From Nitrospirota bacterium (GTDB lineage Bacteria; Nitrospirota; Thermodesulfovibrionia; Thermodesulfovibrionales; JdFR-85): a DNA stretch of 64,000 nucleotides. This document shows positions 1 through 64,000 of the stretch, in pieces. The translations under genes and the position numbers were made by a program. Numbering within the stretch: position 1 is the first letter of the stretch; each line of letters opens with the position of its first letter. The notes beneath the pieces were generated by a model. That model saw only the letters and a list, made by a program, of their open reading frames with translations, did not search any database and was not told where the DNA came from. The stretch spans positions 288 to 64,287 of the forward strand of contig WFMM01000008.1 in the NCBI GenBank assembly GCA_015484595.1, read 5' to 3'.

Positions 1-542
1 AAAACAGGAGCATTCAGGCCGACGGCCTTTTTACCTGAGTCTGACGAGGAGGTAACAGCTTTTTTGCTTCCACCGCCTTTTTTGCTTATAGAAAAGACCT
101 GATGTTTTAGTTTTTTTAGCCTTTTTACACGGCTCAGTGCTCGAAGTTTTTCTATCTCCTCTTGTACATGAGATGTATCGATGGCCTCGTCCTTTCTATT
201 ATACGATTTTTTCTTTTCTGCTTTGTATGTTTTTTTAAGTTCTTTCTTCTTTGCTTTGTATGACTTTTTAAGACTCATCATCCTTTTTCTTCGCTGAGCC
301 TTTATCCGTTTTATCTTCTTAATATCAGCCACTCCGGTGCTTTTCTGGGTTTGGGTTTTTTTTGAGGTTTTACTCTTTGCAGGGTGCTTTATCTGTTTTG
401 AAGGTGAGACCAGTTTTACGGTGTAGGTCTTATATGGATTAAGGTAGTGGGATTTTTTTATTACGGTCAGGGAAAAGAAAAACAGAAGGGCATGGATGAG
501 CACTGAAGCAATTGCAGATTCCTTTAAGGATGGCTCTCTCAC
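1..542 (-). CDS. TolA/TonB-like protein, N-terminal part (the gene runs off the window start)
   Basis: Not in the ORF track because it is cut by the window edge. The minus-strand frame starts at GTG 542-540, in a GTGA overlap with the exbD/tolR stop. It reads VREPSLKESAIASVLIHALLFFFSLTVIKK, a single membrane anchor, followed by a very Lys-rich stretch (KKIKRIKAQRRKR..KKSYKAKKKELKK). This is the usual TolA/TonB layout. Confidence 0.5.
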   Translation of the reverse strand, partial: MREPSLKESAIASVLIHALLFFFSLTVIKKSHYLNPYKTYTVKLVSPSKQIKHPAKSKTSKKTQTQKSTGVADIKKIKRIKAQRRKRMMSLKKSYKAKKKELKKTYKAEKKKSYNRKDEAIDTSHVQEEIEKLRALSRVKRLKKLKHQVFSISKKGGGSKKAVTSSSDSGKKAVGLNAPV

Positions 543-940
543 CTCAGTCTCACTATGGGTTCTGTTATCAACCCAACCTTTTCAATTCCGGCATCCTTTA
601 TCTCTGCCATAACCTTTACTACCTCCCCGTAGGGAACCCTTCTGTCTGCCTTGAGAAATACATCGGGGTTTCGTCTTCTTATTGCCCTTAGTTTGGTTTT
701 TAATTGTCCAAGGGTGATCCTGGTTTTGTTAAGGTAAAGATGGTGATTTTTAGTGATTACCACCTCGATGCGTTTCTCAGCTGGGAGTGCCTTTCCCTTT
801 GCCTTTGGAAGGTCAACATCAAGCCCCTGCTTCATAAGCGGTGCTGTGACCATGAAGATGACCAGTAACACGAGCATAACATCAACAAAGGGGGTGACAT
901 TTATCTCGCTCATTACCCTTCTATGTCTATGGGTCTTCAA
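539..940 (-). CDS. ExbD/TolR family biopolymer transport protein
   Basis: 133 aa. SEINVTPFVDVMLVLLVIFMV is the TM helix, followed by an ExbD/TolR-type periplasmic domain. TTG start with AAGGAGG 7 nt upstream. Confidence 0.85.
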   Translation of the reverse strand: MKTHRHRRVMSEINVTPFVDVMLVLLVIFMVTAPLMKQGLDVDLPKAKGKALPAEKRIEVVITKNHHLYLNKTRITLGQLKTKLRAIRRRNPDVFLKADRRVPYGEVVKVMAEIKDAGIEKVGLITEPIVRLR

Positions 941-961
941 TTAAAAACCTCCTTAAAACTT

Positions 962-3534
<2,573 letters not shown>

Positions 3535-3544
3535 AACATTTACT

Positions 3545-3680
3545 CAGGGTGTAGGGAGTAGGGGGTAGAGAATAGTTAAGAGTTTAGAATGTTGAGTGTT
3601 GAGTTGAGTTTTTTACTAAACACTAAAAACTATACACTCAAAACTAAAAATTACACCCTACTCCCTACTCCCTACCCCTG
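3545..3680. repeat. Repeat family R1, copy 2 (inverted relative to copy 1)
   Basis: cagggtgtagggagtagggggtagagaatagttaagagtttagaatgttgagtgttgagttgagttttttactaaacactaaaaactatacactcaaaac...ccctactccctactccctacccctg is the reverse complement of the copy 1 core. Confidence 0.85.
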
Positions 3681-5563
3681 TCTTTAAATGCCGGGTGACG
3701 CTTTCTCACATCCTGCACCCTCAGGGTAATCCTGTTTGAGTCCAGATGCTCAAGCATTGGAAGTGCGTACTTCCTTGTGGTGCCAAGCAGGTCCCTGAAC
3801 TGTCCTACCGTCATTGTAGGGTTCTTCTTGAAGTAATCGTCCAGTAGTTCCAACATCCTCTGGTAATCCTCTCCTGTCAGATAAAAGGAATCGGTTATCC
3901 TCTTTAAGGTGCCTTCCTGAACCATGAGCTTAAGTATATCGTCTATCTCTTTTTCTTTAAGCCCCGTCAGTTCAGCAAGCTCTTTATTTGATGGAGGCTG
4001 AAAGCCTGCCTTTTTAAGCTCCCTGAGGATGTCTTCTTTAATCTTGTTGTACTTATCTGTTACCTCAACGCTGAAGTCCCTCAGTCTGAGGATGTCTCTT
4101 TCAACCACTATCTCATCTGTAATGGACAGTATGCCCTGAAACACGGTCTGCTTTAGATTAAAAAGGTTTCGGAGGACCTCCTTTTGCATGCCTGGTTTTA
4201 GGGGATTGTTTTTGTGAAATCTCCTGAGTGTATCTATTAAACGGTCTTTTATCTTCTGATAGACCTCATAGTGAATCAGTCTTCTGTCGTATTCTAAAAG
4301 CATTCTTTCCTTTTTCAACTCTTCGATGGTCTTCCTAAGCAGGGATAACTCTCCCTTTATCCAGCCTTCAAGGCGGTTTCTTTCAATACCCCTTAACCCC
4401 ATCTTCCTGACTTTTGTAAGGAGTTTTTCTTTAAGTGTGCCGGTGTCGTAAATCAGGAGGTCCTGGATACCCTCTTTCTTCTTTCTCCTTTTTGCAAGGC
4501 TGTCAAGTATCACGCCACCACCAATGGTTATCACCGGAGAGAACCTCCTTATGACAAACCTGTCCCCGGATACAGCAACCACTGGTCTGTCCAGCCTCAG
4601 CTGACAGTAGGCCTCCTCAGAGGGTTTCAGCTCCTCTTTATCGTAGAGTATCACCCTTGCAATGGCCTCTGATGTGGCAAGATGAAAATGCACATTGGTC
4701 TTTGTCTTTATTGACGGGGCATCCTGAAGGAGACGGAGTTTTACATCAATCGTCTGTGTCACTGTAAAGCCCTCGGGTGTTACCACCACATCACCTCTTT
4801 TAAGCTGCTCCTTTTCAACTCCCTGAAGGTTTATGGCAACCCTCTGTCCTGCAAGGGCAGTCTCAATTGACCTTCCGTGACTCTGAAGTCCCCTTACCCT
4901 GGACTGAAGCCCTGAAGGTAATATCTCCACCTGTTCATCTAAGGAGAGTTTGCCTGATATAGCGGTGCCAGTGACCACAGTGCCAAACCCTTTAAGGGTA
5001 AATACCCTGTCAATGGGGAGTCTGAAAAGGCCGTCAGAGGATTTCTGCTCGGTCTCAAGGGCAAGCTGGTGTATCTTTTCCTTAAGAAGCTCGATGTTCT
5101 CCCCTGTTTTTGACGAGACCGTCACAATTTCAGCACCCTCCAGGAAGGTGCCCTTTACGAACTCCCTTACATCCTCTCTTACCAGTTCAAGCCAGTCCTT
5201 TTCTACAAGATCACTTTTTGTAATGACGATTATGCCCTTTTTGATACCAAGCAGATTACAGATTGCGAGGTGTTCTCGGCTCTGGGGCATAACGCCTTCG
5301 TCAGCGGCTATTACAAGAAGTACCATATCGATGCCACCAGCACCGGCGAGCATGTTCTTAACGAGCCTTTCGTGTCCCGGGACATCGACTATTCCAACGG
5401 TGAGTCCATCAGGGTATTTCAGGTCTGCAAAGCCGAGGTCAATGGTGATGCCTCGCTGTTTTTCCTCTTTCAGGCGGTCAGGGTCGGTGCCGGTAAGTGC
5501 CTTTACGAGGGCACTTTTACCGTGGTCTATGTGGCCAGCCGTGCCAAGGATTATGTATTTCAT
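3665..5563 (-). CDS. selB: Selenocysteine-specific translation elongation factor
   Basis: 632 aa. GTPase motifs GHIDHGKS and DVPGHE, followed by the long winged-helix C-terminal extension typical of SelB. Confidence 0.93.
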
Positions 5564-5647
5564 CAGTAAATTTTAACACAGCAGGCATGTTTTTTTTCAT
5601 TGCTCTAAACTTTCAAGAGGAGAGGTCTTATTAGTTTAATAGAATTT

Positions 5648-5857
5648 GGGGTTTCAAAGGGGCGTTGCCCCTTTGAGGGGCTTCGCCCCTCAAACTCCCC
5701 AATATGGTAAAATTATTAATCCTTATTGTGATTTCAAAGGGGCGTTGCCCCTTTGAGGGGCCTCGCCCCTCAAACTCCCCTGTAATTTGATTAATTTTAA
5801 TCCTTAATGTAGTTTCAATTGGGCAAAGCCCAATTGAAAGGCTCTGCCCCTCAAATA
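5648..5857. repeat. Repeat family R2, tandem array: two good units and one degenerate unit, period about 80 bp
   Basis: Unit: ggggtttcaaaggggcgttgcccctttgaggggcttcgcccctcaaactcccc, which forms two adjacent GC hairpins, followed by an AT-rich linker such as aatatggtaaaattattaatccttattgt. Units start near 5648, 5729 and 5809. Confidence 0.85.
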
Positions 5858-5858
5858 T

Positions 5859-6626
5859 TTACCTTATCCTAAGCTCATCTAATATGCTAAATAGAGATGT
5901 AACAGCCACTGAATCAGGGGGAAGCTCAAAGATAGGCTTACCTTCAAGGTCAAACTGAAACACCGTGGGGTCATTTGGCACTGTGCCTGCCACTTCAAGT
6001 CCCTGCTCTCTGGCATACCTAACAAGCGTATCCCTTTCCTCACCTGAGACCCTGTTTATTATGAGCACCCGTCTTTCTATGTCAAGCTTAAGCTCGTCAA
6101 TAAGGTCTGAAATCCTTCGGGCAGTCTTTATCCCCTTTACCGTAGGGTCACTTACCATTAAAAGAAGATTCACCTTGTGGGTTGTGCGACGACTGAGGTG
6201 CTCCATACCAGCCTCATTGTCAATAACCACATAGGGATACTTCTCAGAAAGGATGTCCGTGTATTTTCTGATTATGTTATTTGCCGCACAGTAACAACCA
6301 GGCCCCTCGGGCCTTCCCATCACAAGGAGGTCAAAACCCTTTGCCTCAACCAGGGCCTGGGCTATCTGATACTCAAAAAGCTCCTCCATACTCATCCCAC
6401 CAGGACGCTCAGCCCCGGAGCGGATGGTCTCAAGGGAAGACTCCCTCAGTGCACCAACAGTGGTATGAACCTCCACACCAAGGGCCTCGTTCAGACAGGC
6501 ATTGCTGTCAGCGTCAACTGCAAGCACAGGCCCCCTTCTTTTCTCAAGCAGATACCTCACGGTAAGTCCTGCTATACTGGTCTTGCCAGTTCCACCTTTT
6601 CCTGCAAGGGCTATTAAATAGGACAT
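5859..6626 (-). CDS. CooC/AcsF-family nickel-insertion ATPase (CO dehydrogenase maturation factor-like)
   Basis: 255 aa. P-loop AGKGGTGKTS and the CxC motif in GPGCYCAANN. Confidence 0.8.
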   Translation of the reverse strand: MSYLIALAGKGGTGKTSIAGLTVRYLLEKRRGPVLAVDADSNACLNEALGVEVHTTVGALRESSLETIRSGAERPGGMSMEELFEYQIAQALVEAKGFDLLVMGRPEGPGCYCAANNIIRKYTDILSEKYPYVVIDNEAGMEHLSRRTTHKVNLLLMVSDPTVKGIKTARRISDLIDELKLDIERRVLIINRVSGEERDTLVRYAREQGLEVAGTVPNDPTVFQFDLEGKPIFELPPDSVAVTSLFSILDELRIR

Positions 6627-6719
6627 ATTCCATCTCCTTTCAATACCTGAAATAGACTGATGTATTATTTTTATGGTAACATACGGAATACTTTAAAATA
6701 TAGTTCCTGGAGGCACTGG

Positions 6720-7100
6720 ATGATGATAGATGAACTCAGGTATGACCAGAATGGACTGATTCCTGCCATAGTGCAGGATGCCCAAACCGGCGAGGTGCTC
6801 ATGATGGCCTACATGAACAAAAGGGCCCTTCAGATGACCATTGAGACAGGATACACCCACTTCTGGTCCCGCTCAAGAAAGAAGTACTGGAAAAAGGGCG
6901 AGACCTCTGGGCATGTCCAGGAGGTAAAGGAGATCCTCGTTGACTGCGACAAAGACACCCTTCTTATAAAGGCCATTCAGCACGGCCCTGGTGCCTGCCA
7001 CACAGGACACAGAAGCTGCTTTTATAGAGACATAAAAGGCCAGGAGGTATCAGAGAAGGTATTCTCTGAAGAGGATGTCTATGGGAAAAACAGTTCTTGA
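6720..7100 (+). CDS. hisI: Phosphoribosyl-AMP cyclohydrolase
   Basis: The track ORF 6660-7100 is trimmed to ATG 6720, which has GGAGG 6 nt upstream. Contains [25 protein letters not shown] and [15 protein letters not shown]. Confidence 0.9.
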
Positions 7101-7401
7101 GGAACTCTACGAGGTGGTGCTTGATCGTAAATCAAATCCAAGGGAAGGCTCCTACACCTGCCAGCTTTTCTCAAAGGGCAGACAGGAGATACTGAAGAAG
7201 GTTGGTGAAGAGGCAGTGGAGGTGGTGGTTGCAGCCTCAGCAGGGGACAAGAAACAGACCATCTACGAGCTTGCCGACCTTTTTTATCACATAACGGTTA
7301 TGCTTGCAGAGTATGATATAAGGTTAGAGGATGTCTACAGAGCGCTACAGGGCAGGTTTGGCATTTCAGGGCTAAGATTAAAAAACACCCAGGGAGGGTA
7401 A
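7075..7401 (+). CDS. hisE: Phosphoribosyl-ATP pyrophosphohydrolase
   Basis: 108 aa. [25 protein letters not shown] and [12 protein letters not shown] are typical HisE. A separate gene that overlaps hisI by 26 nt. Confidence 0.88.
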
Positions 7402-7405
7402 AGCA

Positions 7406-7747
7406 ATGGATTGTATCTTCTGTAAGATCCTGAAAAAAGAGATACCTTCAAAAACGGTCTATGAAGACGAGCTCTGCATGGCCTTTGAAGACATCAATCC
7501 TCAGACGCCTGTTCACATCCTGGTAATCCCCAAAAAACACATCTCAACCGCCCTTGACATGTCCGAGGCTGACCGCGAACTAATAGGCCATCTTGTGCTC
7601 GTGGCATCAAGGATAGCCAGAGAGAAAAACATAGCAGAAAGTGGTTACCGTATTGTGCTTAACACAAACCGTGATGCAGGTCAGACCGTATTTCACATCC
7701 ATCTTCACCTGCTTGGCGGGAGGGTGATGTCCTGGCCACCAGGATAA
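7406..7747 (+). CDS. HIT-family (histidine triad) nucleotide hydrolase
   Basis: 113 aa. CIFCKI N-terminus and the HIHLHLLGG triad. Confidence 0.9.
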   Translation: MDCIFCKILKKEIPSKTVYEDELCMAFEDINPQTPVHILVIPKKHISTALDMSEADRELIGHLVLVASRIAREKNIAESGYRIVLNTNRDAGQTVFHIHLHLLGGRVMSWPPG

Positions 7748-7753
7748 TCCTTT

Positions 7754-8311
7754 ATGAAGCCACGAATCATTGAAAGCACGACCCTGTGGGAGGGTGACTA
7801 CCTCAGAATAAAAAAACTCGATCTTCTTAACCACTCAGGACGCACCTTTCACTGGGAGGTTGTTCAGCGAGTGGGTGTAAGGGGTATCGTGGCAGTAGTG
7901 CCCTTTACTTACGACCACCATGTCCTGGTGATTAAACAGTACAGACCACCTGTTGACAGGTTCGTTATAGAGTTTCCCGCAGGGCTTAACGACCGTAATG
8001 AGCCACTGGAGGAGGTTGCACGAAGGGAGCTAAAGGAGGAGACAGGCTACAGGGCTGAGAGGCTTGAGTTTCTTGCAAGAGGCCCCCTTTCATCAGGTGC
8101 CTCATCAGAGATCCTGACCGTGTTTGTGGCCCTTGATGTAAAGGAAGACGGCACTCAGCAACTTGATGAGGTTGAAGACATAGAGGTGATAAGGCTCCCG
8201 ATTGATGGGTTTACAGAGAGGCTACTTGAGTTAGAATCTGAAGACACCTTTATAGACCTTAAGATCCCTGGACTTTTTGAACTTGCAAAAAAGAGGTGCC
8301 TGTGCAGATAA
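7754..8311 (+). CDS. NUDIX hydrolase (ADP-ribose pyrophosphatase-like)
   Basis: 185 aa. Nudix box GLNDRNEPLEEVARRELKEETGY. Confidence 0.85.
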   Translation: MKPRIIESTTLWEGDYLRIKKLDLLNHSGRTFHWEVVQRVGVRGIVAVVPFTYDHHVLVIKQYRPPVDRFVIEFPAGLNDRNEPLEEVARRELKEETGYRAERLEFLARGPLSSGASSEILTVFVALDVKEDGTQQLDEVEDIEVIRLPIDGFTERLLELESEDTFIDLKIPGLFELAKKRCLCR

Positions 8312-10071
8312 ACATAAAGAAAAAGTTTGACTACTTCATGCTTTTGCTAATAGGCATCTTCCTTGTAACCCTGATTATCTCTTTTGGCGTTACCCACAAT
8401 ATGCAGCAGAAAACCGAGGAACTGGTTGACCTTTCAAAGGAGCTTGACTTTCTTACCAACCTGAGAACCACACTCCTTAACCTTAATTACAGCCTGAGTG
8501 AGTTCATCAAGTCAGGTGACGAAAAATCCAGAGTAAACATAGAAGACGGCATAAAGAACCTGCACCGTATAGTGGCAAGCTCAAAGACGCTGAGGCTTGA
8601 CCCTGACGAAATGAAGCTCATCAATTATCTCGTAAAAAACATAAACAAGTTTGACGGTTATTTTAACAGGGTCCAGTTTTCCTCCCATAAGACGGATGTA
8701 ACCCTTGCACATGAGGCACTTCAGGTGGAGCTCTTTAGCAAGACCCTTCAGCAGATAGATGAGCACTGGTATAAGGACTTTGAAAAGATATACAGGGCAC
8801 AGGTGGACTCTGAAAGGGCACAGACCTTTGTGTTTCACTTTTACACGGGATTATTCCTCTTCCTTCTTGCCCTTTTTCTCCTAATTCGTAGGTTAATTAA
8901 AAAAAGGTTTATCCTGCCGATTATTGAGCTGAGTAAGACCAGCTTCAAGATGGCCACAGGAGACCTGTCACAGAGGATATCCATAAAATCAGGAGACGAG
9001 CTTGAAGAGCTTGGTAAAAACTTCAATCTTATGGCAGAGGCACTGAAGGATAAAATCAACGACCTTGAAGCGTACATCAACAAGGAAAAAAAGATGATAA
9101 GAGAGCTTTCCATCTTAACTGAGTTCATAGGATATGTGGTAAGTGAAAAGGATGTCTCGGTTTTATTTAAAAGATTTATCGAGCGGGCAAGGGACCTCCT
9201 GAAGGCAGACAATGCAGCAATAGATGTCTATTCCCCTGAAAGTGGGGGACTCTTTTATTCAACCTCCGAACAAATAGATCTTCAAACCGTGGAGTCGATC
9301 CTTAGAAAAAGGGGAACCACCTGTGAGGATATCCTGGAGTCACAGGAACTGATAAACATGGAGATATCAAACCCCACACTGCAGCGGCTCTATGGGATAA
9401 GATATGCCGTATTTATGCCTCTTACATCTTCAACTCCTTTAAAGGCTATCATAATACTTTTCAGAAAGGATAACCCCTTTACGGAAGAGGATGAAAATAG
9501 CCTCTTCAACTTTGCCTTTCAGGCCTTTCAAACCATATCGCTTCAAAACGAACTCGCAAAGCTTGCAAAGACCGATGGACTGACCGGGCTTTACAATCAC
9601 AGGGTCTTTCAGGAAAAAATCAATGAAGAGGTAATGCGCGCCACCCGTTACAAAAGAACCCTCTTTCTCCTGATGGCTGACATAGACCACTTTAAGAAGA
9701 TAAACGACACCTATGGACATCAGGTTGGTGACATGGTCTTAAAAACAGTGGCAGATATAATTAAAAAGAATGTCCGGCAGCTTGACTTTCCAGCCCGTTA
9801 CGGTGGAGAGGAGTTTGCCCTCATACTACCTGAAACGGACTGCGACAATGCTTACAAGGTAGGTGAAAGGATACGTAGGGCTGTCCAGGACCACGAGTTC
9901 AGGCTACCAGACGGAAGAACCTTCAGCGTAACCATCAGCATAGGGATTGCATGCTTTCCCATTGACTCCAAAGACCAGGAAGAACTTATTAAGAAGGCTG
10001 ATAGTGCACTTTATCGTGCTAAGGAAATGGGCAGAAACACAGTCTGCCTTTATAACTCCATGACACAATGA
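8296..10071 (+). CDS. Membrane-bound diguanylate cyclase (sensor region, HAMP, GAF-like domain, GGDEF)
   Basis: 591 aa. Two TM segments flank a sensor region. HAMP-like segment (ATGDLSQRISIKSGDELEELGKNFNLMAEAL). GGDEF domain with RYGGEEFALILPE. Confidence 0.88.
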   Translation: MPVQINIKKKFDYFMLLLIGIFLVTLIISFGVTHNMQQKTEELVDLSKELDFLTNLRTTLLNLNYSLSEFIKSGDEKSRVNIEDGIKNLHRIVASSKTLRLDPDEMKLINYLVKNINKFDGYFNRVQFSSHKTDVTLAHEALQVELFSKTLQQIDEHWYKDFEKIYRAQVDSERAQTFVFHFYTGLFLFLLALFLLIRRLIKKRFILPIIELSKTSFKMATGDLSQRISIKSGDELEELGKNFNLMAEALKDKINDLEAYINKEKKMIRELSILTEFIGYVVSEKDVSVLFKRFIERARDLLKADNAAIDVYSPESGGLFYSTSEQIDLQTVESILRKRGTTCEDILESQELINMEISNPTLQRLYGIRYAVFMPLTSSTPLKAIIILFRKDNPFTEEDENSLFNFAFQAFQTISLQNELAKLAKTDGLTGLYNHRVFQEKINEEVMRATRYKRTLFLLMADIDHFKKINDTYGHQVGDMVLKTVADIIKKNVRQLDFPARYGGEEFALILPETDCDNAYKVGERIRRAVQDHEFRLPDGRTFSVTISIGIACFPIDSKDQEELIKKADSALYRAKEMGRNTVCLYNSMTQ

Positions 10072-10829
10072 AGGGATTTGTTAAAAAAAGGATTCTTAAG
10101 GTTACCAAAGAGGCGCTTGAGCAGGAAGACACCATTGCTCTGGAAAAAAGGCTCCGTATCCTCGTAAATGGCAAGGAAGTGCTGAAGCTCTTTTGCAGCC
10201 CCCTTATGATAAGAGAGCTGGTCGTGGGGTTTTTCATGACCGAGGGGATTATAGAGGGAAGCTGGTGCGCTGAAAGGATGGAGATAAGCTACGGCGAGGA
10301 GGTGGTTGTGGATGTGCCTGCGGAGGGCTCGGTTAATCTCGAAGGAGCCACGATCACGAGCGGCTGCGTGGGTGGGATTACCTTTAACAGGCAGAAAAAT
10401 AACAGGGTTGCCCACCCAGGAGAGATAAGGGTTACTCCTGATGAGTTAAGGGCACTGTTTAACAGGTTTCAGAAGGCATCCTCCCTTTATAACCTAACAG
10501 GCTGCATTCACAGTGCAGCGGTCTCGGATGGTAAAAACCTTATCGTCCTTGCTGAGGACATCGGAAGACACAACGCAGTGGACAAGGCCATTGGGTACTG
10601 TTTTCTTGAAAACATCCCTCTTGATGACAAGATCATGCTGGTAAGCGGAAGGCTCTCCTCAGAGATGACCTCAAAGTGCATCAGGTGGTCAATACCAATC
10701 GTGGTAAGCAGAACCGCCCCAACTGCACTTTCCGTTGAGATGGCAGAAAAAAACGGGGTTACCCTGATTGGGTTTATGCGGGGTGTGAGATTCAACATAT
10801 ACACCCATCCTGAACGGGTAAAGATTTAA
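10068..10829 (+). CDS. fdhD: FdhD-family sulfurtransferase (formate dehydrogenase accessory protein)
   Basis: 253 aa. ITSGCVGG, EDIGRHNAVDKAIG and VSGRLSSEM motifs. ATGA start/stop overlap with the GGDEF gene. Confidence 0.82.
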   Translation: MKGFVKKRILKVTKEALEQEDTIALEKRLRILVNGKEVLKLFCSPLMIRELVVGFFMTEGIIEGSWCAERMEISYGEEVVVDVPAEGSVNLEGATITSGCVGGITFNRQKNNRVAHPGEIRVTPDELRALFNRFQKASSLYNLTGCIHSAAVSDGKNLIVLAEDIGRHNAVDKAIGYCFLENIPLDDKIMLVSGRLSSEMTSKCIRWSIPIVVSRTAPTALSVEMAEKNGVTLIGFMRGVRFNIYTHPERVKI

Positions 10830-10832
10830 GCT

Positions 10833-12239
10833 TCAGTTGCGGGGGTTTATCTCCTGCTCCTCTTCCTGGCTTATGCCGTACTTGGACAGTCGGTGTCTGA
10901 AGGAACGAAAAGTCAGGTTAAGCAGTTTTGCAGCCTCGGTTTTTACCCCTCCGGTCAACTCCAGTGCCTTGCGAAGATAAGACTTTTCAATCTCCTGAAG
11001 CACACTGTCAAGGTCAAGCCCGTACTGGGTGAGCACAGGGATACGCTCACCAGTGCCCTCGAATGACCTTATCTCAAAGGGCAGGTCCTCAGGCAGGATG
11101 AACTCCCTTTCAGAAAGAAGCACGATTCTTTCAATCACATTCTGAAGTTCCCTGACATTTCCCCTCCACTGATAATCAAGCATTAGCTTCATGGCATCAG
11201 GGGAAAACTTCTTATTCTTTGCCCCTGCCTTCTCAAGGAAGTAATCTATCAACAGCTCGATATCCTCTTTCCGCTCTCTTAGAGGTGGAATATGAATGGG
11301 AATTACATTTAGTCTGTAGTAGAGGTCTTCACGGAAGATGCCTTCCTCTATGGCTGACCGCAGATTGCGGTTTGTGGCTGCCACTATCCTTACATCCACG
11401 GTGATGTCCTTAAGACCCCCAAGCCTTCGAAAGGTGCCTGTCTCTATTACCCTTAAAAGCTTTGCCTGAAGCGTAATGGGCATCTCTCCTATCTCGTCAA
11501 GAAATAGCGTTCCCCTGTCTGCTATCTCAAGAAGGCCCTCCTTGTTCTGCACCGCCCCTGTAAAGGCACCCTTCATGTAGCCAAAAAGCTCACTTTCCAG
11601 GAGCCCCTCTGGAAAGGTTGCACAGTTTATAGCCACGAACTTCTCCCTGGCCCTTGGGCTTAGGTTGTGAATAGCCCTTGCAAAGAGCTCCTTTCCTGAG
11701 CCGCTCTCACCTGTGATAAGCACATTTGCTTCACTTTGGGCAATCTTTGGTAAGGAGCTAAGGAGATTCTGCATCTTTTCGCTTTTTCCAATGATATTTT
11801 CAAGCCTGTAGTTTTCCTTTATCTCTTCCTTGAGGAGCTCAAGCTCCTTTTTAAGCCTCCTTTTTTCAAGCGCCTTGTTTATTACTATCCTTATCTCGTC
11901 CACCTGAAAGGGCTTGTGGATAAAATCGTAGGCCCCTGCCTTCATTGCCTCTATCACTCTCTCATTGGTGCCATAAGCGGTAATCATGATGACCACCGTA
12001 TCAGGTGAGAGCTCCTTTGCAGTCTTTAACACCTGAAAACCATCCACCTCAGGCATACGGAGGTCGGTTATCACGAGGTCGTAGATGTCCTTTTTCAGAC
12101 ACTCAATCCCCTCAGCACCGTCAAAGGCAGAGGTCACCTCAAAGCCCTCTGACTCAAGCAGTATCCTCAGGACCTCGTTCATGCTCTGTTCGTCTTCGAC
12201 AATCAGTATCTTTTCCTTATTGCTCATAATCGGCTTCAT
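10833..12239 (-). CDS. pilR: Sigma-54-dependent response regulator (NtrC family, PilR-like by context)
   Basis: 468 aa. Receiver domain, AAA+ domain with GESGSGKE and GAFTGA, C-terminal Fis-type HTH. Lies immediately downstream of a PilS-like kinase in a pilB-T-C-S-R cluster. Confidence 0.75.
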   Translation of the reverse strand: MKPIMSNKEKILIVEDEQSMNEVLRILLESEGFEVTSAFDGAEGIECLKKDIYDLVITDLRMPEVDGFQVLKTAKELSPDTVVIMITAYGTNERVIEAMKAGAYDFIHKPFQVDEIRIVINKALEKRRLKKELELLKEEIKENYRLENIIGKSEKMQNLLSSLPKIAQSEANVLITGESGSGKELFARAIHNLSPRAREKFVAINCATFPEGLLESELFGYMKGAFTGAVQNKEGLLEIADRGTLFLDEIGEMPITLQAKLLRVIETGTFRRLGGLKDITVDVRIVAATNRNLRSAIEEGIFREDLYYRLNVIPIHIPPLRERKEDIELLIDYFLEKAGAKNKKFSPDAMKLMLDYQWRGNVRELQNVIERIVLLSEREFILPEDLPFEIRSFEGTGERIPVLTQYGLDLDSVLQEIEKSYLRKALELTGGVKTEAAKLLNLTFRSFRHRLSKYGISQEEEQEINPRN

Positions 12240-13818
12240 CCTTTTTAAGGTAGATGCTAAACTCAGTCCCCTCGCCCTCAGAAGAGTGCACCTCTATCTT
12301 TCCACCGTGCTCCTCTACAATCCTGTAGGAGATGGCAAGCCCAAGACCTGTGCCTTCCTTTTTGGTGCTGAAAAAGGGATAGAAGATCTTTTCCCTGTCC
12401 TCCTCCTTTATTCCAGAGCCGTAATCTCTCACTCTTATATTACAGAAAAAGCCCACATCTTTTAAAGACACCTCCACCACCCCACCTTCAGGGCTTGCCT
12501 GCACTGCGTTTATCAGGACATTCCAGAGAAGCTGTCTTATCTTGTTTTCATCCACTGTGACGAAGACATCAGGCTGAATGTCTCTTTTCAGGTTTATATC
12601 CCTGTCGGTTGAGACCATGTCACACACAGAGTTTACAAGCCCCGAGAGGTCTGTCCTCTTTTTCTCAAGGGGTTTAGGATTTGAGTACATGAGGAACTCC
12701 GTCACTATGGTGTTAAGTCTGTCCATCTCCTTAATGGCAATCCTCATAAGCCGTTTTTTCGTCTCCTCTGGAAGGGTGTCTTCCTTTAGCATCTCTATTG
12801 AGTTCTTTATAGAGGCAAGGGGGTTTCTTATCTCATGTGCCATGTTGGCCGAAAGCTCACCAATTGCTGCAAGACGGTCCTTCCGCTTCATCTCCTCTTC
12901 AAGCTTAACGATGCCTGTCAGGTCCTGAAAGGTGCCTATGTAACCAAGCTCCCTTCCAGCTGAATCGCGATTAAGGGAGATGTTCATACCCACATACTGA
13001 ACCTCACCGTCTCTCTCCACCTTTCCGTTACATCTGCCAAGGCTCAGGGGAAGATCGAGAAAGGGGAACACCTCCTTTATGCTCTTCATCATAAGGGTCT
13101 CCCTGGGCTGCCCCACTATCTGCTCACCAGCCCTGTTAATAAAGGTAATCCTTCCCTGAAGGTCTGTGGTGAAAAGCCCGCTTGGTATGTTTTCTATCAC
13201 CTCGGAGTGGAATCTGGAGAGTTCCTTTAAATCTATGTCCCTTTTTTCAAGGCTTTCTGAGGTAAGCTCAAGTCTCTGCACCAGATAGCCCATCAAAAAG
13301 GCGGTGATGTAAAGCCCTGTGGTGTTAATTACCAGGTTGTAAAAAAAGTCCTTTACCTGATAGGAGGCATTGTACTTTATGGGCAGGTAATTGTAGTACT
13401 GAAGGTCGATCATGAGACCGTACAGGATGGCTCCAACAGAGGCTATAATAAAACCACCCCTCCTTCCAAGTATTATGGAGCTTCCAATAACGGCAAGTAT
13501 CAAAAGAAAGGAAAACCAGCTTTCAATCCCTCCTGTAAGCAGTATGAGTATTACAATCAGAACGGTATCTGTTATTAACTGAAGATAGGCAAAGGCTTTG
13601 TATTTCTTCAGGTCTGCTGGAAGTCTCTTAAGCAGATATAGATACCCAACCGTAAGCAGTAAGATGCCAATAATCCACCAGTTTATGTATCTGTAAAGGG
13701 GATAACCCTTTCCCTTTAGCTGGAGAAAGACCATAAGGCCAAAGAAGATTATAACTAATAAAAGGCGGAAGGCGGATAGAACCTTAAGCCCCTTTTTAAT
13801 CTGTCTCAGTCTTCTCAT
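12217..13818 (-). CDS. pilS: Sensor histidine kinase with a polytopic N-terminus (PilS-like)
   Basis: 533 aa. About six N-terminal TM helices, a PAS-like region, H-box MAHEIRNPL, and HATPase motifs (GSGI, GTGLGLAIS). Confidence 0.72.
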   Translation of the reverse strand: MRRLRQIKKGLKVLSAFRLLLVIIFFGLMVFLQLKGKGYPLYRYINWWIIGILLLTVGYLYLLKRLPADLKKYKAFAYLQLITDTVLIVILILLTGGIESWFSFLLILAVIGSSIILGRRGGFIIASVGAILYGLMIDLQYYNYLPIKYNASYQVKDFFYNLVINTTGLYITAFLMGYLVQRLELTSESLEKRDIDLKELSRFHSEVIENIPSGLFTTDLQGRITFINRAGEQIVGQPRETLMMKSIKEVFPFLDLPLSLGRCNGKVERDGEVQYVGMNISLNRDSAGRELGYIGTFQDLTGIVKLEEEMKRKDRLAAIGELSANMAHEIRNPLASIKNSIEMLKEDTLPEETKKRLMRIAIKEMDRLNTIVTEFLMYSNPKPLEKKRTDLSGLVNSVCDMVSTDRDINLKRDIQPDVFVTVDENKIRQLLWNVLINAVQASPEGGVVEVSLKDVGFFCNIRVRDYGSGIKEEDREKIFYPFFSTKKEGTGLGLAISYRIVEEHGGKIEVHSSEGEGTEFSIYLKKDEADYEQ

Positions 13819-13828
13819 AGGCCGGTAT

Positions 13829-13892
13829 CAACGCGACTAACGCAACTAACGCGATAAACGCGATAAACGCAATGAACGCAATGAACGCAATC
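13829..13892. repeat. Repeat family R3: 9-bp minisatellite (NAACGCRAY), about 7 units
   Basis: caacgcgac taacgcaac taacgcgat aaacgcgat aaacgcaat gaacgcaat gaacgcaat. It fills most of the 76-nt gap between the pilC stop and the pilS start. Confidence 0.9.
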
Positions 13893-13894
13893 AG

Positions 13895-15100
13895 CTACTT
13901 GATAAGCTGTCCCATCTTGAATATGGGCATGTACATGGAGATAATAATAAACCCAACGGTTCCACCAAGAAAGACCATCAGGAATGGCTCTATAAGGGAT
14001 GTAAGGGTTGACACTGCTGCATCCACCTCATCGTCGTAAAAGTCTGCAATCTTGCCAAGCATCGCATCAAGGGCTCCAGTGGATTCACCCACTGCTATCA
14101 TGTGGTTTACCATTGGTGGGAAAACCTTTGACTTCATAAGTGGTTCAGAGATGGTCTTACCCTCTGAAACCGCCTGTCTAACCTCGTATATTGCCCTTTC
14201 TATCACCTTGTTACCAGAGGTCTTTGCCGTGATGTCAAGTCCATCGAGTATGGGGACACCACTGCTTGTAAGGGTACCAAGGGTTCTTGTGAATTTTGCA
14301 ATGGCTGCCTTTTGGATGATAGGACCAAAAACGGGAAAGGACAGTAAGAACTTATCAATAATATACTTTCCCCTGTCGGTCTTTCTCATCTGAACGACCA
14401 GCACAGCAAGGAATACCAATATCCCCAGTATTATAAGCCCGCCAATGCCTGCAATAAAATTACTTGCTGCAACGGTTATCCTGGTTGGAAGAGGCAGTGT
14501 CCCCCCAAGGCTTGAGTACATCTTGGTAAAGGTGGGGACAACGAAAATCATTATGATGGTAACCACTGCAATGGCAACCACAGTAACCACTGCAGGATAG
14601 ACCATTGCACCCTTTACCTTCTTTTTCAGTTTCATTGACTTTTCTATATAGGCAGCAAGCCTTGCCAGAATGGTGTCAAGGATACCTCCTGCCTCACCAG
14701 CAGCCACCATGTTTACATAAAGCTCGCTGAAGACCTTCGGGTGCTTTCTCAGCGCATCTGCATAGGTTGAGCCTGCTTCCACATCAAGTTTTATCTGGGA
14801 AAGCACAGAGGCGAGCCTTTTGTTCTCCACCTGCGTTGAAAGTATCTCAAGCGCCTGCACAAGGGGCAAGCCAGCATCTATCATGGTGGCAAACTGTCGG
14901 GTAAATACGACGATGTCTTTGTCTTTTATTTTACCAAAGGACAGTGACCTCTTGGCCTTTTTTTTCTCTGTTACTGAAGTGGGGACGATGTTTCTCTTTC
15001 TTAGCTGGGCAATTACCTCTTCCTTTGATGAAGCTACTATCTCACCAGATTCTGTTAGCCCTCGGGCATTACGCCCTGACCATTGAAATACAGTGGCCAC
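13895..15100 (-). CDS. pilC: Type IV pilus assembly platform protein PilC (GspF family)
   Basis: 401 aa. Duplicated T2SSF domains, three TM helices, and the typical C-terminus GESTGALD..MPIFKMGQLI. Confidence 0.92.
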   Translation of the reverse strand: MATVFQWSGRNARGLTESGEIVASSKEEVIAQLRKRNIVPTSVTEKKKAKRSLSFGKIKDKDIVVFTRQFATMIDAGLPLVQALEILSTQVENKRLASVLSQIKLDVEAGSTYADALRKHPKVFSELYVNMVAAGEAGGILDTILARLAAYIEKSMKLKKKVKGAMVYPAVVTVVAIAVVTIIMIFVVPTFTKMYSSLGGTLPLPTRITVAASNFIAGIGGLIILGILVFLAVLVVQMRKTDRGKYIIDKFLLSFPVFGPIIQKAAIAKFTRTLGTLTSSGVPILDGLDITAKTSGNKVIERAIYEVRQAVSEGKTISEPLMKSKVFPPMVNHMIAVGESTGALDAMLGKIADFYDDEVDAAVSTLTSLIEPFLMVFLGGTVGFIIISMYMPIFKMGQLIK

Positions 15101-15149
15101 TTACCCCTCCTTTTTTCTGGAGAGAGCCTTCTCCCCGATTTTTAGAATG

Positions 15150-15172
15150 AAAAACCCGTGGCAAGACCACGG
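15150..15172 (-). terminator. Intrinsic terminator or attenuator hairpin between pilT and pilC
   Basis: On the minus strand: CCGTGG-tcttg-CCACGG followed by GTTTTTC. Stem 15156-15161 / 15167-15172; the U-run corresponds to A 15150-15154. Confidence 0.55.
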
Positions 15173-15196
15173 AGCAATCTGCTCGCTGTTTATTCA

Positions 15197-16312
15197 CTAA
15201 AATCTCCTTGATTTAATCGTGGTTCGCATCTGCGATGAAGCAGCAGCAGGGCCATTCTGAATCATATTAATCAATTCATCTGGAATCGGTGACCTTCCAA
15301 GGGCATCCTCGTAGGATATGAGTCCCCTTGTATATAACTCATAGAGTGATTGGTTCATGGTCTGCATTCCAAACTTGGACTGACCTGTCTGCATCATGGA
15401 ATAAATCTGATGTACCTTGTCCTCACGGATAAGGTTTCGGATAGCAGGGTTTGGAACCAGGACCTCAACTGCAAGCACCCTGCCCCTACCGTCCTTTCGA
15501 GGAATAAGCTGCTGGGCAATTATACCTTCAAGCACAAAGGAAAGCTGCACCCTCACCTGGTCCTGCTGGTGGGGTGGAAACACATCTATAATCCTGTTAA
15601 TGGTCTGTATGGCTGAGTTTGTATGAAGTGTTGCAAGTGTAAGGTGACCTGTTTCTGACACACGAAGTGCCGCCTCAATGGTCTCAAGGTCTCTCATCTC
15701 ACCTATCAGCACCACATCAGGGTCCTGACGTAGAATGTACCTGAGTGCATCGTGAAAAGAGGCAGTGTCAGCGGTAACCTCTCTTTGATTGACGAGACAC
15801 TTTTTATGAGGGTGTAGATACTCGATTGGGTCCTCAATGGTTATGATGTGCTCCTCTCTTTCGTTGTTAATTCGGTCAATCATGGCAGCCAGTGTGGTTG
15901 TCTTACCCGAGCCGGTAGGACCTGTAACCAGTATAAGTCCCCTTGGCTTTTTTACAAGCTCGTTTACTATCTCTGGAAGACCCAGTTCCTGAAAGGTTCT
16001 TATGTTAAAGGGAATCGTCCTGAAGGCACCTGCCACTGCACCACGCTGCATGAAGATATTTGCCCTGAAACGACTGAGCCCCTTAACACCAAAGGACAGG
16101 TCAAGCTCGTTGTTTTCCTCAAACCTGTGCTTCTGGGCATCAGTTAGGATACTGTAGCAGAGTGCCTTTGTGTCAGCAGGTGTCAGTGGTGGATGGTCTA
16201 TGGCCTTCAGCTTTCCATCAATTCTTAATCTTGGTGGGCTGCCTGTTGTGATGTGCAGGTCAGAGGCGTTTTGCTGAATCATCATCTTTAAAAAGTCATA
16301 AAGCGTTGCCAT
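15197..16312 (-). CDS. pilT: Twitching motility ATPase PilT
   Basis: 371 aa. Walker A GPTGSGKTTT, PilT-type AIRNLIREDKVHQI motif, hexameric secretion ATPase family. Confidence 0.93.
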   Translation of the reverse strand: MATLYDFLKMMIQQNASDLHITTGSPPRLRIDGKLKAIDHPPLTPADTKALCYSILTDAQKHRFEENNELDLSFGVKGLSRFRANIFMQRGAVAGAFRTIPFNIRTFQELGLPEIVNELVKKPRGLILVTGPTGSGKTTTLAAMIDRINNEREEHIITIEDPIEYLHPHKKCLVNQREVTADTASFHDALRYILRQDPDVVLIGEMRDLETIEAALRVSETGHLTLATLHTNSAIQTINRIIDVFPPHQQDQVRVQLSFVLEGIIAQQLIPRKDGRGRVLAVEVLVPNPAIRNLIREDKVHQIYSMMQTGQSKFGMQTMNQSLYELYTRGLISYEDALGRSPIPDELINMIQNGPAAASSQMRTTIKSRRF

Positions 16313-16334
16313 AGCTTCCCAACTCCCATATCAT

Positions 16335-16369
16335 AAATCTCAAATCTTAAATCTAAAATCTGAAATCAC
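16335..16369. repeat. 7-bp tandem repeat AAATCTN, 5 units
   Basis: aaatctc aaatctt aaatcta aaatctg aaatcac. Occupies the 58-nt pilB-pilT spacer. Confidence 0.85.
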
Positions 16370-16370
16370 C

Positions 16371-18191
16371 TCAGTCTCCTACCGATACCCTGAGCACCTC
16401 CTCAATGCTTGTGACCCCTTCCTTTACCTTGTTAAGTCCACTCCTTCTTAAGGTCTTCATCCCTAACCTGATAGCCACCCTCTTTATCTCCTGTGAAGAG
16501 GCACCCTCAAGTATCAGCTCCTTTATCTCCTCTTTGATTGGCATAACCTCGTAAAGGGCAACCCTTCCCTTATATCCAGAGTTATTACAGGAGGCACAAC
16601 CCTTTCCCTTAAAAACCTTTAACCCTTCAATCTCCTCTTCTGTGAAACCAACCTTTAGCAAACCATCCTTTGGAACCTTCTCCTCAACCTTGCAGTTGGG
16701 GCATATCTTTCTTGCAAGCCTCTGGGCAAGAATCAGCACAACCGATGAGGAAACCAGAAAGGGCTCAATACCCATGTTAAGAAGCCTCGTTACCGTGCTT
16801 GGGGCATCGTTTGTGTGCAGTGTGCTTAAAACCATGTGACCTGTAAGTGCTGCCTTAACAGCTATCTCGGCTGTCTCAAAGTCACGAATCTCACCAACCA
16901 TTATGATGTCAGGGTCCTGCCTTAAAAAGGACCTCAGGGCAGATGCAAAGGTAAGACCGATCTCCTCCTTCACCTGCACCTGATTGATTCCGTGGAAGTT
17001 GTACTCTACAGGGTCTTCTGCTGTCATTATATTGATACCTGGCTTATTCAGGTGGTTAAGGGCAGAATACAGGGTGGTGGTCTTACCAGAACCGGTTGGA
17101 CCTGTGACAAGAACCATTCCGTAGGGCTTTTCAATGGCCTCCATGAAGTCCTTTAACTGGTCCTGCTCAAAACCGAGCTTGGTCATGTCAATCTGCAGGT
17201 TTGACTTATCAAGTATACGAAGAACCGTCTTTTCTCCAAACAGACAGGGCAGGGTGGATACACGGAAGTCTATCTCTCTCTTTCTTCCGAGCTTAAGCTT
17301 TATCCTGCCATCCTGTGGAAGCCTCCTTTCGGCGATGTCCAGTTTGGACATTATCTTTACCCTTGATGTAAGGGCATTTTTTATCTTAATCGGAAGGTTC
17401 ATCACATTGTACAAAACACCATCAATCCTGTAACGAACCCTGAGCACATTCTCGTAGGGCTCTATATGGATATCACTTGCACCCTGCTTTATGGCGTTTA
17501 TAAAAATACCGTTAACCAGTTTAACGATAGGGGCGTCTACCTCTTTAATGATCTCCTCGTCTTCCTGCTCCTCTACGGTCTCTATGTTATCAAGCGCACT
17601 ACCAACTATCTTGTCAAACTCATCAACATCCACTGTTGGGGCATCCTCCATGTCAAATCCATCGTCGGTATCTTCCATGTCGTCATCTGTCATTGTGAAG
17701 TCCTTAGGCTGAAGCACTGTAGATGCAGACTGTGGTGCATAGGTCATTTCTTTGACCACCTTTCCCTTACCGCTATAGTACTTGGCAATTGCATTTAAAA
17801 TAGAAGACTCTGAGGCAACCACCACATCTACATTGTAACCTGTCATGAACTTAATGTCGTCAATGGCAAAGATATTTGATGGGTCAGCCATGGCAACCGT
17901 CAGGGTTGCACCCACTCGTGCAACGGGAATCATCAGATACTTGCTTGCCATTTCAGCAGGCACAAGCCTTATAACTGCTGGGTCAATCTCGTAATCGGCA
18001 AGATTTATGGAGGGAACACCGTATTGTTTGCTTAAAAAGGCAACGAGCTTGTCTTCGGTTATGTAACCGAGCTTAATCAGTTTTGAGCCAAGACGCCCTC
18101 CCTCCTTACGCTGAAGATTAAGGGCCTCCTGTAATTGCGACTCTGTCACAAGATTTGACGCCAGTAATAGCTGGCCTAACTTAGCAGCCAT
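16371..18191 (-). CDS. pilB: Type IV pilus assembly ATPase PilB (GspE family)
   Basis: 606 aa. N-terminal T2SSE_N/MshEN-like domain, Walker A GPTGSGKTTT, tetracysteine CPNC...CASC. Confidence 0.92.
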   Translation of the reverse strand: MAAKLGQLLLASNLVTESQLQEALNLQRKEGGRLGSKLIKLGYITEDKLVAFLSKQYGVPSINLADYEIDPAVIRLVPAEMASKYLMIPVARVGATLTVAMADPSNIFAIDDIKFMTGYNVDVVVASESSILNAIAKYYSGKGKVVKEMTYAPQSASTVLQPKDFTMTDDDMEDTDDGFDMEDAPTVDVDEFDKIVGSALDNIETVEEQEDEEIIKEVDAPIVKLVNGIFINAIKQGASDIHIEPYENVLRVRYRIDGVLYNVMNLPIKIKNALTSRVKIMSKLDIAERRLPQDGRIKLKLGRKREIDFRVSTLPCLFGEKTVLRILDKSNLQIDMTKLGFEQDQLKDFMEAIEKPYGMVLVTGPTGSGKTTTLYSALNHLNKPGINIMTAEDPVEYNFHGINQVQVKEEIGLTFASALRSFLRQDPDIIMVGEIRDFETAEIAVKAALTGHMVLSTLHTNDAPSTVTRLLNMGIEPFLVSSSVVLILAQRLARKICPNCKVEEKVPKDGLLKVGFTEEEIEGLKVFKGKGCASCNNSGYKGRVALYEVMPIKEEIKELILEGASSQEIKRVAIRLGMKTLRRSGLNKVKEGVTSIEEVLRVSVGD

Positions 18192-18240
18192 AGAAATAAG
18201 ATACCATATTCTTTCTAAAATTAAAAGTGTTTAGTATCAC

Positions 18241-18440
18241 AGGGCTTTGAGGGGCTCCGCCCCTCAAACTCCCCCTATATGGTTAAAGTATTATCCTTAT
18301 CGGGGTTCCAAAGGGGTGAAACCCCTTTGAGAGGGGGCGAAGCCCCCTCAAACTCCCCAATATGGTTAAATTTTTTCATTAATCTGGGGTTCCAAAGGGG
18401 TGAAACCCTTTTGAGAGGGGCTCCGCCCCTCAAACTCCCC
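18241..18440. repeat. Repeat family R2, second tandem array (one partial unit and two full units)
   Basis: ggggttccaaaggggtgaaacccctttgagagggggcgaagccccctcaaactcccc occurs twice, with linkers aatatggttaaattttttcattaatct. Same unit architecture as 5648-5857. Confidence 0.85.
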
Positions 18441-18486
18441 TATAATCCAAAAACCTAAATTCTAATATCTAAATTATAGATTTTAA

Positions 18487-18600
18487 CAGGGTGTAGTTTT
18501 TCAGTTTTGAGTGCATAGTTTTTAGTGTTTAGTAAAAAACCCTTCAATTCAACACTCAACACTCAAAACTCAACACTAACTAAACCCCCCAATCCCACCC
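18487..18600. repeat. Repeat family R1, copy 3 (shortened arms)
   Basis: cagggtgtagtttttcagttttgagtgcatagtttttagtgtttagtaaaaaacccttcaattcaacactcaacactcaaaactcaac. Confidence 0.8.
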
Positions 18601-18713
18601 AACGCGATAAACGCAAAAAACGCAACAAACGCAAAGAACGCTATAACGCAACGAACGCGATTAACTCGATTAACGCAATGAACTCGAAAAACGCTATTAA
18701 CGCAATCAACACC
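18601..18713. repeat. Repeat family R3: 9-bp minisatellite, about 12-13 units
   Basis: aacgcgata aacgcaaaa aacgcaaca aacgcaaag aacgctat aacgcaacg aacgcgatt aactcgatt aacgcaatg aactcgaaa aacgctatt aacgcaatc. Confidence 0.9.
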
Positions 18714-18811
18714 TATATTGAAAAAACACAAATAATTCTGTTAGATTTAGAGACATTGTTAAGTCTTTCTTAAATTTATAACATAAAAGCTCTGTAAATT
18801 TCACGGATAAG

Positions 18812-19900
18812 ATGTTAAAAAAACTGAGAAAAGAGATCGACCAGATAGACGAAGAGATACTTAAGCTCCTTAATCGTCGGGCTGAGGTTGTCCTTGAAAT
18901 TGCCGAAGAAAAGAGGAAAAAGAACGAGCGGTTCTATGTCCCCCACAGAGAGCACGAGATACTTCAAAGACTGACCAGGTTAAACAAGGGTCCATTCCCA
19001 AACGATGCACTCAGGATTATATTTCGTGAGATAATCTCTGCATCCCTTAGCCTTGAAGAGCCCCTTAAGGTTGCCTGTCTTGGGCCACTGGCCACCTTCA
19101 CCCATCTTGCAGCAATCAGGCACTTTGGCTCCTTTGCAAAGATAATCCCTGTTGACAGCATAAAGGATGTGTTTGAGGCAGTACTTGACAAAAGCGCTGA
19201 CTACGGTGTGGTGCCCATAGAAAACTCCAATGAAGGAGTGGTAAGCCACACCCTTGACATGTTCATGGATGTTGACCTGAAGGTCTCAGCAGAGATAATG
19301 CTTGAGGTCACCCATAATCTGCTTTCAAAATCAGGAGACATCAAAAAGATTAAAAAGATATATTCCCATCCACAGGCCTTTGCCCAGTGCAGAAGGTGGC
19401 TTGAAAGAAACATGCCTGATGCAGAGCTTGTGGATACCACGAGCACGGCAAAGGCTGCAGAGCTTGCCGCCAGGGACCCAAAAGGAGCAGCCATTGCAAG
19501 TGACCTTGCTGCAAAGATGTACGACCTGAAGTTCGTAAAAAGGAGCATTGAGGACAACAAAAACAACTACACCCGATTTCTGGTTATCTCCGAAGACTTC
19601 CCTCCACCAACAGGAAAGGATAAGACCTCAATCATGCTATCCATAAAAGATAAACCCGGTGCCCTCTTTGAGGTTCTTACCCCTTTTTATAAAGAAAAGA
19701 TCAATCTTACCAAGATTGAATCAAGGCCCTCAAAGAGAAAGGCCTGGGAGTACATATTCTTCATCGACCTTGAAGGCCATATAAATGACAAAAAGGTCTT
19801 AAAGGCACTTAAATCCATAGAGAAATACTGCATCTTTCTGAAGGTGCTTGGCTCTTATCCAAAGTCTGAGATAATGAACAAAGGAGTAGAGGTAAGATGA
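18812..19900 (+). CDS. pheA: Bifunctional chorismate mutase / prephenate dehydratase
   Basis: 362 aa. N-terminal CM helix (LRKEIDQIDEEILKLLNRR), PDT domain, C-terminal ACT domain with ESRPS. Confidence 0.92.
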   Translation: MLKKLRKEIDQIDEEILKLLNRRAEVVLEIAEEKRKKNERFYVPHREHEILQRLTRLNKGPFPNDALRIIFREIISASLSLEEPLKVACLGPLATFTHLAAIRHFGSFAKIIPVDSIKDVFEAVLDKSADYGVVPIENSNEGVVSHTLDMFMDVDLKVSAEIMLEVTHNLLSKSGDIKKIKKIYSHPQAFAQCRRWLERNMPDAELVDTTSTAKAAELAARDPKGAAIASDLAAKMYDLKFVKRSIEDNKNNYTRFLVISEDFPPPTGKDKTSIMLSIKDKPGALFEVLTPFYKEKINLTKIESRPSKRKAWEYIFFIDLEGHINDKKVLKALKSIEKYCIFLKVLGSYPKSEIMNKGVEVR

Positions 19901-20994
19901 TTACACCACCTCCATATATTCAGAGCATTAAACCCTATGTCCCTGGAAAGCCCATTGAGGAACTCCAGCGTGAACTTGGTATAAAAGAGGCAATAAAACT
20001 TGCCTCCAATGAAAACCCCCTGGGCCCATCACCAAAGGCACTAACTGCGATAAAAGAGCATATGGGAAACATAAACCGTTACCCCGAAGGCGGCGCCTAC
20101 TATCTAAGAAAGGCCCTGAGTGAAAAGATCGGCATAAAGGAGGAGTGTTTTATCTTTGGCAACGGCTCAAACGAGCTCCTTGACATAGCTGTCAGGACCT
20201 TCATGACCCCGGAAGATGAGGCTGTGATGGCCTGGCCATCCTTCATAGTTTACCCCCTGGCTGTTCAGATAATCGGAGCAAAGAGCATTAAGGTGCCCCT
20301 TACATCAGACCTGCGGCATGACCTTTCAGAGATGGCAAAGGCAATTACTGATAAAACCAAGATTATCTTCATTGCTAACCCCAATAATCCAACAGGCACA
20401 ATAAATTATGCCGACGAGTTTGAGGCATTTATGAAGGATGTGCCAGAGGATGTGCTTGTTATAGTGGATGAGGCATATTACGAATATGTAAGGGACCCCC
20501 GATACCCTGACACCCTTGAATACCTTAAGGATGGAAGAAACATACTTATACTTCGCACTTTTTCCAAAGCCTACGGGCTTGCAGGACTCAGGATTGGTTA
20601 TGGGATGACAAAACCAGAGATAGTTACAGAGATGAACAAGGTCAGAGAGCCCTTTAACACCAACTCTCTGGCACAGGTTGCTGCACTTACAGCACTTGAG
20701 GATGAAGAGCATCTGAGGAAATGCATTGAAATAAACGAGGAAGGAAAAAAATATCTCTACAGTGAATTTGAAAAACTGGGTCTTCAATATGTCCCTACAG
20801 AGACAAACTTTATCTTTGTAAAACTCTCTGGCATCACCTCACAGGAATTATATGGAAGACTACTTAAACAGGGAGTCATCATTCGTCCAATAGGTGAGGA
20901 CTCTGTCCGCATAACAATCGGTCTTCCTGAGGAAAACAGAAAACTGATTGAAGCATTGAAAAGACAGGAGGTCCTATGGACATCATCGTTTTAA
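19897..20994 (+). CDS. hisC: Histidinol-phosphate / aromatic aminotransferase (class II)
   Basis: 365 aa. [12 protein letters not shown] and the PLP-lysine motif [14 protein letters not shown]. Its position in an aromatic amino-acid operon suggests a dual role. Confidence 0.85.
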
Positions 20995-22004
20995 AACCAG
21001 GCTCAACTGATGACGACATAAAGCATGTTGTTAAAAAGCTTGAAAGCAAGGGGCTCAGGGCTCACATCTCAAAAGGCACGGAAAGAACCATCATAGGTGT
21101 AATAGGTGATACATCAAGGGTGACAGAGGATGAGGAAAACGCAATCCGTGCCATAGAGGCAGTCGAAAATGTAATGCGTATCATAAAGCCCTACAAGCTT
21201 GCAAGCCGGGAGTTTCACAAAGAGGGCACGGTAATAGATGTCAGGGGCCGTAAGATCGGGGCTCAGAAGGTTCACATAATAGCAGGTCCCTGCTCAGTAG
21301 AAAACAGGGCCATGCTTTTAAGTATTGCTGAAAAGGTACGGGATGCAGGGGCTACTCTTCTTAGAGGTGGTGCCTTTAAACCAAGGACATCTCCCTATAG
21401 CTTTCAGGGCCTCGGAGAAGAGGGGCTTCAGATACTGAAAGATGCCAGTGAGCAGACAGGGCTTCCTGTTGTGACAGAGGTGATGGACCCAAGGGATGTA
21501 GAGATTGTTGCCAGATACGCTGACATACTGCAGATTGGTGCCCGTAACATGCAGAACTTCAGACTGCTACTTGAGGTAGGCCAGACCAATAAGCCTGTTC
21601 TTCTTAAACGGGGGCTTTCTGCAACCATCAAAGAGTGGCTCATGGCAGCAGAGTACATAATGTCAAGGGGTAATCACAGGGTCATACTTTGTGAAAGGGG
21701 GATAAGGACCTTTGAGACTGCCACAAGAAACACCCTTGATCTGTCAGCAGTGCCAGTGCTTAAGAAACTCACTCACCTGCCTGTTATAGTTGATCCAAGC
21801 CATGGTGTGGGCAAATGGGATCTGGTTATACCCATGGCAAGAGCTGCAGTTGCAGCAGGTGCAGACGGGCTCATGATAGAGGTACATACAAACCCTGAAG
21901 AGGCACTTTCAGATGGTGAGCAATCCCTCAAACCCGATCTGTTTAAAACACTCGTCCAGGAGTGTAACCTCATAGCCCAAGCCGTAGGAAGAACACTTCT
22001 ATAG
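20976..22004 (+). CDS. 3-deoxy-7-phosphoheptulonate (DAHP) synthase, type I-beta, with an N-terminal regulatory domain
   Basis: 342 aa. [24 protein letters not shown] and VDPSH motifs. N-terminal ferredoxin-like domain of about 70 aa, as in Thermotoga-type enzymes. Confidence 0.9.
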
Positions 22005-22151
22005 TTTCATTGAATCTCACATCAAGCTAAATTTTTAAAATGACATACATGGATTGATTATTTTGGTCTGTATAAAACACTGTATTGGATTGGTTTAATT
22101 TATAACAAAGAAAAGGGAAGCCTAATACTATGCAAAGATCGTAATCCTTTT

Positions 22152-22907
22152 TCATAGAGCAACGATACTCCAAAGGAGTTTTGATGCCACAAATAAAAGT
22201 ATCAGGGCAAACATCTGTTTTATCCACTTTGCCTTCATCTTCTCCTTCATCACATAGGCACCTATATTTGCACCCACTATCACCGCAAGGGCTGTTGAAA
22301 GCATAAGGGGCCAGTTGAAATGCCCCTCTGATAGATGCCCTACAAACCCTGAAAAGGATGAAAATATCACCACAAAGGCACTGGTTGCCGCAGCCTTTTT
22401 TGTCGGGTATCCAATGGCAAGCATCAGGGGAACAAAAAGAAATCCACCACCGATACCAAGAAGTCCGGCAATCATGCCGATAAGGAATCCACCTGCACCC
22501 ATCAGTAGCATCCTGAGGCCTATGGAGACCTCCCTTTCGGTATCGGGCTTGTGTGCTGTAAGGAGCATCCTTCCACCTGCAAAACACATGGCAATGGCAA
22601 ACATGAGTATCAGAATCCTTGTTGGAATCATGTCAGTAAGATATGCACCCACAGGTGCACCTATGAAAGAGGACAACACAAGGGGGATTGAGCCCTTTAC
22701 ATCCACCATCTTTGCCCGGAAGTAGACAACCGAGGCAGACACCACGGTGATACCGTTAAGCAAAAGCCCCGTTGGTATCGCCTCGGTCTTGAAGTCGTAT
22801 CCAAACCAGTGAAACACAGGTATGTAAAGCATGGCCCCGCCAAGACCGAGCATGGAAAAGACAAAGGCAAGGCCGAAGATGAGCAGTGAAACAACCACAA
22901 TAGTCAT
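22152..22907 (-). CDS. TauE/SafE-family anion exporter (membrane protein)
   Basis: 251 aa, polytopic, with two repeated halves containing GLGGG/GIGGG motifs. Confidence 0.75.
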   Translation of the reverse strand: MTIVVVSLLIFGLAFVFSMLGLGGAMLYIPVFHWFGYDFKTEAIPTGLLLNGITVVSASVVYFRAKMVDVKGSIPLVLSSFIGAPVGAYLTDMIPTRILILMFAIAMCFAGGRMLLTAHKPDTEREVSIGLRMLLMGAGGFLIGMIAGLLGIGGGFLFVPLMLAIGYPTKKAAATSAFVVIFSSFSGFVGHLSEGHFNWPLMLSTALAVIVGANIGAYVMKEKMKAKWIKQMFALILLFVASKLLWSIVAL

Positions 22908-22933
22908 AATGTTCTCCTCTTATTTATTTTGGT

Positions 22934-23060
22934 CAGGATGTTATTGCCTTTTCACTCATTCTCGCAGGACATCCTGTCCTGCTCCGAAAAACCACACTGA
23001 AGCAGCCATCCAGGCTGCTTCGGGCGAGTGCTGAAGCCGTTCAAAGGCAATAACATCCTG
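22934..23060. other. 127-bp structured element closed by an 18-bp perfect inverted repeat, with inner hairpins
   Basis: caggatgttattgccttt (22934-22951) pairs with aaaggcaataacatcctg (23043-23060). Inner hairpins are gcaggaca-tcc-tgtcctgc and gaagcagcc-atcca-ggctgcttc. Lies between the FmdE-like stop and the TauE start. Confidence 0.7.
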
Positions 23061-23070
23061 TTCCCATACC

Positions 23071-23679
23071 TCACTCTCCATACCCCGAGCAGGGGATGCA
23101 TACCAGTTTATTATCTGTAGTGAGCCTGAGTTTGTTTACAAAGGTAAGTTCCCCACAACTTTCGCACCTCTTTGCCTCAAAGATACCGGATCTCTTCTCA
23201 ACGGGCACCTCCTTTATTTCACCTATCTCAAGGAATTCCTCAACCGGAACAGTCAATATCTTATCCACCAGAGGGTCTGTAATCTCAGGCGGGATGTCCT
23301 GTGGGGGCACTCCCTCCTTACGCCTTTGCACAAAGGGTGAGTTAAGGGCCTTTTCAAAGAAATCCGGCTTTACCGAGACCCTTACCGAGCGGCCTGTTTT
23401 CTGGTCAATCAGGGTAAAGGCAAGTTTGTTGTAGTAGAGTTTCTGGACATTGGACTTACCATAGGTACAGCCCGTGGCGGTCATGATGCCGTCAAGAAAA
23501 CAGCCTGCGGCATGTCCCTTGCCTGTCTCAGAAAGCACAAAGAGTTCCTTGTCCTTGGCCCTTTCCACACCAAGGACCTCCATTGCCTTAAACCCCGCCC
23601 TGAGTCCCATGGGCATTGCAGGACACCTGTGCCCGTGAAACCTCATTGCCACATCAAGGTATTCCCTAAATTCCTTCAT
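23071..23679 (-). CDS. FmdE-domain protein with a C-terminal zinc ribbon
   Basis: The track ORF is trimmed to ATG 23679, which is preceded by GGAGGTG. Contains [16 protein letters not shown] (FmdE signature) and C-terminal CESC...CIPC. Confidence 0.75.
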
Positions 23680-23945
23680 CTCACACCTCCATTTTTTTAA
23701 TATGCTCAGCGAGCGCATTCCCCTGCAGCAAGACCGCAAGGCTCTTCGTTAAACCGGACAAAGACCGACGATATTTTATAATATTTTTTACTATATAATT
23801 ATTTAGTTATATTAAAATAAAAAAATAATAATTAAAAAAATAATAATTAAAATATCCTTTGTTAACCTGACATGCATGTTTAGACATTTAAAATGGCTCT
23901 AAACTTATATATCTGCTTCTTATATAACTCCAAGTAACTGATCTA

Positions 23946-24203
23946 TCAGCAACCCATATCAACACCGTCGTCCCAGGGGTCTTCCTCTTCGGGGTCATCA
24001 TCGGTTTTTTGGGTGGCTGATTTAAGGTCCTCTACTTTTAGCCTCCGGTGATTTTTTATCTTTAAGTGCTCGGTGTCCTGTGTGCTCTGTGAAGGCTGAA
24101 GGATGGTCTTTTTTGTCTGGTTAAAGAGCGACAGGTTTCCCCCTGCAATGGCGTTTGTTGTAAGGAAAAACAAAACTAAGAGTGAAATAGTCAGGGACTT
24201 CAT
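23946..24203 (-). CDS. Small secreted acidic protein, unknown function
   Basis: 85 aa. Signal peptide MKSLTISLLVLFFLTTNAIAG, acidic C-terminal half (DDDPEEEDPWDDGVDMGC). Last gene of the ArsR-headed operon. Confidence 0.45.
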   Translation of the reverse strand: MKSLTISLLVLFFLTTNAIAGGNLSLFNQTKKTILQPSQSTQDTEHLKIKNHRRLKVEDLKSATQKTDDDPEEEDPWDDGVDMGC

Positions 24204-24209
24204 ATTCTA

Positions 24210-24812
24210 TCACCTGCCTTCAGTGACTGGTTTTAGGCCATCGGGCACCTTCTTTGCATTGAGGTTTGCGATGGCCATGATGCCACCCTTAAGGGCGTAT
24301 ACATTATTATAACCCAGGATCCTCAGAGCCGTGGTAACGATTATCGCCCTTGGGCTACTGTGACAGATAATGACCACTGTGCCATCTGTTGGAATCCTGT
24401 CAAGGTTTTTCATTATGTCGGTCATCTGTATCCTCAATGCACCTGTAACACGGGTAAGTGCCTGCTCCTCTGGTGTGCGGACATCAATAAGGGTAATTTT
24501 TTCTCCCTTCATCATTTTTTTAACAAGTGCCTTTGCTGATATCCTGATGTCTCCTTTTTTCTGAACCTCACGGGTCATGAGGGAGAGGAACTCGTCTGCG
24601 TTTTTTGCAACTGCTGCCTTTTCAAGCCTTATCCTGAGGGCAGGATTTTCTGGGTTCTTTGCCAGGGCACTCAGGTAGGCATCCATTGCCTTTGCATACT
24701 TTGCCTGCTGAAAATAGAGGTCTCCCTGTTTTAGAATCTCATCAACAGATGAAGCCACTGCGGGCATTGCCATAACCAGCAGGGCAAATAATATTATAAG
24801 TGACTTTTTCAT
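24210..24812 (-). CDS. Periplasmic TPR and rhodanese-domain protein
   Basis: The track ORF 24210-24905 is trimmed to ATG 24812 (MKKSLIILFALLVMAMPAVASS signal peptide); the upstream extension is repeat R4. Contains a TPR segment and a rhodanese domain with active-site loop CHSSPR. Confidence 0.75.
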   Translation of the reverse strand: MKKSLIILFALLVMAMPAVASSVDEILKQGDLYFQQAKYAKAMDAYLSALAKNPENPALRIRLEKAAVAKNADEFLSLMTREVQKKGDIRISAKALVKKMMKGEKITLIDVRTPEEQALTRVTGALRIQMTDIMKNLDRIPTDGTVVIICHSSPRAIIVTTALRILGYNNVYALKGGIMAIANLNAKKVPDGLKPVTEGR

Positions 24813-24833
24813 CTTGGTCCTCCTTGAAGATTT

Positions 24834-24894
24834 AACCACAGAGGGCACAGAGTAATAAATAAAAACTCTTTTTTTCTCTTTGTTCTCTGTGGTT
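24834..24894. repeat. Repeat family R4 hairpin (AACCACAGAG ... CTCTGTGGTT)
   Basis: aaccacagagggcacagagtaataaataaaaactctttttttctctttgttctctgtggtt. Intercistronic. Confidence 0.85.
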
Positions 24895-24901
24895 TTAAAT
24901 T

Positions 24902-25135
24902 TCATCCGCCAAGCAGAGACTTGATTTTCTCAAACGGCGGTAAAGGCTTTCCTGCATGAAGTAGTTTGCCATCGATTACAAGTCCTGGAGTGCTCATGGT
25001 GTATTTCATTATCTCCGCCATGTCGGTGACCTTCTCAACAGTGGCGTTAATGCCAAGTTCCTTTATTGCCTGCTCTACTCTTCTTTTCATCTCCTCACAG
25101 TTTGGGCAACCTGGACCCAAAACCTTGATTTCCAT
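24902..25135 (-). CDS. Small thioredoxin-fold protein (redox-active disulfide protein 2 type)
   Basis: The track ORF is trimmed to ATG 25135, preceded by GAGGAGG. MEIKVLGPGCPNCEEMKRRV with a CPNC motif, 77 aa. Confidence 0.85.
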   Translation of the reverse strand: MEIKVLGPGCPNCEEMKRRVEQAIKELGINATVEKVTDMAEIMKYTMSTPGLVIDGKLLHAGKPLPPFEKIKSLLGG

Positions 25136-25165
25136 ATTTAACCTCCTCGATTTTAAAATATTTAG

Positions 25166-25243
25166 AACCACAGAGAACACAGAGTACCCAGAGCACACAG
25201 AGTAATAAACAAAAACTCTTTTTTCTCTGTGTCCTCTGTGGTT
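25166..25243. repeat. Repeat family R4 hairpin, second copy
   Basis: aaccacagagaacacagagtacccagagcacacagagtaataaacaaaaactcttttttctctgtgtcctctgtggtt. Confidence 0.85.
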
Positions 25244-25247
25244 TAGT

Positions 25248-26204
25248 CTATAGTATTGCATTAAACAGATAGCCAACGCTTATTATAGTTAAAGTCATTA
25301 TGCCAATAAATACTCCGAGCATCTGGGGTTTTAGGACCTTCCTCAGGATTATCATCTCTGGAAGAGACAGTGCTGTCACAGCCATCATAAAGGCAAGCAC
25401 CGTTCCCATGCTAAGGCCCTTCTCCATCAGCGCATAGACAATGGGTATCACCCCTGCTGCGTTTGAATAAAGGGGCACTCCAAGAAGCACTGCCGCAGGC
25501 ACAGCCAGTGGGTTCCCTGGCCCTGCAATCCTTGTAAGAAAATCCTCAGGCACATATCCGTGTATAAATCCTCCGATACCAATGGCAATGAGGATAAAAA
25601 GCCAGACCCTCCGCAGGATGTCCTTAGTGTTCCACTTTGCATACTCGAGCCTCTCGCGAAAACCCTGCTTTATAACATCACTGCCCTGCCCTGTCCTTAT
25701 CTTATAGACATACTCCTCTATCCACTTTTCAAACCCGAGCTTTCCGATTATCATACCACCGAATATTGCCACCAATAGCCCAGCTCCGATATAAATGGCC
25801 GTAACCTTCCAGCCAAAAAGCCCATAAAGTAAAACCACAGCTATCTCGTTTACCATTGGAGAGGAGATAAGAAAAGAAAATGTCACACCAAGGGGCACGC
25901 CTGCTTCAACAAAGCCAATAAAAAGAGGAACTGCCGAGCAGGAACAAAAGGGTGTTACCACACCAAGAAGTGCGGCAAGGATATTTCCGATAAAGAGCCT
26001 TCGATGGCTTAGAATCTTCTTTGTCCTCTCTGGTGGGAAAAAACTCCTCACAAAGGAGACGACAAATATCACCACCGCAAGAAGCAGAAATATCTTTAAC
26101 GTGTCGTAAACAAAAAAGTGCAGGGCATCTGCAAGCTTTGTCTGAGGTGAAAGCCCAAAAAGTTTAAAGACCACCGTGTCTGCTATCCATTTAAGCATTC
26201 TCAA
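25248..26204 (-). CDS. COG0701-type permease with a vicinal-Cys motif (ArsP-like permease family)
   Basis: 318 aa, polytopic. TPFCSCSAVPLF motif. Downstream of arsR and upstream of the thioredoxin-fold gene, a common arrangement. Confidence 0.75.
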   Translation of the reverse strand: MRMLKWIADTVVFKLFGLSPQTKLADALHFFVYDTLKIFLLLAVVIFVVSFVRSFFPPERTKKILSHRRLFIGNILAALLGVVTPFCSCSAVPLFIGFVEAGVPLGVTFSFLISSPMVNEIAVVLLYGLFGWKVTAIYIGAGLLVAIFGGMIIGKLGFEKWIEEYVYKIRTGQGSDVIKQGFRERLEYAKWNTKDILRRVWLFILIAIGIGGFIHGYVPEDFLTRIAGPGNPLAVPAAVLLGVPLYSNAAGVIPIVYALMEKGLSMGTVLAFMMAVTALSLPEMIILRKVLKPQMLGVFIGIMTLTIISVGYLFNAIL

Positions 26205-26298
26205 ATCATCCTTTTAATTGTGTTCTTTTAAATTATCTATATTACTATATAGTAATAGAGTAGTGTTTGTCAAGAATGATGTTACCTTACGAAGATGT

Positions 26299-26634
26299 TT
26301 ATCTCCCCTTTTGGGTTACATTGGAGAGTGCTTTGGCAAGCTCAGCAGACTTAAGGAGTTCTTTCTGAACCATCTTTTCTACCTTATCAAGGATTTCAAA
26401 TACCACCTTATCTTTAATCTTATAATATGAGCTTACACCTACCTTTCTGAACTCCACTATACCCGTCTGCCTTAAAAGGGAAAGGTGCTTTGAAACATTT
26501 GCCTGCTCTTCGCCAAGTATGGGAAGCATCTCACAGACACAACGCTCTCCTTCTCTCAGGAGTTCTACTATCTTAAGCCTCGTGGGTTGTCCCAGTGCCT
26601 TCAGGATATCTGCCTTTCTCTGCAGGATGTCCAT
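26299..26634 (-). CDS. ArsR/SmtB-family metalloregulator
   Basis: 111 aa. LGQPTRLKIVELL HTH region and a CVCE metal/metalloid-binding motif. Confidence 0.88.
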   Translation of the reverse strand: MDILQRKADILKALGQPTRLKIVELLREGERCVCEMLPILGEEQANVSKHLSLLRQTGIVEFRKVGVSSYYKIKDKVVFEILDKVEKMVQKELLKSAELAKALSNVTQKGR

Positions 26635-26723
26635 AAAGCCTCCTCAAACAAGACTTACCCCTCTACCAGTTAATTTATTTGGTACACAACAGGTGTTTTT
26701 ATATTATAATATTTAATGTAAAA

Positions 26724-28433
26724 ATGACCAATAATTCATTAAAGAAGAGATTAATACTCGTTACCGCCCTTGTCATTTCTTTGCTATTAATTAGCAAGCT
26801 TACTCTCCATTCTGCCCAGAGACCAGTCCGCATAGGTATAGCCTCCATGATTACACCTGTTGATGCGGTGAAATACTACCAGGAGATTGTTGATTATGTG
26901 GGTGAAAGGCTTGGTATGCCTGTTGAAATGGTATTAAGAAGGACCTATGATGAGATGGATAAGTTACTTGAGAAGGGAAAGGTGGACATTGCCTTTATCT
27001 GCTCTGCACCCTATGTTAAAAACCGCAGGGAGTTCGGCGTTGAACTCCTGGTGGCTCCCGAGGTAAAGGGCAGAGCCTTTTACAAGTCTTACATCATCGT
27101 TCATAAAGACAGCCCCTTTAAAAGGTTTGAAGACCTTAAGGGACATACCTTTGCATTTACTGATCCCAAGTCAAACTCGGGCAGGCTCTATCCTGTATAC
27201 AGGCTTGCTCAAAAGGGGCTGAGACCAGAAGATTTCTTCAAAAAATACATCTACAGTTACAGTCATAACAAATCGGTTGAACTGGTTGCAAAGAGGATAG
27301 TTGACGGTGCTGCAGTTGAAAGCCTGGTTTATGAATATATGAAAAAACAGGGAAACCCCTATGTGCAGGAGACAAGAATCATAGAGAAATCCCCTGATTT
27401 TGGTATTCCCCCAGTGGTTGTATCAACAGGTGTATCCCTTTTTGTGAAGGAAAAGATAAAGGAGATACTTCTTAACATGCACAGGACAGCAGAGGGTAAG
27501 AGGATACTTTCTGCAATGAACATAGACAGGTTTGTTGAGGTTCCTGACTCTAATTATGACTCCATAAGGGAGATGGAAAGGGTAGTTAGCAAATTACGCC
27601 CACCTTCAAAAGAACAAAAAAAGGATGACTCCATCATATACTTTGGTGTAATCCCGAGGGATAACCCCCGTATAACCTACGAGAAGTATCAACCTCTGAT
27701 AGATTACCTGACCGAGACCACAGGGCACCGTTTTGAACTGAAACTTAAAAAGAGTTATGAGGAAACAGTGGTCTCTCTTGGTAATGGTGAGACAGATGTG
27801 GCAATACTTGACCCCCTTACATATCTTGAAGCGCATGCCAGATATGGGGCAGTCTGTATATTAAAGTCTGTAAACTCCAAGGGCGAACCCTTTTACTATT
27901 CCATGATTATCACAAAAAAAGACAGGCCTTTAAAGTCCCTCTCAGAGCTTAAGGGTAAGAGCTTTGCCTTTTCAGCTATTAAATCGACCGCTGGAAACCT
28001 GATACCCCGATATCTGCTTGCCGAGGCAGGCATACATCTTGGAGACCTGGGGATGTATAAAAACTTCTATTATTATGAAACAGTTGTAAAGAGGGTTTTA
28101 AGTGGCGAGTTTGATGCAGGCGCTGTAAGGGATGCAGTTGCCAACAAATACATGCCCCTTGGGATAAAGGTGATTGCCCGGTCTGAGCCTATTCCTACTG
28201 GCCCTGTGGTAATAGGCCCGAGAACATCCTTTGTTACAGGCGAGATGATAAAGTCAGCCTTGATCAATATAAACAAGACCAAAAGGGGGCAGCAGGTTCT
28301 TAAAAAACTTGACCCTGAATTCTGGGGTGGTTTTGTTGAGGCAAGGGATTCAGATTATCAGGGGATAAGGGATATGATTAACAATGTGCCAAAGACCTGC
28401 GGGATGGGATGTCATCCAAAGATAAAACTATAG
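26724..28433 (+). CDS. Secreted protein with two tandem PhnD-type (phosphonate/oxyanion) substrate-binding domains
   Basis: The track ORF is trimmed to ATG 26724 (MTNNSLKKRLILVTALVISLLLISK signal/anchor). Two homologous halves each carry F(A)FTDPKSNSGRLYP / FAFSAIKSTAGNLIPRY motifs. The C-terminus reads TCGMGCHPKIKL. Confidence 0.75.
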   Translation: MTNNSLKKRLILVTALVISLLLISKLTLHSAQRPVRIGIASMITPVDAVKYYQEIVDYVGERLGMPVEMVLRRTYDEMDKLLEKGKVDIAFICSAPYVKNRREFGVELLVAPEVKGRAFYKSYIIVHKDSPFKRFEDLKGHTFAFTDPKSNSGRLYPVYRLAQKGLRPEDFFKKYIYSYSHNKSVELVAKRIVDGAAVESLVYEYMKKQGNPYVQETRIIEKSPDFGIPPVVVSTGVSLFVKEKIKEILLNMHRTAEGKRILSAMNIDRFVEVPDSNYDSIREMERVVSKLRPPSKEQKKDDSIIYFGVIPRDNPRITYEKYQPLIDYLTETTGHRFELKLKKSYEETVVSLGNGETDVAILDPLTYLEAHARYGAVCILKSVNSKGEPFYYSMIITKKDRPLKSLSELKGKSFAFSAIKSTAGNLIPRYLLAEAGIHLGDLGMYKNFYYYETVVKRVLSGEFDAGAVRDAVANKYMPLGIKVIARSEPIPTGPVVIGPRTSFVTGEMIKSALININKTKRGQQVLKKLDPEFWGGFVEARDSDYQGIRDMINNVPKTCGMGCHPKIKL

Positions 28434-29890
28434 TTACGGGCTTTTTAAGCAGAATACCACTACAGCAGAAGTTTATCCTTATCACTTCAGTAGCCATTGT
28501 GGTGCTGATGAGTATTATAGGATACCTTGTGACCATGAGGGAGCGTCAGATAATGTATGCAGACATTGAGCGGCAAGGCAGGGTGTTTGCCGAGACCCTT
28601 GCAATACCTGTAATCAACGACCTTATTTACGAACGGATGGGGCTTGTGGAGGAGGGTGGCCTTATTGACAACTACATTCGGGGCATATTCAATAAAAAGG
28701 AGTTGAACCTTCTTTATCTTGCAGTGCTTGACGAAGATGGAAGGGTCATCTCTCATAATGACTTTAGAGAATACGGAAAGGTTTATACTGACCCCCTGAC
28801 CAGACATGCCCTCAGGGCAAACACCACGGTGGTGCAGAAGTTTCACAGCAGCAAGACAGGCCACGATGCCCTTGATTTTGCCACTCCTTTATCAATCGGG
28901 AAAAAACGATGGGGAACCCTCAAGTTTGCTATCTCCCTTGAAGAGGTGGAGCATGAGATTTCAAATATGGTAAAAGGAATACTGTTCTTCACACTTGTGG
29001 TCCTTGTCGTGGGATTTTTTATAATCATAATTCTCAGTAGAAGGTTTATAAGACCCATAACCTATCTTGCCCGAACCATGGAGCGTGCTGGCTCAGGTGA
29101 CCTTGATGTGAAGGTTCACATAAAGGGTAATGACGAGCTTGCCCTTTTAGGACAGAGTTTTAACAACATGATAGAGCGGATAAAGCAGGCAAACCTTGAA
29201 CTAAAAAGGACACATGAAAAGCTACTTCAATCAGAAAAACTGGCATCCATTGGTATCCTCGCCTCTGGCGTTGCCCACGAGATTAACAACCCCCTTGGCG
29301 GAATGTTCAACTGTGTGGATATGCTTGAACTGATGGGTGAAAATGAGGAATTAAGACAGAAGTATCTCCACCTTCTTAAAGATGGGTTAAACAGGATTGA
29401 ATCAATCGTGGGGAAACTCCTCTGGATGTCAAGAACGGGAAGCCGTAATCCAGAGGTGGTCGATGTAAAAGCCCTGCTTCAGGACATCTATAAGTTCGTT
29501 GAGTACAGGTTAAGAAATAAAGACATAAGATACAGCGTAGATATAGAAGATGGCCTGACCATAATAATAGACCCCCACGATTTTCAACAGATTATGCTTA
29601 ATCTTATAATCAATGCAATCCATGCCATCAACAATACGGGAGAGCTTACGATAAAGGGCTACAGCGAGGACGATTACAAGATTATCACTGTTACGGACAC
29701 TGGAGAGGGAATTGACAGGGAGAATCTTCCTAAGATATTTGACCCCTTCTTTACCACAAAGCAGCCTGGTGAGGGCACAGGACTTGGACTCTGGTTGACT
29801 TACGAGATTGTTAAAAACTATAATGGCGAAATCACTGTAGAAAGCCAAAAGGGAGTTGGAACCACCTTTACGCTTAAGTTTAAGAGGTGA
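28409..29890 (+). CDS. Sensor histidine kinase (periplasmic Cache-like domain, HAMP, HisKA, HATPase)
   Basis: 493 aa. TM1, a roughly 150-aa extracytoplasmic domain, TM2, HAMP, H-box VAHEINNPL, GTGLGLWL. Overlaps the binding-protein gene by 25 nt. Confidence 0.88.
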   Translation: MSSKDKTIVTGFLSRIPLQQKFILITSVAIVVLMSIIGYLVTMRERQIMYADIERQGRVFAETLAIPVINDLIYERMGLVEEGGLIDNYIRGIFNKKELNLLYLAVLDEDGRVISHNDFREYGKVYTDPLTRHALRANTTVVQKFHSSKTGHDALDFATPLSIGKKRWGTLKFAISLEEVEHEISNMVKGILFFTLVVLVVGFFIIIILSRRFIRPITYLARTMERAGSGDLDVKVHIKGNDELALLGQSFNNMIERIKQANLELKRTHEKLLQSEKLASIGILASGVAHEINNPLGGMFNCVDMLELMGENEELRQKYLHLLKDGLNRIESIVGKLLWMSRTGSRNPEVVDVKALLQDIYKFVEYRLRNKDIRYSVDIEDGLTIIIDPHDFQQIMLNLIINAIHAINNTGELTIKGYSEDDYKIITVTDTGEGIDRENLPKIFDPFFTTKQPGEGTGLGLWLTYEIVKNYNGEITVESQKGVGTTFTLKFKR

Positions 29891-31245
29891 TGATGGATAA
29901 AAAGTCAGTTCTCATAATTGAAGATGAAAGGATAATGCGCATAACCATCGAGGATGCCCTTAAGGCTAAGGGTTATGAGGTAAAATCCTTTGAAAGGGCA
30001 TCGGATGGGCTGAAGGCATACAGCGAAGAGCCATTTGATATCGTGCTTACCGATGTAAGACTGCCTGACATAAACGGTATGGAGGTGCTAAGGAGGATTA
30101 AGGAGATAGATGATTCCTCTATGGTTATCATAATGACCGCCTTTGGCACCATAAAGGATGCGGTTGAGGCAATGAAGATGGGGGCCTTTGACTACATAAC
30201 CAAGCCATTCAGCCTTGATGAACTCTCATTGATTATCAGCAGAGCGGCAGAGGTAAAAAAGATGCAGGATGAAAACCTGAGACTTAAAAAGGCCATCTCC
30301 CGTTGCTATTGTTACCCAAACATTATTGGCGAAAGCGATGCAATGAAGAATGTATTCAGGATGATAGAGAGGCTTTCGCAATCGGACTCAACGGTTTTAA
30401 TACTTGGTGAAAGCGGAACTGGAAAGGAGCTGATAGCATCCACGATACATTATCAGGGAAAGAGGAAGGATGCACCCTTTGTGATTGTAAACTGCGGGGC
30501 ATTGCCAGAAAACCTTATCGAAAGCGAGCTCTTTGGTTACGAAAAGGGGGCCTTTACAGGTGCCACCCGCCGAAAACCCGGCCGTTTTGAGCTTGCAGAC
30601 GGCGGAACCATCTTTCTTGACGAGGTCGGGGAATTGCCCCCATCAGTGCAGGTCAAGCTCTTGAGGGTGCTTCAGGATGGAACCTTTGAACGACTTGGTG
30701 GAACAGAGACCATAAAGGTGGATGTAAGGGTAATTGCTGCAACCAATCGAGACCTTGAAAGGGAGGTAAGGGAGGGAAACTTCAGAGAAGACCTCTACTA
30801 CCGTCTTGCCGTAATACCCCTGACACTTCCACCACTCAGGGAAAGACGAGAGGACATCCCTCTTTTGATTGAGCACTTTCTTCAGCGTTGTAACAGCCGC
30901 CTTGGTAAACAGATTGTCTTTTCAAAGGATGCAGTGGAGGCACTCATGGAGTATCCTTTCCCTGGAAATGTCAGAGAGCTTGAAAACATCGTTGAGCGTA
31001 TGGTGACCCTCTGTGAATCAGACAGGGTAAAACGGGAAGACCTCCCTCAGCATGTGCTTAAAAAGGGACAGAAAAAAGACACTCCTGCCCAGCCACTTAC
31101 AAAGGTGGCTCAGGAAGCTGAAAAACAATACATTATCAGGGTTCTTAAACAGACAGGTGGTAACCGAAGCCGTGCTGCCTCAGTGCTTGGCATTAGCCGC
31201 AAAACCCTCTGGGAAAAGATGAGACAGTACGGCATAAATAACTGA
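29887..31245 (+). CDS. Sigma-54-dependent response regulator (NtrC/Fis family)
   Basis: 452 aa. Receiver domain, AAA+ domain with GESGTGKE and GAFTGA, C-terminal Fis HTH. Confidence 0.92.
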
Positions 31246-31329
31246 ATGAAGAAACCTGCGGCCTTACTGTCATTAAAGGCTCCTCAGACTCTCATACCAC
31301 CACATCTCCGAGGCAGTTAAGTACAGGAT

Positions 31330-31448
31330 GATGGACATGGGATGTTATAGGGATATCATAAGTGGTTTAGGCACATGGCGGGAAGGTGGAGGTTAACAGT
31401 GTCCCTGGTGAGGGAAGTGTATTTACTGTTTATCTGCCGGGCGGGTAA
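31330..31448 (+). pseudogene. Remnant of a histidine kinase C-terminus (HATPase tail)
   Basis: GCA 31371 to TAA 31448 reads AHGGKVEVNSVPGEGSVFTVYLPGG-stop, a typical kinase C-terminus. Upstream, DMGCYRDIISGLG resembles the G2 box but sits in another frame with stops. Confidence 0.65.
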
Positions 31449-31511
31449 TCGCCTGATTTTTTATCCTGAAAGTTAGATTTGATATATGAATGATATATTT
31501 TCTGGAGGCAA

Positions 31512-31821
31512 ATGATGGAAACGCAGATGCTTATTCGTCTGAATAAAGAGACAAAATACCGGCTTAGCAGACTGGCAAGGGAAGCGGGTAAAAAGGATTA
31601 TAGACCTGTGGAAGGAAGGCACTGTAACACTCTGTATTTCCAGAGGCATACTTGATGAATATATTGATGTCCTAAGCAGGTTGGGTATGGAGGGTGAGGA
31701 GGAATTAGAGGTGATTATAACAGGGGACAGACACCTTTTATCTGTAGAGAGTTTCGGCGGAGTAGATATATTGACTCCAAGGCAGTTTCTTGAAAGGATA
31801 CGAGACCTCTTAGATGGCTGA
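31512..31821 (+). pseudogene. Decayed toxin-antitoxin locus: RHH-like antitoxin start joined out of frame to the C-terminal half of a PIN-family toxin
   Basis: Frame 1: MMETQMLIRLNKETKYRLSRLAREAGK, then nonsense and a stop at 31649. Another frame: RIIDLWKEGTVTLCISRGILDEYIDVLSRL...VIITGDRHLLSVESFGGVDILTPRQFLERI-stop, which is the tail of a TIGR00305-type PIN protein. The N-terminal PIN acidic residues are missing. Confidence 0.6.
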
Positions 31822-33202
31822 GAGGATACTTCATACCGTAACACTCCTTGGTCACTGGGGATACCTGATAATCTTCCTTGCGGCCTTCCTTGAGAGTTCT
31901 GCCTTCATGGGACTTCTGGTGCCGGGTGAGTCGGTGGTGGTGCTTTCGGGTTTTCTTGCCTCAAAGGCCGTCCTTGACATCGGCGACTGTATATGGATTA
32001 TCGCCCTTGGTGCCGTGCTTGGCGACTCGGTGGGCTACAGCCTTGGCAAGGCCCTCGGAAGGGGATATTTCCAGAGGCACAGCCGTCTCCTTCTTCTTAA
32101 AGAAAAGCACATCCACAGGGTAGAAGAATACTTTGAGCACCACGGTGGAAAGACCATATTCTTTGGCCGGTTTATCGGTCTTTTAAGGGCAATGGCTCCC
32201 TTTGTGGCAGGTATGTCTCGGATGCCCTATGGTAGGTTTTTTATTTACAATGCCTCTGGTGGCATCCTCTGGGCAGTGGCATTTACACTTCTTGGGTATT
32301 TCTTTGGCCAGAGCTGGCAGTTGATTGAGAGGTGGGCTGGAAGGGCAGGTGTATTTGCAGTCTTTGTCCTTCTGGTGATAGGTGGGTTTGGGTATATCTA
32401 CCGTAAGGCAGCAGGAAAGAGGGAGGAGATCTACCGTTGGTTTCAGGAAAGGGCAGAGAAGGTCTCACAGAGCAGGAGACTTTCAGAGTTTGTGCAGTCT
32501 CATCCCCGTATGGTCTCATTCATAAAGGAGAGGCTTTCACCCCGCAGTTATCTTGGGCTTCACCTGACTGTAGGGCTTCTCGTGAGTGTCCTTTTTGTAT
32601 GGCTCTTTGGAGGCATCACCGAGGACATCCTCACAGGAGACCCCTTTGTGCAGGTTGACCGGTGGGTGGTCTCACAGGTCTTATACTTCAGGGCAGGCCC
32701 TGTTACAGCCTTTATGAAGGCCATAACCCACCTTGGCGGAGGGGTAACCATTGCAGGGGGAAGCCTTATACTCATCGTCCTATTTCTTCTTTTTAAGAGA
32801 TGGGACTATGCAGTGGGGCAAACAGTGGCGGTTATGGGAGGAAGCATCCTTGTGTTTGTGTTAAAGGCGGCGGTGCACAGGCCAAGGCCCATAACAGAGA
32901 CCACCCTGGTTCGGGCATGGGGATGGAGTTTCCCCAGCGGACATGCTATGATGTCAGTGATCTTCTATGGGATGCTCTCATACTATCTTGTCCGTGCCTT
33001 AAGGCAGTGGAGGTTTCAGGTCCTGACGGTTACTGCCTCGGGTTTTCTGGTATTTCTGATCGGCCTTAGCAGGATTTATCTTCAGGTTCACTACCTTAGT
33101 GATGTTATAGGGGGCTTTGCAGGCGGGATGTTCTGGCTCAGTGTCTGCATCACAGGGCTTGAGGTTTACAGAAGACGGAAAAGAAGGATTACAAACCTGT
33201 AA
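31814..33202 (+). CDS. DedA-family membrane protein fused to a PAP2 lipid phosphatase domain
   Basis: 462 aa. The N-terminal roughly 200 aa are DedA/SNARE-associated (GYLIIFLAAFLESSAFMGLLVPGE). The C-terminal PAP2 domain has all three motifs: KAAVHRPRP, PSGH, SRIYLQVHYLSD. Confidence 0.85.
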   Translation: MAERILHTVTLLGHWGYLIIFLAAFLESSAFMGLLVPGESVVVLSGFLASKAVLDIGDCIWIIALGAVLGDSVGYSLGKALGRGYFQRHSRLLLLKEKHIHRVEEYFEHHGGKTIFFGRFIGLLRAMAPFVAGMSRMPYGRFFIYNASGGILWAVAFTLLGYFFGQSWQLIERWAGRAGVFAVFVLLVIGGFGYIYRKAAGKREEIYRWFQERAEKVSQSRRLSEFVQSHPRMVSFIKERLSPRSYLGLHLTVGLLVSVLFVWLFGGITEDILTGDPFVQVDRWVVSQVLYFRAGPVTAFMKAITHLGGGVTIAGGSLILIVLFLLFKRWDYAVGQTVAVMGGSILVFVLKAAVHRPRPITETTLVRAWGWSFPSGHAMMSVIFYGMLSYYLVRALRQWRFQVLTVTASGFLVFLIGLSRIYLQVHYLSDVIGGFAGGMFWLSVCITGLEVYRRRKRRITNL

Positions 33203-33250
33203 TCTTCAGGTAATCCTCCGATAATCTTTCCTTCCTATAATAGGCATACC

Positions 33251-34639
33251 ATGTTCAGTTACAGAGTGTCATTACTCCTGATATGCCTTGTGGCGGTCTC
33301 CCTCCTTCAGAGCTGTGCCACCTATCAGGCAAAGACACTAAGAAGGGCCGATATTGAGGCATCACTCAGGCCGCCTGATAACCAGACCATCCTGGTTAAG
33401 GCCGAAAGGATAAGGCATCCCATTTTAAGGCCCATCAGGATTGACCTCAAAGACGGGCTTGGCCCTGATGAGGCAGCAGTGGTGGCGGTCATTGTAAACC
33501 CTGCACTCAGGGCAGAGAGAGACAGGGCCGGTATTGCCCGTGCACAACTCATTCAGGCAGGTCTTCTGCCCAACCCTCAACTTTCCCTCAGCATGGATAT
33601 CCCATCTGGTGGTGATACAACGGACACGGTTACAGGATACGGCCTCGGGCTCGGCATTGACCTGAGGTCCCTTATCACAAGAGGTGCAAGGCGTAAGGCG
33701 GCAGAGAAAGAACTCTCCTCTGTCAACCTTGAGGTGGCCTGGAAGGAGTGGCAGGTTGCAGAGGCAGCAAAGATGCACCTGTATCACATCTATTACCTGA
33801 ACCGCCTTCGTGACCTTGCTAAAAGGGCACTAAGCCTTGCAGACGAAAACTTAAATGCCATGAAAGAGGCAGTCCTGGCAGGTGAAAGGATATCTGCTGA
33901 CCTGAGCGATATGGAGGTAAGGGTAAAAGATGCCGTGACCACCCTTACTGACATAGAGATGAAGACGAAAAAGGAAACCCTGCTTCTTAAAAGAGCCATG
34001 GGATTTCCACCTGATAGGGTTATTCCTCTACAGAAGAAGATTAAAAACCCCTTCCTCTGCAGAACTCCCGAACCGGAAGAACTTCTTAACTCCCTCTATA
34101 GCAGACCTGATATCCTTGCACTCAGGGAGGCTTACAGTGCAGAGGATGCCAGACTGAGGGAGGCCATCCTCTCACGGTTTCCTGACATAGGCATTGGGAT
34201 TGGTTATTCACGGGGAACAGACGGCCTTATCACCATCGGGCTATCTATCAGCATAGAACTGCCCCTTTTTGACCATGCCCAGGGTAGGGTCGCCCTGAGA
34301 AAGGCCACCATGAAGGAGGTCTTTGACAGGTATGTAGCAAGGGTATTTGAGGCACGCTCGGAGGTGATGGAACTTATCTCTGATATGGGTTTTATAAAGA
34401 GAAAACTCCATACCCTACGGAACCTGATTAATTACCTGAAAGGCCAGTGCCAGACATACGGGGAGTTATTGAAGGTGGGGATGACAGATAAACTCCATTA
34501 CTACGATGTCTGTAGCAGATTGATTTCTGAAGAGATAAAGGAGATAAAACTCAAAGAGTTGCTTACAGATATGGGGATTGGTATTGAGACCGCCTCTGGC
34601 AGGTATTTTCAGACAGAGGGCTGCACTTTTGATAAATAA
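33251..34639 (+). CDS. TolC-family outer membrane efflux lipoprotein
   Basis: 462 aa. Lipobox LLQSC, and the two-repeat OEP architecture typical of RND-associated outer membrane factors. Confidence 0.82.
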   Translation: MFSYRVSLLLICLVAVSLLQSCATYQAKTLRRADIEASLRPPDNQTILVKAERIRHPILRPIRIDLKDGLGPDEAAVVAVIVNPALRAERDRAGIARAQLIQAGLLPNPQLSLSMDIPSGGDTTDTVTGYGLGLGIDLRSLITRGARRKAAEKELSSVNLEVAWKEWQVAEAAKMHLYHIYYLNRLRDLAKRALSLADENLNAMKEAVLAGERISADLSDMEVRVKDAVTTLTDIEMKTKKETLLLKRAMGFPPDRVIPLQKKIKNPFLCRTPEPEELLNSLYSRPDILALREAYSAEDARLREAILSRFPDIGIGIGYSRGTDGLITIGLSISIELPLFDHAQGRVALRKATMKEVFDRYVARVFEARSEVMELISDMGFIKRKLHTLRNLINYLKGQCQTYGELLKVGMTDKLHYYDVCSRLISEEIKEIKLKELLTDMGIGIETASGRYFQTEGCTFDK

Positions 34640-34655
34640 ACACGGAGGCAAAGGC

Positions 34656-35751
34656 ATGAGAAACCCTGTAATGGCTTTCAGTATATTTATTGCCCTTCTG
34701 ATTACAATCATCGGGGGAGGATACCCCCTTTCGGCGCATGGTGAGGCTCTGGCAAGAGGGAAAGATACTCTTCAGGGATTCAGGATTAAGACATCCCGGC
34801 CCTCAAAGAGGCCATTCCGTGTCACAATCAATTTCTACGGAGGTGTTGTTAGCCAGCATAAGGTGGCACTCAGGGCACCAATTTCAGGCAGGATTATGAA
34901 GATCAGGGCCGCAGATGAGGCTGAGGTAAAAAAGGGAGACATCCTCTTTGTCATGGGTGGGCCTGAGGTTGAGAGAAAGATACAGGCCCTTAACTCGCAG
35001 GCATCCCATCTCAGGGGACTTTTATCAGAACTCAGGGGCGTGCTTAAGAGGAAGGAGAGTGCCCTTTAAGAGAAAACTCATCTCCATAGATGAACTTGAG
35101 GCAGTGAAACTTCAACTCATTAAGACAGAGAATGCCTACAACGAGAGCCTTCTTAAACTTCATCAACTTGAGGATTCCCTGAAACTCAGGGCACCACTTG
35201 AAGGTAGGTTCACGAGAAGGACAGTTTTTGAGGGCCAGGATGTGGACAGGGGCGAGGTCATTGGCTATATCGTTGATACCCGTCATCTCAGGGTGGTTGG
35301 GACGGCCTTTCCCCGGCATGAATATACAGAAATTAAAGGGAAAAAGGCGGTTATATACACCGGGGATGGTCTTTCTGTCCATGGCACTGTCAAAAATGTC
35401 CTGACTGAAAGGGCACCTTCAGGGGGTGTAAGGGTATGGATTGAGTCAGGGGATATAGACAGGGCACTCAGGGTCGGCGAGTCTGTCCGTGGCATCATAG
35501 TATTGAGGACAGACCGGAATGCCCTTTCAGTGCCTGAAAGGGCGGTGGTCTATGATGAGCATGGAAGGCCCCTTGTATTTATCAGGACAAAGGATAACCA
35601 GTATGTAAGATGGCCCATCCGTGTAGGGGTTTTATCAGGTGGGTCGGTTGAGGGCATCTCAGGCATCTCAGAGGCAGATGAGGTGGTAATAGAGGGTGCC
35701 TATGAACTCTTTTACAGGGATTTCAACCGCACCTTCAGGGTGGCAGACTGA
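34656..35751 (+). pseudogene. RND membrane fusion protein (HlyD family) interrupted by a +1 frame change at 35064-35069
   Basis: Two overlapping track ORFs (34578-35069 and 34948-35751) together make one MFP. The lipoyl half is in frame A (LRAPISGRIMKIRAADEAEVKKGDILF). The hairpin, second lipoyl half, beta-barrel and MP domain are in frame A+1 (LISIDELEAV..LRAPLEGRF..). Confidence 0.8.
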
Positions 35752-37228
35752 TGAGGACCATACTTAAAAGACTCACTGACAATCCCCTTATGATGGTATT
35801 TGCCGTGGTGGTTATCGCATTTAGCGGCATATTTGCAGCCACCCACATGCCTGTTGACCTCTTTCCCAACCTTGATATCCCTGTGGTCAATATCATCACC
35901 CACTACCCCGGGGCATCCCCTGAGGAGATGGAACTCCTGATAAGCAGGCCCGTGGAGGATGTCATGAGGGGGCTTCAGGGGGTAAAGCGTGTCTCATCCA
36001 CATCAGCACTCGGGGTCTCGGAGGTTACGGTGGAGTTTACATGGGGCACTACTGTGAGGGATGCAAGGCAGTTGGTTCAGGCAGGTCTTTCCAGGCTGAA
36101 TGGACTCCTGCCACAGGGGGTTGTCCCAAGGATGGAAAACATCGGCACCACCCTGCAGGAGGTAACAGGCTATGTGGTGGTGTTACCATCTATGGCACGG
36201 ATACTGAGCGCCTCATATCCCTTGCAGACAGGGTTGAGGGGTTAATGTCCAGAGAGCCTTCCTTATCAAACATCGTTAATAATACAAAGATAAAGGCAGG
36301 GGAGGTGGTGGTGAGGCTTAGATATCCCGACCTTGCCCGTTATGGGGTAAGCACAGAGGAGGTCTTTGATACCCTTGAGTCTGCATTTACCGGTCTTGAG
36401 GCCACGGGGATAATAAGACAGCAGGAGACGGTGGGCATTGTGGTGAAACTCAGGGGGATTGACACTCACAGGCCAGAGGATATCCGCAGGATCCCCATCA
36501 ATACAGCCACAGGGGAGGTAATACCCCTTGACAGGGTGGCCGATGTCAACCTGATACACACACCTTCAACCATCACAAGGCTCAACGGTCAGAGGGAGAT
36601 AACCCTTGTGGCAGAGGTGGAGGGCTCAATCCCCCGTGTGGTTTCAAGGTTGAGGGAGAAGTTCAGCCAGTTGAAAATCCCTGAGGGCTACTCCATTGAG
36701 TTTACAGGCCAGTTCAGGGTGCTCACAAGGACACTCTATGAACTAGTAATGGTGGTTGTGGCTGCTGTGGTTCTTATCTACCTCATAATGGCGATGCAGT
36801 TTCGCTCATTTCTCCAGCCCCTGATGATACTGACAACCATCCCACTGTCACTCGTTGGTGCGGCAGTCGGGCTTTTTATTACACATAAAGGCCCTGATGT
36901 ATCTGTTGGTATGGGCATTATCACACTTGTGGGTATTGCCGTAAACAATGCCATTATACTCGTGGATTATGCAAACAGTGAGATAAGGCGAGGAAGCCGC
37001 CCCGAGGAAGCACTCATTAAGGCATCCTCTGTGAGGCTAAGGCCCATACTGATGACAGCACTTACCACCATCTTTGCACTCATACCCATAGCCATAGGCA
37101 CAACCACTGGGTCCAATATCTTTCAGTCCTTTGCGATTACCGTAATTGGCGGGCTCCTGACCGGCACCCTCTCCACCCTCCTTGTGGTGCCTGTTTTGAT
37201 AAGTATCCTGAATAATGACAAAAACTGA
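35751..37228 (+). pseudogene. RND efflux pump (AcrB/CzcA superfamily) with a large internal deletion and a frame change
   Basis: ORF 35751-36245 gives TM1 and the first roughly 140 aa of an RND pump. ORF 36041-37228 gives the last roughly 350 aa (second periplasmic loop end and TM8-12). The total of about 490 codons compares with about 1,000-1,050 for the family. The frames differ at about 36171-36195. Confidence 0.8.
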
Positions 37229-37520
37229 AGAAACCTGCTTAACAGGGCCTCGGTATAATGCCACCTGCCGCAAGACAAGAGATGTCCGGAGGCAGAAATG
37301 AAAGTGAAGCTCCCCGGCCAAAGGTCGGGGCTTCCAATGCAAGGAAAATGAAAATTTTTATTATTATTCTTGCCTTCATCCCCGACTGTCGGGGTCCCCA
37401 AAAAGTCATAAACTTTTTGGGGTGGAGGTGTCGGGGCTTTCGGCAAGGGTCATTGTAACCGCTTTCCGTTAGTTAGAGATTTCCAGAGGACAGCCTGATT
37501 GCTCGCTGCACAATCAAACC

Positions 37521-37538
37521 TGTTACCCTTCCGTAACA
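37521..37538 (+). promoter_or_regulatory. Candidate enhancer (UAS) site 1: TGTTAC-N6-GTAACA
   Basis: Perfect 6+6 inverted repeat tgttac ccttcc gtaaca, about 210 bp upstream of the predicted sigma-54 transcription start. Confidence 0.5.
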
Positions 37539-37647
37539 ACCGATAAAATACCATCGGTTTCCTTTAATTTTTCCAGATCATCTTCCTTAACATACTGATT
37601 TTTAAGCTTATTTTGTATTTTAAAGCACTTTTTATGTCTTTAATAAA

Positions 37648-37665
37648 TGTTACTTTATCGTAACA
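37648..37665 (+). promoter_or_regulatory. Candidate enhancer (UAS) site 2: TGTTAC-N6-GTAACA
   Basis: Perfect 6+6 inverted repeat tgttac tttatc gtaaca. It is 127 bp centre-to-centre from site 1 and about 85 bp upstream of the predicted start. I found no other copy of this palindrome in the window. Confidence 0.5.
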
Positions 37666-37715
37666 GCAAGAGGTTGGGTCTTCAGAAATTCCTTTAAATT
37701 TCAATAACTTTTTCC

Positions 37716-37731
37716 TGGCACATCAATTGCT
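37716..37731 (+). promoter_or_regulatory. Sigma-54 (RpoN) -24/-12 promoter
   Basis: cTGGCACatcaaTTGCTt matches the TGGCAC-N5-TTGCW consensus exactly. It is on the plus strand, about 250 bp upstream of the Fe-S subunit start codon. Confidence 0.75.
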
Positions 37732-37778
37732 TAAATAAATTGCCAAAAGAAAACAACAGAGTAATCAATCAAATTACA

Positions 37779-37850
37779 GGGGAGTTTGAGGTGGCAGGGC
37801 TCCTCAAAGGGGCTCCGCCCCTTTGTAACCCCAATAAGGATTTTAATATA
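37779..37850. repeat. Repeat family R2, single inverted unit with linker
   Basis: ggggagtttgaggtggcagggctcctcaaaggggctccgcccctttgtaacccc aataaggattttaatat is the reverse complement of the R2 unit and linker. It lies inside the predicted 5' UTR of the Mo-enzyme operon. Confidence 0.8.
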
Positions 37851-37983
37851 AGTAAATTAATAAAAATCATTGAGTTAGAGCCTGTAGAACATGCTCTAAC
37901 AGAAAGGGAGGTGGGAGAAAGGGGGATTGAGTTATCCCTGCCAGCAGTAACATTATAATTACTTTTTAAGAAAGGAGGAGTGT

Positions 37984-38760
37984 ATGGCTGTAAACGAGAT
38001 CGTGAGAATGTATGAAGACCTCAATCGGGCTTTAAAGAAACCGGTTGAGAAGAGGTCATGGGTTATGGTCATTGATGTTAGGCGTTGTGTTGGTGACCAT
38101 GCCTGCGCCGTAAGTTGTATGGCAGAAAATGTCTGCCCACCTGGGACATCCTACCGCTGGGTTTTTGAAACCGAATATCAGAATTATCCAAAACTTGACA
38201 GGTTTTTTATGCCTGCTAACTGCCAGCACTGTGACAACCCACCCTGTCTTAAGGCTGCAAACAGACACAAAAGGGGTGCAATCACAAAAAGGCCTGACGG
38301 AATCGTGGTCTTTGACTATGAAAAACTCTCTCGTAGTTCTTCAGCCATGGATGCTGCAAAGAAGGCATGCCCCTACTATGCAATAGTTGATGACAGGGGC
38401 GACTACTATACAGAAAACACCCCAAAGCTCGAGCCCTATGAGACCAGGACATTCTTTGAATATGACAGAAAACTAAACAGAAAAAAGACAAAGGGAACTA
38501 TCCGTAAATGCCACTTCTGCCTTCACAGGCTTGAAAGCGGGATGATACCTGCCTGTGTGTCCACCTGTATCGGAAGGGCCATGTACTTTGGTGACCTTAA
38601 TGATCCCAGGTCACTGGTGTCTGAACTTATCAGGAAGGAAAAGACGCTCAGGCTGAAAGAGGCAGAGGGAACAAAACCGAGGGTTTACTACATTGGTTTT
38701 AAGGACAGGGCAAACATATCAATTAGCACACCGGCTACATGCCAGGTATGCCATCAATAA
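37984..38760 (+). CDS. Fe-S (ferredoxin-type) electron-transfer subunit of a molybdopterin oxidoreductase; variant of the DmsB/PsrB/TtrB family
   Basis: 258 aa. Cys groups CVGDHACAVSC, CQHCDNPPC, ..ACPYYA, CHFC...PACVSTC, then MYFGDLNDP. Ends in CQVCHQ. RBS AAGGAGG. Confidence 0.85.
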   Translation: MAVNEIVRMYEDLNRALKKPVEKRSWVMVIDVRRCVGDHACAVSCMAENVCPPGTSYRWVFETEYQNYPKLDRFFMPANCQHCDNPPCLKAANRHKRGAITKRPDGIVVFDYEKLSRSSSAMDAAKKACPYYAIVDDRGDYYTENTPKLEPYETRTFFEYDRKLNRKKTKGTIRKCHFCLHRLESGMIPACVSTCIGRAMYFGDLNDPRSLVSELIRKEKTLRLKEAEGTKPRVYYIGFKDRANISISTPATCQVCHQ

Positions 38761-38773
38761 ATAGGAGGTGTGT

Positions 38774-41700
38774 ATGGCTGAAAAGGACAAATCCTGTAAG
38801 ATTTCCGAGATGCTTGAATCAATACCTCAAAAAGAGGTCACCAGAAGGGGGCTTCTGAAGGCAGGTGCACTGCTTGGAAGTTCTGCCTTCCTGATGGGAA
38901 AGGTGGAGAAGGCCTTTGGACTGCTTGCCTCTGCTGAGGCTGCAACAGGTGGTGACTATCCACTTGCAAAGGCAGAAAATGTTATCTATTCTGTCTGCCT
39001 GCAGTGCCATACAGCCTGCCCTATAAAGGTGAAAATACTGGATGGCGTTGCAGTAAAGATAGACGGCAATCCCTACTCTGCCCAGAACATGATACCCAAC
39101 CTCAAGCAGAAGACCTCTCCCCATGTGGCAGCAAAGATTGATGCAAAGATCTGTCCCAAGGGGCAAGCTGGAGTTCAGAGCCTTTATGACCCCTACAGGA
39201 TAGTGAAGGTTCTTAAGAGGAAGGGCCCCAGGGGCTCAAACAAGTGGGAGGTCATCTCCTTTGACCAGGCAATTGATGAGATTGTAAACGGTGGTTATCT
39301 ATTTAAACACATCGGAGAAAACCGTTATGTGCCAGGACTCAAGGATATCTATGCCCTTCGTGACCCCAAGCTCTCAAAGGCCATGGCAAAGGATGCAAAG
39401 GCAGTGGCAAAGGGCAAGATGTCGGTAAGTGACTTTAAGAAGAAGTACAAAAACCACCTTGATGTGCTCATAGACCCCAACCACCCCGACCTTGGGCCAA
39501 AGAACAACCAGTTTGTGCTTCAGTTTGGCCGAATTGAGCACGGCAGAAAGGAGCTATGGAAGAGGTTTCTTGCAGGTGGCTTTGGCTCTGTGAATTACTA
39601 CGAACATACAACCATCTGTGAGCAGTCCCACCACATTGCCTACAAGGAGGCAACCCGTCAGCCCAAGGGTGGTAAGTGGGGAAAACCAAAATCAGAGCAC
39701 ATGAAACCAGATGCACTTAACGCCGAGTTTGCCATCTATTTCGGAACAGGTTTTGTTGAAGCAAACTTTGGCCCACCAAACATGGCTGAGAAGGTTACAG
39801 AGGGACTCCAGACAGGAAGGCTCAAGGTATGTGTTGTAGACCCCAGGATGTCCAAGTCTGCTGCAAAGGCATGGAAGTGGTTGCCTGTAAAGCCAGGCAC
39901 TGACGCTGCACTGATAATGGGAATGATAAGGTGGATAATTGAAAACAAACGGTATGATGAAAGATTCCTCTCAGCAGCAAACAAGGCTGCAGCAAAGGCT
40001 GCCGGTGAGTCATCCTGGACCAATGCAGCTCATCTTGTAAAGATTGAAAAGGATGGCCCTGGAGCACTGCTGAGGGCAAAGGACATCGGAATGGGTGGAG
40101 ATGAGTTTGTGGTGGTCAAAAACGGAGAGCCTGTGGTTGTTGGAAAGGATGCAGTTACAGGCGACCTTGACTACTCTGGCACCATAAAGGGCATCAGGGT
40201 TAAAACAGCCTTCAGGATACTGAAGGACGAGGCATTCTCAAAGAGCCTCTCCGAGTGGTCAGAGATATGCGGCATACCTGAAAACGACATCATAGATGTG
40301 GCAAGGGAGTTTACCGCTCATGGTAAGAAGGCTGCTGCAGATATGTATCGTGGAGCAGTTCAGCACACAAATGGCTACTATAATGGTCAGGCCGTTATTG
40401 CCCTTAACCTGCTTATTGGAAGCATTGACCACAAGGGTGGCCTCAGTAAGGGTGGTGGTCACTGGCATGAAGACGGTGGAAAACTGAAGAAACCCTTTTA
40501 CCTCAAGAAACTACACCCGAACAAGCTCCATGCCTTCGGGCACAAGCTCACAAGGGAGAAATCAAGATACGAGGACTCCACACTGTTTAAGAGAGATGGT
40601 GGCTATCCTGCAAGACGGCCATGGTTCCCATTTACTGGTAATGTATATCAGGAGATCCTGCCCTCTGCTGCCGATGGATACCCCTATCCAATCAAGGCAC
40701 TCTGGATACACAAAGGCACCCCTGCCCTTTCCATACCTGCTGCCAATGAGCAGGCAAGGATACTGGCAGACCCAAATATCATACCCCTTGTGTTTGCAAC
40801 AGACATAGTGATTGGCGATACCACCATGTATGCTGATTATATCTTCCCCGATACGGCGATATGGGAGCGCTGGGGAACTCCTCATACCAGCCCTGATGTG
40901 TTACAGGTCTCATCAAAGTTCCGCCAGCCCACCATAACGCCACTTACAGAGGTGGTGGAGGTGTTTGGTGAGAAACAGCACTGCTCGATGGAGGCAGTGA
41001 TGTTTGCCATTGCCGAGCGGCTCAAACTTCCTGGTTTTGGTAAAAATGGATTCGGAAACGGATACGACCTTACCCGTCCTGAAGACTGGTACCTCAAACT
41101 GGCAGCCAATCTTGCCTGGGGCGACAAGCCTGGTCAGGAAGTGCCTGATGCCTCAAGGGATGAGATAAAACTCTTCATGAGGGCTCGAAGGCACATGGCA
41201 AAGACCGTGTTTGACCCTGAAAGGTGGGAAAGGGCTGCTGGAAAGGAGAACTGGCGGAAGGTGATTTATCTTCTTAACCGTGGTGGAAGATGGGAAGACT
41301 GGAAGGATGACTTCCTTGGCTCAGGCATGCAGGTGCACAGATTTGGTAAACAGTTTAACATCTATGCAGAGCATGTGGCACTTCAGAGACACTCACTTAC
41401 AGGAAAGCGTTTCTCAGGCATAGCTATTTACGAGCCTCCAAAGGATGCAGCAGGAAGGGTGATTGACGACAGTGGATACCCGCTTCAGCTCATCACATAC
41501 AAGGACATCCTTGGTGGACAGTCAAGGACACTACCAACAGACTACTGGCTCAGTTCAATACTGCCAGAAAACTACATACTGATCAACACAGAGACTGCTG
41601 CAAAACTTGGATTCAAGGACGGAGACAAAGCAAAGATAATATCTGCTTCCTGTAGAGACGGGAAATGGCATCTTCCCAATCGTGGAACTAAGGGCGTAAT

Positions 41701-41956
41701 CGGAAAGATAAAGACAGTGGAAGGTATGAGACCAGGTGTTGTGGCGGTTTCATGGCATTACGGTCACTGGGGCTATGGTGCCTCTGATACTGTGATTGAT
41801 GGTAAGGTGATAAAGGGCGATCCAAGAAGGGCAACAGGCCTCTGCCCTAATGCAGTATTGAGGGTAGACCCTGCACTTGGAAATGCCTGTATGACAGACC
41901 CCATTGGTGGCTCTTCATCTTTCTATGATACAAAGGTGAAACTGCTCAAGGCATAA
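38774..41956 (+). CDS. Tat-exported molybdopterin (bis-PGD) oxidoreductase catalytic subunit of about 1,060 aa, Ttr/Psr/Arr-like, substrate unknown
   Basis: The track ORF starts at GTG 38768; ATG 38774 has better AGGAGG spacing. Twin-arginine signal VTRRGLLKAGALLGSSAFLMG, FS0 motif CLQCHTAC...CPKG, candidate Mo-ligand Cys in HTTICEQSHH. Continuous ORF with no in-frame TGA. Confidence 0.85.
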   Translation: MAEKDKSCKISEMLESIPQKEVTRRGLLKAGALLGSSAFLMGKVEKAFGLLASAEAATGGDYPLAKAENVIYSVCLQCHTACPIKVKILDGVAVKIDGNPYSAQNMIPNLKQKTSPHVAAKIDAKICPKGQAGVQSLYDPYRIVKVLKRKGPRGSNKWEVISFDQAIDEIVNGGYLFKHIGENRYVPGLKDIYALRDPKLSKAMAKDAKAVAKGKMSVSDFKKKYKNHLDVLIDPNHPDLGPKNNQFVLQFGRIEHGRKELWKRFLAGGFGSVNYYEHTTICEQSHHIAYKEATRQPKGGKWGKPKSEHMKPDALNAEFAIYFGTGFVEANFGPPNMAEKVTEGLQTGRLKVCVVDPRMSKSAAKAWKWLPVKPGTDAALIMGMIRWIIENKRYDERFLSAANKAAAKAAGESSWTNAAHLVKIEKDGPGALLRAKDIGMGGDEFVVVKNGEPVVVGKDAVTGDLDYSGTIKGIRVKTAFRILKDEAFSKSLSEWSEICGIPENDIIDVAREFTAHGKKAAADMYRGAVQHTNGYYNGQAVIALNLLIGSIDHKGGLSKGGGHWHEDGGKLKKPFYLKKLHPNKLHAFGHKLTREKSRYEDSTLFKRDGGYPARRPWFPFTGNVYQEILPSAADGYPYPIKALWIHKGTPALSIPAANEQARILADPNIIPLVFATDIVIGDTTMYADYIFPDTAIWERWGTPHTSPDVLQVSSKFRQPTITPLTEVVEVFGEKQHCSMEAVMFAIAERLKLPGFGKNGFGNGYDLTRPEDWYLKLAANLAWGDKPGQEVPDASRDEIKLFMRARRHMAKTVFDPERWERAAGKENWRKVIYLLNRGGRWEDWKDDFLGSGMQVHRFGKQFNIYAEHVALQRHSLTGKRFSGIAIYEPPKDAAGRVIDDSGYPLQLITYKDILGGQSRTLPTDYWLSSILPENYILINTETAAKLGFKDGDKAKIISASCRDGKWHLPNRGTKGVIGKIKTVEGMRPGVVAVSWHYGHWGYGASDTVIDGKVIKGDPRRATGLCPNAVLRVDPALGNACMTDPIGGSSSFYDTKVKLLKA

Positions 41957-41968
41957 AAAACACAATAA

Positions 41969-42008
41969 CAGAGAGAGGGTAATCCTTTGCCCTCTCTCTG
42001 TTAAATTT
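41969..42008 (+). terminator. Strong hairpin / intrinsic terminator after the Mo-enzyme gene
   Basis: cagagagaggg-taatcctttg-ccctctctctg (perfect 11-bp stem, 41969-41979 / 41990-42000), followed by ttaaattt. Confidence 0.6.
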
Positions 42009-42407
42009 ATGCAAACTTTGAAGGAGGACCTTAACATTAACATACTGGTTCTTGATGACGAGGCTTCAATTGTATCGACCCTTTTGCAATACCTTCATAA
42101 GAGAGGTTACGATATTGTTGGCACTACGAATCCTGATCTTGCTGAGTCCATAATACTTACAGGCTGTGTGGACTTCTTACTGCTTGATATAAACCTCGGG
42201 TGCACCACAGGCATTGAACTTTACAGAAGGGTAAAGGAAAAGGGCTTTAAAGGAAAGGTGCTTTTTATCACTGCCTATGACATAGGAGATTATCAGGAAG
42301 AACTGAATGCCATTGGGGTAAACCATGTCATTCAAAAACCCTTTCAATTATATACAGTGGTTGAAATGATACAGAAGATCGCCAGTAAGGAGGTTAAACA
42401 GGGTTAG
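42009..42407 (+). CDS. Stand-alone response-regulator receiver domain (CheY-like)
   Basis: 132 aa. ILVLDDE acidic pocket, phospho-acceptor in LLLDINL, conserved T (FITAY) and K (QKPF). The start is uncertain: ATG 42009 has no SD, and a strong AAGGAGG lies inside codons 5-7. Confidence 0.75.
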   Translation: MQTLKEDLNINILVLDDEASIVSTLLQYLHKRGYDIVGTTNPDLAESIILTGCVDFLLLDINLGCTTGIELYRRVKEKGFKGKVLFITAYDIGDYQEELNAIGVNHVIQKPFQLYTVVEMIQKIASKEVKQG

Positions 42408-42441
42408 CGGAGGGCATACTTTTTTCCGAAAGGTAAAAAAA

Positions 42442-42774
42442 ATGGAGACATCCGTTGCTTTTTCACAGAGGTTAAAGGAGACTAAAAAATTGAAGACAAC
42501 CCTCGTTGTTAACGAAACAGTTATACCCCTTAACGAGTTTGTACAGACCTATATTGGTAATGTATTAAGGGCCATGGTCTTGAGCCTCGGTTTTGAGGCA
42601 GAGAGGGTGCATCTCTTTATAGAATCAGGAGATATAAAGATATATGCTGATGATGAACCGGTCCCCCTGAGAAAGGACTTTGTAAAACTCCTTTTAGAAA
42701 GCACCATTAAGGGAGTGCTTTCGCCACTTAAAGGAATCTTCTGGCTTGAGAGAATAACCATAATGACCGAGTAA
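42442..42774 (+). CDS. Hypothetical 110-aa protein (no family recognised)
   Basis: An ORF with plausible codon usage and no TM or signal sequence. Follows the receiver gene after a 34-nt gap. Confidence 0.4.
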   Translation: METSVAFSQRLKETKKLKTTLVVNETVIPLNEFVQTYIGNVLRAMVLSLGFEAERVHLFIESGDIKIYADDEPVPLRKDFVKLLLESTIKGVLSPLKGIFWLERITIMTE

Positions 42775-42948
42775 AAATTTTTATACCGCTATGCATATTT
42801 GTCATAGCGATATATCTATAAAATATTAAGAAAAACCAAAGGATTTTACCGACTCAGGTCGGGAATAAATTTTACTGAAAATGTTAATAATTATGAGAAA
42901 TGAATATATAAATTTAAATAATAGAAATAATATAAATAATATTCATTG

Positions 42949-42979
42949 TTGACAAAGGAATTCTTATTGGTGTATAAAT
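42949..42979 (+). promoter_or_regulatory. Sigma-70-type promoter of the nuo operon (candidate)
   Basis: TTGACA (42949-42954), an 18-nt spacer, then tgTATAAAt (42971-42979). The nuoA ATG (42986) lies 7 nt after the -10 element and no SD is visible. Confidence 0.5.
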
Positions 42980-42985
42980 TAAGCC

Positions 42986-43357
42986 ATGCCTGGTACATAC
43001 TTACCAGAAAGCTATTTACCTATCTTTATTTTTATCATCATCGCCACCCTTTTCGGGCTTGGTGCCCTGCTAATCGGTGAAATAGTCCGTCTCAGAAGAC
43101 CCTATCATGAAAAGCTCATGCCCTATGAATCAGGCATTGACCCTGTTGGTGAGCCAAGGGTAAGGTTTTCTATCAGGTTCTATGTTATTGCAATGTTATT
43201 TGTCGTGTTCGATGTGGAGGCTATATTCCTTTATCCCTGGGCAGTGGTGTTTGATAAAATCGGGCTTTACGCCTTTGTAGAGATGGTAATCTTTATAATA
43301 ATCCTCTTTGTTGGATACATATACGCCTGGAAGAAGGATGCCTTTCAGTGGGAGTAG
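42986..43357 (+). CDS. nuoA: NADH-quinone oxidoreductase subunit A
   Basis: 123 aa, three TM helices. The PYESGIDPVG motif is typical of NuoA/ND3. Confidence 0.92.
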   Translation: MPGTYLPESYLPIFIFIIIATLFGLGALLIGEIVRLRRPYHEKLMPYESGIDPVGEPRVRFSIRFYVIAMLFVVFDVEAIFLYPWAVVFDKIGLYAFVEMVIFIIILFVGYIYAWKKDAFQWE

Positions 43358-43360
43358 GCT

Positions 43361-43888
43361 ATGAGCATGATAGTTGATACAACCACAACGCTGGTTGAGG
43401 TAGAAGAGGGGGTAAAGATAATCCCCGGTGCCAACACCATTATCACCACCCTTGACAAAATAATAAACTGGGGAAGGTACTCATCACTATGGCCTGTCAC
43501 CTTTGGTCTTGCCTGCTGTGCCATTGAGATGATGACCACAGGGTCAAGTCATTATGACCTTGACCGTCTTGGCATAATCTTCCGTGGCTCGCCACGACAG
43601 GCAGACTTTATGATAGTTGCAGGAACGGTTACAAAGAAGATGGCGCCTATAGTAAGGAGGGTTTACGACCAGATGCCCGAGCCCAAGTATGTAATATCCA
43701 TGGGAAGCTGTGCATGCTCGGGTGGGATATTTCGCTCCTACAGCACTGTGCAGGGCTGTGACAGCTTCCTGCCAGTGGATGTCTATGTGCCTGGCTGTCC
43801 GCCAAGGCCTGAGGCACTGATGCACGGGATTGTGAAGCTACAGGAGAAGATCAGGAAGGAGAGGATGCGTTGGAGCCGCTGGAGATAG
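43361..43888 (+). CDS. nuoB: NADH-quinone oxidoreductase subunit B
   Basis: 175 aa. [18 protein letters not shown] and PGCPPRPE are the N2 cluster ligands. Confidence 0.95.
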
Positions 43889-44403
43889 CCCAGAAGATAA
43901 AGGAGAGGTTTCCTGAAGAGGTAAAGGACATAAGAGAATTCAGAGGACAGGTCTCGGTAACAGTAAAGAGGGAGAGGATTGTAGAGATCTGTCGCTGGCT
44001 TCATGACGAGCCAGAGCTTGATTTTGACATGCTAAAAGACCTCTGCGGGGTGGACTACCTCGGTAAAAAGCCCATCCGTTTTGAGGTGGTCTATACCCTT
44101 TACAGCATGAATCACCACCACATGATAAGACTGAAGGCCGAGGTGCCAGAGGAGGACCCTGAGATAGACTCGGTTATAGAAGTGTGGCGTGGTGCTGACT
44201 GGCATGAGCGTGAGTGTTACGACATGTTTGGGATAAAGTTCAGGGGCCATCCAGACCTTAGAAGGATCCTGCTTCCAGAGGACTGGGAGGGACACCCACT
44301 AAGAAAGGACTATCCTGAAAAGGGGCCCGAAAAGGAGTGGAAGGGCTTTCAGGATGTGCTTGATACAGCCAGGAGATTACAGGAGTATGTATGGAAAGGG
44401 TAG
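43870..44403 (+). CDS. nuoC: NADH-quinone oxidoreductase subunit C
   Basis: 177 aa. [36 protein letters not shown]. Confidence 0.93.
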
Positions 44404-45587
44404 AAAAACCCCTTCAGACTAAAGAGATTACCCTTAACATGGGGCCACAGCACCCATCAACCCATGGGGTGCTCAGGCTGGTTTTAGAGCTTGATGGTGA
44501 GACCGTTGTAAAGTGCACCCCCTATGTGGGTTATCTCCACAGGGGTATAGAAAAGCTCTCCGAGGGAATGACCTACATGCAGGCTCTTCCACTTACAGAC
44601 CGTCTTGACTACATCTCATCAATGGCCAACAATGTGGGCTACTGCCTTGCAGTGGAAAGGCTCTTTGGCATAGAGGCACCGGAGAGGGCTAAATTCATAA
44701 GAACCATGGTCTGCGAGATGACCCGTATTTCAAGCCACATCATCTGGCTTGGAACCCATGCCCTTGACCTTGGTGCCATGACGCCCTTTCTGTATTCCTT
44801 CAGGGAAAGGGAGTGGATACTTGACCTCTTTGAAAAGCTCTGTGGTGCAAGGCTTACGGTGAGTTATCCAAGGATAGGGGGCGTAAGAAACGATGTCTCC
44901 CAGGAGTTTCTTGACAGCCTTTATAAGTTTACCGAGGAGTTTCCAAGAAGGATAGAGGAGTACGAGACCCTCATTGACCAGAACCGTATATGGTTAAAAA
45001 GGACAAAGGGCATAGGGGTTATCTCGGCTGAGGAGGCAATAAACTGGGGGCTTACAGGCCCCACATTAAGGGGCTCGGGTGTTAATTACGACATAAGAAA
45101 GAAATTCCCCTACGATGCCTATGATAGGGTTGAGTTTGATGTGCCCCTCGGGAAAAATGGCGATGTCTACGACCGTTACCGTTGCAGGATGGAGGAGCTA
45201 AGGCAATCGACCAGGATAATCAGACAGTGCATAGAAAAACTGCCCGAAGGGCCGATTATGGCACCTGATGCGCCCAAGTTTACCCTTCCACCAAAAGACA
45301 GGGTGCTTGCAGACATGGAATCACTTATTCATCACTTTGTGCTCATAACAAAGGGACCAATGGCCGCCCCTGAAGGTGAGATATATGTGGCAACCGAGGT
45401 GCCAAAGGGTGAGCTTGGTTTTTACATCGTAAGTGACGGCACGGGAAGGCCCTACAGGATGAGGGTGAGGGCTCCAAGTTTTGTGCATGCCTCGGTTCTG
45501 CCGAGGCTATGTGAGGGTGGACTTGTGGCTGATGTGATAGCAAACATCGGAACCATTGACATCGTGCTTGGAGAGTGTGATAGGTGA
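44391..45587 (+). CDS. nuoD: NADH-quinone oxidoreductase subunit D
   Basis: 398 aa. [16 protein letters not shown], and the C-terminus DIVLGECDR. Confidence 0.96.
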
Positions 45588-45590
45588 AAA

Positions 45591-45739
45591 CAGGGGGTAG
45601 GCAGTAGGGAATAGGGAACAGGGTGTAATTAGTGTTGAGTGTTGAATTTTGAGTGTTGAGTTAGTCTTTTTTATTAAACACTAAAAACTATGCACTCAAC
45701 ACTAAAAACTACTCCCTACACGCTACACCCTACACCCTG
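45591..45739. repeat. Repeat family R1, copy 4, inserted between nuoD and nuoE
   Basis: cagggggtaggcagtagggaatagggaacagggtgtaattagtgttgagtgttgaattttgagtgttgagttagtcttttttattaaacactaaaaactatgcactcaacactaaaaactactccctacacgctacaccctacaccctg. Confidence 0.85.
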
Positions 45740-45752
45740 ATAATTAAGGACT

Positions 45753-46208
45753 ATGGCATTTATGGAAGAGATAAAGGAGATACTGAAGAGATACCCTGAC
45801 AGAAGGGGGGCTCTGCTTCCGACCCTGTATATTATGCAGCGAGAGTATGGCTGGCTCAGTCAGGAGGCACTTCAGGCTGCAGCAGATGCACTGAACCTGC
45901 CGCCTGCCACTGTTAAGGGTGTGGCCACCTTTTATGCCATGTACAGACATAAACCAATGGGGCGACATCTGATCCAGCTATGCACCAATGTGGCCTGTAT
46001 GATAATGGGAGCCGAGCGGCTGGTTGACCTTCTAAAGGAGCGTTATGGGCTTGAACCAGGCGGCACAACAGAGGACGGCAGATTCTCACTTGTTATAATG
46101 GAATGCATCGGTGCCTGCGACCGTGCACCTGCCATGCTTGTGGATACAGACTTTCATGCTGACCTGAATGAGCAGAACCTCTTTGAGATTCTGGAGCAAT
46201 ACAAGTAG
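45753..46208 (+). CDS. nuoE: NADH-quinone oxidoreductase subunit E
   Basis: 151 aa. 2Fe-2S ligands in QLCTNVACMIMG and MECIGACDRAPAM. Confidence 0.94.
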   Translation: MAFMEEIKEILKRYPDRRGALLPTLYIMQREYGWLSQEALQAAADALNLPPATVKGVATFYAMYRHKPMGRHLIQLCTNVACMIMGAERLVDLLKERYGLEPGGTTEDGRFSLVIMECIGACDRAPAMLVDTDFHADLNEQNLFEILEQYK

Positions 46209-46213
46209 GAGAT

Positions 46214-47476
46214 ATGGAGATATTTCTTTTAAAAAACATTGATAACCCTGAGTCTCATCGTATCCAGGTCTATCAACAGACAGGCGGATACGAACAGCTT
46301 AAAAAGGCCCTAAGCATGAAGCCTGAGGACATCATACAGGAGGTAAAGAACTCAGGGCTTCGTGGCCGGGGTGGTGCAGGCTTTCCAACAGGTATGAAGT
46401 GGGACTTTGCCTCCCGTGACCCGAAGCTCCCCAAGTATCTTGTATGTAATGCTGACGAAGGTGAGCCTGGCACCTTTAAGGACCGCCCCATACTTGAGAA
46501 AAACCCCCATCTTTTGATTGAGGGGATGGTTATATCAGCCTATGCACTGAAGGCCGAGAGGGGTTATATCTACCTCAGGGGTGAGTATCCCCACGCAAAG
46601 GTGGTGCTTGAGGAGGCCATAAGGGAGGCATACGAAAGTGGCTTTCTTGGACAGGATATCCTTGGCTCGGGTTTCAGCTTTGACCTTTCGGTTCATCAGG
46701 GAGCAGGTGCCTACATCTGCGGTGAAGAGACAGCCCTTATTGACTCTCTTGAGGGCAGAAGGGGACAGCCTCGCATAAAACCGCCCTTCCCCGTAAATGT
46801 GGGTGCCTGGGGTATGCCCACGGTGGTAAACAATGTGGAGACCCTGTCGAACCTCCCGCTCATCATTAAGATAGGTGCCGAGGAGTATAAAAAGATAGGA
46901 AACCCCGAGTGTCCGGGGCCAAAACTCTACTGTGTAAGTGGCATGGTTGAGCGTCCGGGGGTCTATGAGCTGCCAATGGGCACTACTCTTAAAGAGATTA
47001 TTTATGAGCACTGCGGTGGTATAAAGGGTGGTGGTCAGTTGAAGGCTGTCATCCCTGGCGGTATCTCCACACCGGTGCTTACACCTGATAAGATAGATGT
47101 CCAGATGGATTTTGTGAGTCTTCCGAAGGTAGGCAGCATGCTTGGCTCAGGTGCTGTGATGGTATTTGATGAAAGCGTATGTCTCGTAAGGGTATGCTGG
47201 AGGGCAATCAGGTTTTTTGAGCATGAATCCTGTGGCAAATGCACCCCCTGCCGTGAAGGGGTGGGCTGGATGCGGACCGTGCTTGAGAGGATAGAGTCTG
47301 GTTTTGGCAGAAAGGGTGACATAGAACTGCTTCAGGACATTGCCTCAAACATTACTGGTAAGACCTTCTGTCCGCTGGGTGATGGTGCAGCAGGAGTGGT
47401 GCTTAACTTTATAAGGAATTTTCCTGAGGAGTTTGATTATCATATCCAGAACAAAAAGTGTATGGTTGAGGCATAG
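46214..47476 (+). CDS. nuoF: NADH-quinone oxidoreductase subunit F
   Basis: 420 aa. GLRGRGGAGFPTG (FMN site), NADEGEPGTFKDR, and ESCGKCTPCREG (N3 cluster). Confidence 0.96.
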   Translation: MEIFLLKNIDNPESHRIQVYQQTGGYEQLKKALSMKPEDIIQEVKNSGLRGRGGAGFPTGMKWDFASRDPKLPKYLVCNADEGEPGTFKDRPILEKNPHLLIEGMVISAYALKAERGYIYLRGEYPHAKVVLEEAIREAYESGFLGQDILGSGFSFDLSVHQGAGAYICGEETALIDSLEGRRGQPRIKPPFPVNVGAWGMPTVVNNVETLSNLPLIIKIGAEEYKKIGNPECPGPKLYCVSGMVERPGVYELPMGTTLKEIIYEHCGGIKGGGQLKAVIPGGISTPVLTPDKIDVQMDFVSLPKVGSMLGSGAVMVFDESVCLVRVCWRAIRFFEHESCGKCTPCREGVGWMRTVLERIESGFGRKGDIELLQDIASNITGKTFCPLGDGAAGVVLNFIRNFPEEFDYHIQNKKCMVEA

Positions 47477-47481
47477 AGAGG

Positions 47482-50040
47482 ATGATTAAGCTTACCATAG
47501 ACGGCATAGAGGTGGAGCTTGAAAAGCCCATAACCGTGCTTGAGGCAGCACGGAAGGCAGGTATCAAGATACCAACGCTCTGTTACTTTGAGGGGCTTAA
47601 ACCCTTTGGTGGATGCAGGCTATGCGTAGTGGAGGTGGAGAAGCTTCCAAGGCTTCAGACAGCCTGCACCATGATGGCTGCTGATGGAATGGTGGTTAAG
47701 ACAGAGACCGAAAAGATTAAGGCAGCCCGAAGGGCAATGCTTGAATTTCTTTTAATCAATCATCCCCTTGACTGTCCTGTCTGTGACAAGGCAGGAGAGT
47801 GTGAGCTTCAGGATCTGGTTGCCCGTTACGGACCGGATGCAGGCAGGTTCAGGGAGGGTAAAAGGCGACACCCCGAGAGCTTTGACGACCCCATAATCGT
47901 AAGAAACATGGAGCGCTGCGTGCTCTGCACCCGCTGTATCAGGATGTGTGAGGACCTTCAGGGTGCCTATGCAATTACTGTGACAGGAAGGGGAAGTCAC
48001 TCCTTTGTGGAGCCCTTCTCAGGTGGAAGATACGACTGCGAGTACTGCGGTAACTGTCTTACCGTATGTCCTGTTGGTGCAATCATGTCAAGGCTTCACC
48101 GCCACAGCTACCGTCCGTGGTACATACAGAACAATGTAGAGACCGTATGCGGTTACTGTGGTGTGGGCTGCACCATGATTCTTCAAATGAGGGAGGGCCA
48201 GATCGTTCGCACAATTCCAGAGATGGGCCTTGGGCTTAACAACGGACTGCTCTGTGTGAGGGGAAGGTTTGGATACGACTTTGTCCAGTCTGAGGCAAGG
48301 CTAAGGATGCCCATGATTCGTAAGGATGGTGAACTTCGTGAGGTCTCATGGGCTGAGGCACTGGATTATGTGGCAAAGAGACTGAGGGAGATATCTGAAA
48401 AACATGGTCCTCAGGCAGTTGGAGGCATTGGCTCTTCAAGGTGCACCAACGAAGACAACTACATGCTTCAGCGACTGATGAGGTTTACCATCGGGACAAA
48501 TAACATAGACTCTGCTGCAAGGCTCTATTACGCCCCGGCTCAGAGATTTCTTGAAAGGATATTCGGTCAGGGTATTACGGCAAACCTTATCCCTGGTATC
48601 AAAAACTCCGACGGTGTGCTGATTTTTGGTGGAGACCCCACACAGATAAACCCCATACTGGGGCTACAGATAAGGGCTGCTGGTAGAGAGTCTGCCACTG
48701 TGGTGACCTTTGGAAGGGCAAAGGGGCTTGAGAGGTTTGCCCATTATATGCTGCCCGGTGGTCCTTCGGTGATAGATGCAGTTACAGGGATGATTGTCCA
48801 GGAGCTCAGGGATAAGGTGCAGTTAAGTGGAGAGAATAAATGGCTTGAAGGGGAGATTCAAAAGACCAGGGTTTCAGAGGCAGTTGAGGGAGTTTCTGTT
48901 GACGAGGTGGTTGAAAGGCTTAAGGAGATGACCAATCCGGTGATTATCATTGGGCCCGAGGTCTTACAGTCTCAGAACTCTGACAGGACACTGCTACTTA
49001 TCGCCCAGATAGTGTATCTTCTTAACGGAAGGGTCTTTTTGCTTTCTGACAGACCCAACTATCAGGGCTGTATTGATATGGGAGTGCTGCCTGATATGCT
49101 TCCTGGTGGAAGACCCATCGAGATGTTCAAACACAAGGCAGAAGAGGTGATGGGCAAGGAGGTGCCCACAGAAAGGGGGCTTAACCTCTTTGAGATGATA
49201 GAGGCTGCCAGCGAGGGCAGGCTAAAGGCACTGTATGTAATGGGTGAAAACCCTGTATTCAATCTTCCAGACAGAGAAAGGGTTACCCAAGCACTTAAGG
49301 GCCTTGAGTTCCTGGTGGTTCAGGACATCTTTCTTACAGAGACTGCCCTGATGGCTGATGTGGTGCTTCCTGCAAGGGCCTGGTCTGAAAAGACAGGCAC
49401 CTTCACCAACCTTGAACGCAGGATACAGATGGTAAGGGCAGGTGCTGAGAGTGTAGAGGATATGGGTGACTGGAGAATAATTGCCGAGCTGGCTCAAAGG
49501 CTTGGTGAGGAAAAGCAGTTCAGGTCAGTGGAGGATGTTTGGGAGGAGATAACACATGTGTCCCCCCTTCACACTGCCCTTGATTACGAGGAGATATCAA
49601 AGGGTAATGCCCTCTGGCCATATAACGGTGAGCCACTGAGGGGGGTTGAGGAGGAGGTGGAGATTCAGGGGCTTGATGACATCAAACCACTAAAGGTTGA
49701 AGCAGTATTACAGCCTGACCGTCCCCTTTACCACTCAGGAAGCATGAGCCGTCACTCAAAGGCACTAAAGAGCATTGAGGATGCCCCCAAGGTGGTCATC
49801 GGAGAGGCCCTTTCTGAAAAGCTCTCCCTGAAGGATGGAGACAGGGTAAGGGTAACAACTGAGAGGGGGACTCTAAAGGCAACGGTCAGTATAGACAGCA
49901 CCCTCGGTGACGAAAGGGTCTTTTTGTCAAATACCTTTTCAGAGGGTAACTTTTCATCCCTTGCAACCTACGGTGTAAGCAGGCTTGGCTCCATGAGCCT
50001 TGATGCAAATAAAGTCAGAGTGGAGAAAGAAGAGGCATGA
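47482..50040 (+). CDS. nuoG: NADH-quinone oxidoreductase subunit G (long form with a molybdopterin-like domain)
   Basis: 852 aa. N-terminal 2Fe-2S (CYFEGLKPFGGCRLC), HPLDCPVCDKAGEC, CVLCTRCIRMC, then a molybdopterin-oxidoreductase-like fold. Confidence 0.94.
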   Translation: MIKLTIDGIEVELEKPITVLEAARKAGIKIPTLCYFEGLKPFGGCRLCVVEVEKLPRLQTACTMMAADGMVVKTETEKIKAARRAMLEFLLINHPLDCPVCDKAGECELQDLVARYGPDAGRFREGKRRHPESFDDPIIVRNMERCVLCTRCIRMCEDLQGAYAITVTGRGSHSFVEPFSGGRYDCEYCGNCLTVCPVGAIMSRLHRHSYRPWYIQNNVETVCGYCGVGCTMILQMREGQIVRTIPEMGLGLNNGLLCVRGRFGYDFVQSEARLRMPMIRKDGELREVSWAEALDYVAKRLREISEKHGPQAVGGIGSSRCTNEDNYMLQRLMRFTIGTNNIDSAARLYYAPAQRFLERIFGQGITANLIPGIKNSDGVLIFGGDPTQINPILGLQIRAAGRESATVVTFGRAKGLERFAHYMLPGGPSVIDAVTGMIVQELRDKVQLSGENKWLEGEIQKTRVSEAVEGVSVDEVVERLKEMTNPVIIIGPEVLQSQNSDRTLLLIAQIVYLLNGRVFLLSDRPNYQGCIDMGVLPDMLPGGRPIEMFKHKAEEVMGKEVPTERGLNLFEMIEAASEGRLKALYVMGENPVFNLPDRERVTQALKGLEFLVVQDIFLTETALMADVVLPARAWSEKTGTFTNLERRIQMVRAGAESVEDMGDWRIIAELAQRLGEEKQFRSVEDVWEEITHVSPLHTALDYEEISKGNALWPYNGEPLRGVEEEVEIQGLDDIKPLKVEAVLQPDRPLYHSGSMSRHSKALKSIEDAPKVVIGEALSEKLSLKDGDRVRVTTERGTLKATVSIDSTLGDERVFLSNTFSEGNFSSLATYGVSRLGSMSLDANKVRVEKEEA

Positions 50041-51074
50041 GCATACTTGAGGCCATATTTCAGCCAGGCTGGGTGGATACAGCCCTGAAGGTAGGCATAA
50101 TCGTTGTCAAGATACTCGTATTGATTGCAGTGGTTATGTTTCATGTTGCCTATGCCACTTACTTTGAGAGAAAGGTGATAGGAAGGATGCAGGTAAGGAT
50201 GGGGCCAATGGAGGTAGGCCCTCACGGGCTGCTTCAGCCTATTGCAGACATGCTCAAGCTCTTTTTCAAGGAAGACATCATACCGGAGAAGGCAGACAAA
50301 CCGATATTCTACATTGCTCCGATTATATCCCTTGCATCAGCAATGTCTGCCCTTGCGGTGATACCCTTTTATAAGGACTTCATGGTTGCCAATATAAACA
50401 TAGGGCTTTTGTTTGTGCTTGCCATGAGCTCTCTTGCCTCCTACGGTATCGTGCTTTCAGGATGGGCATCCAACTCAAAGTATGCCTTCCTTGGAGGGCT
50501 CAGGTCTTCAGCACAGGTTATAAGTTACGAGATTGCCCTTGGACTCAGTCTCGTTGGTGTGATGATGATGTCTGGTTCTTTGAACCTTAACGAGATAGTG
50601 AAGGCTCAGGCAGCCTATCCAACGGGTTTTTACGCCATACCACAGATACTTGGATTTTTCGTCTTTGTGGTGGCAGCCATTGCAGAGACCAACAGGGCAC
50701 CCTTTGACCTGCCCGAGGCTGAAAGTGAACTGGTGGCAGGGTACTTTGTTGAGTACAGTGGTATGAGGTTTGCCCTGTTTTATGCAGCAGAGTATATTGG
50801 CATGATACTGATGGGCTGTATTGCATCGGCCTGTTATCTTGGTGGCTGGACAGTACCCTGGTATCTGATAAAGATACTTCCCTTCCTGAAGTATGTGCCA
50901 GGGATTGTCTGGTTCGTAGGAAAGGTATATTTCATAGTCTTTTGCTACTACTGGATAAGGGCAACGCTGCCTCGTTATCGTTACGACCAGTTAATGAGCA
51001 TTGGCTGGAAGCTACTTATACCTCTTGCACTGCTTAACATACTGATTACTGGAATACTGAAGGTAATCTTTTAA
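50037..51074 (+). CDS. nuoH: NADH-quinone oxidoreductase subunit H
   Basis: 345 aa, polytopic. ERKVIGRMQVRMGP, LLQPIADMLKLF, and AETNRAPFDLPEAESELVAGY. Confidence 0.96.
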   Translation: MSILEAIFQPGWVDTALKVGIIVVKILVLIAVVMFHVAYATYFERKVIGRMQVRMGPMEVGPHGLLQPIADMLKLFFKEDIIPEKADKPIFYIAPIISLASAMSALAVIPFYKDFMVANINIGLLFVLAMSSLASYGIVLSGWASNSKYAFLGGLRSSAQVISYEIALGLSLVGVMMMSGSLNLNEIVKAQAAYPTGFYAIPQILGFFVFVVAAIAETNRAPFDLPEAESELVAGYFVEYSGMRFALFYAAEYIGMILMGCIASACYLGGWTVPWYLIKILPFLKYVPGIVWFVGKVYFIVFCYYWIRATLPRYRYDQLMSIGWKLLIPLALLNILITGILKVIF

Positions 51075-51086
51075 AGGACAGAGGAG

Positions 51087-51626
51087 ATGACAGTACAGGA
51101 ACTGGTAAAAAAGGTGTTTTTTGTGGAGATCCTGAAGGGCCTTGCCTTAACCCTTAGCAGGCTCTTTACAAAGCCAGTGACAAGGAGGTATCCAAAGGAA
51201 AAAAGGCCTGCAGCACTTGGCTTCAGGGGGCTACATGCCCTTGTAAGGAATCCTGCCACGGGTGAGGCAAAGTGTGTGGGTTGCGGCCTGTGTGCTGCAA
51301 TCTGTCCGTCAAGATGTATTTACATATACACCAAAGAGGGGCCTGACCACAAAAAGGTGGTAGAGCGTTACGAGATAGAGGTCTTGAGGTGTGTTTACTG
51401 TGCCTTCTGCGTTGAGGCATGCCCCTTTGGTGCAGTGGTTTTAACACCCCATTATGAGTACTCCGATTACTCAAGGGATAACCTCTACATGACAAAGGAA
51501 AAGCTGCTTCAGAACTGGGACAAATACATGGGTGAGGAAGGCTATAACTACTTTGATAAATTCTGGAATCCCAAGGCTGACCACTTCAGGACGCCAAAGG
51601 AACAACCAAAGTGGAGGAAATCATAA
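51087..51626 (+). CDS. nuoI: NADH-quinone oxidoreductase subunit I
   Basis: 179 aa. Two 4Fe-4S motifs, CVGCGLCAAICP and CVYCAFCVEACP. Confidence 0.95.
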   Translation: MTVQELVKKVFFVEILKGLALTLSRLFTKPVTRRYPKEKRPAALGFRGLHALVRNPATGEAKCVGCGLCAAICPSRCIYIYTKEGPDHKKVVERYEIEVLRCVYCAFCVEACPFGAVVLTPHYEYSDYSRDNLYMTKEKLLQNWDKYMGEEGYNYFDKFWNPKADHFRTPKEQPKWRKS

Positions 51627-51627
51627 G

Positions 51628-52137
51628 GTGGTAGAGGCATTCTTTATATACTTTGCTCTGATGGTGGTATTTTGTTCGGTTATGGTGGTTTCAAGGAAAA
51701 ACCCGGTGCACAGTGTGCTCTGGATGCTGGTGATGTTTTTCCATGTGGCAGGGCTTTATCTGATGCTTAATGCCGAGTTTCTTGCTGCCACGCAGATAAT
51801 AGTCTATGCAGGGGCAATACTGGTGCTATTTCTATTTGTCATCATGCTTCTTAACCTCAAAGAGGAGATTGCCACAGAGCACTCTGTAGGAGGTTGGCCT
51901 GGTGGGCTTGCCCTTGCGGTGAGTTTTCTTCTCTTTGCACTGCTTGCCTTTACTGGATTTACTGTAAAGGCAAGCGGCAAGTGGAGCATACAGGAGGTTT
52001 CAAGGCTTACACACACAAAGGCCCTTGGGAAGGTGCTTTATACAGAGTATCTTTTTCCCTTTGAGGTGGCATCTGTAATTCTGCTTGTTGCCATTGTGGG
52101 TGCAGTGGTGCTTGCAAAAAAGAAACTCAAGTCCTGA
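51628..52137 (+). CDS. nuoJ: NADH-quinone oxidoreductase subunit J
   Basis: The track ORF 51532-52137 is trimmed to GTG 51628, which is in frame 1 nt after the nuoI stop with GGAGGAAA about 9 nt upstream. Five TM helices. Contains QIIVYAGAILVLFLFVIMLL. Confidence 0.85.
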   Translation: MVEAFFIYFALMVVFCSVMVVSRKNPVHSVLWMLVMFFHVAGLYLMLNAEFLAATQIIVYAGAILVLFLFVIMLLNLKEEIATEHSVGGWPGGLALAVSFLLFALLAFTGFTVKASGKWSIQEVSRLTHTKALGKVLYTEYLFPFEVASVILLVAIVGAVVLAKKKLKS

Positions 52138-52153
52138 AGGAGGCTTTTAAGGG

Positions 52154-52456
52154 ATGGTTCCACTAAACTGGTACATGTGGCTTGGTGCAGTGGTTTTTTC
52201 AGTGGGAATGTTTGGCTTTCTGACAAGAAGAAATGTAATCATAATGTTTCTTTCCATTGAGTTAATGCTTAACGGCGTGAACATATCACTTGTGGCGCTG
52301 AGTCACTACATGCAGGACCTGAGGGGACAGGTGCTTACGCTTTTCATAATCGCCGTGGCTGCAGCAGAGGCTGCCATCGGGCTTGCCATAGTGATTGCCA
52401 TGTTCAGAAATCGTCAGACCGTGCATGTTGATGAAATAAAGGAGATGAAGGGATAG
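52154..52456 (+). CDS. nuoK: NADH-quinone oxidoreductase subunit K
   Basis: 100 aa, three TM helices. LSIELMLNGVN and AAAEAAIGLAIV. Confidence 0.95.
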   Translation: MVPLNWYMWLGAVVFSVGMFGFLTRRNVIIMFLSIELMLNGVNISLVALSHYMQDLRGQVLTLFIIAVAAAEAAIGLAIVIAMFRNRQTVHVDEIKEMKG

Positions 52457-52460
52457 GGTT

Positions 52461-54386
52461 ATGAAATATTATCTGCTGATACCCTTTTTGCCTCTTGCAG
52501 GCTTTTTGTTAAACATACTGCTTGGAAGGAGGCTCTTCCGCTCACAGGCTCACTGGCCCTCCACGCTTGCGGTGTTTGGCTCCCTGGTGGTGGCAGTGAT
52601 GGTGCTTATGGATGTGTTACATGGGAAAACCCTTAATCATGACCTCTACAGGTGGATAATATCCGATAAGTTCCAGGTCTCTGTTGGTTTTCTCATTGAC
52701 CAACTTACGGCCGTGATGCTTATAGTGGTCACATCGGTGAGCTTTCTTGTGCATGTCTATTCCATTGGCTACATGCACGACGACCCAGGGTATTACAGGT
52801 TTTTTGCCTACCTGAGTCTCTTTACCTTTTCCATGCTCATGCTCGTGATGGCTAACAACTTCCTTCAGCTTTACTTTGGCTGGGAGGCAGTGGGGCTCTG
52901 TTCCTATCTGCTCATAGGGTTCTGGTACGAAAAGAAGTCTGCCTCTGATGCAGGTAAAAAGGCATTTATCGTAAACCGCTTTGGTGATTTCGGGTTTGGC
53001 CTTGGCGTGATTATGATATTCCTCACCCTTGGCACCCTTCATTACATACCGGTCTTTGATAAGATTAACACCCTGACAGGACAGACCATTAACATCCTTG
53101 GTCTTCATGTAAATCTTGTAACCCTCATAGCCCTGCTTCTTTTCTGTGGTGCAGTGGGTAAGTCAGCCCAGATACCACTTCATGTCTGGCTTCCAGATGC
53201 AATGGAAGGCCCAACCCCTGTCAGTGCCCTGATACACGCTGCAACCATGGTCACGGCAGGTGTGTTCATGGTTGCCCGTTGTAACCCCATATTCAACCTC
53301 TCTCATACGGCAATGAATGTGGTGGCAGTGGTCGGTGGAGTTACTGCGCTTTTTGCTGCAACCATTGCACTTGTGCAGAACGACATAAAGAGGGTGATTG
53401 CCTACTCTACAATCAGTCAGCTTGGATACATGTTTTTAGCCTGCGGTGTGGGTGCCTACGGTGCAGGCATATTCCATCTTTACACCCACGCCTACTTCAA
53501 GGCACTACTGTTTCTCTGTGCTGGCTCTGTGATGCATGCCATGGCTGGCGAGCTTGACATGCAGAAGATGGGTGGGCTTAAGAAGTACATGCCTGTTACA
53601 TACTGGACAATGCTGATTGCCTCATTAAGTATTTCAGGCATTCCAGGGCTTGCAGGCTTTTTCAGCAAGGATGAGATCCTCTTCAGGGCCTATGCCTCTG
53701 GTGGGGTTGGCAGGTTTGTCTGGGTTCTGGGCACAGCAGCAGCTATTTTGACTGCCTTTTACTCCTTCAGGCTCATCTTCGTTACCTTCCACGGTGAGTT
53801 CAGGGGGACCGAGGAACAGAGGCATCACCTTCATGAATCCCCAAAGGTGATGACCGTGCCCCTGGTGCTTCTATGCATCGGTGCAGTTGCTGCCGGATGG
53901 GTTGGGGTTCCGCCGCTTCTTGGTGGCTCTGAGCATTTTGCCCATTTTCTTGAGCCAGTGGTGGGGCTTCCCCATGCTAAGGAGGTAAGCCACGCTGAGG
54001 AGTGGATGACCATGGGCATATCGGTGGCAGTGGCGCTGGCTGGCATACTGATAGCAGCAGTATTTTATCTTAAAAACCCTGCCATTCCAAGGCGACTTGC
54101 TGAGAGGTTTCCCTTCCTTTACAGGCTCCTCTGGAACAAATACTATGTGGATGAGCTTTATGACTATATAGTGGTAAGGCCAGCCCTGGGCATTGCAAAC
54201 AATATAATAGTGAAGTTTACTGACGGTGCAATAATAGAGGGTATAGTAAACGGTGTGCCAGCATTTATTGGCTGGCTTGGTGCACAGATGCGTAAGGTTC
54301 AGGACGGTGTGGTGGAGCACTACGCATCCATTATGGCTGTAGGAATCTTTGTGCTTTTGGCAATAGGAATGATATTTTTGATATAG
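52461..54386 (+). CDS. nuoL: NADH-quinone oxidoreductase subunit L
   Basis: 641 aa. Antiporter-like core (GWEAVGLCSYLLIGFW, WLPDAMEGPTPVSALIHAATMV) and a C-terminal lateral helix with a final TM. Confidence 0.96.
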   Translation: MKYYLLIPFLPLAGFLLNILLGRRLFRSQAHWPSTLAVFGSLVVAVMVLMDVLHGKTLNHDLYRWIISDKFQVSVGFLIDQLTAVMLIVVTSVSFLVHVYSIGYMHDDPGYYRFFAYLSLFTFSMLMLVMANNFLQLYFGWEAVGLCSYLLIGFWYEKKSASDAGKKAFIVNRFGDFGFGLGVIMIFLTLGTLHYIPVFDKINTLTGQTINILGLHVNLVTLIALLLFCGAVGKSAQIPLHVWLPDAMEGPTPVSALIHAATMVTAGVFMVARCNPIFNLSHTAMNVVAVVGGVTALFAATIALVQNDIKRVIAYSTISQLGYMFLACGVGAYGAGIFHLYTHAYFKALLFLCAGSVMHAMAGELDMQKMGGLKKYMPVTYWTMLIASLSISGIPGLAGFFSKDEILFRAYASGGVGRFVWVLGTAAAILTAFYSFRLIFVTFHGEFRGTEEQRHHLHESPKVMTVPLVLLCIGAVAAGWVGVPPLLGGSEHFAHFLEPVVGLPHAKEVSHAEEWMTMGISVAVALAGILIAAVFYLKNPAIPRRLAERFPFLYRLLWNKYYVDELYDYIVVRPALGIANNIIVKFTDGAIIEGIVNGVPAFIGWLGAQMRKVQDGVVEHYASIMAVGIFVLLAIGMIFLI

Positions 54387-54392
54387 ATTATT

Positions 54393-54620
54393 ATGGTTGA
54401 AATTATAAAAAGAGATAGAGAGTTTGAAAAAACACTATCAGAGATGTCGATGGAGCAACTGTTGGAGCTTGAAGAAATTATTATGAGGGTGATGAAGAGA
54501 AAACTTAAAAGCAGGAAGATTGATAACTGGAGAAATGATTTTTTAAAAATTTCAACCTGGTCGCACCTCAAAGGTGATAAAGAAGTAAAGGTTGATAAAT
54601 GGGAAATAGAGAAGTTTTAG
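54393..54620 (+). CDS. Putative antitoxin partner of the PIN toxin (family not recognised)
   Basis: 75 aa. Charged helical N-terminus, C-terminal WSHLKGDKEVKVDKWEIEKF. Overlaps the PIN gene by 22 nt. Visibly AT-rich compared with the flanking nuo genes. Confidence 0.55.
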   Translation: MVEIIKRDREFEKTLSEMSMEQLLELEEIIMRVMKRKLKSRKIDNWRNDFLKISTWSHLKGDKEVKVDKWEIEKF

Positions 54621-54988
54621 TTGATACAACTGTCATGATTGAATTTCTTAGAAAGAGGAAAAAAGAAAGAAGTAATTTGTGGAAATTGAAGGAGCAAGAA
54701 ATAAATTGTTTTGCTTCAACAATTACTGTTTTTGAGCTGTACGCTGGTGCAATTACAAAGAGGCATCTTGAGGATTTAAAAAGATTATTTAAATGGGTAG
54801 AGATAGTTTCTTTTTCAGGAGAGATTGCTCAGAGAGCTGCACAAATTTACAGAGATTTAAAGTCAAAAAATCAGATGATAGAGTTTAGAGATATATTTAT
54901 AGGTGCAACTGCACTTGAATTAAAGGTGCCGTTGGTGACTTTAAATAAACAGCATTTTAAAAGAATCAAGGGATTGGAATTGTTTTAA
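54599..54988 (+). CDS. vapC: PIN-domain ribonuclease toxin (VapC family)
   Basis: 129 aa. Conserved acidic residues in the usual positions (LVDTTV, TVFELYAG, FRDIFIGATA) and C-terminal LVTLNKQHF. Confidence 0.85.
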   Translation: MGNREVLVDTTVMIEFLRKRKKERSNLWKLKEQEINCFASTITVFELYAGAITKRHLEDLKRLFKWVEIVSFSGEIAQRAAQIYRDLKSKNQMIEFRDIFIGATALELKVPLVTLNKQHFKRIKGLELF

Positions 54989-55010
54989 AAAATTTTATGC
55001 AGGAGTGGAG

Positions 55011-56531
55011 ATGGAGATAGGATATCCCATACTTTCAACCGTAGTTTTTATGCCCATTGTTGGTGGGCTTCTGCTTATGCTCTTTAGCCGAAAGCAGGAG
55101 ACCCTTATAAAGTTTGTTGCCCTTGCAGTAAGCGTGATAACCTTTGTGCTTTCACTGCCGCTTTTTACAAACTTTGACAAGACCACTCACCAGATGCAGT
55201 TTGTTGAAAGGGCAGACTGGATACCCCAGTGGGGTGTGCAGTATTATCTTGGCGTTGACGGAATTAGCGTGCTATTCATACTTTTGAGCACCCTGATTAC
55301 CATCCTCTGTGTGCTTATCTCCTGGAACTCCATAACCCAGAAGGTAAAGGAGTTTTATATTGCACTGTTACTGATTGAGGGTGCCATGATCGGGGTTTTC
55401 TGCTCACTTGACCTGTTTCTGTTTTACATCTTCTGGGAGGCAATGCTCATTCCCATGTACCTGATAATCGGCGTATGGGGTGGCCCAAGAAGGGTATATG
55501 CAGCCATTAAGTTCTTCCTCTATACGCTGATTGGTAGTGTATTGATGCTCGTTGCAATAGTGGTGCTTTACTTCAAGGGGGGGACCTTCAATATCCTGGA
55601 GCTTTCAAAACTGAGCCTTCCGTACAAACTGCAGCTTATGCTTTTCTGGGCGTTCTGTGCAGCCTTTGCCGTAAAGGTGCCCATGTTTCCGGTGCACACC
55701 TGGCTTCCAGACGCCCACACCGAGGCACCAACAGCAGGCAGTGTAATCCTTGCTGCAATACTTATCAAGATGGGTGCTTACGGCTTTCTGAGGTTTTCAC
55801 TTCCCATGTTTCCTGAGGCTGCAAAGGCAATGACACCATACATGATAGCCCTTTCTGTGATAGCAATTATATATGGCGGTATCGTCTGCCTTGCACAGAC
55901 TGACCTTAAGAGGCTTATTGCATACTCATCGGTTAGTCACATGGGGTTCGTTACCCTTGGCATCTTTGCCCTTAACGCACAGGGACTTGAGGGCGGAATT
56001 CTACAGATGATAAACCACGGTGTGGTAACCGGGGCTCTGTTTCTCTGTGTTGGAATAGTTTACGACCGCACCCATTCACGCCAGATAGCTGACTATGGAG
56101 GGCTGGCAACGGTGATGCCTGTTTATGCAGGGTTTTTCATGCTCTTTACCCTCGCAGCAATAGGTCTTCCAGGGCTTAACGGATTTATCGGAGAGTTCCT
56201 GATAATACTTGGTGGTTTCAAGGCAAAGAAGCTTGCCGGTGTGTTTGCTGCCACGGGGATCATCATAGGTGCAGCCTACATGCTCTGGCTTTACCAGAGG
56301 GTCTTCTTCATGGGTGTAAATGATAAGATAAAGAACCTTGAGCCTATGAGTTTCAGAGAGTTTTTAACCCTTGCTACACTTGCAGTGTTTGTGCTCTGGA
56401 TAGGGATTTATCCTAATACATTTTTAAGCTTCATGCATGTAAGTGTGCAGCATCTTCTTGACAGGGTAAATTACGGTGCCGGTGATTCAATGGTTGCTGT
56501 AAAGACCATCTTAGGAGGACCTATTCCATGA
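55011..56531 (+). CDS. nuoM: NADH-quinone oxidoreductase subunit M
   Basis: The track start GTG 55005 is moved to ATG 55011, which has AGGAG 5 nt upstream. Contains FWEAMLIPMYLIIGVWGG and HTWLPDAHTEAPTAGSVILAAILIKMG. Confidence 0.95.
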   Translation: MEIGYPILSTVVFMPIVGGLLLMLFSRKQETLIKFVALAVSVITFVLSLPLFTNFDKTTHQMQFVERADWIPQWGVQYYLGVDGISVLFILLSTLITILCVLISWNSITQKVKEFYIALLLIEGAMIGVFCSLDLFLFYIFWEAMLIPMYLIIGVWGGPRRVYAAIKFFLYTLIGSVLMLVAIVVLYFKGGTFNILELSKLSLPYKLQLMLFWAFCAAFAVKVPMFPVHTWLPDAHTEAPTAGSVILAAILIKMGAYGFLRFSLPMFPEAAKAMTPYMIALSVIAIIYGGIVCLAQTDLKRLIAYSSVSHMGFVTLGIFALNAQGLEGGILQMINHGVVTGALFLCVGIVYDRTHSRQIADYGGLATVMPVYAGFFMLFTLAAIGLPGLNGFIGEFLIILGGFKAKKLAGVFAATGIIIGAAYMLWLYQRVFFMGVNDKIKNLEPMSFREFLTLATLAVFVLWIGIYPNTFLSFMHVSVQHLLDRVNYGAGDSMVAVKTILGGPIP

Positions 56532-57943
56532 ACATGCCAGACTTACAGCCTTTAATGCCTGAGATTGTGTTTTTGGGGCTTGCCCTTTTTGTATTACTTG
56601 CAGAGCTTTTTATCAAGAGCAAAGAGACCATTGGGCTTATGGTCATCGTATCTGTGGCTGCCACTGCCTACATGATTCCTCAGAGCTTTGGGGTGACCTT
56701 TTCAGGCATGTTCATCTCTGACGGTTACAGCAGCTTTTTTAAGTTTATCTTTCTGCTGAACCTGATACTTACGATCCTTATCTCAATCCAATACATCCAG
56801 ATTGAGAGGGCCGAGTTTGGAGAATACTACACGGTGCTTATGTTTTCCACCCTTGGCATGATGATAATGGCATCAGCAGGTGACCTGATAGTGCTTTACC
56901 TCGGGCTTGAGCTGATGGCCCTTTCCACATACATCCTTGCAGGGTTTATCCGTCACGATGCCCGCTCCACAGAGTCGGCACTTAAGTATTTCCTGCTTGG
57001 TGCATTCTCTTCGGCTATCCTTCTTTACGGGATCATGCTTCTTTACGGACTCACTGGCACAACGGATATAATGAAACTTTCAAGCCTTCTCATGAAAAAT
57101 GGGATGAGACTTCAGAGCATATTTGCCATTGTGATGGTGATGGTTGCCTTTGGTTTTAAGATTGCCCTCGTTCCCTTTCACATGTGGGCACCTGATGTTT
57201 ACGAGGGTGCTCCAACATCTATCACTGCCTTTATGTCTGTTGGGCCAAAGGCAGCAGGCTTTGCAGTAATTGGCAGGGTGTTTCTTACGGGCCTTGAGGG
57301 CTTCAGCGCAGACTGGAGGCTTCTCCTTGTGGTTTTAAGTATTGCCACCATGGCAGTGGGTAACATAATAGCCATACAGCAGCACAACCTCAAAAGGATG
57401 CTTGCCTATTCCTCCATAGCCCATGCAGGTTATGCAGTGCTTGGTGTTATTGCTGGAAACACTGAGGGGCTTTCAGCAACCATGAACTATCTGCTCATTT
57501 ATGCCTTCATGAACATTGGTGCCTTTTCAGTTCTTGTGCTTTTAAGAAATGAACAGGAACGCATCGAGACCCTTGAGCAGATAAAGGGGCTTGCAAGAAA
57601 TCATCCCTTTGCATCAGCCCTTATGCTTATATTCATGTTTTCCCTAACAGGAATTCCACCCACTGCAGGGTTTGTTGGTAAGTTCTTCCTTTTCAGGGCA
57701 CTTGTTTACTCAGGCTATACATGGCTTGCTGTGGTGGCAGTAGTATTTTCTGCCATATCTGCCTACTTTTACCTCAGGGTGGTAATGTATATGTACATGT
57801 ATGAGCCTGAGGAGGGTGTAACCCAGGACATTTCAACGGCAGCCCCTCTTGGGCTTGCCCTTTTGATAACATCCCTGATGGTAATAGCCATAGGCATATA
57901 CCCCGAGCCCTTTGTAAATTTTGCCCGCCTGGTGGTCGGGTAG
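56528..57943 (+). CDS. nuoN: NADH-quinone oxidoreductase subunit N
   Basis: 471 aa. LGLELMALSTYILAG and HMWAPDVYEGAPTSITAFMSVGPK. ATGA overlap with nuoM. Confidence 0.95.
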   Translation: MNMPDLQPLMPEIVFLGLALFVLLAELFIKSKETIGLMVIVSVAATAYMIPQSFGVTFSGMFISDGYSSFFKFIFLLNLILTILISIQYIQIERAEFGEYYTVLMFSTLGMMIMASAGDLIVLYLGLELMALSTYILAGFIRHDARSTESALKYFLLGAFSSAILLYGIMLLYGLTGTTDIMKLSSLLMKNGMRLQSIFAIVMVMVAFGFKIALVPFHMWAPDVYEGAPTSITAFMSVGPKAAGFAVIGRVFLTGLEGFSADWRLLLVVLSIATMAVGNIIAIQQHNLKRMLAYSSIAHAGYAVLGVIAGNTEGLSATMNYLLIYAFMNIGAFSVLVLLRNEQERIETLEQIKGLARNHPFASALMLIFMFSLTGIPPTAGFVGKFFLFRALVYSGYTWLAVVAVVFSAISAYFYLRVVMYMYMYEPEEGVTQDISTAAPLGLALLITSLMVIAIGIYPEPFVNFARLVVG

Positions 57944-58074
57944 AGCTATTTGATAAAGTCCGGTTTAACCCTTAAGAGATTCTTTTCCCTACGGCCAGTA
58001 AACCTGATTTTACTGAGACGACCGTTAATTCCCTGGTCCTTTTACGGCTTAAGCATTACAGGGTGCAGAAGTGT

Positions 58075-58104
58075 TTGACAATACAAAAAATCAGGTGATA
58101 GAAT
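58075..58104 (+). promoter_or_regulatory. Sigma-70-type promoter with an extended -10
   Basis: TTGACA (58075-58080), an 18-nt spacer, then TGaTAGAAT (58096-58104). About 90 nt upstream of the 58196 start codon. Confidence 0.6.
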
Positions 58105-58195
58105 ACTGGTCAATTCAGAGTTATAAGTAATAAAGGTTAGTTAATATAGAGCCCCTTTTTGAGGCTTAAAAAATCATAAAAAGGAGGACCACGGC

Positions 58196-58984
58196 ATGAA
58201 GGTATTGTATGAGTTTATCCCCAAAAAGAATTTTCTTGAACTGGCAGCAGAGATCAAGGACTTGCTTGATGGATGGAACATAACAGACAGTGCAAGCGGA
58301 ATCCCTGCCCCATCTGCAGCTGCAGTGGCATGCACCCTGAAGACCAGGTATCCTGATAAGATAGCCCTTCCAATGCTCATCACCAACTACAAGGGGCCAG
58401 TTGAGATTGCAGCAGCAGCCAAGGCCTGTGAGGCAGTTGGGATAGACGGTATGGTCCCGGATCCAGGAGATGCCCCGAGGTACGGCTATGCCATCAAGAC
58501 TAGTAAAGACGGAAGCTGTGAGCTCCTTACTGACGAGGAGCAGTTTGAGAATTTCCGCCGCTCCACAGGACCTGCTGAAAATGTGAGGGACTTCCTGAGA
58601 GAGGTTGCCAAGGTCAAAGACCTGAAGCTTGGCTGTCTCGTTACCGCCCGAAGACCTGCATCAGATGCCATTGCCCGCATAAAGGAGCCCTGGGACTTTA
58701 CCTTCTTCCTCAGACTTGACGAGGAGTCACTTCCAAAGTTAAAGGAGGTTGCCGCTGAATGTAAAAACCTGGGTAAGGCAATCTATCCCTATTTTGTGGT
58801 GGAAACACCAAAGAACAAAAAGATACTCGAAAGGATCGGCTGGACCTCCACTGCAACCATGGACAATGCCGTTGAGTTTGCAAAGAAGCTCGAAGGCGTG
58901 GTGGACGGCATCATAGCCACCTGCCTCGGAGACATAGAGGGAGACAAGGAACTGCTCAAGGTGCTTCAGGAGGTAAGGGGTTAA
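58196..58984 (+). CDS. MetF-like (methylenetetrahydrofolate reductase family) TIM-barrel protein, divergent
   Basis: 262 aa. LYEFIPKK .. ITDSASGIPAPSAAAVACTLK .. GIDGMVPDPGDAP follows the MTHFR layout (FEFFPPK .. SVTyGAGGs .. GI.n.LaLrGDpP). Weak, pattern-level evidence only. Confidence 0.4.
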   Translation: MKVLYEFIPKKNFLELAAEIKDLLDGWNITDSASGIPAPSAAAVACTLKTRYPDKIALPMLITNYKGPVEIAAAAKACEAVGIDGMVPDPGDAPRYGYAIKTSKDGSCELLTDEEQFENFRRSTGPAENVRDFLREVAKVKDLKLGCLVTARRPASDAIARIKEPWDFTFFLRLDEESLPKLKEVAAECKNLGKAIYPYFVVETPKNKKILERIGWTSTATMDNAVEFAKKLEGVVDGIIATCLGDIEGDKELLKVLQEVRG

Positions 58985-59006
58985 TCTAAGATAGTTGAAC
59001 GACTTT

Positions 59007-59041
59007 AAAAGGGGCAGGCACCTCTGTGCCTGCCCCTTTTT
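59007..59041. terminator. Bidirectional intrinsic terminator
   Basis: aaaa-GGGGCAGGCAC-ctct-GTGCCTGCCCC-ttttt. Perfect 11-bp GC-rich stem flanked by an A-run and a T-run, between convergent genes ending at 58984 and 59044. Confidence 0.85.
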
Positions 59042-59043
59042 CA

Positions 59044-60261
59044 TTATATCTTTTCCTTTCTAAGTTTCTTTGCCTCGTCCTTTATCTTCTGGAGGGTCTC
59101 TTTCATCTGTGCCCAGCCATACCAGTGCATGTAGTCAGCATTCAAGTGAAAGGCACCCTGAAAGGTCCTCATGCGGTACTCAAGAAACATCACATAAAGG
59201 TCCTGCTCAATAGCACTCTTAGCCTCGTAGAACTGAAGCAGGTCAGGGGCAAATTTCCAGCTGGCAGGTTTCTTAAGGATGCCCTCATCGTATAGAGCTT
59301 TGACCGTCCTTATGGCCTCTGCCATGAGTTTGTCAGCCTCACGGATTATCTTGTCTCCTGCCTCAAGTTGTGCCTTTGCATAAGAGGGGCTGTGGCATCT
59401 TGAGCAGATTTTTAACATCTTATTTCTTTCTGCCTGAAACTCCTCCTTTGTAAGCCTTGCCACCTTTCCTGCCTTTACGACCTCAAGTCTCTCTGTGGGT
59501 TTACCCTTTTCGTCAAGCACTCCAAGGGCCTGAAGTATTGTAACCCTGTCTTTTAACCATGCAGGGTCATCCTCTGGCAGTCTGACTGCAAGAAATCCCC
59601 AGGCAGTCATTACCCTGTGGTTGCCATCAGACATGTGGCAGGTCTGACATGTGGGTGCCCTCTTTGAGCCCTGTCCTTCTATCTGCCAGATTGTGCCGTG
59701 TTTCGAGGTTGACCACATCTCCCACTGAGGATGGTCAAAACCCATGTGGCAGGACTGACATGCCCTTGGGTCAAGGGCCTCCTTTACGTTAAAGGTGTGA
59801 CGGGTATGACAGGAGTCGCAGGAACCACTTCCGTAACGGTATTGTTTTACTTCCTCCGGAGACTTTATCCCTATCTTATGACAACCTGAACAACCCTTGT
59901 ATCCCCCTCCCACTATCATTGAAGGCTGGTGCTGAAGCATGGGCATTGACTTCATAGCTATCCAGGCAAGTGAGTGTTTTCCATCCATAAACTGGGAGAC
60001 CTTCTCGGGATGGCACTTTTTGCAGGTCTCAGGGGTGGGAAGTTTTGCAAGCTTTGCGTCTTCAGCTCCTTTTTTATGGGCACTTCCGTGACAGGTGGAG
60101 CAATCAAGCCCAGCCTTTCCCATCTTTCCACTGAGAAACTGCTCCACTATTCCAGGGGTGACCTTTTCGTGACAGCTGATACACTGTGACTTTGCAAGGG
60201 ACACTGTAGGGAGGAGCGTAATAAAAAACAGACCAATCATTGCCGATAGAAGCCTTTTCAT
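59044..60261 (-). CDS. Octaheme c-type cytochrome, hydroxylamine oxidoreductase (HAO)-like family, short form
   Basis: 405 aa. Signal peptide, then eight CxxCH motifs (CISCH, CSTCH, CKKCH, CSGCH, CDSCH, CQSCH, CQTCH, CSRCH). DHPQWEMWSTSKHG and CSRCHSPSYAKAQLEAGD resemble HAO-family spacing. Helical C-terminal domain. Confidence 0.75.
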   Translation of the reverse strand: MKRLLSAMIGLFFITLLPTVSLAKSQCISCHEKVTPGIVEQFLSGKMGKAGLDCSTCHGSAHKKGAEDAKLAKLPTPETCKKCHPEKVSQFMDGKHSLAWIAMKSMPMLQHQPSMIVGGGYKGCSGCHKIGIKSPEEVKQYRYGSGSCDSCHTRHTFNVKEALDPRACQSCHMGFDHPQWEMWSTSKHGTIWQIEGQGSKRAPTCQTCHMSDGNHRVMTAWGFLAVRLPEDDPAWLKDRVTILQALGVLDEKGKPTERLEVVKAGKVARLTKEEFQAERNKMLKICSRCHSPSYAKAQLEAGDKIIREADKLMAEAIRTVKALYDEGILKKPASWKFAPDLLQFYEAKSAIEQDLYVMFLEYRMRTFQGAFHLNADYMHWYGWAQMKETLQKIKDEAKKLRKEKI

Positions 60262-60571
60262 TTTCTAACCTCCTTTTTGGGGTTTAAGGTTTCAGGCAAG
60301 ACTAATGCCAAGGGAGATTTTCCTCATTTTCACCTCCTTTGGCACCTCGTAGATTTACCCCCCTGAGAGTATTAATAAGGCGTGAGTCAAATTGCTGATA
60401 GTTTTTTTTGATTCTATTATAAGACAAAATGGATTTATATGATTAAGGTCATAAAAAATGTAAATTTTCTGTAAATTTTAAAGGGCAAAAGGGGTACCAT
60501 CCCTGTTGATGCCTTCTAAATTATTTAAAAGAGATTGACATAAAGAGTTGGATTGTTGTTTAATTAATACC

Positions 60572-61330
60572 ATGCGTAGGCCTGTAATAGCTGCAAACTG
60601 GAAGATGCACAAGACCACGGGGGAGACAAGGGATTTTATCACCCAGTTCGTGCCTCTTGTAGAGGATGTGCAGGATGTGGAGATTGTAATTGCCCCTCCC
60701 TTTACATCTTTGGCCGTGGCAGCAAAGTTTCTGAAGGGCTCGAATGTAAAGCTTGCGGCACAGAACCTTTTTTGGGAGGAAAAGGGTGCCTTCACTGGTG
60801 AGATATCTCCAATCATGCTAAGGGATGTGGAGTGTGAGTATGTGATAGTGGGGCACTCTGAAAGGAGACAGTACTTTGGAGAAACCGATGAGACAGTGAA
60901 TAAACGAGTGAGGGCTGCCCATCAGGCAGGTCTGAAGGTTATCCTCTGCATAGGCGAGACCCTTGAGGAAAGAGAATCAGGAAAGACCTTTGATGTGCTT
61001 AAAACCCAGCTCAGCGGTGGACTAAAAGAGATAGATGCTCCTGATATGCTTGTCATTGCCTACGAGCCTGTATGGGCTATAGGAACCGGTAAGACAGCCA
61101 CTCCTGAACAGGCTCAGGAGGCACATCAGTTTATAAGAGAGCAACTCTCTGGTATTTATGGAGCTCAGGAGGCCCAGAAGATACGCATCCTTTATGGTGG
61201 AAGCGTTAAGCCCGAGAATGTGGCATCCCTTATGTCACAAGAGGATGTTGACGGTGGACTGGTGGGCGGAGCCTCCCTTAAGCCTGACAGCTTTGCAGAG
61301 ATAGTCAAAAACGCTATTAAGGAGGCATAG
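60572..61330 (+). CDS. tpiA: Triosephosphate isomerase
   Basis: The track ORF is trimmed to ATG 60572 (MRRPVIAANWKMH). Contains VGHSERR and AYEPVWAIGTG. Confidence 0.95.
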   Translation: MRRPVIAANWKMHKTTGETRDFITQFVPLVEDVQDVEIVIAPPFTSLAVAAKFLKGSNVKLAAQNLFWEEKGAFTGEISPIMLRDVECEYVIVGHSERRQYFGETDETVNKRVRAAHQAGLKVILCIGETLEERESGKTFDVLKTQLSGGLKEIDAPDMLVIAYEPVWAIGTGKTATPEQAQEAHQFIREQLSGIYGAQEAQKIRILYGGSVKPENVASLMSQEDVDGGLVGGASLKPDSFAEIVKNAIKEA

Positions 61331-61333
61331 AGG

Positions 61334-61717
61334 GTGACGACATTACTTGTGATAGTTCATATAGTAATCTGTCTTGTACTCATAGGAATTGTTCTGGTTC
61401 AGGGTGGTAAGGGTGCAGAGCTTGGCTCAGCCTTTGGAGGTGGCTCAAGCCAGACACTCTTTGGCGCCCGTGGGGCTGCAACCGTGCTTGGCAAGATAAC
61501 CACCGTCGTGGCTGTGATATTTATGATTACCTCTTTGCTTTTAACCATCGTCTCCATAAAAAGTGGCTCTGTAGTAAAAGAATCGGTGATACCTGAAAAG
61601 GTCAAGACCCAACCTGCCAAACAAAAGACTCTACCCCCCGGTGCTGGCGTAAAACCTGTTGAGCCTTCGAAAAAGGCTCCGTCTGGTAAGGCACCCGCAA
61701 AGCCAAAAACAAAGTAA
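61334..61717 (+). CDS. secG: Preprotein translocase subunit SecG with a Lys/Pro-rich tail
   Basis: 127 aa. LIGIVLVQGGKGAELGSAFGGGSSQTLFGARG is the SecG signature. GTG start. Confidence 0.88.
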   Translation: MTTLLVIVHIVICLVLIGIVLVQGGKGAELGSAFGGGSSQTLFGARGAATVLGKITTVVAVIFMITSLLLTIVSIKSGSVVKESVIPEKVKTQPAKQKTLPPGAGVKPVEPSKKAPSGKAPAKPKTK

Positions 61718-61727
61718 TCCCTACCAA

Positions 61728-62714
61728 TTGTATGCTATAGAGGTCGATAGACTTTCAAAGCACTATAACGGTCTTGTAGCAGTAGATGACATCTCTTTTC
61801 AGGTGCCTGAGGGCAGTATCTTTGGCTTTCTCGGCCCAAACGGTGCTGGAAAGACAACCACAATAAACATACTCTGCACCATTGTAAAGCCCACTTCAGG
61901 CAATGCAAAGGTTAATGGTTTTGACTGCCTAAAGGAACCTGACAGGGTCAGACAATCAATCGGCATAGTCTTTCAGGATACCACCCTTGATAAGGACCTC
62001 ACTGCTTACGAAAACCTGCTTTATCATGCCATTCTTTACAATGTGTCCCGTAGGGTTCGCAGGCAAAAGGTGGAGGATGCCCTGAGGTTTGTTGACCTTT
62101 TTGACAGAAGGGATGACTTTGTCCGTCGGTTTTCAGGTGGAATGAAACGCAGGCTTGAAGTGGCAAGGGCAATAGTGCATCAGCCAAAGGTGCTTTTTCT
62201 TGACGAGCCCACCATAGGGCTTGACCCCCAAAGCAGAAAATCCCTCTGGGACTTCATAATCCGGTTGCCCGAGGAGCAGGGGGTAACGGTATTCATGACC
62301 ACCCACTACATGGACGAGGCTGAGGTCTGCCACAGCATTGCCATTATTGATAAGGGAAAGATAATTGCCGCTGGCAGCCCTGCTGAACTGAAGAAACAGG
62401 TCGGCGGAGATGTGATATACCTTAAGACCACAGACAATCAGGAATCAATCAGGCTTATACGGAATCATAAGGGCTTTGATGCAGAGCTAAAGGATGACGA
62501 GATCTTCGTCCCTGTCACAAAAGGCGATGCCTGCATACCTGAGCTGATAAAGCTCCTTGGCGACAGGGTGACCTCTGTGAGGATGCAGCGTCCCACCCTG
62601 AACGATGTGTTCATAAAGCTTACGGGTAAAAAGATAAGAGAGGAGGTTCAGGACTCATCAGACCAGCTCAGAGAGGCAATAAGGGCGTACAGGAGGCGAT
62701 TTGATAGAGGGTAG
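61728..62714 (+). CDS. ABC transporter ATP-binding protein (ABC-2 / DrrA-like exporter)
   Basis: Walker A GPNGAGKTTT, signature FSGGMKRRL, Walker B LFLDEPT. The track start 61659 overlaps secG; an in-frame TTG at 61728 just after the secG stop is more plausible, but the start is uncertain. Confidence 0.85.
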   Translation: MYAIEVDRLSKHYNGLVAVDDISFQVPEGSIFGFLGPNGAGKTTTINILCTIVKPTSGNAKVNGFDCLKEPDRVRQSIGIVFQDTTLDKDLTAYENLLYHAILYNVSRRVRRQKVEDALRFVDLFDRRDDFVRRFSGGMKRRLEVARAIVHQPKVLFLDEPTIGLDPQSRKSLWDFIIRLPEEQGVTVFMTTHYMDEAEVCHSIAIIDKGKIIAAGSPAELKKQVGGDVIYLKTTDNQESIRLIRNHKGFDAELKDDEIFVPVTKGDACIPELIKLLGDRVTSVRMQRPTLNDVFIKLTGKKIREEVQDSSDQLREAIRAYRRRFDRG

Positions 62715-63468
62715 AACAATATATGTGATACTCATAAGGGAGATAAAGAAGTTTCTCAGGGAGCGGAGCCGTCTTTTTTCCACAGTGGCAAGACCCCTGA
62801 TATGGCTTTTCTTCGTCGGAGGTGGTATGTCAAGAGTGGTCCCCATGAAAGGCGGCGTAACCTACATCCAGTTTTTCTTCCCTGGAATACTTGCCATGAC
62901 CGTGCTTTTTAGCTCCATCTTTTCTGCCATATCCATCATCTGGGACAAGGAGTTTGGCTACATGAAGGAGATGCTTGTGGCTCCTGTGTCAAGGACATCC
63001 ATTGTGCTTGGTAAGACACTGAGCGGTACCTTTGTCTCCACCCTTCAGGCTGTGATTATACTTTTGCTGTTTCCCTTCCTGGGGTTTCGTCTGGGACCCT
63101 TGGGTTTTTTTGAGGCAGTTGCGGTGTCATCCTTTCTGGCCTTTAGTATATCTGCCATAGGGATATTTATTGCAACCTTTTATGAGAGCTTTGAGAGTTT
63201 TTCGGTGATTATGAACTTTATAGTGATGCCCATGTTTTTTCTCTCAGGTGCCATGTATCCCGTGCATTCCATGCCAGAGATACTGAAGACAATATCCCGA
63301 CTCAATCCCCTGACCTACGGGGTTGATGCCCTGAAAAATGTGATCTTTCCATCACTAAGGGCTGACATAACTGCAGACTTTCCCTTTGTGTTTGACCTAT
63401 TGGTGCTGTTGGTGGTTAGCCTTGTCTTTGTGGTGCTTGACACCCTGGCATTCAGAAAGAGGCTTTAA
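62701..63468 (+). CDS. ABC-2 type transporter permease
   Basis: 255 aa, six TM helices, overlaps the ATPase gene by 14 nt. Confidence 0.85.
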   Translation: MIEGRTIYVILIREIKKFLRERSRLFSTVARPLIWLFFVGGGMSRVVPMKGGVTYIQFFFPGILAMTVLFSSIFSAISIIWDKEFGYMKEMLVAPVSRTSIVLGKTLSGTFVSTLQAVIILLLFPFLGFRLGPLGFFEAVAVSSFLAFSISAIGIFIATFYESFESFSVIMNFIVMPMFFLSGAMYPVHSMPEILKTISRLNPLTYGVDALKNVIFPSLRADITADFPFVFDLLVLLVVSLVFVVLDTLAFRKRL

Positions 63469-63475
63469 AACCCTT

Positions 63476-64000
63476 TTACATCCGCTCGGGAGCTGTTACA
63501 CCAAGGATGGAAAGCCCCTCGTTTATAACGGTCATCACTGCCCTGCAAAGTGAAAGCCTTGCGGTGCTCAGTTCCCGGTCATCTGACACCACCCGATGGC
63601 TGCTATAATAGGAGTGAAAGAGCCTTGCAAGCTCCTGTAGATAAAAGGTTATCCTGTGGGGCTCCCTTTCCCTTACAGCACCTTCAAACATCAATGGATA
63701 AAAAAGGAGTTTCTTTATCAGTGAAAACTCCTCTTCCTCCTTAAGGAGCTCAACATTTTCTGGCTCTTTAAAGGAAAGCCCCCTCTCGGTGGCCTTTTTA
63801 AATATGCTGTTTATCCTTGCATGGGCATACTGGACATAGTAAACAGGGTTTTCCGAGGACTCTCGCTTGGCTACCTCTATATCAAAGTCAAGATGACTGT
63901 CGGGCCTTCTTGTAAGAAAGATAAACTTCGTCGTGTCTGCCCCTACCTCGTCCATCACCTCTCTTAAAGTAACAAACTCTCCAGCCCGTTTTGACATCTG
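63476..64000 (-). CDS. argS: Arginyl-tRNA synthetase, C-terminal part (the gene continues beyond the window end)
   Basis: MSKRAGEFVTL, the DALR anticodon-binding domain (NPVYYVQYAHARI) and the C-terminus GVTAPERM. The frame stays open to position 64000. Confidence 0.9.
   Translation of the reverse strand, partial: QMSKRAGEFVTLREVMDEVGADTTKFIFLTRRPDSHLDFDIEVAKRESSENPVYYVQYAHARINSIFKKATERGLSFKEPENVELLKEEEEFSLIKKLLFYPLMFEGAVREREPHRITFYLQELARLFHSYYSSHRVVSDDRELSTARLSLCRAVMTVINEGLSILGVTAPERM

Follow-up and report, generated by a model that had tools for sequence, protein, structure and literature searches.

A Tetrathionate Reductase-Like Iron-Sulfur Subunit without the FS4 Cluster and with a C-Terminal CxxCH Tail, a Putative Heme-Binding Site

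Protein B, the ferredoxin-type subunit encoded in the window analyzed here (the whole stretch of DNA, 64 kb long), is a member of a widespread and undescribed subclass of TtrB-like proteins that have lost the ligands of the iron-sulfur cluster FS4, have lost the quinol-oxidizing NrfD/TtrC-type anchor, and have gained a short flexible CxxCH-x tail at the C terminus. The interpretation favored here, albeit not firmly, is that B and the catalytic subunit A would form a soluble periplasmic tetrathionate reductase-like molybdenum or tungsten enzyme, whose tail would acquire a covalent heme c after export by the twin-arginine (Tat) system and replace both FS4 and the quinol anchor; heme binding and the substrate are inferred. 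No description of an FS4-less tail subclass, or of a heme motif on a TtrB-like protein, was found in the literature, the search of which was limited to open-access papers and preprints.

Table 1. Coordinates of B, A, their key residues and the neighboring genes in the window
Feature	Position	Strand	Remarks
Periplasmic binding protein, two Phosphonate-bd domains	26679..28433	+	Pfam Phosphonate-bd, E = 6e-134, two stretches
Sensor histidine kinase	28409..29890	+	sCache_3_2, HAMP, HisKA, HATPase_c
Sigma-54-dependent response regulator	29887..31245	+	Receiver, Sigma54_activat, HTH_8
Candidate sigma-54 promoter (-24/-12), TGGCACATCAATTGCT	37716..37731	+	253 nt upstream of the B start codon; function inferred
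B, three-cluster ferredoxin-type electron-transfer subunit with C-terminal CxxCH tail	37984..38760	+	258 aa; no signal peptide of its own
D38 (GAC), second ligand position of group I (cluster FS1)	38095..38097	+	Codon read
C51 in ENVCPPG	38134..38136	+	Covarying partner of D38
M76, class-specific Met/Lys four residues before group II	38209..38211	+	Candidate distal heme ligand
A92, in place of the fourth Cys of group II (FS4 ligand)	38257..38259	+	Cys in canonical relatives
Residues 112-128 of B, predicted helices replacing C-x2-C-x2-C of group III	38317..38367	+	No Cys in 233 homologs
C-terminal tail of B: 15-residue variable linker and C253-x-x-C256-H257-Q258	38695..38757	+	21 residues
A, Ttr-like Mo/W-bisPGD catalytic subunit	38768..41956	+	Twin-arginine motif TRRGLLKAG; best NCBIfam match TtrA
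Ligands in A: FS0, C77/C80/C84/C129; probable Mo ligand, C284			
Single-domain response-regulator receiver downstream of A	42009..42407	+	Pfam Response_reg
Octaheme cytochrome	59044-60261	-	

A short distance upstream of the ATG of the B gene is AGGAGG, a strong ribosome-binding site. Translation of positions 37984-38760 reproduced every coordinate and named residue of the first-pass annotation: C35, D38, C41, and C45 in group I; C80, C83, and C88 in group II, with A92 at the expected position of the fourth Cys; the complete group IV (C176, C179, C191, and C195); and the C-terminal T-C253-Q-V-C256-H257-Q258-stop. The sole remnant of group III is C129-P130, which follows residues 116 to 128, SRSSSAMDAAKKA. 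B retains eleven Cys residues and D38, sufficient for three clusters, and does not meet the 16-ligand criterion for four. The four missing Cys residues presumably all belong to a single cluster, FS4, if the ligand scheme of NarH is taken to apply here; FS4 is the membrane-proximal cluster. A Pfam match to Fer4_11 (E = 2.7e-23) indicates a ferredoxin-type two-domain fold, and the AlphaFold2 model of B has a mean pLDDT of 88.3, with helices at residues 112 to 116 and 119 to 128 (pLDDT 95-97). In a Foldseek search, the solved folds nearest to this model were ArrB (6cz7_B), PsrB (2vpw_B), and the transhydroxylase beta subunit (4v4c_B), with a Foldseek probability of 1.00 for ArrB, PsrB, and others.

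The loss of FS4 is shared by the entire family. The homolog set consisted of 233 complete FS4-less relatives of B, with ∼38 to 92% identity to two query sequences, and the alignments of B homologs comprised a first set of 121 sequences and a second set of 115. None of the four FS4 ligands is present in any of the 233 homologs, while the 11 or 12 residues that bind the remaining three clusters do not vary. These data bear out the earlier proposals that a single cluster had been cleanly lost and that this was not the result of random decay. In the suggested comparison with the three-cluster beta subunit of transhydroxylase, alignment to 4v4c_B revealed the same pattern of ligand loss. The pattern seen in B is a family signature rather than decay, and it is far beyond chance.

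In contrast, the Asp residue in group I, which had also been put forward for a conservation check across orthologs, is only a subclade trait, with Cys at this position in most homologs. Position 38 is occupied by Asp in 50, Glu in 2, and Cys in 69 of the 121 sequences of the first set, and by Cys in all 113 sequences of the second set that have a residue there. Asp/Glu38 is paired with C51 in 50 of 52 sequences and Cys38 is paired with a non-Cys residue at position 51 in 61 of 69 (Fisher p = 7e-23, with no correction for phylogeny). Because Asp/Glu38 and C51 covary, these residues concern FS1 and not FS4. Reconstitution of a fourth cluster by C51, named in the first-pass annotation as a result that would refute the loss of FS4, was looked for in the alignment and rejected: C51 tracks Asp/Glu38 of group I and is missing from most of the family, so the fourth cluster is not rebuilt.

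The loss of FS4 goes together with the loss of the anchor, in agreement with the initial inference from the missing anchor gene. Among canonical four-cluster loci, 34 of 42 have a gene of the NrfD/TtrC family (Pfam NrfD) interposed between B and A, whereas the B and A genes are adjacent in all 12 tail-class loci. No NrfD-like sequence was detected by tblastn in the 64-kb window (all E > 1), and among 11 tail-class loci such a sequence was found in only one (L009), upstream of B. Thus, FS4 loss, anchor loss, and tail gain travel together; the four-cluster relatives have group III and C92 and no tail. The canonical comparators came from a scan of a genome collection; among the matches listed, the best reached 55% and none was closely related to the window. 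In neighbor-joining trees, the tail class forms one group in the B tree but is scattered over four positions in the A tree; since these trees lack support values, no conclusion can be drawn as to subunit swapping versus repeated loss of the anchor.

The tail is similarly well conserved. Of the FS4-less homologs, 226 of 233 end in CxxCH, which satisfies the conservation check proposed for this motif; four others have only the His residue, one has CxxxH, and two have no tail. His257 is invariant in all 121 sequences of the first alignment, 103 of which have exactly one residue after CxxCH. The preceding linker varies in both sequence and length (7 to 16 residues in the tail class), and the tail is the lowest-confidence part of the B model (pLDDT 61-67). 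Canonical four-cluster relatives stop 2 residues past a YY[IL] motif, ∼20 residues earlier than the tail-class proteins. The spacing C-x-x-C-H is exactly that of the heme c motif. In the variants that lack the Cys residues, which occur in Armatimonadota and Bipolaricaulota, the tails (AAYHT, ASFHP, TSVHT, and CxxWH) keep the His, which fits the prediction of heme ligation and not of cluster ligation.

Attachment of heme to such a tail appears feasible, given two precedents: the bacterial CcsBA attaches heme to a 9-residue CXXCH peptide, for which two thiols and a His suffice (PMC8112865), and an engineered flexible C-terminal heme tag has been described and put to use (Braun et al. 2005, cited in PMC6962350). 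These engineered tags and peptides, modified by Ccm or CcsBA, resemble the tail of B in being short, flexible, C-terminal CXXCH sequences sufficient for covalent heme; they differ in being artificial and exported unfolded by Sec, whereas B would be a natural example on a Tat-exported iron-sulfur protein. In the proposed mechanism, A would supply the twin-arginine signal and B would be exported bound to it, after which the cytochrome c maturation system would covalently attach heme to C253 and C256, with H257 as the proximal ligand. The single heme, whose location is also inferred, could then take over from FS4 and TtrC as the point of electron entry or exit. Electrons would pass from periplasmic cytochromes to the heme and on through FS3, FS2, FS1, and FS0 to the molybdenum site in A, although this direction is again an inference. 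The combination, common to >200 uncharacterized relatives, probably represents a novel connection between enzymes of this type and soluble cytochromes.

The catalytic subunit starts 7 nt after the B stop codon. Its FS0 ligands C77, C80, C84, and C129 and the probable molybdenum ligand C284 do not vary among 42 sequences, and Tat motifs are present on 41 of these 42 A sequences and on about half (120 of 233) of the B homologs. From these motifs, both subunits can be predicted to reside outside the cytoplasm, in the periplasm. It can be mentioned that CxxCH also arises by chance in iron-sulfur proteins; the FS0 motif of A reads CLQCH. Natural c-type cytochromes are normally exported unfolded via Sec, and the folded Tat route of A and B is atypical for cytochromes c. 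To our knowledge, there is no Tat passenger that gains covalent heme after export, and none was found in the literature searched for this purpose.

A potential distal ligand of the heme is suggested by position 76 of B. Met and Lys are known axial heme ligands, and this position is Met in 128, Lys in 102, Val in 2, and Ile in 1 of the 233 tail-class proteins (Met/Lys in 230), whereas the 43 canonical proteins have Leu, Ile, Thr, or Val there and none has Met or Lys. Because of this class specificity, Met/Lys76 is a candidate distal ligand and may serve as such. Another candidate, M200, was downgraded, as it is more variable than position 76 and is found within the same GRAM sequence in the perchlorate reductase beta subunit. 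The latter protein has no heme c, so class-specific Met residues are not proof of ligation. A conserved His located three residues before the first Cys in the Acidobacteria branch was rejected as a universal ligand, being found in 70 of 103 proteins with Lys76 and in 2 of 122 with Met76. No class-specific His or Met that could act as the distal ligand was found in A, in which only A634 differs between the classes.

Several other explanations of the tail can be considered. The one that survives best, while still unlikely, holds that the tail binds no heme and serves as a redox-active dithiol or sulfur-carrying swinging arm, similar to the C-terminal arm of DsrC, that reaches the substrate funnel of A or a partner protein and exchanges thiol/disulfide or persulfide sulfur with a sulfur substrate. 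A flexible tail at the extreme C terminus of a Ttr-like enzyme would suit such a role, and the neighbors include rhodanese and TauE in the window and TusA in L089. However, the spacing of the motif is precisely that of heme c, the His residue is more strictly conserved than either Cys, and variants without both Cys residues persist; nor would an arm explain why the tail appears exactly with the loss of FS4 and the anchor.

Next, and likewise improbable, is a structural cap, either cofactor-free or with a simple metal (e.g., zinc), that would cover the surface bared by the loss of TtrC and FS4 and leave soluble donors to feed FS3 directly. For a mere cap, it would be unexpected that C-x-x-C-H stays invariant, with a single residue after it, across ∼40 to 90% identity while the linker drifts, and the class-specific Met/Lys76 would remain unexplained. 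On the other hand, the soluble ArrAB, with the nearest solved fold, works anchor-free, the three-cluster transhydroxylase beta needs no replacement cofactor, and the model has low confidence in the tail.

A more doubtful proposal is that His257 ligates a noncovalent heme, or a heme of a partner protein, with the Cys residues in a secondary role (e.g., forming a disulfide), so that B would not be a true c-type cytochrome. Export of a folded protein by Tat is easier to reconcile with a heme bound without help from the maturation machinery, and His-only variants do exist. In one of their loci (L003), A is directly followed by two heme b-type genes similar to DOMON/ethylbenzene dehydrogenase gamma. 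Such DOMON genes, however, were seen in this single lineage only, and both Cys residues are found at the exact heme c spacing in 226 of 233 proteins. Finally, random decay, with B as a degenerating or pseudogenized TtrB that lost its Cys residues by drift, can be dismissed almost entirely on the conservation data from the 233 homologs: a visibly degraded RND efflux cluster does adjoin the operon, but the same four positions are lost throughout with every other cluster ligand invariant, the B model is confident (pLDDT 88.3), its gene has a strong ribosome-binding site, and its partner A is undamaged and has invariant ligands of FS0 and molybdenum.

B-A can be compared with several known systems. 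The TtrBCA enzymes of the Salmonella type and their environmental four-cluster homologs share with B-A the B-first gene order, twin-arginine export, and sensing with a Phosphonate-bd-type domain, as in TtrS. TtrA is the best family match of A and TtrB is among the best matches of B, and the canonical four-cluster relatives show 41 to 53% identity to B. Nevertheless, both subunits score far below the NCBIfam equivalog cut-offs (514 bits versus 1750 for A as TtrA; 132.9 bits versus 416 for B as TtrB, with DsrO scoring slightly higher than TtrB). The B-A locus has no TtrC/NrfD, B has three clusters rather than four plus the CxxCH tail, and the B-A regulator is sigma-54 dependent, unlike the LuxR-type regulator of Ttr.

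The beta subunit of pyrogallol-phloroglucinol transhydroxylase (4v4c chain B) has the same ferredoxin-type fold as B (Foldseek E = 1e-13). In both proteins, group II is missing its last Cys (the fourth) and group III retains only the final Cys-Pro, without its first three Cys residues, which makes this subunit a solved precedent for the loss of FS4; similarly to B-A, transhydroxylase has no membrane anchor. In contrast to Ttr-like A with its Tat motif, transhydroxylase is cytoplasmic, its beta subunit carries an unrelated C-terminal domain in place of the 21-residue tail, and sequence similarity to B is limited to residues 25 to 131 and, weakly, 171 to 238. ArrB is the closest solved fold (E = 8e-19), and ArrAB is also a soluble periplasmic heterodimer with no anchor of its own, which takes electrons from a membrane cytochrome; however, ArrB has four clusters and no heme motif, and the gene order is A, then B. 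PsrB has the same beta-subunit fold and is the best sequence match to B among solved structures (E = 1.9e-33), but PsrABC has four clusters and the NrfD-type anchor PsrC, and PsrB ends without a tail soon after its YY[IL]-type motif.

The usual picture of complex iron-sulfur molybdoenzymes is that of a kit with three kinds of parts: a catalytic subunit, a four-cluster subunit, and an anchor. The tail class represents a tidy, repeated alternative, in which the anchor and the last cluster are dropped and a five-residue heme motif is added. There appears to be an even chance that this is a natural heme tag, i.e., the first family of Tat-exported, prefolded iron-sulfur proteins to gain a covalent c-type heme after export on a minimal CxxCH tail. 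One tethered heme would then have replaced an iron-sulfur cluster and an entire quinol-oxidizing membrane subunit. In Nitrospirota, Acidobacteriota, Methylomirabilota, Desulfobacterota, and Gemmatimonadota, among others, a respiratory molybdoenzyme would thereby have been disconnected from the quinones and connected to the pool of periplasmic cytochromes c. A real heme would violate the rule of thumb that Sec exports c-type cytochromes and Tat exports cofactor-loaded iron-sulfur proteins. It would also provide a minimal substrate, found in nature, for studying how cytochromes c mature on folded proteins, and suggest a simple way of coupling engineered redox enzymes to cytochromes or electrodes. 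In that case, metagenome genes that now carry the annotation "tetrathionate reductase subunit B" and are read as evidence of quinol-linked respiration would need to be reinterpreted. Even without a heme, it would still have to be explained why the loss of FS4, the loss of the anchor, and the gain of the tail are so strictly coupled.

The octaheme cytochrome gene in the window indicates that the organism makes c-type cytochromes, but no cytochrome gene consistently adjoins B-A across the compared loci. In L009, from Gemmatimonadota, the tail-class B-A pair is directly preceded by genes for CcmF, CcmH, an octaheme cytochrome, a Fer4_11 ferredoxin-type iron-sulfur protein, and NrfD. This is the only locus with Ccm genes beside B-A, a suggestive anecdote rather than a rule. 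The sensing cassette and the sulfur-related neighbors (rhodanese and TauE here, TusA in L089) are only suggestive with regard to the substrate.

B-A is probably transcribed from a sigma-54 promoter and controlled by a cassette consisting of the binding protein, the kinase, and the sigma-54 activator, although this is an inference. The binding-protein gene putatively opens this sensing cassette, and a Phosphonate-bd gene is also found directly upstream of B-A in L087 and L089. A kinase of identical architecture is encoded upstream of B-A in L005, L087, and L089, and orthologous sigma-54 regulators are encoded immediately upstream in L001, L005, L087, and L089. Within the 64-kb window, only TGGCACATCAATTGCT fits TGGCAC-N5-TTGCW without any mismatch. 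The exact consensus was not found upstream of B in other loci, which yielded one unrelated match only, so the promoter call rests on the window alone. No known RNA or riboswitch was found in the 253-nt leader, and the entire window is without a hit at or above the Rfam gathering score. The receiver gene downstream of A is possibly part of the B-A operon; a similar receiver gene follows A in L087.

The product of the B gene, a protein of 258 residues whose ATG is preceded by an AGGAGG ribosome-binding site, is a ferredoxin-type beta subunit of the complex iron-sulfur molybdoenzymes. It matches Pfam Fer4_11 (E = 2.7e-23), and its top NCBIfam matches, DsrO, TtrB, and ArrB, are all far under the cut-offs. 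The solved structures nearest to it by sequence are PsrB (2vpw_B, 1.9e-33) and ArrB (6cz7_B); ArrB, PsrB, and the beta subunit of pyrogallol transhydroxylase take the top Foldseek ranks for its AlphaFold2 model (28 homologues as input; mean pLDDT 88.3, 61-67 in the tail). Every residue named in the first-pass annotation was found in the translation. Group I reads C35-x2-D38-x2-C41-x3-C45; in group II (C80-x2-C83-x4-C88), A92 takes the fourth position; in place of group III stands SRSSSAMDAAKKA (residues 116-128), with only C129-P130 of the group left after it; group IV comprises C176, C179, C191, and C195; and the protein ends in T-C253-Q-V-C256-H257-Q258. Residues 112-128, which stand in place of the group III loop, are predicted to be helical (pLDDT 95-97). 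Under the ligand scheme of NarH and PsrB, in which each cluster draws three Cys from one group and one from the partner group, the four missing Cys would be exactly the ligand set of the membrane-proximal cluster FS4, with the ligands of FS1, FS2, and FS3 retained.

Features discussed in the text, with their positions in the window or in homologous loci
Sequence	Positions	Strand	Feature
Window	22152-26634	-	ArsR, ArsP_1 permease, 124-aa ORF, TPR-rhodanese protein, FmdE, TauE/SafE exporter
Window	26679-31245		Sensing cassette: protein with two Phosphonate-bd domains, sCache/HAMP histidine kinase, sigma-54 activator
Window	34578-37228		RND efflux cluster; AcrB-like gene as two ORFs (profile positions 7-144 and 671-1018 of 1021), membrane-fusion gene split into two overlapping ORFs
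Window	37716-37731		Sigma-54 -24/-12 consensus, zero mismatch
Window	37740-37958		72-codon ORF in the leader of B
Window	37984-38760	+	B
Window	38095-38097		D38 codon (GAC)
Window	38134-38136		C51 codon (ENVCPPG)
Window	38768-41956	+	A, Mo/W-bisPGD catalytic subunit, 1062 residues
Window	42442-42774		110-aa ORF
Window	54599-54988		PIN-domain (toxin-like) gene
Window	59044-60261	-	Octahaem c-type cytochrome (8 CxxCH, Pfam Multi-haem_cyto)
L003	14277-16223		Two DOMON/ethylbenzene-dehydrogenase-gamma-like genes and a 3-TM protein, after A
L009	2773-9421		CcmF, CcmH, octahaem c7-like cytochrome, FeS protein (Fer4_11), NrfD
L009	14172-15224		Gene with weak Porin_O_P/Porin_4 Pfam matches

None of the 120 homologues from the first search (51-92% identity) carries the FS4 ligand set, and in the alignment of these with the query C253 is kept in 117, C256 in 116, and H257 in all of the 121 sequences. 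A second search, started from a distant representative, yielded a further branch of 115 sequences with the same features, mostly Acidobacteria where the members are named. Among 312 matches (E ≤ 1e-30) of a profile search against 1.84 billion cluster representatives, about six clusters at 50% identity belonged to this tail class. In the pooled sets, 226 of the 233 complete FS4-less proteins end in CxxCH, four keep only the His, one has CxxxH, and two have no tail. The tail follows the conserved YY[IL] motif after a linker of 7-16 residues of variable sequence, and exactly one residue follows CxxCH in 103 of 121 sequences of the first set. Judged from these alignments, the loss of FS4 is a family trait, a clean loss of one cluster rather than random decay, as had been proposed. 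The two FS4-less proteins without the tail are P0344 and P0373 (293 aa); the latter has the same C terminus as the canonical proteins (…EPKVYYLV) and is either an evolutionary intermediate or a short-contig artefact.

Four-cluster relatives for comparison came from a scan in which each species was represented by one genome and the matches listed were mostly of this canonical class; ORFs were called in these loci and aligned. The canonical proteins have CIGCRYC in group III and Cys at position 92, whereas the tail class lacks the former and has Ala, Leu, or Val at the latter, with Cys in a single protein (P0068, locus L001). Among the matches listed, 38 of 43 canonical proteins extend two residues past YY[IL], where the tail class has the linker and CxxCH, and 34 of 42 canonical loci have a gene of about 1.1-1.3 kb with 8-10 TM segments between B and A (in the counts of gene order, one locus, L046, was placed by eye). 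This gene proved to be Pfam NrfD, the membrane anchor, in all four cases tested. No gene separates B and A in any of 12 tail-class loci (gap of at most about 160 nt), and no NrfD-like sequence was found anywhere in the 64-kb window. Loss of FS4, loss of the anchor, and gain of the tail thus coincide. This coupling is the strongest support for the first-pass interpretation, that the lost cluster matches the missing anchor gene and that the tail may replace FS4 as the electron entry point. The three-cluster beta subunit of pyrogallol transhydroxylase, whose structure is solved, shows in the alignment the same pattern of missing ligands as B, so the loss of FS4 is structurally tolerated. In neighbor-joining trees of the homologous loci (L001-L090), the B proteins of the tail class form a single cluster, but their A partners are scattered over four positions among the canonical ones; the cause is either poor resolution of the trees or a pairing of the modified B with different A lineages.

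The Cys-to-Asp replacement in group I, listed in the first-pass annotation beside the loss of FS4, did not hold as a family feature. Position 38 is Cys in 69 of the 121 sequences of the first set (Asp in 50, Glu in two) and in all 113 sequences of the second branch with a residue there. C51 accompanies D/E38 in 50 of 52 sequences; with C38, position 51 is not Cys in 61 of 69 (Fisher p = 7e-23, uncorrected for shared ancestry), and the eight sequences with both Cys plausibly represent an intermediate state. This covariation is most likely explained by a change at FS1, which neighbours the catalytic subunit: either C51, if it lies close to FS1, serves as the replacement ligand, or FS1 is Asp-ligated or a three-iron cluster. 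That C51 rebuilds a fourth cluster, which would have refuted the loss of FS4, can be rejected, since it tracks position 38 of FS1.

Several observations argue for a covalent haem c on the B tail; haem has not been demonstrated. The spacing is exactly that of a haem c motif, and the most conserved tail residue is His, which persists in tails that have lost one or both Cys (AAYHT, ASFHP, TSVHT, ECxx[W/Q]H), as predicted by haem ligation but not by cluster ligation. Some probability remains that His257 instead ligates a non-covalent haem or the haem of a partner protein. In an Armatimonadota locus with the His-only tail TSVHT (L003), the DOMON genes after A may be a haem-b-based substitute for the c-haem tail. 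Met or Lys, both known axial haem ligands, occupies position 76, four residues ahead of group II, in 230 of 233 tail-class proteins, compared with Leu, Ile, Thr, or Val in 43 of 43 canonical proteins among the matches listed. In clostridial ferredoxins, residues directly before the first motif Cys face the partner cluster; by this analogy, position 76 would face the vacated FS4 site. That haem is attached to a tail of this kind is plausible in chemical terms, by analogy with purified CcsBA, for which the thiols and His of a 9-residue CXXCH peptide suffice as a site of haem attachment (PMC8112865), and with an engineered haem tag, likewise flexible and C-terminal, whose construction and use have been reported (Braun et al. 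2005, as cited in PMC6962350). The source organism matures c-type cytochromes, given the octahaem gene in the window, whose product has a likely N-terminal signal (by eye) and is a possible redox partner of B-A. In one Gemmatimonadota locus (L009), the only one with such an arrangement, the genes directly upstream of B-A could provide a dedicated haem lyase and a separate quinol-to-cytochrome module able to feed a haem-bearing B.

CxxCH also arises by chance in iron-sulfur proteins, and the motif of cluster FS0 in A itself reads CLQCH. A natural Tat passenger to which haem is covalently attached after export is not known to us, and none was found in open-access papers and preprints. A dithiol or sulfur-carrier arm and a cofactor-less cap each keep some probability as the role of the tail. 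If the tail does carry haem, the shortest linkers, of 7 residues, may barely span the distance between the group IV domain's end and the former FS4 site, so that the haem could be placed at another point of the chain. No cytochrome partner gene was found consistently near B-A among the tail-class loci examined.

The A gene starts 7 nt 3′ of B. Its product is closest to TtrA but, at 514 bits against an NCBIfam cut-off of 1750, is not a TtrA equivalog. All 42 sequences compared keep the FS0 ligands C77, C80, C84, and C129 and also C284 (in HTTICEQS), which, to judge by Psr and Arr, is probably the metal ligand. A twin-arginine motif (TRRGLLKAG in the window) is found in 41 of 42 A sequences, and 120 of the 233 B homologues have one of their own; B is thus inferred to be periplasmic.

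Databases list the tail-class B genes under the names “tetrathionate reductase subunit B” or “4Fe-4S dicluster domain-containing protein.” In an Acidobacteriota genome bin, the absence of ttrC beside ttrAB has been ascribed to a contig end, in a preprint that mentions neither the missing cluster nor the CxxCH tail (bioRxiv 10.1101/2020.10.01.322446), and no description of either was found in open-access papers and preprints. Should the haem be confirmed, the B-A family would be of clearly higher interest.

The substrate has not been established; it is probably anionic, likely a sulfur oxyanion or thio-anion, because of the sensing cassette and the recurring sulfur- and molybdenum-related neighbours. 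In L087 and L089 this cassette immediately precedes B-A, as it does in L005, where two genes encode the binding protein; at that place in L001, which also has Moco biosynthesis genes nearby, the kinase-activator pair is of another type. In the window, a DedA-PAP2 gene and the RND cluster, which looks degraded, intervene. The only zero-mismatch sigma-54 consensus in the 64-kb window lies 253 nt upstream of B. FmdE, ArsR, and the ArsP_1 permease recur beside tail-class B-A in L088, and FmdE, an ArsR-type regulator, and TusA in L089. The weak porin-like gene of L009, below the cut-offs, is downstream of B-A, and L008 has an O/P-type porin, from sequence resemblance alone.

The 253-nt leader of B contains a 72-codon ORF without a family match, and no Rfam family was detected in this leader. 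The 110-aa ORF, which follows a receiver-domain gene, shows weak similarity to the C-terminal portion of MobB/FeS-domain proteins; L087 has an ORF of similar size in a comparable place, after a receiver and an FmdE gene. The PIN-domain gene lies between two large ORFs, presumably membrane subunits, of an apparent complex I (nuo) operon.

Follow-up and report, generated by a model that had tools for sequence, protein, structure and literature searches.

Two small overlapping genes are inserted between nuoL and nuoM in the complex I (nuo) operon of a Nitrospirota bacterium, and we consider it probable (at roughly 60%) that they constitute a VapBC-type type II toxin-antitoxin (TA) module of cassette origin, which became fixed in the nuo operon of a narrow Nitrospirota clade and is probably functional. 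This reading is directly supported by the gene anatomy, the PIN/VapC identity of the second protein, the polarity of the insertion, purifying selection on the pair and the cassette nature of its homologues, all documented here. Systems of this kind are well known; the novelty lies in an unannotated antitoxin family, a PIN clade with histidine in place of an acidic residue, the cassette link and the long retention in a core operon.

The locus lies within a 64,000-nucleotide stretch of DNA, hereafter the window, and comprises the following features:

42986..57943, + strand, nuoA-N operon, the presumed transcription unit of the pair (Pfam assignments and ORF map)
52461..54386, + strand, nuoL, 641 aa, upstream neighbour, ending in TAG 6 nt ahead of the antitoxin start
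54387..54392, + strand, left spacer, ATTATT
54393..54620, + strand, antitoxin-like gene (ORF-A), 75 aa, 45% charged residues
54587..54591, + strand, Shine-Dalgarno-like motif AAAGG, inside the antitoxin gene and 7 nt before the PIN start
54599..54988, + strand, putative VapC-type PIN toxin gene (ORF-B), 129 aa
54989..55010, + strand, right spacer, which carries nuoM's own Shine-Dalgarno sequence CAGGAG (55000-55005) and contains neither attC nor terminator
55011..56531, + strand, nuoM, 506 aa, downstream neighbour; Pfam Proton_antipo_M

The ORF listing and the sequence agree with the earlier note in that nuoL ends at 54386, nuoM starts at 55011 and the 624-bp gap between them holds two small genes on the same strand as nuo, which overlap by 22 nt (54599-54620). 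The nuoL product, identical to one assigned Pfam Proton_antipo_N/M/C, has the same length in relatives with an empty site, and the nuoM ATG at 55011 is the start also picked by gene callers in identical contigs. The gap had been described as visibly AT-rich compared with its flanks, and the GC content of 54387-54988 (0.317) is indeed the minimum among all 602-bp stretches of the window (mean 0.466, sd 0.036, z = -4.1). GC3 is also low, at 0.27-0.39 in the pair versus 0.51-0.54 in nuoK-N, so the low GC of the insert is not an amino-acid effect alone. The expectation that nuoL and nuoM usually abut was upheld by a comparison of junctions, in which the nuoL-nuoM spacer of 75 related genomes had a median of 8 nt and a 95th percentile of ~150 nt. 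Thus, a 624-bp spacer with two genes is exceptional. The neighbourhood of the pair in the window consists of nuoA-N, tpiA and secG.

By sequence and predicted fold, ORF-B is a VapC, as the earlier note had proposed. It matches the Pfam PIN family (PF01850) with an E-value of 5.5e-15 and 56.5 bits against a cut-off of 23.6, and NCBIfam VapC models with E ~1e-16, yet under their curated cut-offs (equivalogs NF047959, 60.8 bits versus 80, and the tRNA(fMet)-specific NF047863, 60.6 versus 140). Because these equivalog cut-offs are missed, tRNA(fMet) specificity is not transferable to this protein. An AlphaFold model built from an alignment of 25 homologues reached a pLDDT of 96, and a Foldseek search of the PDB with this model returned VapC proteins first (Shigella 3TND, Salmonella 6IFC and Rickettsia 3ZVK; TM 0.85-0.87); the best 40 matches are all VapC, FitB or PIN toxins, with TM up to 0.87. 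Searches with the PIN protein otherwise found a single, uncharacterised PHROG and, among plasmids, only a distant match from Thermococcus.

The claim that the conserved acidic residues are in place holds for three of them and fails for the fourth. E46 and D98 are invariant among the 110 PIN homologues, and D9 is kept in 109 of them, whereas the fourth acidic position is occupied by H119, which aligns with the glutamate of the KEF motif in 3ZVK. This position is histidine in 98/110 homologues and aspartate in 9/110, within a clade-specific TLNxxHF motif. Judging from the alignment, histidine at the fourth catalytic site is a signature of this PIN clade, and the activity of the protein could, given His119, differ from that of the characterised VapCs.

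The 75-aa protein encoded upstream had been noted as charged and as unlike the AbrB, RHH and Phd antitoxins. Profile searches agree: it has zero matches to Pfam, NCBIfam, PDB, PADLOC or PHROG families, those of AbrB, RHH, Phd and HTH type included; a plasmid search with it also gave no match. A word-seeded sequence search returned only 3 proteins, so a full HMM search was needed, which recovered 17 clusters among 1.84 billion representatives; the metagenome scan for homologues was run with the PIN alignment. The core of the resulting antitoxin family alignment reads LSxLSIEELLELEE-I, followed by a basic linker and then by DW+xDFLxISxWxHL...VKVDxWxIExF. The AlphaFold model (pLDDT 70) has helices at residues 9-17, 20-40 and 46-54 followed by a tail of low confidence, and Foldseek found no structure that resembles it (best E 9). 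Scattered Pfam matches to BAG and H-NS_N over all family members and weak PDB profile matches to ribosomal protein L23 (E 0.018 or worse) were judged to be due to chance, and none of the 19 members of the family matched DUF2281 (PF10047) at E-values up to 1.

The partnership of the two genes extends well beyond the window. PIN homologues at 58-69% identity are always preceded by a gene for a 73-75-aa protein with the same 22-nt overlap; the upstream partner is conserved with the toxin over at least 8 unrelated contexts, and the overlap is found at every locus of the antitoxin family. Among PIN homologues at 40-50% identity, the partners carry other N-termini, namely a DUF2281-like helix (weak PF10047 match, E 1.5e-3, below the gathering score), a beta-rich AbrB/AF2212-like module or a 'MEKLTINIP' module, and these partners retain a similar C-terminal VS-W...W-x-x-E-F/W segment. 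In HMM and profile-profile comparisons of the 75-aa protein with the other partners, only its C-terminal half aligns. Residues ~44-75 correspond to the W/F-rich module common to the partners of related PIN toxins, and residues ~9-40 to a helical hairpin specific to the family. We read the family as putative antitoxins of the usual modular kind, in which interchangeable N-terminal modules would be joined to a toxin-binding tail common to the PIN clade, the N-terminal module of the 75-aa protein being an un-named helical one.

The polarity and the age of the event were assessed by comparing three occupied lineages with the nearest outgroups found, with identities given relative to the window:

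Window: NuoL 100%, antitoxin 100%, PIN 100%; slot occupied
L085/L086: NuoL 97%, antitoxin 91%, PIN 95%; slot occupied
L087: NuoL 94%, antitoxin 75%, PIN 75%; slot occupied
L180, L182, L184 and L186 (outgroups): NuoL 80-85%, antitoxin none, PIN none; slot empty, spacers of 26-68 nt

The slot is also empty in 75 further, more distant relatives, and neither protein is encoded in any of 80 GTDB representatives with NuoL identity of 71% or lower. The empty slots and the foreign composition bear out the proposal that the pair is an insertion. The earlier note had held that conservation of the pair at this position across the whole lineage, with native composition, would speak against an insertion; conservation is indeed observed, but over a narrow lineage only, and the composition is not native. 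The CAGGAG sequence before nuoM is common to occupied and empty sites (L180 and L182 for the latter), which places the insertion between the nuoL stop codon and that Shine-Dalgarno sequence.

Synonymous divergence (dS) between the three occupied lineages is ~0.4-1.2, and the dS of the pair is comparable to that of the flanking genes, with one exception: the PIN gene of the window differs from that of L085 by a dS of only 0.19, below the flanking genes (0.44-0.63). The dN/dS ratios are 0.06-0.14 for the antitoxin gene and 0.10-0.13 for the PIN gene, compared with 0.01-0.07 for nuo genes. In none of the three occupied lineages is either ORF disrupted, and the AAAGG block and the 22-nt overlap are invariant, whereas the spacer preceding the antitoxin start is 6, 10 or 21 nt long. 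By these sequence comparisons, the insertion is not recent, being common to three lineages at dS ~0.4-1.2, and the data indicate a single ancestral acquisition followed by vertical descent with purifying selection on both genes, the composition having not yet ameliorated. Flanking direct or inverted repeats were sought as traces of a mobile element, and only short AT-rich chance repeats were found; a 17-nt inverted repeat (54395-54411 / 54541-54557) was rejected as such a trace since it is not conserved in L085.

Homologues of the pair outside the nuo operon point to where it came from. There, the same two genes stand behind unrelated genes (Ham1-like, SLT_2, HepT and AAA_35), and at most of these loci they are flanked by imperfect inverted repeats that are built like attC sites: the cores read RYYYAAC and GTTRRRY, the inner helix contains a bulged base, and the loop is variable. 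Alignment of eight such sites yielded 21 consensus pairs, with compensatory changes at 10 of the 21. A covariance model built from them (R1) detected additional sites absent from the training set (L091 2963-3047, L094 26-85 and L092 1-44), and attC scores at the homologues L088, L091, L093, L094, L100 and L101 range from 42 to 87 bits. In a Desulfothermus okinawensis contig, the pair is part of an array, ORF-attC-[MNT-HepT]-attC-[A-PIN]-attC, of which a second site was found by R1. An array of at least 3 attC sites is seen in L091. The PIN stop codon of the cassettes falls within an ATCTAAC core site. Furthermore, the cassette is AT-rich regardless of its host, with a GC content of 0.27-0.36 in hosts of 0.29-0.50.

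The nuo copy is a trimmed version of these cassettes. It has no attC, and R1 finds no match across the 64 kb of the window (at most 7.4 bits with filters off); its leader is reduced to 6 nt, and its PIN gene lacks the last five codons of the attC-bearing homologues, ending right at the junction. The left spacer ATTATT equals the last 6 nt of the homologue leader GGAGAATTATT-ATG (L093, L094 and L102), without the GGAG Shine-Dalgarno sequence, and a palindrome from the L088 leader, TTGAAAAATTTTTCAA, has 0 matches in the window. In L096-L099, a second copy without attC follows an SLT_2 gene at a distance of 24 nt. No intI was found in the neighbourhood of the pair in the window, and the Pfam calls for the cassette loci that were fetched likewise include none. 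The literature documents TA cassettes in chromosomal integrons, CALIN arrays and the insertion of cassettes at secondary sites (PMC8876359, PMC4889954). At the nuo copy, IntI-mediated insertion at a secondary site is unsupported, there being neither the TT-AGAT boundary nor an attC site, and neither GTTRRRY nor GTTAGAT is found at its boundary. The homologues that support a small, AT-rich, integron-type (attC) mobile cassette as the probable ancestor of the pair are only 58-69% identical to it, and the pair may have been inserted either by integrase activity with later deletions or by illegitimate recombination.

The inserted pair has no transcription signals of its own. There are no terminator-like sites between 54386 and 55011, and promoter-like matches are at background (9 versus 7.4 +/- 2.8 expected over 5 kb). 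Because only 6-21 nt precede the antitoxin ATG, a promoter or operator could fit only by extending into the nuoL coding sequence. An AT-rich, promoter-like spacer lies upstream of nuoA (42775-42985), with 8 promoter-like matches versus 3.7 expected in 42400-43400. The pair would thus have to ride on nuo transcription. Most cassette relatives have leaders of merely 28-31 nt, one leader type (L088 and L100) carrying TTGAAA-16-TAAAAT, so dependence on upstream transcription seems to be a habit of the family, and such reliance fits an antitoxin without a recognisable DNA-binding domain. The invariant AAAGG block and 22-nt overlap are, for their part, consistent with translational coupling.

In the reading that we favour, a cassette copy trimmed to its two reading frames would have become established at the nuoL-nuoM junction in the ancestor of the clade and been inherited vertically since then under purifying selection. 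We infer toxicity, neutralisation, the RNA target, co-transcription and translational coupling, and the module would operate as follows. The pair, having no leader, promoter or terminator of its own, would be transcribed within the nuo polycistron. The antitoxin start, 6-21 nt past the nuoL stop and not preceded by a good Shine-Dalgarno sequence, would probably be reached by ribosomes terminating on nuoL; translation of the PIN gene would be coupled to that of the antitoxin via the conserved overlap and the internal AAAGG, and nuoM would keep using its original CAGGAG. The PIN protein is predicted to be a Mg2+-dependent RNase, the target of which, by analogy with its nearest structural relatives, is probably tRNA and possibly initiator tRNA. 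The conserved C-terminal W/F-rich segment of the antitoxin may wrap around the toxin and block its active site, and dimerisation is probably the task of the N-terminal helical hairpin. Most likely, the module serves no specific purpose in complex I; addiction or a mild benefit may account for its persistence, together with the rarity of clean deletions from such a tight slot.

Among the alternatives, the module might have been domesticated and wired to complex I, such that shutdown of nuo lets a labile antitoxin decay and the RNase slow translation, or such that the PIN protein processes the nuo polycistron at the nuoL/nuoM junction and thereby sets subunit ratios. If true, an energy-conserving operon would contain a built-in checkpoint, with the loss of nuo freeing a translation-throttling RNase or the RNase cutting nuo mRNA at the L/M boundary. 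We regard such wiring as unlikely, and capture of the pair as a regulator of respiration, with a toxin:antitoxin balance set purely by nuo transcription and translation, as distinctly unlikely. One slot has been held over a dS of ~1 under purifying selection, even though chromosomal TA modules are usually lost quickly (PMC13617665), and both the missing leader, promoter and terminator and the antitoxin without a recognisable DNA-binding domain would suit domestication. However, the family is also found behind the unrelated Ham1, SLT_2, HepT and AAA_35 genes, most cassette copies are equally promoterless, so that reliance on read-through is typical of the family rather than specific to nuo, the outgroups run complex I without the pair, and no specific link to nuo RNA was found.

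Type II TA modules, PIN toxins included, can serve phage defence, and the pair could be an abortive-infection module parked by chance in the nuo operon. Integron cassette pools hold defence genes, and purifying selection is compatible with such a function, but neither protein matched a PADLOC model, the PIN protein hits merely an uncharacterised PHROG, and the neighbourhood is a core respiratory operon with no defence genes nearby, all of which makes an anti-phage role quite improbable. Loss of the leader, of attC and of five PIN codons relative to the cassette homologues, together with repeat insertions tolerated in other nuo spacers of relatives, would fit a functionless, decaying remnant kept only through the tolerance of the slot for extra DNA; such decay is very improbable given ORFs that are intact in three lineages with dN/dS of ~0.1, the retention of all invariant family residues, and the invariant overlap and internal Shine-Dalgarno block. 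Finally, every source is a MAG or a metagenome contig, and yet the probability of an assembly chimera is negligible: an identical pair occupies the same slot in four independently assembled contigs, the same junctions recur in independent ENA, NCBI, JGI and Logan assemblies, and diverged orthologous copies are present at the same site.

The usual description of chromosomal TA modules is that of short-lived passengers in variable regions (PMC13617665). Here, a pair without transcription signals of its own has survived intact through substantial divergence, in an operon that ranks among the most conserved in bacterial energy metabolism. The locus offers a natural test case for whether read-through and translational coupling alone suffice to maintain a TA module, and for the effect of such a module on its host operon. 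The analysis also defines, at the level of sequence, a small antitoxin family and a putative PIN-binding C-terminal motif attached to several N-terminal modules, and the link to the integron cassette pool suggests a route by which cassette genes enter core operons. Knowledge of the VapBC mechanism is unchanged; as a selfish module the pair is of an ordinary kind, and what is unusual is where it sits and for how long it has been kept there. In a literature search, we found no published account of a TA module within a nuo operon (a paper on H. pylori contained both terms, separately).

Comparison with known systems places the pair close to the VapBC modules of Shigella flexneri pMYSH6000 and Salmonella LT2 (3TND and 6IFC), which have the same PIN/VapC fold (TM 0.85, E ~1e-8), the catalytic residues D, E and D and, likewise, a small antitoxin gene directly upstream that overlaps the toxin gene. 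The VapC of these enteric modules is a tRNA(fMet)-specific endonuclease; it is ~20% identical to the PIN protein, and its E119 is replaced by His here. Moreover, the enteric VapB binds DNA through an AbrB-type domain and autoregulates its promoter, whereas no such domain is recognisable in the 75-aa protein and its gene has no promoter of its own. VapBC2 of Rickettsia felis (3ZVK) is the sole sequence match among depositor-named toxin chains (E 6e-4, residues 11-126), although an unnamed Pyrococcus furiosus protein, 1Y82, scores better in the PDB sequence search (1.1e-05). The C-terminal motif LVTxNxxxFKRI of the R. felis VapC2 aligns with the PIN protein, with KEF in the former corresponding to QHF in the latter; the R. 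felis antitoxin binds promoter DNA, of which the 75-aa protein shows no sign.

The PIN pairs with DUF2281 (COG5559), such as Synechocystis sll0205/ssl0385 (PMC4963859), also include a short, mostly helical partner without a classical DNA-binding fold, but the profile-profile match of the 75-aa protein is limited to the C-terminal half and has a low probability (37%). In the sister PIN clade (40-46% identical), partners that match PF10047 weakly (E 1.5e-3) have the C-terminal VS-W...W motif in common with the 75-aa protein. The homologues of the pair at 58-69% identity are attC-bounded, like the TA cassettes of integrons and CALIN arrays (PMC8876359, PMC4889954), whereas the copy in the window has no attC, GTTRRRY boundary or intI context. 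TA cassettes covered in review have promoters of their own (PMC8876359), whereas leaders in the family of this pair are mostly 28-31 nt long. Finally, the Desulfothermus okinawensis homologue adjoins an MNT-HepT cassette in an array, and the copy in the window resides in a core operon.

Apart from the nuoL-nuoM junction, which holds the 75-aa antitoxin-like gene and the VapC-type PIN gene (the A-PIN pair), the only sizeable spacer within nuoA-N of the window is the 165-nt nuoD-nuoE gap (45588-45752). In L184 (also L185; bacterium BMS3Bbin06), a relative with an empty nuoL-nuoM slot and a NuoL 82% identical to that of the window, two nuo spacers are packed with repeat copies:

1541-2244 (L184), nuoH-nuoI spacer, ~700 nt, a palindromic unit repeated both in tandem and in inverted orientation
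3684-4000 (L184), nuoK-nuoL spacer, ~317 nt, the palindromic unit, again in tandem and in inverted orientation

The unit includes ...GTCATTCCGGCATGTCCGGAATCGTTC... and resembles repeats of the REP or MITE type. Given these repeat-filled spacers, insertions are evidently tolerated in the nuo spacers of this group.

When the window (54599-54988) is compared with the sister lineage L085 (6207-6596), synonymous divergence (dS) is 0.19 for the PIN gene and 0.44-0.63, more than twice as high, for the nuo genes on either side. A recombination event could account for this low value, as could constraint on the codons of a gene that is AT-rich. For the window and the second sister lineage, L087, the PIN gene dS was 1.24, comparable to that of the flanking nuo genes (0.95-1.2).

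In the lineage of the window, extra genes at 58196-60261 separate tpiA from nuoN, and the stretch at 42442-42985, which ranks second in AT-richness within the window, lies immediately upstream of nuoA:

42442-42774, 110-aa ORF without a Pfam match, downstream of a response-regulator gene
within 58196-60261 (nuoN-tpiA interval), 262-aa ORF without a Pfam match
within 58196-60261 (nuoN-tpiA interval), minus strand, 405-aa multihaem cytochrome c

In L085 and L087, by contrast, tpiA and secG are located directly 3' of nuoN, and this difference is a second lineage-specific indel adjoining the nuo operon. A promoter-like site (TTGACA-18-TAGAAT with TG, 11/12 match) is found at 58075-58104. At the upstream end, the 110-aa ORF is separated from nuoA by an AT-rich 210-nt spacer, the region of which contains 8 promoter-like matches versus 3.7 +/- 1.6 expected; this spacer is likely to be the nuo promoter region.

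Outside nuo, homologues of the pair are mostly carried by cassettes flanked by attC-like sites. An attC-delimited array of Desulfothermus okinawensis JCM 13304 (L091, 2963-4409; contig BAAIEW010000026.1) includes an MNT-HepT toxin-antitoxin cassette immediately 5' of the A-PIN cassette, and the contig breaks off within the attC site that follows the latter. At L093 (2098-6166), the A-PIN cassette, together with its attC site at 4400-4470, is flanked on either side by near-identical AAA_35 ATPase genes (527/528 aa), and a 23S_rRNA_IVP protein gene comes next. The leader of one cassette type (L088, 3741-3756) contains a perfect 16-bp palindrome, TTGAAAAATTTTTCAA, which overlaps a -35-like hexamer and is a candidate operator. 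A degenerate version is present at L100; the palindrome was absent from the window.

Besides the nuo copy, another version of the pair that lacks attC was found at L096-L099 (3777-4500), with a co-directional SLT_2 lytic transglycosylase gene 24 nt upstream and a convergent obg gene downstream. The GC content of this cassette is 0.355 versus 0.497 for its flanks. Like the nuo copy in the window, the L096-L099 pair is a 'naked' insertion.
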